Assembly: GCF_018977255.1 (NCBI RefSeq) | Contig: NW_024704743.1 | Coordinates: 62,001 to 126,000 of the forward strand | DNA: 64,000 nucleotides | DNA from: Callorhinchus milii | Lineage: Eukaryota | Reading direction: 5' to 3' | In this document: one piece after another, positions 1 through 64,000 of the stretch | How positions within the stretch are numbered: the stretch's first letter is position 1 | How the letters are laid out: the number at the start of each line of letters is the position of its first letter | The notes under the pieces: model-generated | Told to the model about the DNA's origin: nothing | Seen by the model: only the letters and a program-made list of their open reading frames with translations | Database searches by the model: none | Made by a program: the position numbers and the translations under genes

Positions 1-1296
1 GTCCCGGGAGTACAGCACCGGCACCTTGACGATGAGTCCGCCCTCGGCCGCGCCGCCTCCTCCATTCCCGCTTCCTCCATTCCCGCTTCCTCCGGCCCGC
101 CTCCTCCGGCCCCGCCCGCCGCCCGCGATCTGCTCCCGAACGGCCACCAGGGCGGCGACTCGAGCTGCGTCAAAAGCCTGACCACGACAACAACTCATTA
201 CATTCACGTTCGATCAGTCATCTTAATCATTGGATGTCTCGAAGCGCTTCACACGATACACTAATCATTGGATGTCTCGAAGCGCTTCGCACGACACACN
301 NNNNNNNNNNNNNNNNNNNNNNNNGGTTAAGGTGTAGTGACTGTGCGACCGGTGGGCGAGACCCACAGCAGCCTCTCCCACCAACGCCCGTGGATCGCGG
401 TGACCGATTTATTGTCACTATTAATTATTTTGTTCCTTTGGAAGGGATTATTACCCCCCAGGAAAAAGCCATCCGCCGACCGACTTAGCGACCGGATTCC
501 TACCTACTGCTGGGTCCGCGCAGCCGCGCCTGTGGAGTGAGGAAGCGCTCGGGAATCGAACCCGGGTCCCCTCGCTCGCGAGGCGACTGCTCTAACAATC
601 GAGCGACAGGGAACTCCGCCACAGGAGCGTTCTAACCGATACGTAAGAAAAGTTTATTTGGTTGACCGTGTGTGGGTGGGGCTGTGCGGGGGGTTGGGGA
701 GGGGGGGGCTGCGTGTGGGAGGGGGGGGGTGGGGGGGATCTGCCTTGTCGGAGGGGCCATTACCTGTTAGCCACGTCCATGTCCGACTCGATCTTGTCCA
801 GCCCCTTCGTGATGCGGTCAAACTGCTCCCCTTGGTGGTGGAGGACGGTCGTCGTGTCCTCCAGCCGCCTCTGGGAGCTGGTGGCCAGGCTGATCAGCTC
901 CTTGCCCTTGGATGAGGGGCTTCCCCAGGGCGAGGCCGCGGCCCCCTCCCCGTTCCCGCTCCCCTCCCCGCCCCCCTCCTGGCCCAACAGCTGTTCCCTC
1001 CAGAAGTGTTCCAACACGTTGAAGACCGCTGCCCGGCTGGGCCGGAGCGAGGAGAACCAGTGCTTGTGGCCCCCGCTGGCTAGCACCGTCAGGGAGCTGA
1101 ACACCAGGCTAGACGTCTCCTTCCTGACCTCCAGCATCGCCGACAGCTCCAGGCGGACCAGCGGCTCCGGCCTCTCCTTCTCCGCCCGGAACACCAGTTG
1201 GCTGGGGGTCATCTGGAGGGTCCCATATGCCCAGCGCCGCTCGCCACTCACGTAGTAAGCTCCCGGCCAGGAGTACAGACACAGGTCACTGGTCAT
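1..1296 (-). CDS. SNAP47: Synaptosomal-associated protein 47, 5' part (runs off the window start)
   Basis: Coding exon 1296-764 (MTSDLCLYSWPGAYY...HKHWFSSLRPSRAAVFNVLEHFWRE...LHHQGEQFDRITKGLDKIESDMDVAN) has its acceptor just upstream (exon edge 1326) and a GT donor at 763-762. The next exon, 177-1, continues in phase 2 (RLLTQLESPPWWPFGS...EGGLIVKVPVLYSRD). Both match human SNAP47 as recalled (HAKHWFSSLRPSRNVVF, RLLTELESPAWWPF). The gene is head-to-head with JMJD4, as in human. Confidence 0.95.
300..324. other. Assembly gap (25 N)
   Basis: Run of N characters in the sequence. Confidence 1.
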
Positions 1297-1387
1297 TGCG
1301 ACTGCAACTCGATGACAGAGCGGAACCTGGGGCAGAACAACAACAACAACAACAACAATTTGCTAACTATCTTACATTTCGTGCCCG

Positions 1388-1980
1388 CCCCCTCCCCCTC
1401 ACCCTCACCCACACCCCCACCCTCACCCTCACCCACACCCCCACCCTCACCCTCACCTCACCCCACCCCCACACCCCCACCTCACCCCACACTCACCCCC
1501 ACACCCCACCTCACCCCCACACCCCACCCACACCCCCACCCCACCCTCACCCCCACCCCCACACCCCCACCTCCCCACCCCCACACCCCCACCTCACCCC
1601 CACCCCCACACCCCCACCCTCACCCCCACCCCGCACCCTCACCCCCACCTCACCCCACCTCACCCCCACCCTCACCCCCACCCTCACCCCACCTCACCCC
1701 CACCTCACCCCCACCCCACCCCCACCCTCACCCCCACCCTCACCCCCACCCTCACCCCCACCCTCACCCCCACCTCCACCCCCACCCTCACCCCACCCTC
1801 ACCCCCACCCTCACCCCCACCCTCACCCACCCTCACCCCCACCCTCACCCCACCCTCACCCCCCCATCCCCACCCCCACCCTCACCCCCACCTCACCCTC
1901 ACCCCCACCCCACACCCTCCACCTCACCCCCACTCTCACCCCCACCATCACCCCCCCACCCTCACCCCCCCCCAACCTCC
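1388..1980. repeat. C-rich tandem repeat, 6/12-bp unit (CCCCACCCTCAC)n; G-rich on the minus strand
   Basis: Directly visible. It produces the spurious Pro/His/Thr ORFs 1198-2238 and 1227-2096. Confidence 0.95.
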
Positions 1981-2248
1981 CTCATCTCCAAGAGAGGTCC
2001 GGCCCGCGCGGGAGCCCACAGCCACTTCGGTCAGCCTCGAAAAATAATACACAGTCACTGCACTTCGCAGTGTATCCATCGCGCGAAGCGCTTTGAGACG
2101 TCTCGAGGACGCGATGAGAGCCGCCGTATCGAATGCGCGGATCAGTATTGTTACTATTGTACATTATTATATGTTATGGCTGTCCCCCTCTCTCCCCCCC
2201 CCCCCCCCCCCCAGAGGGTTGGGCCGGAGCGCCGCTGAGAGCCGGGCG

Positions 2249-5200
2249 ATGGACGAGGAGACCCTGAGGGAGGCTCTGGCTCGTTACCGGGACGCCGGGG
2301 GACCCTCGTACGAGGAGTTCGCGCGAGGCGGGGGGATTGATCGCCCGGGCGGCTCGGAGCTGAGCTACTCCCGGTTCTTCCGGGAGTTCCTGGTCCCGAA
2401 CCGGCCGTGCGTGCTGTCGGGCTCCGTCACCGCGGCCTGGCCTGGCCGACAGCTGTGGGTACAGGAGGACGGCGGCCCGGACTTCCAGCATTTACTGCAC
2501 CGCTTCGGTGAGATCTCCTGCTCGTATGGGGAGGGGGGCGGGGAGGAAGGGGAGGGGGGGAGGCGGCGCGGTGCTCGCTGGACGAGCGGCGGGGAAAGCG
2601 TTGGCCAGACAGCGCTCTCGATGGCCGAGGCTGCCCCCCCCCCCCCCCTCGCAAGCCATGGCTCTCGCCAACCTGCGCCTAATACTCTCCAGAATTAGGT
2701 AAACTGGGGGGGGGGTCCCTCCAGAGAGAGAGAGAGAGCGCATTCCATCCCAACAGTCTGTGTCGTTGGGATGCGGGGAATTCTCAGCTGACCCTTGAGC
2801 AACGGTGACGGGTTTCCGCGCGCGTCGGACACCCGGCCGACCCTCTCCCCCCCCCCGCGCCCCCCAAAAAATCTGACTGCATTTTATTCTCTGTGTCATT
2901 CTCGAGCGAGAGGACCCGGGTTCGACTCCCGGCCGGGCCGAAACCTTGGGCAAGTTTGCTCACTCCGCACGACGGATAATAATCCCTCGAGAAAAAAATG
3001 AACAATAATAATAATAATTTGGTCACTCAGTCCATGCCTGTGTGTGGGACGCTGCTGTCCATAATTGGCCGTCGCGTTTCGCCCACAAAATACACCATCA
3101 ATTCACTTTACAGTATATCCCGTGAAGCCCTTTGAGACGTATCTTGAAGACGCGATAAGGTGCTACATCAAATGCAAGGATTATTATTATTATTATTGTT
3201 TATCTCTCTGTTTCTCTCTCTCTCTCTCATTCTCTCTTTCATTCTCTCACTCACGGCTGTTGGTTGTGCTCCAGGTGATGCGGTGGTACCTGTGGCAAAC
3301 TGTGACGTGCAGGAATACAACGCCAACCCCAAGGAGAGCCTGACGCTGAGCGAGTACCTGAGCTACTGGCGGGAGCGCAGGGCACACGGTCACACCAGTC
3401 CCAGGGGCTGCCTCTACCTGAAGGACTGGCACATGCACAGGTTGGACGGCCTGCACCAGGCACCGTGACGAAACCCAACCCAAAACCAACACCCACCTTC
3501 CCCCCACCCCCCCCCGCCCCCAAAAATGTGGTCACTCAATAAATGTGGACTGTTTGTGGGACGCTGCTGTGCACAGTTACCTTTGCCCTCTCCCACCCTC
3601 CTCGGCTCTCACCCCGAGCTCGGGCACCCAGGCAAGACTCAAGTTAAGCACCTTTAAGCCGCTGTGTGCAATTGACTGCCGCGCTTCACCCGCAAAATAC
3701 ACAGTCACTCCGTTTTACAGTATATTCTGTGAAGCCCTTTGAGACGTCTCAACGAAGTGAGGAGGCGCTGTATCAAATGTAAGGCTCGCTATCATTAGTA
3801 CCTGAGCACTGGGTTGGTGGGTGGGGGCTGGTGGAGAGAGGGTGGGGGGAACAGATCAGGATCTCCGGGGTAAAGGCTGATCTGTGTCTGTTTTCCCAGG
3901 GATTTCCCAGATCACGGCGTCTACAGCACTCCGCTCTTCTTCCGCTCTGACTGGCTGAACGAGTACTGGGATTCCATCCGGTTGGATGACTACCGCTTTG
4001 TCTACATGGGGCCCAAGGGATCGTGGTGAGTGTGCTGCAGTGTGTGTACACGCGTGTGTGTGCGTGTGTGTGTGTGCACTGTGGACCTGGAGTGGTGGGT
4101 TGCCCCTACGGGGAGTGTTATGGGGAGGGGATATACATTGAAAGGTTGAGTTTGTTTATAGGGGGTGGTTGTAGACTGAGGGGGTGGGCTATTGTGGGGG
4201 TAGATTGAGGGGGTGGGTTATGGAGGGAGAGGTTATGGGCTGAGGAGTGGGTTATGATAATAACAATAATAATCCTTGCATTTGATATAGCGCTTTTCAC
4301 ATCTTCTCGACGTCTCAAAGCGCTTCACAGAATATGCTGTAATGTGAATTGACTGTATATTTGTGGGCGAACGCGGCAGCCAATTGCGCACAGCAGCGTC
4401 CCCACAAACAGCCGTGGATTGAAAATAATTTATTATTGTTTTGTTTTGGAGGGATTATTATTAGACGTGTGGAGAAAGGAAACTTGCCCGAGGTTTGGCC
4501 CTCTGCCTGGAATTGAACCCAGGTGTCTCGCTTGCAAAGCGAGTGCTCTAACCACTGACAGGACTCCACGTTATTGGGGTTATTGGGGGAGTTTGGTGGG
4601 GAGCGGAGATGGTGGCAGGAGATGCACAGACACAGCCACTGACAAGCGCTCCGGGACGCTACCCCACGTGAGGGGCGCTGTAAGTTGTTGTTGTCTGATC
4701 CCGACCCCTCACTTTCCCCCGCTCTCCCCCCCCCCCCTCCGCTCCCGCCAGGACCCCGTTCCACGCTGACGTCTTCCGCTCCTACAGCTGGTCGGCCAAT
4801 CTGTGCGGTCGGAAGCGATGGCTGCTGTTCCCCCCGGGGGAAGAGGCTGCTCTGCGAGACCGGGCGGGTTCGCTGGCCTACGACGTCTTGTCCCCCGCCC
4901 TGAGGGACCCCCAGCTCTACCCAGGCGCCGCCCAGAGCCACTCACCCATCGAGGTCATCCAGGAACCCGGGGAGGTCCTCTTTGTCCCCAGCGGCTGGTA
5001 CCATCAGGTCCACAATCTGGTAAGTCGTGGCTCAGCACAAGCTCTGGGCTCCCCACCCCCAAGCCTTGGCTCTCGCCAACCTGCGCCTGATACTCTCCAG
5101 AATTAGGTAAGCAGGGGGACTCCCTCCAGAGAGAGAGAGAGAGAGAGCGCATTCCATTCCAACCATCTATCTCTGGGATTTCCATGTGTAGTTGGGAGGC

Positions 5201-6309
5201 GGGGAATTCTCAGTTGGGTTTGGAGTCTCTTAAGCGACGGCGACGGGTTTCCAAGTGCCAGGGCTTTGGGTGGCAGGAGGGGAATTGGGAAGAATCTGCC
5301 ACAAAGCTTAGCTGAAGTAGAATCCACGGGTTATCTTAAGGAATTAATGGCACCTCCCACCAAGTACCCGAAATACACAGTCACCACACCTTACAGTATA
5401 TTCTGTGAAACGCTTTGAGACGTCACTGCATCAAATGCAAGGATTCTTATTATGATCGGGATGTTCCTCCTGACGTGAAATGTGTTATGTACAAATGTAT
5501 TATTATTATTATTAAGGAGGACACCATCTCCGTCAACCACAACTGGCTGAATGGCTGTAACGTGGACACAGTCTGGCGTTTCCTCAGGGCCGAGCTGTCA
5601 GCAGTCCAGGACGAGATCGGGGAGTGGAGAGACAGCATGGCGGACTGGCACCAGCACTGTCAGGTAACTGGGGAGATTGAGCCCCACTGGTCAGGCCTTC
5701 AGCCTCTCTCTCTCTGCCCCCACCCTCTGGAACTCCCATCGCACAGTCCCTTCGCCTCGCCCCCTCCCTCGCCTCCCTCAAGGGCCGGTCTCGAGACTTT
5801 CCTCTTCGACAGCCCTCCCTGCCCTCCACCCCCCTCTTGATCCCAACCCGCATCTCGGGTCCAAATCCCTGACTGTCCAGCGCCTCGGGACGTCCTCCCG
5901 ACGCGAACGTCGCCGTGTAAGTGTCGCTAGTTGTTGTTGTTGTGGGGCGATTCCGCTCCGGGCTGACGCGGTGACTTGACTCCCGTGCTGTGCCGTGGTC
6001 CAGGTGATGATGAAGTCCTGCACGGGGATGGACTTCTCCCAGTTCTACGTCTTCCTGGAAACCATCGCCAGGAACCGGATGGAGTGGCTGGACAGTGGGC
6101 TGGAGGACCCGGGGCCGGGCGGGGCCCAGGGATCCGAGCTGGGACGGCGCCAGGCGATGTTCGACCTGCACCGGGTCGGGGCTGCGCTGGAGTCGCTCCT
6201 CGCGGACGCCGACTTCACACGTCTCGAGGTGGACAGTCCGGGTCTGGGTTCGAGCCCGGGTGGCCTCCTGCGGGAGGTCAGAGAGGTGGCGGACTCGGCC
6301 TTGACGTGA
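2249..6309 (+). CDS. JMJD4: JmjC domain-containing protein 4 (2-oxoglutarate/Fe(II) lysyl hydroxylase), complete, 423 aa
   Basis: Exons 2249-2507, 3275-3440, 3900-4025, 4752-5019, 5517-5663 and 6004-6309 are all GT-AG with consistent phase (1272 nt in total). Motifs: YSRFFREFLVPNRPCVL, VPVANC, LYLKDWH, SDWLNEYWD..DDYRFVYMGPKGSWTPFHADVFRSYSWSAN (HxD), FVPSGWYHQVHNLEDTISVNHNW (distal His). AATAAA at 6732 and 6813. Confidence 0.97.
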
Positions 6310-9300
6310 TACCGTGGTGCCAGCCTCGCCTCGTCTCTCCTTCAGCCACGTGATGTCCCGTAGCTCAGGGGTCAGAGCCCTCGCCTCGCAAGAGAGAGGA
6401 CCCGGGTTCGAATCCCGGGCGGGTCAGGGCGAAACCTTAGGCAAATTGTCCTACTCCACACACTCACACACACACACACACACACACACACGGGCGCCTC
6501 TGTTTACCCGGCAGTAAGTAGTTGTTAGTCAATTGGCGGATCGCTTTCCAGGGATAATAATTAACAGTTAATCCACTTTACAGTGTATCCCGTGAAGCGC
6601 TTTGAGGCGTCTCAACGACGTGATAAGGCCCTGTATCAAATGCGAGGGTGATTGTTGTTGTTGTTGTTGATGATCCACGCTACAAACAGGGACGTGGGCA
6701 GAAATTACGCCACCTTTGAGCCTCGTTCTTTAATAAAGAGGAACTCGATGGGTTTGTGGATTGAGGGCTGCCTGACAGCCTTTAACGTATTGTCTGGAGT
6801 CACTTATCTGGTAATAAAAAGTCCCAGATCAAAACTTTGTACCAATTTTTTTCCCCCTCAATTCATTGCTCTGCTCTGGAACCTGGAGCTGCGCAGATGA
6901 CACCGCAGAGAGGAGAAATCATCCAACATTCAGGTCCTAAAGTGCAAACCATGTTAATAATAAAGTTCCCCCCCACCGCCCCCACCCGACGCACACCCCA
7001 CAAACTACAACAGCAAGTTACTGGAGCGAAATATACACCATTTTGACAGAACCCGGTTTGTGCTCCAAATCAGACTTAGAATTTACAGATGTGTGCTATC
7101 TAGACATGGGATGCAATGTGGACTCTCTCTCTCTCTCTCTCTCCCGGGAGGGACGCCTCCTGCTGATCTAATCCCGAAGAGTATTAGGACCCGGGTGTGA
7201 TTCCCGGGTCGGGAGGGCGACACCATAGGCGAGTTTCCTTACTCCACACGCCACGTTTAGCTGGGGGGTGGGGATCAGGGAGGGTGGGGGGGTAGGAGGG
7301 TGACCGAAGGCACGGTCGAAGAGGAGAGTCTTGAGACGGGTCTGGAGCCTGTGATGGGTTTCACTGCCGCCCCAGAGATCACGTGAGGGTTTTTGAAAAC
7401 CCAAAAGGTTATCCAAAAAATGCGTACGTCCTAAACGGTCGTGCGTTACGTGGACCGGACAAATGGCGTGTTTGATTTCGGTTTTGTTTGGCAGATCTTG
7501 GGGAATGCTGCACCCAAATGAAACATTGCCAATAACAACTTGGAATCGTATAGCGCTCTTCACGTGCCCCGGATCGTTTAAACACCCTGACGACACTGAG
7601 AGAGAAGGCAAAAGGACTTTGACAAGTCTTGCAATGTAAAACATTTGCCTACACAATACAGTAACGACTTTGGCAGATTGTTTTTCATGTAATTACAGTA
7701 CAAGTTCACTATAACGAATTCTGCTTCTAACAAACCCCCGGTTTTAATGATCGCAAAGGCAAGACCCAATTTTGCCCCTCTCTGACGGCTAAACCGTGCT
7801 ATCGTGAACACCGACATAACAATCTCTTGTTACAATCTCTGGGAGGGTTCGTTAAAGTGAGGTTTATAAACTGCCGCCTGATTTCACTCCTAAACGGCCT
7901 CGCGCTAATTTTAAGATCCTGTCCCCTGGTTCTGGACAGTGATTCGAAGCAGAACCATTGAATACACTCGTTACGGCGCTATAAGGAAAGTGTTTATTAA
8001 TATATATCACATATAAATAAATCTTTTGTGATCCTATTATTGTGTTTCACCCTCACCTCATAATGTGCTGCCGTCATATATTACATTTAGCCTAAATCCC
8101 CTCTCCCTACACCCCCCCACCCTACCCCCCCATCCCCCCAGGGCGCTCAGCAATCCATAAGGACATTGAACATCCATCCCATGATAATATTGAGGAAAAG
8201 CAGTGTCCTGGTCAACAAGCCTCAGATTAATTGGCTCACTCACCTTAGCGGCTGCATACAGGACATTGTGTGCAAAATGACTGCTGTGTTTGCCCGACAG
8301 AACAGTCACTACACTACCAAGGTCCATTCAGTTCGCTTTCAACCATCCTAGCAGTCGCAAGCACATGTCAGCTCCCTCCCAAACTATACACTGTAGATCC
8401 CCGATATTATTTCCTAACGGGGAGCCTGTTCCAGGCATTTACGATAAGAACATGAATTTACGAGAGAAAGACCAAGACCCAATGTTAAGGCACTGTTAAA
8501 ACAAGTTCTTTCTCTCAAATGCTCAGTGGGCAACTCGCGTCCCTCCACAACACATGGCAGACAGTTGAGGGTTTGCACCTGAACTGTTCACGTGTTTCCC
8601 CCCCACACGACTGTGTGACTCTCTGACTCTCCCAGCCCATGGTATCGCATTTTGCTAACAATATACAGTCACTGCATTTCACAGTAAATCATGTGAAGCC
8701 CTTTGAGATGTTCTTCTGGCATGACAAGGCATGACAAATGCAGGGATTATTATTATTATTATGCAATCCGGGACATTACAGCATCGAGAGAGTCCGCCGT
8801 GTCTGCAGTGGAGCTAGCTCACCCACACTGGTGCTTCTCTGCTCCCGTACCCCCTTCTCTTTCCTCGGCATTTGTGAATCTCTTTTCGAAATAACTAATA
8901 ATCCGCCTGGCATCTCATATACCACATTTGGCTCCGCCTCCGTTTAGCGCTTTGAGTCGTTGCCCCGCAATGAATAAATGGCAGTTGTTATCCCATCATC
9001 AAGACGTCTCAAAGCGCTTCACGGGATACTTTACTGTGAAGTGTTGTGACTGTGCATCTGTGTATTGAGGTTCCGGACAGAAGCAGCTTTCGCTGAGTAC
9101 CACGTGAGGGTCATGAGATTATGAGAGTGAAAACAAGTGTTGGCTGTGAGATTGGCTGTTGATATAACAGTTGGGATGTGGAACCCTCTGCAGTCAGCGG
9201 TTAAGACAGAACGTGTCCCACCTGATGGTCAAGAGCCTCCAGAGTAAGTAAGACAGAGAAGAGAGAGATATATGGAGAGGTGTGATGGCTAGGAGCTGGA

Positions 9301-9479
9301 TATTTTTCCTTGTCCTTTCAGTCACTGTCCATTCCCTGACCAGACAGACTCGCTGCGCTGTGTGATTCCCTCCTGTTTGGCTTAGAGAGGAGAGGACCCG
9401 TGGAGTAGACCACCCATCAGAAGAAGAAGCCTTCCTTCGTTTGGCCGGCCGGTTCGTACCTGATTGCCATCTGCACATG

Positions 9480-9785
9480 TGCATTGTGTGTGTATGTGGT
9501 GTGTGTATGTGGTTTATGTGTAGTGTGTGGGTGGTTTGTGGTGATGTGATGTGTGGTGTATGTGGTGTGTGTGTGTGCGTTGTGTGTGGTGTTTGTGTGT
9601 GTGTGTGTGTGCGCGCGGTGTTTGTGTATGTGGTGTGTGAGTGTGTGTGTAGGTGGTGTTTGTGTATGTGGTGTGTGTGTGTGTGTGGTGTGTGTATGTG
9701 GTGTGTGTGAGTGTAGGTGTTTTTTGTGTATGTGGTGTGTGTGGTGTGTGTTTGTGGTGTGTGTTTGTGGTGTGTGTGTGTGTGT
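9480..9785. repeat. Imperfect (GT)n microsatellite in the probable ALS2CL 3' UTR
   Basis: Directly visible. Confidence 0.9.
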
Positions 9786-9891
9786 GGAGTTAGAGTACCC
9801 GCCAGCCAGTGTAGTTTATAGCGAGTGCCTGGGAAAAGTCTGAGTGTTGTGGTGTGGGTTGTTTCGCCTCACGTTCCTGAGTGACGTGTTG

Positions 9892-12800
9892 TCAGGAGAC
9901 ACTGTTCAGACAGGCACCTAATCGTATTTCCTCCTTCTGAATGTGCTGGTAACAAGACTGGAGGGAAAGAACGTTGGGGTTGAGTGGAGGGGGGGTGGGG
10001 AGCGGGGGGAGGGAAGGAAGGAAGGGGAAAAGATAAGAGAGCTGGTGGTTACAAGTCACTTTCATCACTTAGTATTTGGTCAAAAAACGCAAAGACATGG
10101 GTTCGACGACGATAACAATAACAGCAGCAGATTACACTTACATTTACACGGCGCCTTTCACGTCGGATGTCCCAAGGCGCTGGGCAGTCAGGGATTTGGA
10201 CCCGAGTTGGGGGTTGGGATCCGGAGGGTGGGGTGGAGGGCAGGGAGGGTGGGGGGGGGTTAGGAGGGTGACCGAAGGCGCGGTCGAAGAGGAGGGTCTT
10301 GAGACGGGCCTTGAAGGAAGCGAGGGGGGGAGCGAGGCGGAGGGAATGCCGGACGAAGTCACACCCAATTATTGAGCTAATGTCCCTTATTTCTGGGAGG
10401 GAAGGTTGATGGGGGGGGGGTCTTGACAGTCCCTGATGACCTTTGATCAGCTCACCTCCAGGGCAGTCAGCAGGAAGTCATTCATGCCCCCCTCCCAGGT
10501 CGGATCCATCATGTCCCGAATCAGGTGCAGCTCTGCTCCCAACCGCTGGATCCTACAGCAAAGAGACAACATCAACGGCCGTTAACATCATCACCAGGTC
10601 CAGCAATTGAAGGGGAAGTCAGGAAACGCCCGCACTGGCTCCCAATCGCCCAACGCATTTCAACGTCCTCTCACTCGTTTTCAAACCCCCTCATGCCCTG
10701 GCACCCCTCGACCTCTCCGGCTTGCTTACCCCCACCCCCCCCCCCTCACACCACCATCCGCTGCCTCCGCTCCATCGAGCAGAGGGAACGGCAGGTTTGG
10801 TATTGTTTTGAGGAGGTCGCAGGAGGAGGGTGGGACAAGACTACGAGAGATTTCACGGTCAGGGAGGCCCTTGAATGAGGCCCTTCTTGGGGACGGGGAG
10901 CCAGTGGAGTCGGGCGAGGGTTGGGGGGGGGGGGGGTGATAGGCTCTCGGAGCTCGGTGCGAGTGAAAGAGAGAGAGAGGTTGCACGGGCTGCAGAGTTC
11001 TGGATAAGAGTTGGGTAGTCCAGTGAGCAGCTGGGAGTAATCTAACCCGGACTTGATGAGTGCAAGGATTAGGGACTCGGTGGTCTGAGGGCAGAGGTCG
11101 TGGCGGAGGTGGGCAATGTTAAGGGATTTGGTGTGGTCTTACCTTGCTCGGGAGACCACGTACACTAGGAGGGGCAGCAGGTCGTCCATGGGGAGGTTGT
11201 ACTCTCTCCTCAGCACCCGCGTCACCGTGTGCTCAATCTCCCCGTACGTCTTCATGATGGTGTCCATCTTCTCCTGGGCATCCGCTGTGCTGCTGTGGGC
11301 CCCGTGTCAAGGCAATAGGTCAGATCTAACCCCATCTCAACCTGTCCGCTCCCTCCGCTTAGCAGGCTCCGGCTTGCTCCACGTTCCCCCGCCCGGCCTG
11401 CCCCACCGTCAGCGGTCAGGCCTTCAGCCTCTCTCTCTGCTCCCACCCTTTGGAACCCCATCCCACAGTCCCTTCGCCTCACCCCCTCCCTCGCCTCCTT
11501 CAAGGCCCGTCTCAAGATCCTTCTCTTCAACCGCGCCTTCGGTCACGCTCGTACCTGCCCTCCATCCCTCCTGATCCCAACCCCTAGCTCGGGTCCAAAT
11601 CTCTGACTGTCCAAGGCCTTGGGACATCCTCCTGATGTGAAAGGCTTTGTGTAAATGTCATTTGTTGTTGTTGTCATTCACTCCTTCCCTCTCTTCCCTC
11701 ACTCACTCGCTCTCACCTCACTCACCTTATCTTCTGGAGACACTCGATCGCCGACTCGAAGCACACGTCTTTCACAATGGACTTTCTCTGTGGAGACACA
11801 GAGTGCGCAGCCCCAGGTCAGAGTGACTAAATCACAGGGTTTTACAGGTGACCCTGTGTGTTGCCAGCCTTTATTACCCATTCTCACGTCAGCCCGAGGT
11901 GGGGGCAACAACAAATTACATTAATAATAATAATGTGTTGAACAGTCAAGGGTTTGCACCCGAGTTGCGGACGCGGAGATAGGGATTTGGAGGGACGGAG
12001 AGCGACTGAAACCCAGGGTTTAACACGGTTGGTAATCAGGAACATGCTGAGTTCTGACCTGATTTTTTGTCAAATGAAGATCTTGAAGAGGCCACAGGTG
12101 TCTGAAGAGAAGCAGCAAAACAGTTACAACAGGACAAGTCAGTCTGAGCCGTGTGAACAACAAAGGGAATCGGCAAGGTAGCAAACGATGGGGAGTGAGA
12201 GCAGGGAATTGGGGTTAGAGTAGAGAGCTCCAGTGGTGGAGCGAACCCCAGCACAGACACTTACTTCTGAACCTCCAGGAACTCGAGGAGTTTGAGGTCG
12301 GGGAGAAGGCCCAGGTGAACGATGCCTTTCCAGTACAGAGCGTCGCCCGGCTCGTGGTACAACATGTACATCATGAAGAGGTCGGGGTAGAGGTGAGGCA
12401 AGAGCAGGGGCAACGTGACGGTGAATGGGGTCTGCTCCTCACTGACAAACAGGGAGAGAGAGAGAGAGAGAGAGACAGAGACTGAGACTCCGTTACAGTG
12501 CTCTGAAGTCTGTACCCCCACTCCCCCATCCCCCACTCGCCCTCTCTCTCTCCGCCTCCCCCGCCCCGTGTTACCTGTCTTGTGAGGTCACGTCATTCTG
12601 TGGTGAGGTAGAGAAGAAACGCCTGAAACACAAACACAGTAAAGTCGGGTAAAGATTCGTCCAAAGGACGACACCTGCGCGAATGCAGCGCTCCCCGCCC
12701 AGCACTGCACTGGAGCGTCAGCCTGAGCCGTCCCTGTCCTGGCCTTAAACTTTGTGGAGGACTGTCGCGTATTGGTTAGAGCGCTCCCCATGCAAGCGAG

Positions 12801-15800
12801 AGGACCCGGGATAGATACCCGGGCAGGTAAGTTGTTTTTTTTAACTCCACACGCCTCTGTTTACCGGCAGTAAGTAGAAACCCGGTTAGTCGATCAGCGG
12901 ATTAGCATTTGATATTAAATTGATATTAAATTTAATTTAAATTTAACTTAAGTTTGATATTAAATATTAAATTGATTAGCGTTTGATACAGCGCCTCATC
13001 GCGTCTTCGAGACATCTCAAAGCGCTTCACAGAATATACTGTCAAGTGAACTGACTGTGCATTTTGTGGGTGAAACGCGGCAGCCGAATGCGCACAGCAG
13101 AGCCCCACAAACAGTCGTGGATTGAGTGACCCACGGAGCCACGGAACTCCACAGCAAAGCTACAGGACTCCACACTGACTTGCTCAGTGTGTGGCCTTAC
13201 GCAGCGACACTGACCTGCTCAGTATAAGCAGTGTCTGGGCGTGAGTGACGACTTCCTGTCGAGCCAGGGACAGGAGCCTCTTGTAAGTGCCGATTCCGGA
13301 GTAGGAGGCCTGGAAGGTCAGGGTGACCATGTGCAGAAGCTTCCCCAACGGGTGGTGGGCTGACTCGAGCGCCTGAAACAACAGGAGGAAACACCTCACG
13401 ATAGGAGCCTTGGTGTTGGGGCCAAAGCTTTCGGCCAGCAAGTGTGTGGGCCCCGACATCAGCAACAACAACTTGCGGAGGGTGATTGTTGAAGAGTCTG
13501 TGCTTTCAGCCACTACGCCCTTACACTCTGGAACACTCTCTCTTTATCCCTCCGCCTTGTCCCTTCCCTTCCCCATCTCCAGGTCGCGCCTGAAGACCTT
13601 CCTCTTCGCTCGTGCCTACGGTCACCTCCCCCATCCCACCGGCTCGGGGTCGTGCTCCACCACTGTCAAGCTGTCTGAGATGCCGCCCTCATGGGGGCTG
13701 CGGTGTAGAGGCAAGTTGTTGTTGTTGTCACTCGACACCTCTCATGTTGTACTCACCAGTCTCACCTGCTCCCTCAGACTCAGCTCTTCTCTCCTGGAAC
13801 TCCCTTCTGGGGACTTATTCTCACCTTCGGTCGGTTTCTGCCTGAAAAGATACAAAGGGCATCGCCCGAACAGACCTGGTTACAATAATAATAATAATCC
13901 TTGCACTTCATCACGTCGTTGAGACGTCTCAAAGGGCTTCACAGAGTGTAGTGTTAAGTGAATTTTGTGGGTGAAACATGGCAGCCAATTGCACACAGCG
14001 GTGTCCCACAAATAGCCGTGGATTGAAGTGACCAAATTATTAATTTTTACATTTTTTTGAAGGGATTATTACCCCCCGGAAAAGCGATCCACTGATCGAA
14101 TAACAACCGGGTTCCTACTTACTGCTGGGTAAACAGAGGCGTGGGGAGTAAGGAAACGTGCCTAATGTTTTGCTCTGCCCAGGAATCGAACCGGGGTCCT
14201 GTGCACAATCGGCTGCCGAGTTTCGCCCACAAAATATACACTCACTCCACTTTACAGTATATTCTGTGAAGCGCTTTGAGACGTCTCAATAACGTGATGA
14301 GGCGTTATATCAAATGCAAGGATTATTATTATTATTATGTCCTGTTTGGGTGGATGTTAAAGATCCCGTCTTTGAAAAAAATCTGGTCATTTACTTCATG
14401 GCTGTTGTGGGAGATTTCTGTGTGCAAATTGGCTGCCAAGTTTGCTTAGGAAAGACGGTCACTACAATTTACTGTAAATCCTGTGAAGTGATTTGAGACA
14501 ACCTCTCAAATTATTATTATTATTTTTAATAATTTTTTGCGGTTAGCCGAGTGTTGGACGTGTGTGGAAATCCATCCTCACTGCTTAAGAGTCTCCAAAC
14601 CAAACTGAGAGTTCCCTGCATCCCACCTACACATGAAAATCACAGCGACAGATTGTTGGAATGGAATGCGCTCTCTCTCCCTGGAGAGATGAATTCTGAT
14701 TACCTAATTTCGGAGAGTATTAGGCGCAGTATTAGTCAAGAACCAAGGCTTGAGGGACCTCAAGAGTATGTGTTGGGGTAACTGCTGGAGTCTAAGCAGC
14801 TAAAACCACATAGCTCGGTCATTGAGAGGGCTGTCTGGCCAAGCTTTCCCGCTGCTTGTCCAGCTAGGACCACCATACCCGTTAGGGCTTTGGCTGCAGG
14901 GTTAGCAGGAGCTGAGTGGGAGGATTCCCTGCCCCCAGTGAATGGTCTGCTCTTCCAGGTCCTGCCGATGAGCCAGGCTGGGCTGTGAGCATTGCCTAAT
15001 AATAATAATTAATAATAATTTTCAATCACAATCACACACCGGTCACAGTAGAGATATCCCTGGTCGCCGCTGGCTGCCGTTTCTGATTCTGTGTCCCATC
15101 CCACCTCCTCCCTGCTCTCTCGCTCCTTCAAATTTTTCCGCGGATCCCGGCTGTTCTCGGAGTGAAATCCCAGGAAGGATTCCGAGGATGTCTCCACACA
15201 GCCGGACTTCAGGAAGTCCTCAAACTGCTGGTAGATTCCCCGCCAGCGCTCCTCCGCGGCTATTATCTGGCTGCCCAGTTGTCTGGAAGAAAAGTTCATT
15301 AAAAAAAACCCCACGTGAAATCGCCGAGATATTGACAGAGCAGTTTGGAAATGCAATCAGTCAACCGGCATTCAGCTACACCAACCAAAGAACCTTTACA
15401 ACAACAATAACACCACATTGTATTTACACGCCGCCTTTCATGTCAGGAAGACGTCCCAAGGCGCTGGACAGTCAGGTATTTGGAGTTGGGGGCAGGTGGA
15501 GGGCGGGGAGGGTAGGGGCAGGAGGGTGACCGAAGGCGCGGTCGAAGAGGAGGGTCTTGAGCCGTGCCTTGGAGGAGGCGAGGGAGGGAGCGAGGCGAAG
15601 GGACTGATGGATGGGGTTCCAGAGGGTGGGAGCGGAGGGGAAGGTCCAACCACTGCATCCCACCTCCCCACTGATGGTGGGGAGGGCCGAGCGGGGGATG
15701 TGGAGCAGTCCAGAGTCCGCTGAGCGGAGGGAGGTGGACTGGTTGATATGGAAAGTACAGTCCCCGCCCCCCCCCCCCCCACACACAACAACTTTTATAT

Positions 15801-18800
15801 TTCTCCTTTTCAGATATTTCAGATGTGATGTCTAACTGAGCTCCTGTTCAGGTGGACGTTTAGATCCTGCGTTTCTATTCGAAAAGAGAAGAGTATTTCT
15901 CTCTCTTTCCCCCTCGCACCCCCCACCCGGTTTCCTGGCCGACAATCCCCAAAATAAAATTGGTCACTCACTCCATGGCTGTTTGTGGGACGCTGCTGTG
16001 TGCAAACTGCCTGCCGCTTGCACCCACAAAATATGGTCACTACACTTCACAGTTACTGAATATTCAGTAATCACAGTGAACTGTCCTGTAGCTCAGTGGT
16101 TAGAGCACTCGCCTCGCAAGCGAGAGACCTTGGGTTTGACCTCCGGGCAGGGCGAAATGTTGGGCAAGTTTCCTTACTCCACACACGTGCCTCTGTTTAC
16201 CGAGCTGTAAGTAGGAACCCGGTTGTTAGTCGATTTTCCGGGGGGGGGGTAATAATCCCTTCAAAAAAAAATGTAGTCACTCAATCCACGGCTGTTTATG
16301 GGACGCTGCTGTGCACAATTGGCTGCCGCGTTCGCCCACGAAATATACAGTCCATTCGCTTTACAGCGTACAGGTTTGCAATCACTGACTATCTTAGCAC
16401 TTTGGGACGTCCTCCTGACGTGAAAGGCGCTGTGCAAAAGTAATTTGCTGCTGTTATATCCTGTAAAGCGATTTGATGCGTCGAAGACAAATGCGGGGTG
16501 TATTACTCACAGTTTGCTGTTGACCCCGGGTGTGGTCTGCTCGTCAAGTTTGGAAAACACTCCGTTTGTCCGCAGCCCACTCCCCCACTTGTTACTGAAC
16601 AATCCCTCAATCACGTACCCATTGGGGAAGCTGAGCTTTCCCTGGAACACAACAAAAACAACAACAAATTACGTTACAGCGGTTACAGAATGAGCCGCTT
16701 GTTTTGACTGCCGTGCGCAATCGGCTGCCGCGTCCTGCTAACAAAATACACTGTCACTACACTTTGAAGCGCTTTGAGGCGTCTCGAAGGCGCGATGAGG
16801 CGCTAATATCAAATGCAAGGATTATTATTATTATTATGTGTGCTCTCGTTTCCAAGTCAGAAGGTCAGGGTTGTGCGTGTATAATGAGTTGACGGCTGTG
16901 GTCACGGGGTAGAAGCCTGACACATACCTTCCCAGTGAGCACCAGCTCCTCTGAGAACTCTCCCTCATAGACATGATCATCCTCAGACAGAATCTTTCCG
17001 GAGCCCTGCAGGTGACACACGAACAAAACCACTTACGAGGCACTAATAATTCTTGCATTGGCTGCCACATCTATTAGCCTCACAAGGTTTCTGTTCGGAC
17101 AAAAATGTTCCTACAAGTACAACCGATTCGACTGAGAGGGTTTGGCAAAGGGAGAGGCAGAGCTACAACTACACGTGGGATAGTGTCCCGGAGCATTTGG
17201 CAGTGGGAGAGGGAGGGGGGGAGTTGACCGTAAGCATGATCAAAAAGGAAGGTCTTTTGGTGGGATTTGAAGGCGGGGAGGGAGAGGGCCAGGCGGAGGG
17301 ATTGGGGGAGAGAGAGTTCCAGAGTTTCGGGGCGTAGTGACTGAAGGCACGGCCACCAACGGTGGAGCAGAGGGGACGAGGAACAAATAGGAGGCCGGAG
17401 CCAGCCGAGCGGAGGCAGCGGGTGGTGGAGTGGGAGGTAAACAAGTCGGAGAGGTAGAGAGGTGCCAGGGTATGGAGGGGTTTGAAAACGAGTGAGAGGA
17501 TACAGTGTGTCCCATCGCAGACTGACCGACCGGCTCCTACTCACCACCATCTTGTTGTAGTGGAATTTTCCTTCGTAGCAGAGTCCTGACTGTGTGATGA
17601 CAATGCCAGGTCCGTGTTTGTAGTTCTCTGTCCACGTGCCGATGTATCTCTCTCCTCTGTGTATAATGACCAGAGAGATTTAGAACAATCCTGACATTTG
17701 ATGTACAGGGTGACCAAAAACTCGTGATACCATTACAATGTCTAATACGTCTTAAAGAAAAGGGATTTTTTTTAGATAATAAGAGTTATTATAATAATAA
17801 TAATCCTTGCATTTGATATAGCGCTTTTCACGTCAGGAGGACGTCCCAAAGCGCTTCACAGAACACACTGGAAAGTGAATTGACTGTATATTTTGCAAGG
17901 GAAACGCGGCAGCCGACTGCGCACAGCAGCGCCCCCCCAAACAGGTCGTGGTTTGAGTGACCAATTCTATTTGGAGGGATTAATACTCCCGGAAAGCGAT
18001 CCGCCAATCGATTAGCAACCGGGTTCCTACTTACTTACTGTCAGTGAGTGCACTGCTACCTAGTGGCCGCTTAGTATTACTAATAATAGTAATAATCTTT
18101 GCATTTGCTGCAGCCTTATCACGTCTTCGAGACGTCTCAATGCGCTTCACAGGATACACTGTAAAGTGAATTGACTGTGAGTTTCGTGGGCGGAAGGTGG
18201 TAAACAATTCAGACTGTCGAAAGCTGGGACATACCACTAACTGTCAACTGGCACTTAAAAAGTTGCGAACTGAACCCCCAAAGGCCCTAAATTCCGCCCA
18301 GTCTCAGCCCTGTGAGACCATTTGTCCTGGAATTTAAGACTGCATCGAAATTTAGATAAAAATTCCGATTTTTTTATTTTGATGAGCCTGACACATGCGG
18401 AAACCCATCACTGTGTTTCAGAGTATCCAAACCAGACTGTGAGTCCTACATCTGTGTAAATGTGAGCTTTCAGCTATTTTGCCTGCGCTCTCTTTAAAGA
18501 CCATCCTGGAGCCCTGCCCCTCACCCTCCTCAGCTCCACCACCAAATCGGGCTCTCAGATGGCTCTGTGAAACCTCCTCCCGACATGAAAGGCGCTGTAT
18601 AGTTTGGGTAGATTGTTTCTGTGGGCTGTCTGGCAAGCTTTCCCGCTGCTTGTCCAGCTAGGACCACCCTAGCCATTAGGGCTTTGGCTGTAGGGTTATC
18701 AGGAGCTGAGTGGGAGGATTCCCTGCCCCCAGTGACTGGTCAGCCCTTCCAGGTCCTGCCGATGGGCCAGGCCGGGCTGTGCTGTCATCAGCAGTGCCCT

Positions 18801-21800
18801 GGGATACAGTGCACCTGCCTGGCTCAGGAACCTATACTAGAGATCGTCAAGGAAGGCTGGCTCGATTCCGACAATCCGTTGTCAAGCATGTCACCTTGAA
18901 GCCAGTTCAGCTCCTGCTTCCCCCACCTCCCGAGGATAGGGTCGGTGACTGACACCAAAGTTGCACCTTGTAGTTCGACGCACAGCAAAGCATATCCGCT
19001 CACACGGGCTGCTCTTACCTGTCCAGATCATCGAACACTCCATATCCAGCCTTTTTATCATCTTCCCAGTGTCCTGTATATTTAAAGGCTGGCTTCTCCG
19101 AGGTGGAGCTGCACAGGATCCCAAACCCGTGTCGGCGGTTGTCTCGAAAATATCCCTTGTAGGTGGTGCTGTTCCCATACCTGGCAAGATCACAAGATTG
19201 GTTGGGGAATGAATGAAGCGCTTTGATACGTCTTGAAGACATGATAAGAAACTATATCAAATGGATTATTATTATTATTATTATTAAGATGACCCTTCGG
19301 CCTATTTTGATCCCATCCGAGCAGAATCCCCGCTCAACCGCCCTCCCGTTAAAGCATCAAACTATTTCTTATAATAACAATATAATAATAATAATCCTCG
19401 CATCTGATAGAGTGCCTTATCATGTGTCGTCGAGACGTCTCAAAGCGCTTTGCAGTAAAGTGGGTTGACTGTGTTTTTTTGTGGCGGCAGCCAATTCCGT
19501 GCAGCAGTGTCCTACAAACAGTCGTGGTTTGAGTGACCACATGGTGTGTGGAGGAAGGAAACTTGCCTAAGATATTTCCCTGCTCCGGGAATTGAACCAG
19601 GGTCCTCTCCCCTGTGAGGCGAGCGCTCTAACTACTACATTAAGGGACCCCTGACCCAGAGCAGAGAGTGCAAGCTTCCAAAGCGAGACATTGACAAAAT
19701 CCTGCGCTGTCGGGAATCGATACTTACTCACAGATCCCGTAACCATGCATCACTCCTTCCTCCCAATGGCACTTGTAACAGTCAAAGGTCTCCTCGGGGC
19801 CCGGACACACATACACACCGAACCTGGAACAACACACGACTTGTACAGTAAAACTCACATAGAAACAGGAGGAGGCCATTCCCCCCCTCGAGCCTGTTTT
19901 GCCATTCTATAAGATCACGGTTGATCTGTATATCAACTCCATTTACCCACCTTTGCCCCGTATCCGTTGATCCCCCGACCTAACAAACATCTAATCCACC
20001 TCAGTCTTGACAATGTGAATGGATACAGCATCCTCAGCCTTTTGGGGGAGAGAGCTCCATATTTCCACTGGCCTTTGGGTGAAAAACTGCCCCTGATTTC
20101 ACTGCTAAATGGCCCGGCTTTCATTTTAAGATGACGCCCCTTGTTCTGGATTCCCCTCCAGAGCAAATAGTTTCTCTGTAGCTGCTCTTTATTATTTTAA
20201 ACTCAGTTATAATAAGCGGTCCCACAAGTGGATTGAGTGAGTTATAATTTGTTTTGAAGGAATTATTGCCCCTGGAAAAGCGATCCGCTAATTGGCTAAA
20301 AAAACATGTTCCTACTCGCTGCTGGGTAACAGAGGCATGTGGAATAAGGAAACTTGCCAAAGGTTTGGCCTGCCCAGTATTCAAACTCTCGCGAGGCGAG
20401 GGCTCTAACCACTACGCTACATGACTCCAATCCACCCCTCAATCATCTAAACTCAAGGGAATACAAGCCAAGTTGACAATTTTCTCCCTATTGACACGAT
20501 CAAAACCTCTCATCATTTTAAAGCCCTCGATCAGGTCACCCGTCAACCTGCTCTGCAGGCTGGGGACAGAGGAGCGGAGGAAGCAGATCGGGACTTTAGA
20601 CAGCCTCACGCTCGCCTCGAGTTGCTCTTACCCATTTTCCTGGCCTTCTTTAAACTGCCCAGTGTAGTTCCTCCCGTCAGGCCATTTCATGGTCCCTCTG
20701 AAACACAGACACCGGTCACTGATGCACACCCTGCCCTTGGCCGCTGAGCTCAAAACTGGAATAGGCTCAGCTTGACCAACCGACCCCATTGGCGTAACAT
20801 TTAAGGCGGAGCAGAACAGTGGAAGATTCTTCAATCCGGTCTTAGTTTGGAATCTGGTGTCACGCACACATTCTTTCAGTCACACCCACACAACACTCGT
20901 GGCAACTTGTATTTATATAGCGCCCTTCACACAGGGTAGTGTCCTGGAGCGCTTGATTTGAAGGTGGGGCAAGGCGGAGGGATTGAGGGAGAGAGTTCCA
21001 GAGTTTGGGGGCTGAAGGCATCACCCAATCTGTCTCTCTCTCTCTCTCTCTTTCTCTCTCACACACACGCGCACTATCAGACACCCAATCTCTCACATAC
21101 ACTCAACCTCTCTCACACACTTTCATTCGTACACGCGCAGACACCTACACCTGCATGAGCACACACGCAGACACACACTCAGTGACTCACACACACTGTC
21201 ACACCATCACGCGTTGCCTCATACTCTGAAGCACATATCGTCACACACTATCACTCACACAAACACGTTCATTGTCTCACACATACACTCACTGATGCGC
21301 ACACTCACTGTCACACACACACACTCACTGTCACACACACTCACTCACTGTCACACACACTCACTGTCACACACACACTGTCACGCACACATTCACTGTC
21401 ACACACACACTCACTGTCACTCACTGTCACACACACTCACTGTCATACACACTCACTGTGACACACACACTCACTGTCACACACACACACTCACTGTCAC
21501 ACACACAGTCACGCACACAGTCACGCACACACTCAGTCACACACATACTCACTGTCACACACTCGCTCACTGTCACACTAACCTTCCGTGGGGTTTTCCC
21601 CAGCTCCAGTCTCCCTCGTACAGGGCGCCTTTGAAGCGGGAGTCAGCCACGAAGGTGTGGACAGCGAATCGGCTGGTCTGAGGGGTACCTGACACCTGCC
21701 CCTCTCCCCCGCCCCACAGGGGGAAGTTCAGCTGTCCCTGTACGTGCTGCAGTACCGCCTGGTTCAGCTTCCACAGCCACAGAGTCTGGGGGCAGGACAC

Positions 21801-24800
21801 AGAGACCTGTCAACGCACACTCACCTCACACGGCACACAGTCGCTCAGCGCGGCTCAGTGGTAGCACTCTCTCTCGCCCCCACTTCGGGACATAGTCTAA
21901 GCTGACCCTCCAATGCAGCGCTGTGGGTGGGGGGGTGGTGGTTGCATTGTCGGAGGTGCCGTCCTTTGGATGAGACATTAAACCAAGGACCTGTCTACCT
22001 GTTCAGGCGGACGTTAGAGATTCCGCTTCGCTCTTGGAAAATTGTCTCCCGGTGTCGTGGCCAACAATCCCCCAGATACGACCGGTCACTCACTCCACGT
22101 GGGACATTGCTGTGCGCAATTGTGCTGCTGCTGCATTTGCCTACGAAGATACAGTCGCTAAATCTATCTCATTCGTTCACCTTGTGTTTGAGGTCCTGAG
22201 CATTGAGTACAAAGTCTTCCTCCGGGACAATAATCTTCAATTGATGCCTGGAAGTAATTAAAAATAAATATGAATAATTTGGTCAACTCACTCCGCCACT
22301 GTTTGCGGGGACGCTGCTGTGCGGAATTGGCTGCTGCGTTTCGCCCACAAAACATACAGTCAATCCACTATATCTTGTGAAGCGCTTTGAGATGCCTCAA
22401 TGGCGTGATAAGGCGCTATATCAAAAGCAAGGATTGTTATTATTTATTATCGTTTAGATGCCACATTATAACAGGCCCACACAAAATGGCTGCTGGTCCG
22501 ATTTCCTGGTCATCAGATCACCGCCGATGTCACTTCCAGTTTCCGAGGGAGCACCGTTAACTTGTGCTTTACCGAGGCCCGTTTTAATGGGATCGTCGTT
22601 CTAGGTATGGTTGTGCGCAAAATGGCTTCCATATTTGCCTACAAACACAGTCACTACAACTTGACTGTCTGTGAATTATCTGTGAAGTGTTTTGAACGCA
22701 GCCAAACTCACTTTTCCGAGTTCGTCCCTGGTAGAGATTCCACCCACACAGTATCCAGTTTATAACTGTTAGCATCAGAGCCCTACAGAGAGACAGAGAG
22801 AAATCAAAGTCTATTACCATAATAATCCTTGTACTTCATACAGCGATTTATCGCGTCTTCGTGACGTCTTCACAGAACATAGCCTCAAGTGAATTGACTG
22901 TGTATTTTGTGGGCGAGACGTGGCAGCCAATTGCTCACAGCAGCATCCCACTAGCAGTCGTAGATTGAGTGACCAAATTATTATTATTGTTATTATTTAT
23001 TGATTTATTTGAAGGGATTATTACCTCCCCCACCCCGGAAAAGCGATCCGCCAATCGATTACCAACCGGGTTCCTACTTACTGCTGGGTAAACAGAGGAG
23101 TGTAGAGTAGGGAAACTCGCCCAACGTTTCGCCCCCTGCCTGGGAAGCAAACCCGGGTCTCTCCCTTGCGAGGGCTCTAACCACTGCGCTGCAGGACTCT
23201 GGAACTTCTAAGAGGATAGGAAAGGTGGGTGGCGGCAGTGGGGGAGGGGTGATCACTACAGACTTGCCCAGGGTGGCCGATTGCCTTGAACGGCTTCTGC
23301 AGAGGCTTGTTATGGGAAATGACTATATTCCCCCAACAGGTGGTGCTCCAGGCCAACACTGACACACCCAAGGCTCCAGTTGCCAGACAGCGCTCTCGAT
23401 GGCCGAGCTGTGTGTGGGTTTAGCTGGTTAGACTCCAGCAGTTACCCCTACACTCTGGGCTTCCTCTCCCCCACCCCCACCAAGCCTTGGCTCTCACCAA
23501 CCTGCGCCTAATACTCTCCAGAATTAGGTAAGCAGTGGGGGCGTCCCTCCAGAGGGAGAGAGAGAGAGAGAGAGAGCATTCCATTCCAACAATCTATCTC
23601 TGGGATTTTCTCTGGATGGATGCAGGGAATTCTCAGCTTGGTTTGGAGACTCTAAAGCACGGTGGTGATGGGTATCCAAGTGTGTCAGACGCTCGGCTGA
23701 GCAAAAAGACAAAGATAGCCTTAATCTGGCAAGTCTTTTTTTGTTGCTGTTCTTAAAACAGAAACTGGCCTCATTCTGTTCGCTTTAAAATTGAGACGTC
23801 GCAATGATGTGATAAGACGCCGTATTAAATGCAAGGATTATTATTAATGTTATTGACGATTCATCTGAAGGACAACACCTCTGACAATGCAGCCTCCCCC
23901 AATACCAATACCCCAATACCACGCCTAGACTGTGACCGCAAAGTCCCTGATGGGAAATCAAACCCACAAACTTCTGACACAGAGGAGAGAGAGAGAGAGT
24001 GTGAGCAGCTGAGCAGAGAGACACCTGCTCTGTGTGGGGCACATTGCTGTGCGCAAATCGCCAGCCACGTTTGCGCTCTGGGACACTGCTTTGCGTGAGG
24101 GGCGCTATATAAATGCAAGTTGTCGTTGTCTACAGATACAATACACTTGCCAGAAATTCCCTGTGAAGCGCTTTGAGACATTCTGTCGTGATAGGAGCAG
24201 TGGAAGTTATTAATAATAATCCTTGCATTTAAAGTAGCACCTCATCACGTCATTGAGACGTCTCAAAGCGCTTCACAGAATATACTGTAAAGTGAATTGC
24301 AAAACGTAGCAGCCAACTGCGCACAGCAGCGTCCCACAGACAGTTAAGTGACCAAAATAGGGATCGTTACCCTCGGAAAGTGATCCGGCAATTGGCTAGC
24401 AACCGGGTTACCTACTTAATTTAGGTATTTCTAAGGTGCATGTGTAATGCACTGGAAGGCTATGTAGTAAGAACCAGTAAAAATCATAATCCTTACATTT
24501 GATATACCGTCTTATCATATCATTGAGACCTCTCAAATATCTATCTTGTAAGGTAGAAAAACCCGAATTTCTAGTGACATGAAATTCTTTTATCTCAGTG
24601 ATATAACCTTCCAAGGGAGTGCCTGTTGAATGGGGTGAAATTCTGCTCTGCGCTCTCATTAAATCACTTACTTTAGCGTCAGTCTGGCTGACAAATTAAT
24701 CGCTCGTTCACCTCACGGTGGTTTGCGAGACCATCCTGTGCACAATATCACTGCCAAGTTCTAACCATCGTGCTTGATCCAGAGCCTGTAACACGAAACG

Positions 24801-27800
24801 AGGCAGCCAATTGCGCACAGAAGGTGTCCCATAACCAGTCGTGGATTGAGTGACTACATAATTATTTTCTTTGAAATTTACTTTTGTTTTCAAGGGGGTT
24901 ATTAACCCCGGAAAGCGCTCCGGGAGTAACAATCCCCAGATTATTTATTACTGATTCTGTCTGATGGGAGATACAAGCACACAGGGCCGAGAGCTAACTG
25001 CTAATTTAACACTGACCTGCTCAGCGTGCGGAGTTACAGAGTGACACTCAATGGCCTCCTTTCCCCCCACCCGCCCCAGCCGAGACCCTGTAAAATCATT
25101 TACCTGAATCACGCCCAGGCAGTCGTCGAAGAGGAGGAGGCGGTCGTCGTGACGACCGTTGACGAAGGTGAGCGGGACGTTCCTGCTGTCCTCACGCAGC
25201 CTGCGCCCGGGGACACGGAACTGCTCCTGACAACAAGGAAACCAGGCGTGTGTTAGCGCAACCAGGAGACGAGGAAATACGTTTTTATTTGTTTCTAAAA
25301 CAGTCAGATATCTGACCCGTGTGGAGTCCTGTAGCTCAGTGGTTAGAGCGCCTCGCCTGGCAAAACAAGAGGACCCGGGTTCGATTCCCAGCCAGGCAAA
25401 ACCTTAGGCACGTTTCCTTACTCCACAAGTCTCTGTTCAGCAGTAAGTAGGAACTCGGTTGTCAGTCGATTGGTGGATCGCTTTCCGGGGGTAACAAAAC
25501 CTAAAAAAAATGTGTGTTTTGTGGGCGAAACTCGACAGCCAATTGAGCACAGCAGTGTCCCACAAACAGTCGTGAATTGAGCAACCAATTTTTTTTTGGG
25601 TGGGGGGGGGTGGAGGGGAAGGATTATTACATTCAGAAAGCAATCCGCCAAGGTTCCTAGGTTACTGCTAGGTAAACAGGGGCATGTGGATTAAGGAAAC
25701 TTGCCTAAGGTTTCACCCCACCTGGGAATCGAACCCGGGTATCACACTTGAAAGTGAGCGCGCTAACCACAATAACCTACAGGACTCCACAAAGGGGCCC
25801 AGAGAGTATAAAAAGGGGCTCAGAGAGGCACAGACCACAAAAGGACAAACAGCATCTCACTGGATTGAGTATAAATAGCAGTACGTTGGGATGTTGAAAT
25901 ACTGATTAGGTTTGACTCAGAAATGATTGAGAAACAGAAACTAGGCTATTCCACTCATTATGTTGTGGAGCGCAAATTAGCTGCCGTGTTAAAAAAGCAT
26001 AATAATAATCCATATATCCGGTACGGCAGCCTTTACTTCAGGAGGATGTTTCAAAGCACTTCCCACTTTGTGTATTTTGTAATGTAACGCAATAGCCGGT
26101 TGCACACAGCAGTGTCCCACAGACAGCCATCAAGTGAGTGACCAATTTTATTTGGGGAATTGTTAGCTAGGTCACCGGGGGGAGAGAGAGAGAGAGCGAG
26201 TGAGAGAGAGAGAAAAACTCCCTTCTCTTTTCCAATGGTGATATGGGATCTTTAACGTTCACCTGAACAGGGCTCAGACGTCTCATCTGAAACAAAAGCC
26301 CTCCCCCCCACCACCCCTCAGTGATGCAGTGAGCGTCAAAATCCATGATGTGGGGCTCAATCCCACAAACGTCTAATTTAGAGGCAAGAGTGTGAGAGAC
26401 TGAGTCACACTCTGCAGTCATTGTCCTTCGAATGGCTGAGTTAGGTAAAGCACATTCCCACCCCCCCACCCCCAGTGCCACCCTTCCCCCCTTTGAGTAA
26501 TCAGTATTTCTTGGAAGGACGTTCTAATACAGAAAAAAAAATCTAAATCTGGATTTATAATGAGCTATAAATGTATTAACTCTTTACTCCCTTCCACGAG
26601 GAAGATGGGCAAAATTCACATTTACACAATGCCTTTCAAAGCCTTGGCTCTTACCACCCTAAGCCTAATACTCTTCGGAATTAGGTCAGGAGGGTGTGTC
26701 CCTCAGACTCTTAAGCACATTGATGGGGTTCTGCACCTGGCTGCCCGAACAAACATCTTGAAGCGCGAGGGTGTTGATTGAAGACACAGTCAAAGAAAAG
26801 GGTTAATAATAATCATAATCCTTGCATTTAATCAAGCGCCTTATCACGTTTTTGAGACGTCTACAATATATTGTGAAGTGGATTGACTGTATATTTTGTG
26901 GGCAAAACGATGCAGTTAATTGCACACAGCAGCGTCCCACAAACAGTCATGGATTAGTTGTCTCCTTACTCCACACACCTCTGTTTACCTAGCAGTAAGC
27001 AACCTGGTTGTTAATCAATTGGTGTATCGCTTTTCCGGTGTTAGAAATCCCTCCAAATAGAAATATAATAATGTGGTCACTCAGTCCACGACTGTTTGTG
27101 GGGACACTGCTGTGCGCAATTGACTGCCACCTTTCGCCTACAAAATATACGGTCGATTCACTTTACAATATATTACTTTAATCGCTTTGAGACGTCTCAA
27201 CGACGTGATACCTCGCTTATCAAATGCAAGTATTATTATTATTTAATGTGTAGCTTGAATAGGAACAATTTGTGTCTACTCAAGCTGCATACTGAAGATC
27301 CCGCGATTTAACCTGCTCAAGGAAATAAGTGGGAGATTCCTGAGAGGAGGCGAGGAGAGGGGTTACATGATGTCCAAAGGCGATGATGGGTTTGGCAATG
27401 AGGGGGTGCTTTTCGAGTCGGTGTCCATTTTTTTTGCCTCTGGGAGATGGTGACCCCAAGAGCAGGTGGAAGAGCAAGTTGGGTGGGGGCGGTAAGAGGA
27501 AATGCTCTTTTAAGACAGAGAGCATCCAGCAGACAGGAAGCGAATAGCTGACCTAAGCACAAAGAGAGCTTCTTGCGACAGTCAATGACACGTTGGGCAA
27601 AGAATTGAGCCTACAGTGAGTCAGACTGCATTTCCCTCTCTCATTTTTTTACTCTCCCAAAATAAACCTAATTTCTCTTGTCCCAATCTCGGTTGCTTTC
27701 TTAATTCTGTCCAGGGGAGTTACCCCATGTGTGTGTGTGAAGAACAATAATTATCATAATTATTCTTGCATTTGATATAGCGCCTTAGCCTGTCTTCGAG

Positions 27801-30800
27801 ACGTCTCAAAACGTTTCACAGGATATTCTGTAAAGTGAATTGACTGTATTTTTGTGGGCGAAATACGCCAGCCAATTGCGGACAGCAGTGTCCCACAAAC
27901 AGTTGTGGATTGTAAATGATTAGTACCCCTGGAAAAGTGATCCGCCAATCAACTAACAACTGGGTTCCTACTTACTGATAGGGAAACAGTTTGGTTTAGA
28001 GACTCATGGTGATGAGTTATCAAATGTGTCTGACGCCTGGCTGACCCCAAACAAAAATAGGGTACTGTTTCGCCCTGCTCCACCTGGGAATCGAACCCAG
28101 GTCTTCTCGCTTGCGAGGCGAGTTGCTCTAACCAAAGCGCTACAGGACTAAGAAGCTCACGGTCAGTTTGGCGTTGAGAGAGGTCCACAGTTTCCTGGTG
28201 AGAGCTGCCACATCCAGGACCTGTCTGACCCACCGCTCAAGGCTGGTGAACCTGGCGAGGGCCTTTCCAATCTGTTCTTTCTGGGGAACCTGGAAAGAAA
28301 GGAGCAAAAAGAAATCATTACATTTACTCATAATAACAATCACAAATTACGTTTGTATACCATATGGGATACCCCAGAAGGGGGTCCAACCTGTTGGCTG
28401 CTGAGGGCCAGATGCCCTATTTGTGAAAAGTCCGCGGGGCGCATTAGCCATATTTTAGTGTTTCCCTTCCAGAAATGTAACATCACATTTCCGAGTTATG
28501 GAGAGGGCGGGTGGGCCAGATGAAATGGGGCGGGGGGGGGGGGGAGGGCACGGCGCGGATGAAATTGGCCCTCGGGCCGCAACTGGCCCACGGGCCGCCA
28601 GTTGGACCATCCTGGGTCAATTCACTTTACAGTGTATTCCGCCAAGTGCCTTGAGACGTCTTGACGACATGATGAAGCGCTATAGCAAATGCAAGAATTA
28701 TTATTTATCAAAGTTTGGTTTTAGAAGCAAACATTTCGCAGCATAGAAGACAGCCGTTGAGCCCAACTAACTCACTGGTCTGTTTCTCCTCAAAGTCTAA
28801 TCTCACTCGCTTACTTCACCCACCTCTCCCAATTTCCTGCCTCCCCCTCCCCTTCCACCGCACCTCCCCCCCCCGCCCTCCGCACCCCACCAACTTCTTC
28901 TTTTCAGATATTTACCCAGTTCCCTCTAAAAAACAATATGGATTCTGCCTTAACCACAGTTCCAAGTTGGGAGTTCCACATCCTAAACACCGACTGTTTA
29001 GCCTTCAGACTCTCTGCCATTCCCCAGTCCCTTCGTCTCGCTCCCTTGCCTCAGACCTTCCTCTTCGACCGCGCCTTCGGTCAGCCCCCCTGCCTCCACC
29101 CTCCCAGCCCTCCAGTGCCTTGGGACGTCCTCCTGACGTGAAAGGCGCTGTATAAATGTCATTTGAATGTTGATTTAAAAAAGAACCTCTCCGAACCGCT
29201 GCCTTTTGACGATGATCTGAAACCCCTGTGCACACAATATTAATTCACGAACGGTGAGATTAATTTCTCTCCAGTATTTTTTTATCAAAGAAAAATCTTT
29301 TAAGGACTGCGAAAAAAGCCACATCCAAATTCTGGCTGAAATAACAATAATAAAAATAATAAAAATAACAATCCTTGCATTTGATATAGTGCCTTCTCAC
29401 ATAGTTCAGATGTTTCAAAGCGCCTCATAGAATATACTGTAACATGGATTGACTAAGCCTCTTGTAGGTGAAACGCCGGCAGCCACTTGCACACAGCAGT
29501 GTCCCACAAACAGTCGTGGACCAAAGTATTGGGAGGGGAGGGTTTGGAGGAATTATTACCCCTGGGAAAGCGATCCGCCATTCGACTAACAACCAGGTTC
29601 CTACTTACTGCTAGGTAAACAGAGGCGTGTGGTTGGAGGAAGGAAACTTGTCTAAAGTTTTGCCCCGCTAGGGAATCGAACCCAACTTCTCTCGCTTGTG
29701 AGGCGAGTGCGCACTGACAACACCACCACTACTCCGGGACTCCACTTGGGCGGTGAGGGATCAAACTGACCTTCTCGATGCCACGGGAAAGCTTCTGGAT
29801 AACCTCCACATACTTCTGGACATGCAGGTGGATGGCCTCCTGAAAGAGCCGTTGAAGACTGACCGAAACCGGGATCTTTGGGGCCAAATCCGGTAAGAAG
29901 CCTTTCAATACTTTCTTATTCTTCTTCCAATGGTCACTGGGTGCATTTTGGAAAGAAAAGGAGAAGAGTTTTTATTTGTTTGGTTAGCTCTGTAGTGGGT
30001 GTGTGTGCGTCAGTGCCCACTTCCCTCGCCCGGCCAGCCCCACCATCGGCAGTCGGGCCTTCAGCTTTTCTGCCCCCACCCTTTGGAACTCCATCCCACA
30101 GTCCCTTCACCTCACCCCCTCCCTTGCTTCCTTCAAGGCCAGTCTCAAAAACCTCCTCTTCGACTACGCCTTCGGTCACCCTCCTACCCGCACCCTCCCT
30201 GCCCTTCACCCCTCCCTGATCCCAACCCTCCCAGCTCAGGTCCAGTCCAGCGCCTTGGGAATGTCTCACATCAGTTTACGGGGACGGGATTTATAATAAC
30301 AATTATAATAATAATAATTCTTGCATTTGGTGCCATATCATTTCGGAAGAAAGTCTCAAAGCGCTTCATAGGATTTTCTGTAAAGTGGATTGACTGTATA
30401 TCCCCCAACATAGACCCCCTCTCTCCCTTTCTGTTTGTGGGTCACCGCTGTGCGCAATTGACTGCTGCTTTTCGTCCACAAAATATAGTCGAGCGCTCGA
30501 TCCACTAATTCCACCCTGATGCTTTGTCCGAGTCCAGGATGGGGGTTGGGATTGAGGAAGTGAACCTCAGCCACTTCCCGCTTCTCAGATACTTCACGGG
30601 GTTGCAATAAATTCATCAGCACATTCTGTCCTCTCTCAGAGGGTTTCTGTGAAATTAAGTCTTCAACTCGCATGCCTTGTGCTCTGTCACCCCCAGCTCC
30701 ACCCAACCAACGGACCCTTCCCCTCACCCAACGGTCTCTCCCCTCACCTGCAGCCCCTCCCTATATCCAATGGCCGCTCCCTTCACCCAACAGCCCCTAC

Positions 30801-33800
30801 CCTCAACCAACTGCCCCTCCCTATACCCAATGGCCCCTCCCTATACCCAATGCCCCACCTCTTACCAACAGCCTCTCAGCCAGTGGCCCCACACCCTTGC
30901 CCAGAGGCCCCTCCCCTCACCCAGCAGCCCCTCCTGTCACCTGCCAGACCCACCTCCCCACCCAGTGCCCCCACCCCCCCTCACCCTTTCATACCTGCTC
31001 TGTTTGGCAATGTGTTCAAAGCCACCATTCACTATGTAGTCTGACAAAGCCGTGAAGTAGCTGAGACAGGGCACAGAAAACAGTCAATCAATCAGAGACT
31101 GCTCGAGAAAAATACCCCCCACCCCCCTCCATACTGAGAATACCCCCCACACACTGAGAATAATACCCCCCCACACACTGAGAATAATACCCCCCCACAC
31201 ACTGAGAATAACACACCCCACACACACACACTGAGAATAATACCCCCCACACACTGAGAATAATACTCCCCCACACACTGAGAATAACACACACCCCACA
31301 CACACACACTGAGAATAATGCACCCCACACACACACACTGAGAATACTCCCCACACACTGAGAATAATAACCCCCACACACACTGAGAATAATACCCCCC
31401 CACACACTGAGAATAATACCCCCCACACACTGAGAATAACACACCCCCCACACACACTGAGAATAATAGCCCCCACACACACTGAGAATAATGCACCCCA
31501 CACACACTGAGCATAATACCCCCCACACACTGAGAATAATACCCCCCCACACACTTTTCTCAGTGGAGCGGGATTTAGGGGGTCTCGGTTTAACGTCTCA
31601 CCTGAGACAACACCTCGGGTAATGCAACGCTACCCCCAGCAACGCTCTCGAGAGGCTGAACATTCTCTCCCCCACTTCCCCGCGCCCCCACCCCCCCACC
31701 CAGCACCCCTCAACCTCGCGCCCAGCGCTAGTCCCAGCTCACCGTACGTACACCTCCTCCAGCCGCTCTGGCTGTCTGATCAGGTACAGGTCCTGGATGG
31801 CCAGCCGGCCTGTGGGGTTGCCAAGGGTCAGGCATATCTCGTCTGTCTGCTTACACAGCGATTGGAAACTCTCCCCCAACTCCACCAGAGAGGCCTTCAG
31901 CAGCGGCCGAGCTCTGTTGTCGCCAGCATCTACACACAGTAATCACACACGCGGGGTTACACACAGAGACGGCGTGTCTACATACACACACACACTAGTC
32001 ACACACACATACACAGCTAGTCACACACAAAGCTAGTCACAGATACACAACTAGTCACACACACACACAGCTAGTCACACACACACACACACACAGGGTT
32101 ACACAGAGAAGGCGTGTCTACATATACACACACAGCGTCTCCATATATACACACACACACATACAGAACGTGTCTATATACACGCATACAGACACATGTT
32201 TTTATATACACACAACACAAACTTGCATTTATATAGCGCCCTTTGTATGCTGTAGTGTCCCAAAGCGTGTGTGTATTCACACAGCGTGTCTGTATACACA
32301 CACATGCACGCGCATCGGGTTACACACACACACAGAGCATATATACGCATACTGACACACGGAGAGGCATATATACATTCTATACACACACTTACATACA
32401 TATACAGAAGCACAGAATGTATTCACACTCACTTTATATACACACAAACACATATAAACCCCCTCTACACCCCCCACCCCCCAGCAGGCGGTACCCCCAT
32501 GAGCCAGCCCTTGGTGCTATCACTCACCGGCAGTGAGCAGGGGTTTGAGGATGTGAGTGTCCCGGTCAGACAGAGCGTTCCTGAAGATCTGTTCCAGTTT
32601 GAAGAGATACGCCGCTTCCTGCTGGTATTTGTCCAAGAAACAACAGCAAATGTCATTTACACGGTGCCTTTCACATCGGGAGGACATCCCAAAGCCCTGA
32701 ACAGTCAAGGATTTGGACCCGAGCTGGGGGTTGGGATCAGGAGGAGTGGAGGGCAGGGAGGATGGGGGTAGGATTGTTGGTGAAACAACGTGACTTAATA
32801 TCTCACTTTAAAGATGGCACCTCCAACAAAGCAATGCTTACCCCAGTACTGTGCTAGAGCATCAGCCAAGGCTTCCTCCACCCAAGCAAAATCCCCATGA
32901 GGATTGACTGGCTAATTTAGGTCTTTTTTTTCCCTTTGCGGAGACATGTTTAAGGAAGCACCTAACAGAGGTGTTTCAAAATAATTAAAGTTTCAATAAG
33001 GTTGGAATCTAATAATGATCCTTGGGTTTGATATAGTGCCTAATCACGTCTTCATGACATCTCAAAGCGCTTCACAGAATATATAAAGTAAATTGACTGT
33101 GTATTTTGTGGGTTAAAAAAAACACAGCAGCGTCCCACAAACAGATTGATTGTTTTTTTTTGAGGGATTATTACCCCCCAGAAAGCGATCCACCAATCGA
33201 TTAGCAACCGGATTCCTATTCACTGCTGGGAAAATGAGACATGTTAGAGTAAGGAAACTTGCCTAAGGTTTCACCCTGCCCAGGAATCGAACCCGGGTCC
33301 TCTCGCTTGTGAGGTGAGCGCGCTAACCATTAGCCTACGGGTCTTCAGAACTACTTCATCCTTCACATGAGGGAGAGATGTGTGGGAGGGAGTGCGTAAC
33401 GGGTAGAGACCTGTGTGTATTATGAACACCGGCATTGATCAGTTGGGCTATGTATACGTATGTAAATCTATGCGTGTCTGTGCATGTGGAGTCCTGTAGC
33501 TCAGTGGTTGAGCACTCGCTTTGCAAGTGAGAGACCTGAGTTCAATTCCAGGCAGAGGGCGAAACCTTGGGCAAGTTTCCTTACTCCACACAGAGCCTAA
33601 TAATAATCCCTCCAAAACCAAAACAATAATAAATTGGTCATTTTCAATCCACGACTGTTTGTGGGACATTGCTGTGCGCAATTGGCTGCCGCGTTCGCCC
33701 ACAAATATACAGTCAATTCACTTTACAGTGTGTTCTGTGAAGCGCTTTGGGACGTCCTCCCGACGTGAAAAGCGCTATATCAAATGCAAGGATTATTATT

Positions 33801-34217
33801 ATATGTGTGTCTGCGTGTTAGGCTGTGTTCCTGGGGCTGTGAATGTGTGTTGAAAAAAATGCTAACGTCTCCTTTTAGCTTTTTCGTGATGAGCTTAAAT
33901 CAACACTCTCTCTAGTGAGGAGCCGCCCATGATAGGAATAATAACAATCCTTGCATTTGAGATGTTTTCGAGACATCTCAAAGCGCTTCACAGGATACAC
34001 TGTAAAGTAGGTGAAACGCGGCAGCCAATTGCGGACAGCAGTGTCCCACAAACAGTCGTGGATTGAATAATATATGAAATATTTATATTAGGATAATATT
34101 GTGACTTACAGAAACTCTGGCTGTTTGTTGGAGTCTCCCTGCGGATGATGAAAGTCTCCCCGAGGTCGGGGGGGCTCTCCCCAATCGAGGATTCACTGCA
34201 GGACGTCTGGGATCCAT
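9892..34217 (-). CDS. ALS2CL: ALS2 C-terminal-like protein (DH/PH-like region, MORN repeats, VPS9 domain), about 995 aa, 26 coding exons
   Basis: Minus-strand GT-AG exons, phase-consistent throughout (2988 nt): 34217-34110, 32621-32528, 31929-31743, 31060-30995, 29936-29771, 28289-28161, 25226-25104, 22782-22712, 22247-22181, 21785-21583, 20697-20632, 19823-19728, 19180-19019, 17656-17545, 17005-16928, 16641-16511, 15282-15040, 13841-13757, 13372-13215, 12622-12575, 12441-12265, 12101-12059, 11787-11726, 11292-11143, 10552-10456, 9957-9892. MORN repeats include [28 protein letters not shown] and [17 protein letters not shown]9 motifs include [34 protein letters not shown] and [18 protein letters not shown]. 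The start-codon exon is the least certain. Candidate polyA signal (TTTATT on +) at 7993-7998. Confidence 0.95.
14535..14990 (-). mobile_element. Representative copy of an unassigned dispersed retroposon-like repeat with an A-rich 3' end
   Basis: Shares blocks (CCCACTCAGCTCC; CTAGCTGGACAAGCAGCGGGAAAGC; CTGCGCCTAATACTCTCC..AATTAGGTAA; GAGAGAGCGCATTCCATTCCAAC; GGGAATTCTCAG..TTTGGAGACTCTTAAGC) with copies near 2570-2870, 5040-5260, 18620-18925, 23370-23710, 43105-43485, 55560-55855 and 60335-60640. Confidence 0.7.
19858..20190 (-). mobile_element. CR1-type LINE 3' fragment
   Basis: Typical CR1 end-of-ORF2/3' UTR sequence (translation RGHxLK-like GRHLKMK...FSSEIRGSF; 3' GATCAACCGTGATCTTATAGAATGGC...GGCCTCCTCCTG). 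Related pieces lie at about 45560-45890 (+), 60710-60940 (-) and 63900-64000 (+). Confidence 0.75.
21050..21578. repeat. (CA)-rich low-complexity tandem repeat (CACACTCACTGT-like unit) in an ALS2CL intron
   Basis: Directly visible. It produces the spurious His/Thr ORF 21214-21681. Confidence 0.9.
21845..22150 (+). mobile_element. Older DeuSINE (AmnSINE1/SacSINE1-like) copy
   Basis: GCTCAGTGGTAGCACTCTC head followed by TGCATTGTCGGAGGTGCCGTCCTTTGGATGAGACATTAAACC..GTTCAGGCGGACGTTAGAGATTCC..TTGCTGTGCGCAATTG, which matches the Deu central domain as recalled. Other copies lie near 26100-26410 (-) and 38600-38920 (-). Confidence 0.7.
28377..28614. mobile_element. Degenerate hAT-like MITE
   Basis: Imperfect terminal inverted repeats (..GGGGTCCAAC at 28381-28390; GTTGGACCATCCTG at 28601-28614) and subterminal GGGCCGC/GGCCC repeats typical of hAT non-autonomous elements. 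I could not identify a target-site duplication. Confidence 0.5.
31125..31553. repeat. Minisatellite, about 23-30 bp unit (CACACACTGAGAATAATACCCCC)n, in an ALS2CL intron
   Basis: Roughly 16-17 copies with a constant CTGAGAATA core and variable C/CA tract lengths. Confidence 0.95.
33488..33803 (+). mobile_element. tRNA-derived SINE with an L2-like tail; representative of the dominant repeat (dozens of full or partial copies in the window)
   Basis: Head GGAGTCCTGTAGCTCAGTGGTT..GAGCACTCGCTTTGCAAG..GTTCAATTCC with Pol III A and B boxes; body GGCAAGTTTCCTTACTCCACAC; Deu-like GCTGTGCGCAATTGGCTGCCGCG; tail GAAGCGCTTTG..AAATGCAAGGA(TTA)n. Similar copies at 29355-29745 (-), 37277-37640 (+), 39523-39895 (+), 42060-42415 (+), 43735-44043 (-), 52334-52680 (+) and many more. 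Confidence 0.9.
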
Positions 34218-37200
34218 TTGTGTGGCTCAACGGGCTCCCAGTCTCTCCATTCTCTCACTTCGACAGATTGTTTTTCTTTCACTGGGGGGGAAAAAAATAA
34301 ACCTTATATCGGTAAAGTGTCTTTCGTGTCCGGAGAACATCTCGAGCATATGCTGTGAAGTGATTATGTATTGTGTAGGCGAATGCGACAGCCAATTTGT
34401 GCACAGCTAATGTCCCATGAACATGCATGAAGTGAACGATCAATTTTATTTATAATAATAATAATTCCTATCAAGTCTTCGAGACATCTCAAGGAACCCG
34501 GTTGACTGTCGAATGGCGGATATTTGCTGGGGGTAATAACCCCTTTTTTAAAAAAAATGTGGTCACTCAATCCGCGACTGTTTGTGGGACACAGCTGTGC
34601 GCAATTGGTGGCCATGTTTCGCCCACACAACGCACAGTCAATTCACTTTATCGTGTCTCGCTTTGAGACATCTCAAAGACTTAATAAGGCTCCATATCAA
34701 ATGCAAGGATTATTATTATTATTATACATTCTGTGAAGCGCTTTGAGACGTCTCGACCACGCGCTGCATCGAATGCAAGGATTATTATCAACCATTTTTG
34801 TCACCGGGATTTATCAACTTTTACCATTTTAGACTTATTTTTAGTTCCACACTTTACCCCCACACACGGAGGAATGTTAAAGGGAGAGGAGGATGCGGTA
34901 TTGGGAGAGGAGGAGTAGTCATCAGACACCAGCACAGACTTGCCAGGCTCAACGGCATTTTTCTGCTCGAACAATCTACGTGGTTTAATTTGCAATCGTT
35001 CACAACAACAAGGGCAACACCAATGACACTTACACAGCGCCTTTCGCACGTCGGGAGGACGTCCCAAGTCGATTTTGACCCGAGCAGGGGGTTGTGATCA
35101 GGAGGGGTGGAGGTCAGGGAGGGTGGAGTTAGGAGGGTGACTGAAGGCATGGTGGAAGTGGAGGGTCTTGAGACTGGCTTTGAAGGAGGCGAGGGAGGGA
35201 ACGAGGCGAAGGGACTGTGGGATAGAGTTACTTCATAGCAAATTATAATAATGCAGGCGTTTCACAAAGCGGCTATAACGTCGAAACTATGAGTAGATTT
35301 ACATAGATTGGACAGCACAAAAATAGGCCACTTGACCCAATCATTCCGTCTCAGTGTTTATACGCCACCCAAATTTCCACCCGGTACTTCCTCCCTCCCT
35401 CCCTCCCTCCCTCCTTCCCTTCCCTTCCAAGCTATCTTCCTGTTAAATATATCCACACCATCCGATCACAACAGCAACAACAAATTACATTTGGATAGTG
35501 CCTTTCCCATCGGGAGGACGTCCCATGATGTTTTCTGTCAAGTGTAGTAACTGTGGACGAACGCAACAGTCAATTTTGTGTACTGCAATGTCCCATGCAC
35601 AGCCCCGCCGTGATTGGTCACGTGAAGTAACTGACCAATTTTATCTGGGAGATTGTTGATCGGGACATCAGAGGAAACTCCCTTCTCTTTACAATAGTGC
35701 CATGGAATTTTTAACACCCACCCGAACAGCAACAACAACTCACTCAGGGTAGAGTCCCAGCTTGACGGTGGCGGAGCATGACGCTGTGCCGGGGGGAAAG
35801 GTGACTGTAGGCACGGTCGAAGAGGAAGGTCTTCATGCCGGAAGATGGGGAAGAAACGGGCAAGGCGGAGGGATAAGGATAGAGCGTTCCAGAGTTTCAG
35901 GGGTAGCGGTTGAAAGCGCAACCGCCGATGGGGGAAACGGAGAGCACGAGGAACAAGCAGGAATTTGCAGCCAGTCGAGCGGAGGCAGAGAGTAGAGGGT
36001 TGGAGAGCAACCAGGTCGGAGAGGTAGGGAGGTGCCGGGGTGAACAGGCACAGACGGGAACTTGCTTTAGCCCCTCAGCTGCACTCACAATGCAGCGCTC
36101 CCCCACCACGGCACTGGAGTGTCGGCCTGGACTGTGAGTTTAAAGTCCTACCATCATGTGATTCAGAGACGAGAAGCGCTGGTGATTGAGCTGAGCTGAC
36201 ACTTTGTGATGATCACAAGGAACACGATATGCAATGTCACAGATTATTCACTTATGATTGTACGCCTGGAGTCGCACACTTCCTCTAGCAGCAAACAAGC
36301 GATCAGACAGCGACCCCCCCCCACCCAACTTCCCCTTTGTGTTCAGAACAAAAGGGAATGTGATCCTTTGGGCACAATCAGGCAGAGCATTTTCCGGTAA
36401 ATAGTAGTAATTCTTAATAATAATAATCACAATCCTTGCATTTGACATAGCACCATACCACGTCTTCACGATGACTCAAAACACTTCACAGAATATACTG
36501 TATATATATATATATATTGACTGTATATTTTGGGTACGAGACACGGCAGCCAATTACGCACACCAGTGACCCACAAACAGTCGTGGATTGAGTGACCAAC
36601 AACAACAACAACAACAACAAAGATTACATTTATATAGCGCCTTTCACGTCGGGACCAAATGATTATCATTAATTTTTTTGTGAGGGGTTATTACCCCCGG
36701 AAAAATCATCTTGCAAGGGAGGGAATGGACTGAGGGATGGAGCTCCAAAGGGTTGGGGGTCAGAGAAGCTGAAGGCCTGACCGTCACTGGTGGGGTGGGC
36801 TCGGCGGGGAACATGGAGCAGGCTGGAGCCTGCTCAACGGAGGGAGCGGACAGGTCGATAGGGTGTTAGCAGGTCGCAGAGGTAGGGGGGGGAATCAAGG
36901 CCGTGGAGGGGCTTTGAAGGCAAGGACGAGGATTTTGAACTCCATCCTCTGGGGGATGGGGAGCCAGTGGAGCCGGGCGAGGATGGGGTGATAGGGGTCA
37001 CGGAGCCCGGTGCGGGAGAGGCGAGGACACGAGCTGCAGAGCTCCACTGCATAGACAGGAAGCTGTTGCATGTAACATTAAGTCAGTGCGAAATAATCTG
37101 GAAGCACACATGACTATATAAAGCTAGCAATTATCTTGCTTCCTCGTTATTGTGTTTCTCTTTGGGACTGGCCAGTTTGATCTCTGTTGCTGTTCCGGTC

Positions 37201-39294
37201 ATGGGAGTGTGAATTCCGAGCAGGAAGATGAAATAAACCGAGGCTCTTCAGCCTTGAAGAGCGACGTGTCAGAATGGAGTCCTGCAGTGTAGTGGTTAGA
37301 GCTCTCGCCTCGCGTGCAAGAGGACTCGGGTTCGATTCCCGGTCTGAGTGAAACTTTAGGAAAGCTTCCTTACTCCGCCTCACACTCTGTTTGCCCAGCA
37401 GTAAGTAGGAACCCGGATGTTAGTCGATTGCGGGATCGCTTTCCAGATGTAATAATCCCTCCGAAAAAATAATAATAATTTGGTCACTCAATCCACGGGT
37501 GTGTTTGTGGGAGACTGCCGTGCGCAGCAGTTGGCTTCGCCGAAAAGATACAGAGTCAATTCACTTTACAGTATATTCTGTGAAGCTGTTTGAGACGTCT
37601 CAATGATGCGATAAGGCGCTACAAATGCAAGTATTATTCGAACCCGGGTCCACTCGCTTGCAAAGCGATCAATACACTACGGGACCCCACATAATTCACC
37701 TGATTGCTCACGGGTTAATAAGCTATTAGCCTCGATCACCAACAAAGAACAACACCTTTCACCTTGCGAGGATGTCCCAGGATTAAAAAACTGGTAAAAA
37801 AAAAACCTTCATATTTCTGGAGACAGAATCCTGGAGAGTTTCCAACTGTTTTCATTCTCAACGCGTTCCGAGAGAAACATATGGGAATCAGAGTGATTGT
37901 CTGTATAGATATCCAGGCCTGAGGAACATGCCTGTGGTTAGGAACACCCCTGGGTGTGAAGGTGCCATCTGTACCAAAACACCCTACCCCTATTCAGCGA
38001 AGGATGAACGTCTCAATGCGTTTCATAACAACTCGCACCCACACAAGCGTAAGACAAACACTTCTCAGTGCTTCACAACATACAGAACTTTCATAATAAT
38101 AATCCTCACATTTGATGAGGCGCTTTCTCACGACAATGAGATATATCAAAGCGCTTATACTATAAAGCATAGTGACTGTATGTTTTGTGGGTGAAACGCG
38201 GCAGCCAATTGTGCACAGCAGCGTCCCACAACAGTCGTGGATTGAGTGACCAAAACATTTTCTAAGGGACACAGAGCTGTGTGGAGTAAGGAAAGTTGCC
38301 TAAGGTTTCGCCCGGCTCGGGAATCGAACCCAGGTTCTCTCGCTTGCGAGGCGAGCGCGCTAACCATGAACACTACAGGACTCCACATGCAACGAGCGTC
38401 TTGAAACACTTGACAGAAAAGATGACGATCAAGCAGGGAGGAGCGGCGGGAAGTTTGAAGATTATTGACCAAAGGCACAGTCAAAGAGAAAGGCTTTTAA
38501 AAGGTGTAAAGGGCGGGAGAGAAGATTTAATGTGTGTACAAAATGTCTCAAAGATTCACAGCAATTGTTGTCAAGTGTAATTACTTTTTTTTCTAAAACA
38601 GACATACACGGCAGCCATTTTGTGACAGCAAGGTGCCCGGGTGGCATTTGGTGAATCTTCAATTTATCTGGGAGATTGTTGGCCAGGACACCGGGAGAAA
38701 CTCCAATCTCTTTTCTAATCTGTCGAGGGATCTTTAACGTCCGCCAGGTCCTGAGCAGGTACAGGCGGGACCTCGGTTTAATGTCTCATCTGAAGGACGG
38801 CACCTCTGACAATGTGCTCCCCCCCACCCCCCAGCACTGTGTTGGAGGGTTAATCTGGACTGCGAGACCCCAACTTGTTGGCTTGAACCCACCATCTTCT
38901 GACCTGGAGGTGAATGTGCGACCAAGTCAACAACAACAACAACAAGATTCCATTTATAGAGCGCCTTTCACGTCAGAGGCTTCATTCACTTCAGTGCTTC
39001 GAGACAAGAAAAACTTGCATTTACATAGCCCGCCTCACTGTGCCGTTAGCGTCTCAGAGCACTCAACAGTGGTGGAGTTTCACAACGAGCCGAAGAGAAA
39101 GCTGAAGTTCAGGTATGATCTGAAGAGGGGCCAAGGCGGAGGCATTGAGGGAGAGAGTTCCAGAGTCTTAGGGTGTAACGGCTGAAAACACGGCTGCTGT
39201 TGGCGGAGTGGAGGATTGGGGACGGGGTGAAGAGACATGAAGAAGGCCCGAGACAATTCAATGACGTGATAGGACGCTGCATCAAATGCAAGAC

Positions 39295-39331
<37 letters not shown>

Positions 39332-40309
39332 CACTAAGTCAAGCAAAACACCCAATCTACAATGGGATTTATCCCTCAGGATTCAGCTCGCGGCGAACAT
39401 GAAAAAAATCCTGGCATTGGGACAGGACAGTGTCCGGAAGCCATTCCCGGTAGGAAGTTGAAACACGCTTCCCATCTCCGTGAAAGGCACTATGCAAATA
39501 ATTTGTGTTGCTACTAAACTATAGTCCAGGAGCTCAGCGGTTAGAGCACTTGCTCTCACAAACAAGGTGACCTGTGTTTGATTTCCGCGCGGGACAAAAC
39601 CTTAAGCAAATTTCCTTACCCCACACGCCTCTGTTTACCTCGCAGCAAGCAGGAACCCAGTTGTTAGTCGATTGGCAGATCGCTTTTTAGGGGTAATAAT
39701 CCCACCCCCCCCAAAAATTTGATCACTCAGTCCATGACTGTTTGTGGTTCACTGCTGTGCCCGATTGGCTGCCGCGTTTCGCCCACAAACATATACAGTC
39801 AATTCACTTGACAGTATATTCTGTGAAGCGCTTTGAAACGTCTCATCGACATGAAAAAGCGCTACATCAAATGCAAGGATTATTATTATTATTTATATCC
39901 TGTGAAGAAGCGCTTTGAGACGTGTCAACGACACGGTAAGGCGCTATCGCAAAGATTATTACTATTATAGCGCTTTCAAAGAGCTGGCACAGGCACGATG
40001 GGCCAAGCGACCCTCCTTCTGCGCTGTAAGATTCTATGAAAAGTTACTGATGCTAATACCAGCGTGCGTGGGAAGTGGTGTGGGGGGGGGGAAGGGGTGT
40101 GCGGGGGTGAAGCGGGCAAGGGAATGCGATGCACTCCTGGAATGCTGAATTTATGGAGAAAAAGTAGGAGAGAACGATTTGCAGAAACAACTTAAGGGCT
40201 CCTCCCAGCAAGTAGCTCTCTCTCACTTCCCATAATGGTCAGGAACACTGCCGCAGGCACCAGTCACGTCAAAACAAGCATTACTTAGCAGTGAGACAAG
40301 TACACACAC

Positions 40310-40354
<45 letters not shown>

Positions 40355-41399
40355 GAGAAAGAGAGCGCAGAGTCAGCCCACAGTTTAATCCTCGCCAAAG
40401 GACAAAAAGACAAAGATTTGAACGTGGCTTTCAAAAAAAACCCACAGAATTCAATAATAGATAATAATTCTTGCATTTGGTATCGCGCCTCATCGTGCCA
40501 TCTACATGATGATAATAATAATAATAATAATCCTTGAATTTGACGTCTCAAAGCGCTTTGCAAAATATACTGTAAAGTGACTGTATGTTTTGTGGGCAAA
40601 ATGCGGCAGCCACTTGCACACAGCAGTGTCCCACAAACGGTGGTGGATTGAGTGAGCAAATTGCCATTTTTTTAAGGGATTATTAACCCTGGAAAAGCGA
40701 TCCGCCAACCGACTAACAACAGGGTTCCTGCTAGGTAACCAGGTGTGTGGCGTAAGGAAACATGCCCAACCTTTCACCCTACCCGGGGAATCAAACCCAG
40801 GGCCTTTCAAGAGATGGAAAAGGCAAAGTGGGTATGGGGAAAATGACAGATTTAGAATAACAACAACGACAATTAATAATAATAAGAAGAATCCTCGCAT
40901 TTGACATCTCCTAAACCTCTCAAAGCGCTTCACAGAATACACTGCAAAGTGAATTGACCGCATACTTGTAAGTGAAAGGCGGCAGCCGATTGGGGCAACA
41001 AAATGCATTTATATAGCGCTCTTCACGCCGGACAGCGTCTCGGAGCCCTTAACAGTGTCTGAGCCCGATGCCGAGCCGGGGGGAGTGGGGAAGTGTGACC
41101 GTAGGCACGGTCTAAGAGGAAGGTCTTCAAGCGCGACTTGAAACTGGGGAGGTGGGAGCGAGGCAAGGTGGAGGAATTGAGGAAGAGAGTTCCACAGCTG
41201 AAATGTGGTTAATTCAAAACTCAAACAAACACGCAAGTATCAATGAAGTGTGAATCCGTGCCCTGCTCCATTACTGCGACATTCTCTCTTCTTTTCCCCA
41301 CCCCTCACAAAACAAACAGTCACTACGCTGGACAATATATTCTGTGAAGCGCTTTGAGATGTGTCGAAGATCTAATAAGGCGTTATATCGAATGCGAGA

Positions 41400-41431
<32 letters not shown>

Positions 41432-44400
41432 AGCAGATCAGTATAGAGAATTTTACACCCGGCAAGATTTAAACTGATAATAAACTTTTCGTTATTTTAA
41501 AGAAACCCGACTGCTCTTCCCCCCAACACTGTGCAGCTAAGGTCCTGATGGAGCGTTAACCTCAAGCCTCTCCCTATGGTCTGTCTCCACTTGCTGTGCG
41601 CTCTGGCTCACCCGTCTTGTCCTCTCTCTCTGTTGAGCCTACCTGCTCTGTGTTGAGGCTCTGCTTGTTGAGGGTCCGCTCTGTGTGCTCGCTGCGTGCT
41701 CTCGCTCTCTGTGCTAAGCTCTGCTCTCTGGCTCTCGCTGTGCTCCGGCTCCACTCGCTGTGTCCTGTCCCCGTGCTGCTCTCTGGCTCTCTCTGTGCTG
41801 AGGCTCTACACTCTCTGGGCTGAGCTCCGCTCTGTGACAGGAGTGAAGTTTGATGTGCATCAGAGCAGAGGAGGAAGTGGAGAATTCGGGACTCCTCCTC
41901 TCCCGTGTCGCTCCGAGGATGAATTCCTGGTCGCTGTAGCAACTGCTCCCTGCACCTTCCCACGGTCCCTGGGGCGGAGGGAGGAGAGAGAGAGAGAGAG
42001 GGAGAGGGAGAGAGAGACTGATCGGAATTAACCCTCTGTGCGGCAGGCAACTGACACATTGTGGAATACTGCAGCTCGCTAGTTAGAGCACTCGCCTCCT
42101 CGCAAACGAGAGCACCTGGGTTTGATTCCCAGGCAGAGCAAAACCTTACTTCACACACACGCCTCTGTTCAACTCGCAGTAAGTAGGGACCCAGTTGTTA
42201 GTCGATTGGTGGATCGCTTTTCTGGGGGTAATAAAAAAAATGATAATTTTGGTCACTCAATCCACAACTGTTTACGGGACACTGCCGTACGCAATTGTCG
42301 GCCGCGTTTCACCCACAAATTGTACGATCAATTCACTTTATATCCTGGGAAGTGCTTTGAGACGTCTCGAAGACGTGATAAGGCGCGATATCAAATGCGA
42401 GGATTATTACTATTATCGGGCAGATTAATAAGCTTCCCATTTGACACTGTGCCTTTATAATAAAATAATAATAAACCTTACATTTGATACAAAGCTTTCC
42501 ACGTTGGGGGAACGTCTCAAGGCGTTTAATAAGATGTAATGTAAAGTGTAGTGACTGTTTTGTAGGAGAAAGCGGCAGGCAACTGCGCACAGCTATGTCC
42601 CACAATCAGGTATCCTGGCCAACAGGAGAGAGAAACTTCCTTCTCTTTTTGAACAGCACTGCGGGATCTTTAACATCTACCTGACAGGCAGTTCCAAGTC
42701 CCGATCTGGAACTTAAACCCACATCCTTCTGACTCAGAGAGTGTTACCACCTGAGCCAGTCTTCAACAGCCGTGTCCCACAAACAGTTGTGGATCGAGTG
42801 ACCAAATTTTTTTTTGTTGAAGGGATTATTGCCCCTGGAAAAGCGATCCGCCAATCGACTAACAACCGGGTTCCTACTTACTGCTGTATGAATTAAGGAA
42901 ACTTGCCTAATGGAACCCGGGTCCTCTCGCTTGCGAGGCGAGTGCTCTAACCACTGAGCTACAGGACTCCATAAATCGATTAGTTTTGATGATTGCTAGG
43001 AAAAGAAAACAGGACAGAATGTATTACTGGTGTAAAAATGCCTCCTAGTGGCTGGTCGGACTCAGTGGCAAGTCTATGCTGGTATGGTGCTTCCCCCTAG
43101 CTGGGACTTTGAGGGCTGAGATAACTCCAAGGTGACGTGTTTGACCACAGGATGACAGGATCAAATCAACCCTCGGTGGTGATCTCCATAGTCTGGTTCC
43201 TCAGCCTGACAAGTGTGCAGTACTCCAGGACAATGCGCTCCCGGCTCATCGTCAGGACTCGGAGGGGCAGACCGTTAACTGGGGATAGGGATGCTTCCCA
43301 CTCAGCTCTTGTTAACCCTCCAAGTCAAAGCCCTGATCGGTCCCAGCAGTAGGAAACCAGACAGTGCTTTTCATAGAGAGGTATGCAGTGTTAGCTGGTT
43401 AGACTCCAGCAGTTATCCCAATGCACTCTCTGGAGTGACTCTTGCCAACCTGTACCTAATACTCTCTGGAATTGGGTAAGCAGGGAAACAGCGTATTGCA
43501 GACAAAATAACTTTTTCATTTAACACTGCAGGACTCCTGAATGCTTCAGTTGTGGGTCAGTGCACTGCAGAAAAAACACACGGGGGGAACGGGACATTGT
43601 GAATACTCTGTACAGTGCTCTGGTCAGCTCACACCTGGAGGACTGCATACAGTTCTGGGATCTGCGACATAAAGGGGCAGTGCAGACGAAAGCAATGAGT
43701 ATGATTCCCCCGTGTTAAAGGAAGGAGTTAATAATAACAATCCTTGCATTTGATATAGCGCCTTATCAAGTCTCCTCGACGTCTCAAAGCGCTTCACAGA
43801 ATATACTGTAAAGTGAATTGACTGTATATTTGTGAGCGAAACGCGGCAGCCAATTGCGCACAGCAGCGTCCCACAAACAGCCGTGGATTGAAGTGACCAA
43901 TTTATTGATTTTTCTTGAGGGATTATTATTAGGCTCTGTGTGGAGTAAGGAAACTTGCCCAAGGTTTCGCCCTCTGCCGGGAATCGAACCCAGGTCCTCT
44001 CGCTTGTGAGGCGGGTGCTCTAACCACTGAGCTACAGGACCCCACGTAACTTAAAGTAACGATTAGACAAGTTAGAGCTGTTCAGCTCAGAAGCTATATC
44101 AAATGCAAGGATCGTTATTATTATTACTATCTGTGAGTCGGAGGGACTAATAATAATCCTTGCATTTGATGCACAGCGCCTTATCAAATTGTTGAGACGT
44201 CTCAAATTGCTTCTCAGGATGTACTGTAAAGCAATCAGCCAATCGATTAACAACGGGGCTTCTAGTTACTTCTAAGTAAACAGAGGCGTGTGAAGTAAGG
44301 AAACTTGCCTGAGGTTTTCCCCTCGGCCAATATCTTACTCCACACGCCTTTGTTTGCCAAACAGCAAAGCAATTAGAAAGGAGGAGGGGAATGGCATCGT

Positions 44401-44508
44401 GCCCAATGAAAATTTGGGCAGAAGCAGTCTCTTGCGCTGTTTTACATCTACAAGTTTGGGCTTGTCTCTGATGACAACTTCCTTTTCTCGATTGATTCCT
44501 GAACGGCA

Positions 44509-44545
44509 GGAAATGAAAGCAAACCCGACTCAGGAGGCGGTGAGT
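44509..44545 (+). promoter_or_regulatory. Candidate IRF/ISRE-like site and the 3' end of a putative non-coding first exon of the kinase gene
   Basis: GGAAATGAAAGC at 44509-44520 fits the AANNGAAA IRF core. A strong donor GCG|GTGAGT follows at 44539/44540 in non-repeat sequence. Confidence 0.4.
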
Positions 44546-44735
44546 GTTTGTGAGTCTGTCAGATTTATACACCAGAAATATTCCAGATAATCTCTTAACT
44601 GTAACTTTCCTTGCAGTTTGTTGTTTGATTTCTGAGAATTAGAAAGAAATGCATCGCAGCACAAGAAGTGGTCAATGAGCCTACCGATCTTGTGCTGGTG
44701 CTCTCTGCTTCAACCCCATTCCCTGCTCTCTCGCT

Positions 44736-45380
44736 CCCCATCTTGTCTGCGCTGGGGCTCGCTCCCCCACTGGAGCTCTCTACATTAACCCCATTTCCTG
44801 TTCTCTCCCCATCGTGTCTGTGCTGGGGCTCGCTCCCCCACTGGAGCGCTCTACATTAACCCCATTTCCTGTTCTCTCCCCATCGTGTCTGTGCTGGGGC
44901 TCGCTCCCCCACTGGAGCTCTCTACTCTAATCCCATCCCCTGCTCCCTCTCTCTCTCTCCCCATCGTGTCTGTGCTGGGGCTCGCTCCCCCACTGGAGCG
45001 CTCTACATTAACCCCATTTCCTGTTCTCTCCCCATCGTGTCTGTGCTGGGGCTCGCTCCCCCACTGGAGCTCTCTACTCTAATCCCATCCCCTGCTCCCT
45101 CTCTCTCTCTCCCCATCGTGTCTGTGCTGGGGCTCGCTCCCCCACTGGAGCTCTCTACTCTAATCCCATCCCCTGCTCCCTCTCTCTCTCTCCCCATCGT
45201 GTCTGTGCTGGGGCTCGCTCCCCCACTGGAGCTCTCTACTCTAATCCCATCCCCTGCTCCCTCTCTCTCTCTCCCCATCGTGTCTGTGCTGGGGCTCGCT
45301 CCCCCACTGGAGCTCTCTACTCTAATCCCATTTCCTGCTCTCTCTCTCTCTCTCTCTCCCCATCATGTCTGTGCTCGTGC
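44736..45380. repeat. Minisatellite, about 9 copies of 71-bp and 81-bp unit variants
   Basis: Unit CCCCATCGTGTCTGTGCTGGGGCTCGCTCCCCCACTGGAGCTCTCTAC... starts near 44736, 44807, 44878, 44959, 45030, 45111, 45192, 45273 and 45357. Confidence 0.95.
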
Positions 45381-46399
45381 TCGGATTGACAACTGACTGG
45401 TTTTGGATCGGAAAGTCCTGTTTTAAGAAAATGTATTTGGCCGGAAGCACTGATCAGACACTAAAAGTCTGTGTAATAACATACAGTACCAATACAGTAC
45501 TGGTTTTGAGAAACTGGGAAGTTGCCATCTGGTGTGAGCTCACTCACTGGAGCTTCACCTGAGTTTAAAGGGTTAAATTATGAGGACAGGTTGTATAAAC
45601 TGGGTCTCTATTCCCTTGCGTTGAGGTTGAAGGTTGAGGGGTGATCTGACTGAGGTGTTTAAAGTGATAATTAGATTTGATAGGGTAACTAGAGAAACTT
45701 TTGTCTTTAAATTAAAGCCAGGCCATTTGGGAGTGAAATCAGGGGCAGTTTTTCACCCGAAGGGTAGTGGAAATCTGGAACTCTCTGCCCCAAAAGGCTG
45801 TGGATACTGGATTCCTCCTTCACATTGTCAAGACTGAGGTGGATAGATGTTTGTTAGGTCAGGATATCAAGGGATACGGGGCAAAGGACTCCTGTTCCTA
45901 TATTCCTATACAATCTCTACCCTAATCCCATTCCCCTGTTTCCCCACTGTGTTCGTGCTGGTGTTGGCTGACCCCCTGCAGCTCTCTACTCTCATGACTG
46001 TAACAACCACACGCTTGCATTTATACAGCACCTTTCACACTAATACACCTCTTCACCTCTTGGTCTCTGGTCTCAATATCCACAAACTGCAGCTCATTCA
46101 AAACCCACATCACCCACATCAAACGGCCATCACCATAGTCCTCCTCTGTCCCCACTGCCTCCTCTATTTTCCTACTCTCTTGCCAGCAGGTCGATTTCTA
46201 GATCCTCACCCTCACCTATAAACCGCTTCACGCATTAGCACCTCCCTAATATACTCCTACCTAAAGTAGAGTTCTGTAGCTCAGTGGTTAGAGCGCTCAC
46301 CAGCGAGAGGACCTGAATTTGATTCCCGGCAGGGTGAAATGCTGGGCAAGTTTCCTTACTCCACACGCCTCTGTTTACTTAGCAGGAATGGGGATGGGG

Positions 46400-48112
46400 C
46401 AGTCAGGGCGGCTGCTGTTGGACAGCCATCTCCGACCATTACTTCATCTCCCTTAACTCCTCAATCTCTCTCCCCACCGCCACCCAACCCACCTCCATCT
46501 CCTACCTCCCCGGGAAAAAACTCTCACCCCACTCCCTCTCCGCTGCCTTGGAGTATCTGAACTCCTCCCACTCAGGGCTTCCTCCCGCAATGACCTATCC
46601 TCCTCGGTCACTCTCCTCTACAACTCCCTCTGCACCACTCTCGATGTTCTTGCTTCCGTCACTTCCTGAACCGTTTCCTACTCACGGAAGTCACCCTGGT
46701 ACACCAGCCACTTCCGCTCCCTTAAGGCTCAGGTGAACGCACTAGTTGCTCCCCTCCTCACAGACATCATAAACCTCTCCCTGTCAACTGGCACATATGT
46801 GGGGTAGAAAGGAAAGTTGAGGGTCAAACAAGACGCCAAGGTTCCGGACTGGTTGGGCCCTGTTTCCACCCCTTTAAGGACGTCCATCATCACTCCTAAC
46901 CTTAAAAATCCTTCCCTGGACCGATCCCTGCTCTCAAGCTACTGCGCCATCTCCAAATTCCCTTTCCTGTCCAAATGCTGGAACGAGTTGTTACTTCCCA
47001 GCTTTGCTTCTTCCTCTCTCGCCACTCCCTTCACGAACTCCTCCAATTGTGCTTCTGTGCTGCCCACAGCGCAGAAATAGCTTTGGTCAAAGTCTGTCTA
47101 TCTGCGACCAGGGCTCCCACTGCCTCCTTGTCCTTCTTGACCTCTCTGCTACCTTCGATACCGTTGACCACTCTGTCCTCCTCCATTGCCTCTCCTCTCA
47201 CCTCAGGCTTCATGGTTCTGTCCTTGAAGGGTTCAGATCCTATTACTTCATCTCCACAAACAGTTTATCCTCTAGCCCCCGCCCCATCTCGTGTGGCGTT
47301 CCTCAGGGCTCTGTCCTTCGTCCCCTACTTTTCAATACCTATATGCTCCCTCTTGGTGACATCGTCCGCAGACATGGGGTCAATTTGCACAATTATGCGG
47401 ATGACACCCAACTCTATCTCTCTGCTTCCACCCTCGACTCCAGGACCCACTGCTGTCCTGATAGAATGTCTGTCGGATATCAAGTCCTGGATGAGAATTA
47501 ACTTTCTACAGTTGAACGCCAACAAGACTGAGACCCTCCCGATTGGCTCCCGTCAGTGCCTCCGCACCTCAGGCACTGATAGCATCACCATCCAAGGATG
47601 GACACTCCACCTTACTAAACCAGTCCGGAACCTGGGTATCTTGTTTGACTCACAACTATCCTTTCTACCCCACATCCGTGCCATAACGCGCTCTGCCTTC
47701 CCTCACCTCCGCAACATCGAGCGGCTCCGGCACTGTCTCACACGGCAGGGTGCTGAGACCCTCATACATGCATCCATAACATCCAAGCTTGACTACACAA
47801 ACTCCCTGCTTGTCGGCCTCCCCAACTCCTTCTTCCATAGGCTGCAGATCATCCAGAACTCTGCAGCCCGTGTCTTCTCCCGCACCAGGTTCCGCAATCC
47901 TATCACCCCCATCTTCGCCGACTCCACATGGCTTCCCATCACAGAGGATACAGTTCAAGATCTTGGTCCTAACTTTTGGCCTGAGTGGGAGGAGTTTAGA
48001 TACTCCAAGGCAGCGGAGAGGGAGTGGGGTGGTAGGAGACGCTAAATTCAGCGCTTTGGGATGTCCTCCCGACGTGAAAGGCGCTCTATAAATGTAATTT
48101 TGTTGTTGTTGT
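46400..48112 (+). mobile_element. L2-clade LINE, degenerate reverse transcriptase ORF2 plus 3' tail
   Basis: Frameshifted RT motifs LLDLSATFDTVDH, GVPQGSVLRPLLF, YADDTQLY, WMRINFLQLNANKTE, RNLGILFDSQL, SKLDYTNSLL. L2 tail GCGCTTTGGGATGTCCTCCCGACGTGAAAGGCGCTCTATAAATG(TTG)n. Confidence 0.92.
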
Positions 48113-48457
48113 AAAGTGAATTGACTGTATTTTGTGGGTGAAACATGTCAGCCAACCGTGCACAGCAGGGTCTCACAATCATGGATTGATCAAAAAAATT
48201 TTTTTTAAGGGATTATTACCCCCGCAAAGCGATCCGCCAATCTCCTAACAACCGGTTTCCTACTTACTGCTAGATAAACAGAGGCGTGTGGAGTAAGGAA
48301 ACTTGCCTAAGGTTTTGCCAGCAAACTCGCTAACCACTACACTACAGGACTCCTGAAAAGCTTTCTTGATCCGAACTTCTTGTATAACAACATATTTGTG
48401 TTGCTCAACAGGCCAAGAAAAGTCATCAAGTGGAGACCAAGATTGAAGAAAGAATCT

Positions 48458-51400
48458 ATGGATTCTGTGCAACAGTGAGTACACCATTGTCTTACTTTGC
48501 GCGTGTATATTATTACCTACATGGGCGAGCGATGGAAAGAATGCTTTTGGCATTTTATTTTTTAGTTTGACTATCCTTGGCCATGGAATGTCAGAGCTGA
48601 GTCAACCTCCGTGGTGATGTTTAGTCTCTTTCCTGAACCAGGTCTTCAGTCCAGTTCCAAGCAGCAGAGAGTAACTAAAACTGCACAGCTCACCATTCTA
48701 ATTGCTGCCATGCTTCCCATTACTTCTCCAGCTAGGACCACCCTACCCCATAGAATTACAAGAGAGGGAGTATCAAGAAAAACTTTGATCGGGGCAAAAC
48801 TAACCAATCAATGCACTTCTCAATGGTGTTGTACTTGTTGACTGTAACATGTTATTGTATCTTCTCATCTGATGCAGGGGTATCTCAAATGTCCCTGAAA
48901 GCAAAGGTGACCTGGAAGAGCTTGAGGGCATCTGCCCAAACAGTGTCGGTGGTGAAAGACTTGAGCAAGGTTGCGACATACCGGACTTACAGAGGCTAAA
49001 CATCGCTGACTCCCAGTGCCCGCGACTCCATGGCGAGGCCGGTGAAAGGGGAATGTTGAGTGTGTGCAGTATGGGGAGAGAGCCTTTCTCCCAATCGTCT
49101 TCCTCGGGAGATACCCAGAGTTCTGACAGCGTGGTCTTCGACTTGCAGGAGAAGAGCCCTGAGGACATGGACACCAGAGGCCTTTCTAGTCTCAGCGATT
49201 TCTGCAGCAGTACCGATCACATTGCGGCCTTCCAGGCAATGGTTAATTTGAAGAAGTTGGACCAGGATTCCAACTTTGACAGTTCTGGAATCAGCAGCTA
49301 CGAAAGCCATGCCAATAATTCAGGTCAATGTTTCACGTGGGAGGAAATGGGAAGTGAGGGCCGATTTGTTCCACCCACACCAAGTTCAGACAATTCAGAG
49401 ACTTGCAGTGGGTCCAAACGCTGCAAATTTCGAAGACGTTCATTGTAAGTTTTAATGTCTGAACATTTCCTTTTGTAATAATACTAACAACAATAATAAT
49501 CCTTTCATTTGATACGGCGCCTTATCATGTCGGCGAGACGTCTCAAAGTGCTTCAAAGGATATACTGTAAAGTGTAAAGTGTACTTCCTGATGCGAAAGT
49601 AATGTAAGCATTACTATATTAATAATATTATTATTACCCTCTATTGTGTTATGTGTCGAATTTTACATTCGCATCTGTTTACTTGACCCTAAACCCATGT
49701 TTGCAGTTACAAGAAATCTTTCCATGAGATATCATGCATTGGGGAAGGATCGTTCGCGCTGGTTTTTCACGTGAAGCACAAGCTGGATGACTGTGAATAC
49801 GCTATTAAATGTGTGGAACTTGCACAGTGAGTACGTTTAACAGAACTGGGGAACTAGCATTTTCACCTCTCTGCTCCTGTTAATCTGGAAGCCAAAGGCC
49901 TAATGGGAAGGGTAGTCCTAACTGGGCAGTCAGGGGGAAGCTGATGCTCGATGGGCTTTGTCTAACTCCTCCCTGTGCTTTGTTCTCAGTGATGTGAATG
50001 AAGAGATGGCTGTAAAAGAAGCCAAAACCCTTGCGAAGTTTCGGCACACAAACATCATCCGATACTACAGCTCTTGGATTGATGTATCGAATTCCACGTA
50101 AGTCACAAAGACAACAAATGCGATCAAATGGCTTCTGCCTGAGCCCGAATGGCCTCCTTCTGTGCTGTAAGATTCTATGATTCATGTTGGGAGGACGTCC
50201 CAAGGAGCTGGACAGTTAGGGATTGGGACCTGAGCTGGGGGTTGGGATCAGATGGGGTGCAGGGCAGTGAGGGTAGGGGTAGGAGTGTGACCGACACATG
50301 CACATGGATTGCCCGACTGAAAAAGCTGATGAAATCTGTAATAGCTTTTAAAAAGGATTTAGCCAAATATTAGAAAAGGAAAAATATAAAAGTTTGTGTG
50401 TCCAGGGGGGGGGATCTCTTTGCAAAACCTTTTCTTTCTGCCTCTGATTTCACTGTTCTCCTAACTTGGTGAAATCTGCAGGTTTAAGAACTTTGCATTG
50501 GATCTGCAAATCCAAATTATTAAATTAAATAATAATTATCCTTGCATTTGATATAGCACCTTATCACGTTTCGAGACATACCAAAGCGCTTTACAGAATA
50601 TACTCTAAAGTGTAGTAACTATATTTTGTGGGCAAAACATGGTGTCCCACAAACAGTCGTGGATTAGTGACCAAATTCTTATAATTTTTTTGGAGGGATT
50701 ATTATCCCCAGAAAGCGATCCGCCAATTGACTAACAACCAAATTCCTACTTACTGCTAGGTAAACAGAGGTGTGTGAAGTAAGGAAACCTGCCCAGTGTT
50801 TCGCCCTGCCCAGGAATCGAACCCGGGTGGGGTGGAAATCTGGGAACATCCAGCAAACCCAAATTAGCTGAGTAGAGGGGGTGGGCAGAGGAGTTGGGTA
50901 GGAGAAGTGTGGTATGTAAGTAAGGACCTAGAAACTGATGTGAGACTGAAACTGAGCAAGCAGTAAACTTGTGGAACAGCCTCCCTCGGGAGACAGACAG
51001 TGGAAACAGAAAGTGTTGATTCTTTCAATAACAAATTAGATAAATCTCTGTCAGGAAATAATATCTCGGATACAATATATAGTTTGGGACACGACATATC
51101 AAGCGACTGCCAGGATAGTGGAAGGCGAACTGGATGGACCTTAATTCAGCGAGCAAATTCTTATGTTCTCATCTGCAAGGAGGTAAGGATCAGGATGATA
51201 ATAATAATAATCCTTGCATTTGATATAGCGCTTTTCACATCTTTTCGACGTCTCAAAGCGCTTCACAGAATAGACTGTAAAGTGAATTGACCGTATATTT
51301 GTGGGCGAAGGAATTGACCGTATATTTGTGTGATAGGAGTGCAGAGTTGGTGAGGATGTGGGTTCCGTACGTCACAACCGACGCAGCTGAAACCCTCGTC

Positions 51401-54400
51401 CACACCTTTGTCACTTCCCAGCAGGATTATTCCAATGCGTTCCTCGCTGGTCTCCCCAGCTCCACCATGCACCAAATTCAACTAATTCAAATCCCCGGTG
51501 AACAGATACTAATCGGCACAAAACTCCATCCCCCCATCACACCAGTCCTTGCCAGGCTCCATTGGCTCCCAAACACCGAACAGATTGATTTCAAGATCCT
51601 CTTGTTTTCAAATTGCTTCATTCTCTTGCACCTCCCTACCTCTCCGACCTGCTTATTATCCCTCACTCCATCATCTGCTGCCTCTGTTCGGCTGACTCCA
51701 GCCTCCTATTTGTCGCTCGTCCCCTCCGTTCCACCATTGGTGGCCGTGCCTTCAGCCACTAGGTCCCAAAACTTGGGAAATCTCTCCCTCAATCCCTCCG
51801 CCTTGCCCCCTCACTCCCTACCCTACCTTCAAATTTTGCCTAAGCACCTTTTTCGATGGTGCCTACAGTCACCTATCCCTCCCTCTCCCCTGACTCATTG
51901 GCACACTCCGCCGCTGTGAAGTGCTCTGGGACACTATCCCGCTTGACGGGCGCTGTATAAATGCAAATTGTTGTTGTTGGGCAGTGGAATTTAAGAATGA
52001 GTTACAGCTTGTGAACGATGGAGTCATGGTCATATGAAACTGTTTCTATCAGGAAAGTCCTGTGTATCCAAATGGAACTGTGCAAGCAAACGCTGGAAAA
52101 GTGGTTCCAAACTGAGAACAGAGAGAATTTTCAACTTCAAATTGCTCAAGACACCAGTCAAGGCCTGTCTTACATTCACAGGGAGAATTACATTCACCGG
52201 GACTTAAAGGTAAGATTTCGACTTTTATTGGAAACAAGTTGCACTGTTGCAGCTCCATCTCACATCGAAACACCTCAAAGCGATTCGCAAGTATCACTAC
52301 AAGGGTGAATTGGGTGAATGACCAAGTTATCGTGGAGTCCTGTAACATAGTGGTTAGAGCACTCACCTTGCAAACGAGAGGCCCTGGGTTCGAATCCCAG
52401 GTGGGGCGAAATTGTTGTGCAAGTTTCCTTACTCCACATGCCTATGTTTACCTAGCAGTAGGTAGGAACCTGCTTTTCTGGAGGGTCATAATTCCTCCCC
52501 CCCAAAAAAATGTAGTCACTCAATCCATGACTGTTTGTGGGACACTGCTGTGTGCAATTGGCTAACCTGTTTTGCCCACAAAATATATAGTCACTACACT
52601 TTACAATATATTCTGTGAAGCACTTTGAGAATTCTCAAAGTCGTGGTAAGGCTATAACAAAGGCAAAGATTATTATTATGTACTGTACCGGAGTGTCAGC
52701 CTGGACTGTGAACTCGGAGTTCCCGATATGGGACTTGAGACCACAATTTTGTCCCAGAAGTGAGAACTTGAGCGACTGACAATTTGGATGAAGAGGGATG
52801 AAGCCTGTGTAACTGTGTTTGACCCTTAACACCCCGCATCACACTGCAGACAGGTCCTGAATTAATGGTTCAATGAGAAAAAAATGCTGATCTGCAAATA
52901 AAATAGATAATAAAAAAAGGCAAGCAGAATCCTTGGCTTTGTACAAGTGCAGAGCATTTGACAGTAACGAGGTGACAATGAACTGCTCAGGCCTTGCAGT
53001 AAGCAGGAACCCAGTTGTTAGTCCCAGTTTCTGAGTGCCCATGTTCTCTCAGCTCGGCTCTGATGACCTTACCTCTTTCCCTAACAGCCTGCCAACATCT
53101 TCTTTGCCAATGACAACACTGTCAAAATTGGCGACTTCGGTCTGGTAACGTCTTGCTCAAGGGGAGGATCCGAGCAATTCCTGCGGTCACCAGACACTGG
53201 GACTCCTTCCTACATGGCACCTGAACAGGTGAGTGTGTGTGTGTGTGGTGTGGGCGGGAATGGGGGGAATGTGTGCATGGATCTCCTGGGGTGAGAAGGA
53301 ACCTCCCTGCTGGACTGCTTAAAACTACCTGGATTTTTAGAAGAATATTTCTTGATTTGGTATTTGTCTCCTCACACCCCTTTTAATCCCAAGTGCTGTG
53401 GAGCAACTCATTATTTTAGATGTGGGTGCCCTCTGACTCACCAACGAGTGGAAATATATCCAACGCTATTTACCCAGTTAATATCTTCTGCACTCTGTTC
53501 TTTGTAAGATTACATTATTGTACAATTGTTTTATTTTTGCAGAGTGAAGAAAATTACAACCACAAAGTGGATATCTATGCCTTGGGCCTCATATTATTTG
53601 AACTCCTCTGGAAATTTGAAACTGTGTGTGAGAAGCAGAAGGTAAAGTTTCTCCATCGTGTGGGTCGACTCTGGAACCTCGCCCACCCACTTCACTATTG
53701 CTACTCCTGAGGCTTGTATTTGACATAGCGCCTCAGCACGTCGTTCAGACGTCTCAAAGCTCCTCATGTAAAGTGTAGTGACTGTATATTTTATGCGCAG
53801 AACGTGGCAGCCAATTACGCACAGTAGTGTCCCACAAACTGTCCTGGATTAAATGACCAATTAATTTTTTTTTAATTTGGAAGGGATTATTATCCCCGGA
53901 AAGTGATCCACCAATCGAATTAACAACCGGGTTCCTACTTATTGCTTGGTAAACAGAGGTGTGCGGAGTAAGGAAACTTGTTCCACCCAGGAATTGAACC
54001 CGGGTCCTCTCGTTTGCGTGGCTAGTGTATATTAAGGAAAATATATATATTTTTTGAAGGGATTATTACCTCTAGAGATCTGATCTCATCCTTCCACTCA
54101 TAGAGACAGGGTTAGAGACAGCCTGAGCTTGGTAGGAGATGATTATAGGGGGAGTAGGGGGGTGGGGGGGGGAGAGAGGAGGGAAGTGACCAAGGCTTTT
54201 TTTAAGGTTGGCTTTGAAAGCAATGATCTTAAGGCCTAGGTCGGGCCTAAACCTGACGACCAATTAAAGGTTATTTCTGGGGCCGGGGAGAGCGTGGACA
54301 TCTCCCCTCTCCTGCAAGGAAAGATCAGAGGATGTATATTAATGAAAGCAAATCAGTTTAAAAGTTGCTGCAGTGAATTAAAATTACATTTTTAATAATC

Positions 54401-55493
54401 CTGATAAAAAATATGGTGGGAGACTGGAAGAGGTGTGCAGGAGATCATTTACAGTTTCCAGGAGAAAATATTACAACAACTTTCATTTATATCGTGCTCC
54501 TCACGCAGGGTAGTTTAATATTAGCTATTAAAGTATGTAAGGAACCTCTTAAAAACTGTAAATGTTTCCACAATGACCCATTTTCCTTTTGGCAGGAATG
54601 GACGGGGGTGAAAAGTGGCATCTTTCCTACAGGATTTCAAACCAGATATCCAAATGAGGTGAGACTTCCTAACGAGTCCTAGCTGACCACAGCACCCTCT
54701 CAGCCCTGAAGTACGTGGGCACTTTGAAACATCAATTCAATTTGTTTCCTTCTTACATTTCCTTCCATTCCCTTCTTTTTATAAGTAGCAGACCACTTCC
54801 ACGACGTCCCAACCCCTACCTCCACAAACTGCAGATCATCTAGAACTCTACAGTTGGTGCCCTCTCCCGCACCGGCTCCGGGACACGATCACCCGCACCC
54901 TGGCCGGGCTCCACTGGCTCCCTATCCCTCGGAGGAGAGAGTTCAAAATCCGCGTCCTCTCCTTCAAGGCCCTCCACGGCCTCGCTCCTTTCTACCTCTG
55001 TGACCTGCTAACCCCATAACAACCTGTCCACTCCCTCTGTTCAGCAGGCTGCGGCCTGCTCCATGTCCCCCGCTGTGCTCCACCATCGGCAGTCGGGCCT
55101 TCAGCCTCTCCATCCCCACCTTTTGTAAATCCATACCCCAGAGTCCCATCGCCTCGCTCCTTCCTTGCCTCCTTCAAAAACTATTAAATTGTAAACAATT
55201 TCAGGACATGACACCATGTACCTTCATCACATCCATGCTGGACTATCCCCCTAAAATATAGTCAGTAATACCCACAGCAGCAATTTCCCTGTAAACTATT
55301 TTGCCACATTTTGCTGTTTGGTAGAGAAGCATTGTTATCATTACGATTATGGAGTTGTTGTTGTTGTTGATGACCATTGGTGTTTGCTCGGCATATCTTT
55401 CAGACTAAGCTGCTGACCAGTATGCTCTCTGCTGACCCCACCAGGAGACCTGAAGCTGATGAGGTCCAGAGGTGCTTCTTGATTGTAGCCTGA
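48458..55493 (+). CDS. EIF2AK2-like: PKR (EIF2AK2)-family eIF2-alpha kinase paralog lacking dsRNA-binding domains, about 453 aa
   Basis: Exons 48412(ATG 48458)-48474, 48878-49444, 49707-49826, 49990-50097, 52053-52209, 53088-53228, 53543-53641, 54596-54658 and 55404-55493 are all GT-AG and phase-consistent (1362 nt, no stops). Kinase sequence: FHEISCIGEGSFALVFHVKHKLDDCEYAIKCV, KEAKTLAKFRHTNIIRYYSSW, LCIQMELC, IHRDLKPANIF, VKIGDFGLVTS, GTPSYMAPEQ, VDIYALGLILFELL, MLSADPTRRP. DFGLVT, YALGLIL and IQMExC are PKR-like. AATAAA at 56120 and 56139. The true 5' end is uncertain because the frame is open to the exon start at 48412. Confidence 0.9.
51360..51980 (+). mobile_element. L2 LINE 3' fragment in a kinase intron
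   Basis: Translation [43 protein letters not shown], followed by an L2-type tail ending in (TTG)n. Many shorter L2 3' fragments occur elsewhere (e.g. 10140-10345, 11330-11670, 54800-55180, 62520-62905). Confidence 0.85.
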
Positions 55494-56429
55494 CTCCAGG
55501 GGGAAACGGAGCTAGTCTGGGCAAGACGTTGAGGCTTCATCTCCCTACTCTCGGCTCCTCTCAGGGCTAGGGAGTCAACCCACTCAGCTCTTGTTCACCC
55601 TGCAAGCCAAATCCCTAACGTTCCTAGCTGGACAAGCAGTGGGAAAGCTTCCTAGAAACAATGTCAATGGCAAGCTATGTGGTTTTAGCTGGTTAGACTC
55701 CAGCAGTTACCTGGGGTCCCCAAGCCTTGGCTCTTGCCAACCTGCACTTAATACTTTCCGGAATTACGTAAGCGTAATGCGTCCCTCCGGGGAGAGAGCG
55801 CACATTCCATTCAACAATTTCTCACTGTGATTTCCAACTGTAGCTGGGATGCATGTGGGACACTGCTGTGTGCAATTGGCTTCCATGTTTTATCCCCAAA
55901 ATACACAGTAAATTCACTTTACAGTGTTATTCTGTGATGCGCCTTGAGTTGTCTCAAAGACACAAGGATTACTATTAAAATGAAGAATGTATTTTTTTTA
56001 TAACATGGTACCTGAAGCTGGGACTCATTTAAGAGACGTCTTCACTCATCACCTATGCATATATGGGTAAAAATGTGCTGTTACCAGGACTGAATCTCTC
56101 ATTGATTCAGTACTTTCCAAATAAATCCCCAACAGATAAATAAATCCTGGTTTAATTGTCTCGTCTTTTTTTGCCGACATCATTAAACTAACACTTACCG
56201 TTCTCCGAGAGAAAGTATCTGTCAGCTGCTCCGTTGAGGTGCGGTATGGAAGGTGGGGGGGGGGTCGGGTTGAAGGGGGCGTGGTGCACTGCATGGTCAG
56301 AGGTGCCAAAATCGAGCTCTCCCCCACCCCTCCCCATTTCTGCGGCTGTTTGGGCGGACGTTGGAGATCCCATGGTGCCTTGTGGAAGCTTATCTCTCCC
56401 GGTTATTCCGCCAGGCTGGAGATCCCCCA

Positions 56430-57890
56430 GGGGATGGGGGGATGGAGTTCCAGAGGTTGGGGGCAGAGTGGCTGAAGGCTCTCCCGTCAATGGTGGGCGG
56501 GTGGGTCGGGGGACGTGGAGCAGACCAGAGACGGCTGAGCGGAGGGAGCGGGTTAGGAGGTCAGAGATGGGGTGGGGCGAGACCATTGAGGGCTTTGTAG
56601 GTGAGGACCAGGATTTTGAATTGGATCCTCTGAAGGATAGGGAGCCAATGGAGTCGGGCGAGAATGGAGGAGATGGGGTCACGGAGTTTGGTGCGGGAGA
56701 GGACACGGGCTGCAGAGTTCTGGATTATCTGCAGTCTGTGGAGGGAGGAGTTGGGAAGGCCGACAAGCAGGGAGTTTGCATAGTCGAGCCTGGAGGTGAT
56801 GAAGGCATGAACAAGAGTTTCGGCGGCCTGAGGGGTGAGGTAGTGGCGGAGTCGGGCGATGTTACGGAGGTGAGGGAAGGCAGAGCGGGTCATGGCTCGG
56901 ATGTGGGGAGGAAACGACAGTTGAGGGTCGAACAAGACACCGAGGTTCCTGTCTGGTTTGGTGAGTTGAAGTGTGCCACCGTGGAGGTTGATGTTGGCAG
57001 AGCCTGAGGTGCGGAGGCGCTGGCGCGAGCCAATCAGGAGGGCCTCAGTCTTATTCACATTCAACTGTAGGAAGTTTGCCCTCATCCAGGACTTGATGTC
57101 CGTCGGACAGTCTGTCAGGACAGCAGTGGGCCTGGAGTTGAGGGTGGGGGCAGAGAGATAGAGTTGGGTGTCATCCTCATACATGTGGAAGTTGACCCCA
57201 TGTCTGCGGATGATGTCACCGAGGGGGGGGCAATGTAGATATTAAAGAGAGGGTCAAGGACAGAGCCCTGGGGGACGCCAGACGTGACAGTGCGGGGCCT
57301 GGAGGAGGAACCGTCAAGAGGCAACGAAGTAGAGACGGTGAGAGAGATAGGAATCAAACCAGACAACGGCAGGTCCGCGAAGGTGGAGTAAAGAGGAGAG
57401 GAGATGTATGAGGATGGAGTGGTCGGCGGTGTCGAAGGCGGCAGAGAGGTCGGGGAGGACAAGGGGGCAGAGGGAGCCCTGGTCACGGATGTCCAGAATG
57501 CCACTGGTGACTCTGACCCCCCGGGGGCTGTTTCCCTGCCGTGGGAATTGGAAGGGGCTCTCAAAGAGGGAGTGGCGGGAGAGAAAGGAGCGGCGCTGGG
57601 GCGCGACGACCCGTTTCCAGGACCTTGGAGAGGAGCGGGAGGTCAGAGACGGGGCGACGGCGACGGCGGCGGCTGGAGAGGAGGGATGGGTCAGAGACGG
57701 GGCGGCGGCGGCGGCTGGAGAGGAGGGATGGGTCAGAGACGGGGCGGCGGCGGCTGGAGAGGAGGGATGGGTCAGAGACGGGGCGACGGCGGCGGCGGCT
57801 GGAGAGGAGGGATGGGTCAGAGACGGGGCGGCGGCGGCTGGAGAGGAGGGATGGGTCAGGGACGGGGCGACGGCGGCCGTCATCAGGACA
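56430..57890 (-). mobile_element. L2-clade LINE, degenerate RT, with an internal 36-42 bp tandem expansion at about 57640-57880
   Basis: Minus-strand translations [68 protein letters not shown]. Six copies of GGTCAGAGACGGGGCG(GCG)nCTGGAGAGGAGGGATG. Confidence 0.9.
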
Positions 57891-58079
57891 TCAGTTGATC
57901 ATCAATAATCACTGAGGGTATTCATTGATGATTAGCGCTCCGAGACGCTACCCCCACGTGAGGGGGCGCGAGAGATAGAGAGAGATATATATAGATATAG
58001 ATATTACAGGCAAGTTGTTGTTGTTGTTGTTGTTGTTGTTGTGTTCAACCACTGAGGTAACTGCGTCGTCGGGTAAATA

Positions 58080-58552
58080 ACGGTCGGGCGACGAACGCCC
58101 GCGCGCGGCCGACAGTTGGCTCTGACGCACCGGTCACGTGCGGAGGTGGCGAGCCGCGCGCTGGGGCCTGGGCGGCGAAGCCACGTTGCGCGGATCACGT
58201 GTTGGGTTGAGTGACGCGGAGCGGATCACGTGTCGGGAGGGGGGGGGTTGGTGGTGGGTGAGGAATCCTGCTCGGGTCACTGTTGGGGGTAGGGGAGGGA
58301 CGGGCTGGGGAGCAAGATGACGCTGGGCGGGTCACGTGTCCGGGGGGGTAGGTGGTGGAGTGGGACGCGGCGCGGATCACGTGTCGGGGGGGAGGTGGCG
58401 GTGGTGGCGGCGCGGATCACGTGCTAGAGGAGTGAGACGCTGCGCGGATCACGTGTCGGGGGAGAGTGACGCGTTGCCGAGTCGCCGCGCGGCTACTGAG
58501 GGGTTTGAGGCGTTTGAGGCCTCCACCCCCCCCCCCCCCCCCGGAGTCCGGT
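58080..58552 (+). promoter_or_regulatory. CpG-rich ELP6 promoter/5' region with seven TCACGTG E-boxes
   Basis: CACGTG at 58135, 58196, 58227, 58333, 58378, 58418 and 58450, in CpG-dense sequence directly upstream of the ATG at 58553. Confidence 0.7.
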
Positions 58553-61500
58553 ATGTTCTCGGAGCTGAACAACATCCTGAACAACAGCCCCGAGCAGGTA
58601 AAGGCCCGCCGGAGCCCGGCCCGAGGTGGGGGGGGCTCGTGTGGGTGGGCCTGTGAGGGAGGGAGGTGGAGCCTGTGGCGAGGTGTGTGTGGGACCTGGG
58701 GAGGAGGGAGGAGCCTGTGGTGAGGTGGGAGGAGCCTGTGGTGAGGATTGAGGAGCCTGTGGTGAGGAGGGAGGAGCCTGTGGTGAGGAGGGAGGAGCCT
58801 GTGGTGAGGAGGGAGGAGCCTGTGGTGAGGTGGGAGGAGCCTGTGGTGAGGATTGAGGAGCTGGTGGTGAGGAAGGAGGAGCCTGTGTTGAGGAAGGAGG
58901 AGCCTGTGGTGAGGAGGGAGGAGCCTGTGGTGAGGATTGAGGAGCCTGTGGTGAGGAGGGAGGAGCCTGTGGTGAGGAGGGAGGAGCCTGTGGTGAGGAG
59001 GGAGGAGCCTGTGGTGAGGTGGGAGGAGCCTGTGGTGAGGATTGAGGAGCTGGTGGTGAGGAAGGAGGAGCCTGTGTTGAGGAAGGAGGAGCCTGTGGTG
59101 AGGAGGGAGGAGCCTGTGGTGAGGAGGGAGGAGCCTGTGGTGAGGAGGGAGGAGCCTGTGGTGAGGAGGGAGGAGCCTGTGGTGAGGAGGGAGGAGCCTG
59201 TGGTGAGGAAGGAGGAGCCTGTGGTGAGGAGGGAGGAGCCTGTGGTGAGGAGGGAGGAGCCTGTGGTGAGGAAGGAGGAGCCTGTGGTGAGGAGGGAGGA
59301 GCCTGTGGTGAGGAGGGAGGAGCCTGTGGTGAGGAGGGAGGAGCCTGTGGTGAGGAGGGAGGAGCTGGTGGTGAGGAAGGAGGAGCCTGTGGTGAGGAGG
59401 GAGGAGCCTGTGGTGAGGAGGGAGGAGCCTGTGGTGAGGAGGGAGGAGCTGGTGGTAAAGAAGGAGGGGAGGAGCTGGTGGTAAAGAAGGAGGGGCCTAT
59501 GTTGAGGGGCAGGGCCTATGAGGAGGGGGTGGGGCCTGACATTCCTCCTGAGGACAACACCCAACAACAAACGAGGCATTCACCCCCAGCGGCTTCCACG
59601 TGGGGAGGACGTCCCGAGCCGCCGGCTGGACAGTCGGCGGCCGACTTGCCGCCTGAGCTGCGGCACGAGAAAGATTTCCATTGATACCCGAGCGCGTGGG
59701 CACATCCGACACCCGGTGGGCAGGAGCGGGCGGGCGGGCGGGCGAGGGTCCCGGACAGCTTGTTGCTCGGTTAAGACAAAAGCTGTGGCTGAACACGTGG
59801 CCGCCCATCGGGGGAGCGGAGGGACGAGGGACGAACGGGATGGCGGACCCAGCCGAGCGCCCCTGCCGGCCACTGGGTGGCAATGTCCACCGCTCTGGCC
59901 AGGGCCTCGACATTGGAAATTGTGATGAAATAAGATGCAGGACAGTATTCCCAATAAACCGTGCCGTTCATAGAGCACTTTCTAACAGCGAAGCGCCGCA
60001 AAAGCCCTTCACAGGAAATTGCTGCCATGTGTGGTGACTGTTTTTAGCAATCTCCCACAAACAGCTTGTGGGTAAGTGATCAATTTATTCAGACACGGGG
60101 AGACACTACCTGGCGCCTCCGTCCGCTTGACTGGCTCCGGCCTCCTGTTTGTCCCTCGTCCCCTCCGCACCACCATCGGTGACCGCGCTTTCAACCACTC
60201 CTTCCCTGAGGTGAATGAGGGACAGGGAGAAATTCCCTTTATCCCACGGGATCTTTGATGTCCACTTGCACGGACACCGACAACAACAATTTACCATTTA
60301 TGCAGCACCTTTCATGTTGGGAGGGCAGTCATTTTTTTTTTGGGGGGGGGGTCAGCCGGGTGTCTGACACGTGCAGAAACCCATCACCGTTGCTTAAGAG
60401 TCTCCAAACCCAACTGAGAATTCCATGCATCCCACCCAGACATGGAAATCCCAGAGATGGATTGTTGGAATGTAATGCGCACTCTCTCTCCTCGGAGGGA
60501 AGCATCCCGCTTACCTAATTCCTGAAAGTATTAGGCCCAGGTTGGTGAGAGCCAAGGTCTGGGGACTCGAGACTGGGCGTTGGGGTAACTGCTGGAGTCT
60601 AACCAGCTAAAAAAAAAACCGCAGAGTTTGCCATTGACTGAGAACTGTTTGTAATAACAAATTACATTTTATATACATAGAAGTGTTTCACGGAGCTGAC
60701 TGGAGGAACATAAGAACGTAAAAACATAAGAATTAGGAGCAGGAGTCGGCCATTCGGCCCCTCGAGCCTGTGCCCCGCCATTCGATATAGATCATGGCTG
60801 ATCTTCGGACCCAACTCTAATTACCTGCCCTCTCCCCATATCCCCCAATCCCTCCTATTTTTTAAAAATCTATCAGTCTCAGCCTTGAAGATGTTCAAGG
60901 ACTGAGCATCTACAGCCTTCTGGGGGAGTGAATTCCATAAGGAAGGAAGGTGACCAAAAGCTCAGTTGGAAAGAAAGACCTTAAGTTGGCCTTTCAAGGT
61001 GGGGGAGTGAGTGGTTGAGGAGGGAGTTCCACAGAGCGGGGGGAGGGCAACACCGGCTGGAGAATCAACCCAGCCTATTAACATCTAAAACTCTGGTTCG
61101 TATGTGTTTTTGTATAGGGGGAGTGTGTACTTCTGTGTGACAGTCAGACGGATGGCAACTTTCTTGTCCACCATTTCCTTTCCTTCTATCTGAAAGGTGA
61201 GTGTAAAGGGCGTTCTTACTGTAAGGGGCGACAGCGGGTGTGGGGAGCAATAGGTTGTGCGCGCGAGTGTGTGTGTGTGTGTGTGTGTGTCTGTGATGGG
61301 CAAGGTCCCAGAATTATAATAATACTTGCATTTGATATAGTGCCCAATCACGTTGTTGTGCTTCACAGAATATACTGTAAAGTGAATGTATATATTCAAA
61401 TGCAAGGATTATAGGATTATTAAAAAGTCACTGCCTCGCTTGAGAAAGGCCAGGTGGACTAGTCCTGGTCTGTGCTGAGTTATAATAATAATAAATAATG

Positions 61501-63894
61501 ATAATCCTTGCATTTGATTTGGCCCGACCCGCCCTACCATCAGTGGCCGGGCTTTCAGCCTCTCTGCCCCCACACTCTGGAACTCCATCCCACGGTCCCT
61601 TGGCCTCGCTTCCTCCCTCGCCTCCTCCAAAGCCGGTCTCAAGACCCTTCTCTTCAATCATGCTTCGCTCGCCCTCCCACCTTTCTGCCTTCCCTCACCC
61701 CTACCCCACCCCTCCCCCATGCTCGGGCCCGGACATCTGACTTTGGGACATCCTCCCGATATAAAAAGCGCTCTATAAATGTAATTTTGTTGTTGTTGAT
61801 ACAGCGCCTTATCGCGTTGTTGAGACGTCTCAAAGCGCTTCACAGAATATACTGTGAAAGTGAATGGACTATATTTTATGGGCAAAACAGGGCAGCCAAT
61901 TGCGCGCAGCAGCGTCCCCACAAACAGCTGTGGATAGAGTGACCAACTTATTTTTATTATTATTTCTTTCCTTAAGGATCTTCCTAAAGCAGCATATAGC
62001 AGAGCAGCCTTCCCCCAAGGACCTCTCATATTCGCTGGCTGTTAGCTGATCTCAATCAGGGAAGCCTCAGCTCCCCTGGGTTAGGGAGGGGGAGCATCAG
62101 TCAAGGGTTCTCTTTTCACAACCCTTGCTGGAAGGTGCGTGTGCGGATGTTAAGTAGGGACAGGATTGGGTTCAACTGGGATACCCCCACCCCGTCTCAC
62201 ACTCAAATACCCTGCTGACACTCACCGTCAAGGCTGAGTGACACGTGACACGTGCTGTGGAGCCGATATTCTGTGCTGAGATCACAGTGCCTGCACCTCG
62301 TTGGATTTACACTGGATTCAGTCCAACTGTAACCTTGGACTGCTCAAGGCCACTGTAGTTTTGGCTGTGATGTTATGAATGGAGCTAATGGTTATTGTAC
62401 TGATAGCCAGGCAACACAAGGTCCTCTGATTAACAGGGAGTGAGAGATCTTGGCATGAGAGAGCTCTGCTCGTTCTTAAGGGGGAATCGTGTCTGCCCTT
62501 AGCCGACGCTCTCCATCTGATCACAACAACAACAAATTACATTTATACACCGCCATTCACGTCGGGAGGGCATCCCACGACGCTGAAGAGCCAAAGATTT
62601 GCACCCGAGCTGGGTGTTGAGATCAGGAGGTGAAGGAGTGAGGGTGACCAAATGCACGGTCGAAGAGGAGAGCCTTGAGATGGGCCTTGAAGGAGGCAAG
62701 GGAGGGGGATGTGAAATGGAGTTCCAAAAGGTGGGGGCAGAGAGGGGCAGGGGACATGTTGATATGGAGTTAGCAGGTCACAGAAGTAGGAAGGAGCAAG
62801 GCCATGGAGGGCTCTGAAGGCGAGGACAAGGGTTTTCAACTATATCCTCAGGGGGATGAGGAAGCAGTGGAGCCGGGCAAGGGAGGGTTTGATAGGGTCA
62901 CCATCGCAGGGAGGTGAACATGACTTATACGTTTCATTTTGTTTCAGGAGGCTGCAAGGTGTGTTTCCTCGGTCTGATCCAATCCTTCAGCCATTACAGT
63001 CTCGTAGCCCAGAAACTGGTGAGTTTTGGCAAGCCGGGAGGGTCTCCAGATGGGGCACAAGACTGACTTAGTTTTCATCAGTTAATCTACTTCATTCAGT
63101 TAGACTTACTTTCATTTCAGAGGTAGTTTCCACACCTGAAGGTGATTGAGTGTGTGGATGTGTGTCGGAGAGATAGAGAGGCCGGGCTGTGGGGACGAAT
63201 GGGGTGGGTGGGCCAGAGGTGGGAAAGCGGGAGACTACAGAGATCCACTTCAGTTGAGATGTTAAACTGAGGTCTTGTCTCCCTGCTGTTCCGGCTCTCT
63301 GCAGTCTCCCCCTCTCTCACCTCTGGTGTTTTCAGGCAGATTTTACAATACAAATTTACATTTAAACAGTGCCTATCATATCAGGAGGACGTCCCAAGAC
63401 ATTTGACATCCTGTTATGGCATCTGAGCTGGAGGTTAGAACCTAGAGGACGGGAGGGGGGAAGGGAAAGATGAAGGTGCGGTCAAAGAAGTGGACCTTGA
63501 AGAAGTCGGAGGGACTCCGAGAGGGGGCGCGGGCGAGGTGAAGGGTCTCTGGGATGGAGTTCCGGAGAGTGAGAACAGATTGGCTGAAAAGCTGACCGGC
63601 GATGGTGGGGTGGGTAGAGTGGAGGAGATGAATTTTCTGCCGTAACTTTGTCCTTGGCACCCTGAACCTGCGTGCTTCCGGATGTACTCAGCCAATCCCA
63701 TTTAGCACCTTGTGTACCTCCCTCACTCACTCTCTGTCTCTGGTTATCTCCTGCCAGGGAGTGAATCTGCCCGCAGCCAGGCAGCAGGGCCAACTGGTCT
63801 TTATGGAAGGACTCCGATCGTCTCTGGACCTCTTACTCACTCATGAACCGGAAGGGACGGCCACACAGAGCGAGTCTCCTCTCCAGTTCCTAAG
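58553..63894 (+). CDS. ELP6: Elongator complex protein 6, first four coding exons (continues beyond the window)
   Basis: Exons 58553-58597 (MFSELNNILNNSPEQ), 61118-61196 (GECVLLCDSQTDGNFLVHHFLSFYLK), 62948-63018 (GCKVCFLGLIQSFSHYSLVAQKL) and 63758-63894 (GVNLPAARQQGQLVFMEGLRSS..PLQFL). All GT-AG and phase-consistent. They match human ELP6 as recalled (MFVELNNLLN..TDGSFLVHHFLSFYLKANCKVCF). Confidence 0.95.
58700..59490. repeat. 21-bp minisatellite (GAGGAGCCTGTGGTGAGGAGG)n, about 36 copies, in ELP6 intron 1
   Basis: Directly visible. It produces the ORFs (EEPVVRR)n on + and (LTTGSSL)n on -. Confidence 0.97.
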
Positions 63895-64000
63895 GTACAG
63901 GGCATTTAGGAGTGAAATCAGGGGCAGTTTTTCACACAAAGGCTAGTGGAAATATGGAAATCTCTCCCCTAAAAGGCTGTGGATCCTGGATTCATTCACA

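Follow-up and report, generated by a model that had tools for sequence, protein, structure and literature searches.

The kinase gene examined here, which lies in a 64-kb stretch of elephant shark (Callorhinchus milii) DNA (the window), very probably encodes that species' PKR-sis, an eIF2α kinase; this assessment draws on sequence comparison and covers identity and basic chemistry, not the input to which the kinase responds. PKR-sis is an old, conserved PKR paralogue of cartilaginous fishes. Gene and subtype are both already known: the gene is annotated, its 453-residue product being 100% identical to XP_007908568.1, and Wu, Chu, Gong and Han (Sci Adv 2024, PMC11305385) have already assayed the family, giving the name PKR-sis to the sensorless kinases of cartilaginous fishes and listing this accession in their Table S2. 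The original prediction of a new kinase subtype is accordingly not borne out; its description of an intact PKR-clade kinase, conserved in cartilaginous fishes and separate from PKR, PERK and PKZ, and probably from HRI and GCN2, is upheld by the orthologues and phylogeny described below.

Identification as PKR-sis

The type example of the family, catshark scPKR-sis (XP_038664788.1), is characterized in PMC11305385 by the residues E281, K294 and C342, all of which are present in its database sequence. At the positions of PKR K283 and F363 (E281 and C342 in catshark), the elephant shark protein carries H216 and C275, the former non-Lys as in PKR-sis, though not the Glu of catshark. Both are kinase-only proteins of cartilaginous fishes that share the diagnostic Cys; they differ in length (537 residues in scPKR-sis versus 453 in the holocephalan member, which has the shorter N terminus) and in the Gly-rich loop, in which Ala replaces the third Gly in the elephant shark protein but not in the shark orthologues. 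All five PKR-sis rows in the tree, including these two proteins, form one clade with support of 100/100, and all eight do so with support of 98 in a quick tree of 58 rows. That tree was used for the PKR-sis clade alone, as its GCN2 row had been badly cut and had a branch length of 10.

Orthologues are found in seven shark species and in Carcharodon, with kinase-domain identities of 56–61%. Their database names (EIF2AK3, aurora kinase C-like, Nek6-like and Nek7-like) are misleading, making the family easy to overlook. Some lineages seem able to do without the family: the 120 matches listed, out of 696, include none from rays or skates, and the partial Hemiscyllium copy is broken, having neither the catalytic Lys nor the Arg of the HRD. 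Searches of the elephant shark genome with two exons matched the kinase gene alone and so revealed no close paralogue. PKR proper, with three dsRBMs (XP_007907906.2), is encoded by another gene at G000:C3:63.311-63.336 Mb, and the true PERK is located at G000:C1:69.14-69.17 Mb.

Gene structure and upstream region

The complete nine-exon reading frame described originally is confirmed: exons with AG/GT ends join in a single open frame from the ATG at 48458 to a stop codon ending at 55493 (Table 1), and junctions are present in RNA-like contigs. Reads were mapped from 45,400 on, downstream of a tandem repeat at 44,695-45,383, using four presumed RNA-like runs from two studies. Four of the eight splice junctions are present in all four runs. 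The 1,608-nt contig of run X4 spans exons 2–6 and 9, with 166 letters between, exactly the length needed by the remainder of exon 6 plus exons 7 and 8. Because the ATG exon begins at an acceptor, we infer at least one further exon upstream.

Table 1 Features of the PKR-sis gene and its upstream region (window positions)
Feature	Position	Strand	Remarks
ISRE-like element GAAA-N-GAAAGC, candidate interferon-responsive promoter site	44509..44520	+	Pattern match, chosen post hoc
Candidate short 5′ untranslated exon, donor GT at 44540	44521..44539	+	Start provisional; lies 5′ of the read-mapped stretch
Exon with ATG 48458, splice acceptor	48412..48474	+	48474-48878 joint in 4/4 runs; exactly 63 letters precede 48878 in X2, X3 and X4 contigs
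Ser/acidic low-complexity N-terminal exon; S-D-S-V-V-F motif at residue 88, from 49122	48878..49444	+	
Kinase exon: Gly-rich loop, H216, catalytic K229 (49807-49809)	49707..49826	+	
Kinase exon: αC E245 (50018-50020); very short kinase insert begins	49990..50097	+	
Kinase exon: C275 (PKR-sis diagnostic Cys), HRD 319-321	52053..52209	+	
Kinase exon: DFG, activation loop including S357-P358 and T362, APE	53088..53228	+	
Kinase exon: αF and αG region, T397-x-x-E400	53543..53641	+	
63-nt kinase exon, equal in length to its PKR counterpart	54596..54658	+	
Final coding exon including stop codon	55404..55493	+	Contigs extend to at least 55693

The candidate 5′ exon ends at the sole strong plus-strand donor in 34,300-48,500. 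The ISRE-like pattern has five plus-strand matches in the window, and the one at 44509 alone has a strong donor within 80 nt, a situation that holds for 0.6% of positions. This site has a 1-nt spacer; the strict ISRE, with a 2-nt spacer, matches three times in the window versus 2.6 expected, which is chance level, and not at 44509. The PKR gene offers a parallel: about 2 kb before its start codon it has a TATA-like box and a donor, together with ISRE-like sites. We found no data on interferon induction in sharks in the literature covered, most of it outside subscription journals. The gene upstream of the kinase, on the minus strand and with a MORN repeat, fits the proposed ALS2CL, although ALS2 would also be compatible.

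Catalytic core and domain content

As first described, the catalytic set is complete (K229, E245, H319-R320-D321, D339 of the DFG and APE 367-369) and the αG motif T397-x-x-E400 is present; the residues fall in invariant alignment columns, and the catalytic ones are invariant across PKR-sis species other than Hemiscyllium. The claim that the protein has no dsRBM, Z-alpha, RWD/HisRS, luminal or transmembrane domain also stands. A Pfam scan of the 453-residue protein returned kinase families only, with no dsrm, z-alpha, RWD or HisRS; nor does the protein contain a PERK luminal domain or a membrane segment, the top 19-residue hydropathy being 0.54. Among shark orthologues, dsrm is absent from the seven full-length proteins scanned. 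A genome-wide dsrm search gave 20 matches, none inside the window. Within 34–56 kb, a custom dsRBM profile that recovered six exons (14–53 bits) at the true PKR locus found no match, and its sole match in the window, of 11.8 bits, was at 6.6 kb. DNA and genome scans for Z-alpha gave no match but had no positive control; we therefore take its absence from the protein-level Pfam scans, which were negative for the 453-residue protein and the orthologues scanned where three PKZ-type proteins do match.

The PKR of the same genome has a kinase domain 43% identical to that of PKR-sis and shares with it seven kinase-exon boundaries in place and phase, a short insert, the αG T-x-x-E and an upstream ISRE-like site. 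It differs in having dsRBMs and in its location (contig C3 versus C2), whereas PKR-sis is set apart by a Ser-Pro site in the activation loop, a non-Lys residue at K283, Cys at F363 and apparently slower evolution. PKZ of ray-finned fishes is likewise a PKR-clade kinase without dsRBMs, but has a Z-alpha domain and a long insert and forms a separate clade. The best PDB matches of the elephant shark protein are to PERK (EIF2AK3), the kinase intron positions of which are identical; the PERK insert, however, has about 110-280 residues versus 11, and its luminal domain and membrane segment have no counterpart in PKR-sis. Intron positions were considered as a marker of PKR versus PERK affinity and rejected, being common to PKR-sis, PKR and PERK. 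HRI and GCN2 gave lower PDB scores.

The N-terminal region and a linker motif

The N terminus is rich in Ser and acidic residues, with no folded or known domain found by Pfam and no usable look-alike in the ESM Atlas for its catshark counterpart, leaving the originally proposed swapped input module unsupported. The AlphaFold model is poor throughout (mean pLDDT of 41; nine sequences), so that its low score for the N terminus argues only weakly for disorder. Shark N-terminal extensions had no significant tblastn match in 30-49.5 kb, and BLASTP detected no N-terminal resemblance between elephant shark PKR-sis and PKR.

Six of seven PKR-sis N termini hold a significant match (p ≤ 0.009 in each) to a motif derived from PKR linkers, which lies 87-103 residues ahead of the kinase. 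In the elephant shark protein itself it is not significant (p = 0.20), and the PKR linkers of elephant shark and rays lack it. The short Ser/hydrophobic/Phe motif is also present in 68 of the 101 PERK-like inserts. Its location is just ahead of the kinase in PKR-sis and PKR linkers and solely within the insert in PERK. On the improbable rewired-PKR reading set out below, this Ser-rich [IV]-x-F-acidic sequence would have shifted to a place before the kinase in PKR and PKR-sis and would be an unrecognized docking motif common to eIF2α kinases; the literature covered, mostly outside subscription journals, holds no account of the motif string or the insert motif.

Sister to PKR or nested within it

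The careful tree comprised 34 rows; it omitted the GCN2 row, three rows of PKR-sis, four PKR-like rows without further domains (one being P0355, a sturgeon protein on a long branch) and 16 others. PERK was the only outgroup, the trees having no HRI and no usable GCN2 row. PKR-sis clusters with the PKR kinases, PKR-sis, PKR and PKZ together being split from PERK at 100/100. The term 'PKR-derived' used originally holds as regards membership of the PKR clade; as regards descent from within PKR, a sister position is equally unrejected, as the topology test rejects neither placement.

Two origins stand, each with a likelihood a little short of even. In one, PKR-sis branched off before all PKR, as its sister, and has been without dsRBMs from the start, a pre-sensor relic kept solely in cartilaginous fishes. 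The phylogeny published in PMC11305385 favours this placement, which has a p-AU of 0.40 with the PERK-only outgroup; raw similarity to PERK (42.4%) equals that to PKR (42.5%), and the best PDB matches are PERK. Yet it is seen in only 293 of 1,000 bootstraps, the best tree nests PKR-sis within PKR (without support), gene loss in bony vertebrates is demanded, and the pre-kinase motif is common to PKR-sis and PKR linkers but confined to the insert in PERK.

In the other, PKR-sis arose by duplication of PKR, with early loss of the dsRBMs, and retained and expanded the linker between dsRBM and kinase. The linker motif, the upstream ISRE-like site shared with PKR and the short kinase insert (11-13 residues versus 13 in elephant shark PKR) all fit, and 707 of 1,000 bootstrap trees fail to hold PKR together without PKR-sis. 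Sensorless copies of PKR in tarsiers arose likewise (bioRxiv 10.64898/2026.10.23.761390). Tarsier PKR2-4, like PKR-sis, are sensorless PKR-type kinases alongside a canonical PKR, but are recent tandem copies under positive selection, whereas PKR-sis is unlinked to PKR and conserved in chimaeras and sharks. The nested placements (563 of 1,000 with tetrapods, 1 of 1,000 with chondrichthyan PKR) clash with the species tree and so look like noise. The motif, moreover, falls short of significance in the elephant shark protein, does not occur in the PKR linkers of elephant shark and rays, and could be older than the gain of dsRBMs. The N terminus is one large exon in PKR-sis versus five small exons in the PKR linker, and is without BLASTP likeness to PKR.

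Activation loop, dimer pair and rate of change

The activation-loop position and the Arg-Asp dimer pair, which is shared by PKR and PERK, are positions with a role in human PKR; for the activation loop, alignment supports the correspondence. A Ser-Pro site is present in all ten PKR-sis sequences (eight species), but in only 4 of 169 PKR-like sequences and in none of 98 that are PERK-like. Arg-x-x-x-Asp/Glu ahead of the kinase, found in 77/134 PKR-like and 96/98 PERK-like sequences, occurs in none of the ten. Because shark and ray PKRs too are often without the Arg-Asp pair, its loss in PKR-sis need not signal an altered mechanism. Judged by kinase-domain identity, which is higher for PKR-sis than for PKR in all three species pairs (63 versus 48%, 61 versus 51% and 85 versus 68%), PKR-sis appears to evolve more slowly. 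We found no published account of the Ser-Pro site, the Arg-Asp loss, the slower evolution or the ISRE-like site in the literature covered, which lay mostly outside subscription journals.

Proposed function

A yeast test with eIF2α S51A, suggested originally, had previously been published for the catshark orthologue: according to PMC11305385, scPKR-sis alone is silent in yeast and phosphorylates eIF2α Ser51 only upon forced dimerization, thereby shutting down translation. By analogy with this orthologue, with a kinase domain 61% identical, the elephant shark protein is very likely to be a Ser51 kinase. The lack of a nucleic-acid sensor and an apparently weakened dimer surface suggest that PKR-sis would act as a second-tier effector in an antiviral stress response. 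Tentatively, its amount may be set by interferon through the ISRE-like site. It may be switched on in trans, through phosphorylation of Ser357 or by a partner that clusters it via the putatively disordered Ser/acidic N terminus. The trans-kinase route, like the interferon control, is plausible, though we would put each somewhat below even; as Ser357 is a Ser-Pro site, candidate kinases would be activated PKR or a proline-directed stress kinase. Taken jointly, the proposal that PKR-sis is a PKR stripped of dsRBMs before the chimaera–shark split and rewired to be induced by interferon through an ISRE and activated at the Ser-Pro site by a proline-directed kinase, with the common docking motif, is improbable as a whole.

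It is similarly doubtful that PKR-sis is mainly a decoy or dominant-negative, absorbing viral PKR inhibitors or damping PKR instead of working as a kinase in vivo. The silence of the catshark kinase in yeast without forced dimerization (PMC11305385) would fit, as would the catalytically broken Hemiscyllium copy; decoy as well as trans-activation roles have been proposed for the dsRBD-less tarsier PKR2-4 (bioRxiv 10.64898/2026.10.23.761390). However, catalytic residues are invariant in the remaining species, and rapid change would be expected of a decoy pursued by viral mimics, whereas PKR-sis changes more slowly than PKR, which leaves the decoy role raised originally unsupported. That the gene is instead a PKR, PKZ or PERK with missed sensor exons or an assembly gap is largely refuted and very improbable: the ATG exon does have an acceptor and a frame open for 15 codons 5′ of the ATG, shark models are longer by 40-85 residues, the NCBI name is EIF2AK3 and the kinase introns fit PERK as well as PKR, but the sole N gap in the window, at 300-324, is far from the gene, 34–56 kb holds no dsRBM exon with the control working, the genuine PKR gene is on C3 and the PERK gene on C1, orthologues of six shark species lack sensor domains and a second database entry is likewise 453 residues long.

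Whether PKR-sis is an ancestor-like form or a stripped-down PKR matters for the published account of PKR sensor gain, which depends in part on that distinction. Leads on its natural activator come from the activation-loop Ser-Pro, the ISRE-like element and the linker motif. If the rewired-PKR proposal were true, cartilaginous fishes would possess a route to eIF2α phosphorylation that is immune to dsRNA-masking viral proteins.

Identity of the kinase gene

By its sequence, the kinase gene (P0001, XP_007908568.1) is a PKR-sis, one of the already known sensorless PKR-type kinases of cartilaginous fishes. The portion of Wu et al. 2024 available to us (PMC11305385) describes PKR-sis as dsRBD-less kinases, sister to PKR, and reports that catshark PKR-sis alone is inactive in yeast, that its GST fusion phosphorylates eIF2α at Ser51 with a requirement for K294, and that grafted dsRBDs plus two substitutions render it PKR-like; a tarsier PKR preprint (10.64898/2026.10.23.761390), in the part available, refers to the 'PKR-sis' genes of cartilaginous fishes. 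Our catshark protein P0010 is their XP_038664788.1, with E281, K294 and C342 matching. Table S2 of that study (PMC11305385) includes XP_007908568.1; because the table was available to us without group labels, the assignment to PKR-sis rests on the present tree (34 rows, 250 columns, kinase insert removed, without HRI, GCN2 and the Acipenser protein P0355). Here one clade (100/100) holds 5/5 PKR-sis rows, and PKR-sis, PKR and PKZ separate together from PERK (100/100). The original prediction of a sensorless PKR-family kinase that clusters with PKR therefore stands, but not its claim of a new subtype, this being the PKR-sis of the available text of Wu et al. The literature within our coverage, which takes in few subscription journals, uses the name PKR-sis in just two papers and held nothing on a PKR-sis activator, its promoter or its loss in rays.

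Gene structure

Nine exons with AG/GT ends join in the window sequence into a single open frame, which from ATG 48458 encodes 453 aa and matches P0001, named EIF2AK3 of Callorhinchus milii in the database (XP_007908568.1 and XP_042188013.1). Pfam places a kinase domain alone, at residues 201–446, and P0001 keeps K229, E245, HRD 319–321, DFG, APE and T397-x-x-E400. Splice support came from contigs of four runs, presumed to be RNA, from two studies: 4/8 junctions were found in all four runs, and a single contig of run X4 covers exons 2–6 and 9 with the correct intervening letter count. Exon ends, residues and contig junctions thus confirm the predicted complete nine-exon frame with all catalytic residues. 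Contigs from three runs start precisely at acceptor 48412; this hints that the gene has several exons further upstream, beyond the stretch on which the contigs were placed.

Read in a different frame, 48412–48457 shows a by-eye likeness to the N-terminal extension that the shark orthologues carry, as though the chimaera had lost that extension through a small indel; the contigs of the presumed-RNA runs contain no indel there, and tblastn for the extension ahead of the ATG gave nothing significant. The upstream neighbour carries a MORN repeat, which fits ALS2CL or ALS2, and the two genes are oriented head to head; its 5′ exon may lie near 41.5–42 kb, in which case the intergenic space would be small. 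At the left end of the window, a GRAM domain gave a weak match that fell short of the cut-off (E 0.0003) and is probably part of another gene.

Features of the kinase gene and its surroundings
Feature	Position	Strand	Basis or period
GRAM-like stretch	763-1362	-	weak domain match
Upstream neighbour	19018-34265	-	MORN repeat
Tandem repeat	31139-31555		~24 bases
ISRE-like site, candidate	44509-44520	+	pattern match
Tandem repeat	44695-45383		~81 bases
Exon 1	48412-48474	+	AG/GT ends, open frame
Exon 2	48878-49444	+	AG/GT ends, open frame
Exon 3	49707-49826	+	AG/GT ends, open frame
Exon 4	49990-50097	+	AG/GT ends, open frame
Exon 5	52053-52209	+	AG/GT ends, open frame
Exon 6	53088-53228	+	AG/GT ends, open frame
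Exon 7	53543-53641	+	AG/GT ends, open frame
Exon 8	54596-54658	+	AG/GT ends, open frame
Exon 9	55404-55493	+	AG/GT ends, open frame
Tandem repeat	57656-57877		~39-84 bases
Tandem repeat	58697-59507		~21 bases

Sensor domains and the N-terminal region

None of 20 genome-wide dsrm matches is located in the window, and a profile built from PKR proteins, which picks up six exons at the true PKR locus (positive control), detected no dsRBM exon in 34–56 kb. Z-alpha had no match in P0001 or its orthologues; PKZ-type proteins do match. As the Z-alpha scans of DNA had no positive control, this negative is a protein-level result, and with the controlled dsRBM profile it bears out the predicted absence of both domains. 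The three-dsRBM PKR of this genome (XP_007907906.2) sits on chromosome-scale contig C3, and PERK on C1. Ser, Thr, Asp and Glu together make up 37% of the N-terminal 195 residues of P0001, which contain no membrane-like stretch; the N-terminus of the catshark orthologue has no look-alike in the ESM Atlas.

Judged from sequence, this region resembles an enlarged PKR-type linker more closely than it does the swapped-in input module first proposed. The likeness comes from a 12-residue motif profile (39 PKR-linker seeds; significance by shuffle) that scores in 6/7 PKR-sis N-termini (p ≤0.009). In P0001 itself, where the aligned position reads S-D-S-V-V-F, it is not significant (p 0.20), and it has no score in the PKR linkers of elephant shark and three rays. 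Among sets defined by kinase span, with names checked for only some members, the profile matches 62/175 PKR-like linkers (a circular count), 68/101 PERK-like inserts and no PERK-like pre-kinase region. Neither BLASTP, which gave no similarity, nor the N-terminal exon layout, which differs, links the N-terminus to PKR. The accessible parts of three sources (PMC2291453, PMC13613228, 10.64898/2026.07.06.735516) describe the kinase insert as acidic and Ser/Thr-rich and the HRI insert as needed for eIF2α binding; their insert passages make no mention of the motif.

Keeping all sensor-bearing PKR together without PKR-sis cost 1.5 log-likelihood units (p-AU 0.40; 293/1,000 bootstraps), and joining PKR-sis to chondrichthyan PKR cost 2.7 (p-AU 0.31; 1/1,000). 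The commonest placement, with tetrapod PKR (563/1,000), contradicts the species tree. The kinase introns do not decide the origin, since they agree with PKR and also with PERK.

Relatives among sharks and beyond

Among the matches listed, a kinase-domain search returned a distinct set at 56–61% identity (Cetorhinus, Heptranchias with two isoforms, Mustelus, two Scyliorhinus species, Heterodontus and a partial copy from Hemiscyllium), with remaining single-kinase matches at ≤47%; a Carcharodon protein falls within the Cetorhinus cluster. A Pfam scan found no dsrm in seven full-length shark PKR-sis proteins and three in each of four shark and ray PKRs. With a profile of the set, only two cluster representatives, both its own, outscored multi-kinase proteins and ordinary PKRs, so that no bony-vertebrate PKR-sis was seen. 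Nor did a ray or skate PKR-sis occur among 120 of 696 matches listed, where PKRs of four batoids are present.

The partial Hemiscyllium ocellatum protein (P0011, XP_060680032.1) has Asn at the catalytic Lys and Gln at the HRD Arg, and is a pseudokinase or a decaying gene in this carpet shark. Two shark isoforms, P0012 and P0373, are below main-form length; the Heptranchias one, P0012, leaves out the first kinase exon and with it the ATP-binding loop and catalytic Lys. P0355, an Acipenser sinensis hypothetical protein flagged unverified, is a PKR-like kinase that lacks a sensor and sits on a long branch; it groups with PKR-sis (support 92) in an earlier, coarser tree of 58 rows, which could reflect long-branch attraction or a bony-fish relative. 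PKR-like proteins of a frog (P0013), a spiny eel (P0032) and a worm lizard (P0259), without a dsrm match, fall among ordinary PKRs in that tree; either they lost the sensor independently or their gene models are incomplete. Two teleost PKR-like models (P0218, P0184) match CARD (PF00619) beside dsrm and kinase, and are fusions or merged gene models.

A proposed mode of activation

At the activation-loop position aligned with the PKR phosphosite, Ser-Pro is present in 10/10 PKR-sis sequences from eight species, in 4/169 PKR-like and in 0/98 PERK-like sequences. An Arg-Asp pair ahead of the kinase, known as the salt bridge of the back-to-back dimer, is missing from 10/10 PKR-sis and present in 77/134 PKR-like and 96/98 PERK-like sequences; its absence is also common among the PKRs of sharks and rays. 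Downstream of the candidate ISRE-like site comes a strong donor, the only one in the interval 34.3–48.5 kb. One of five plus-strand ISRE-like sites has a donor ≤80 nt downstream, versus 0.6% of positions, a pairing noticed post hoc. The strict ISRE pattern occurs at chance level only. ISRE-like sites and a donor are present in the PKR gene as well, ~2 kb ahead of the start codon.

The Ser-Pro site, the absent Arg-Asp pair and the ISRE-like site with its donor lead us to favour an interferon-raised, trans-activated effector. Its chemistry, carried over from the catshark orthologue, would be dimerisation-dependent phosphorylation of eIF2α Ser51. We infer two inputs: interferon may raise the level of PKR-sis, and PKR or a proline-directed kinase may switch it on in trans, each a step that we rate at somewhat below even. 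The suggested role as a decoy finds little room, as the PKR-sis kinase domain is better conserved than that of PKR in 3/3 species pairs and, where the contigs of one run depart from the database alleles, the changes that alter residues are located in the N-terminus.

Were the candidate 5′ exon (ending at 44539, with a tandem repeat shortly behind it) to begin before its own ATG and be spliced to 48412, a short upstream frame would open (44515–44539 plus 48412–48904), overlapping the main start and stopping in exon 2. Such an upstream frame on the mRNA of an eIF2α kinase could provide translational feedback.
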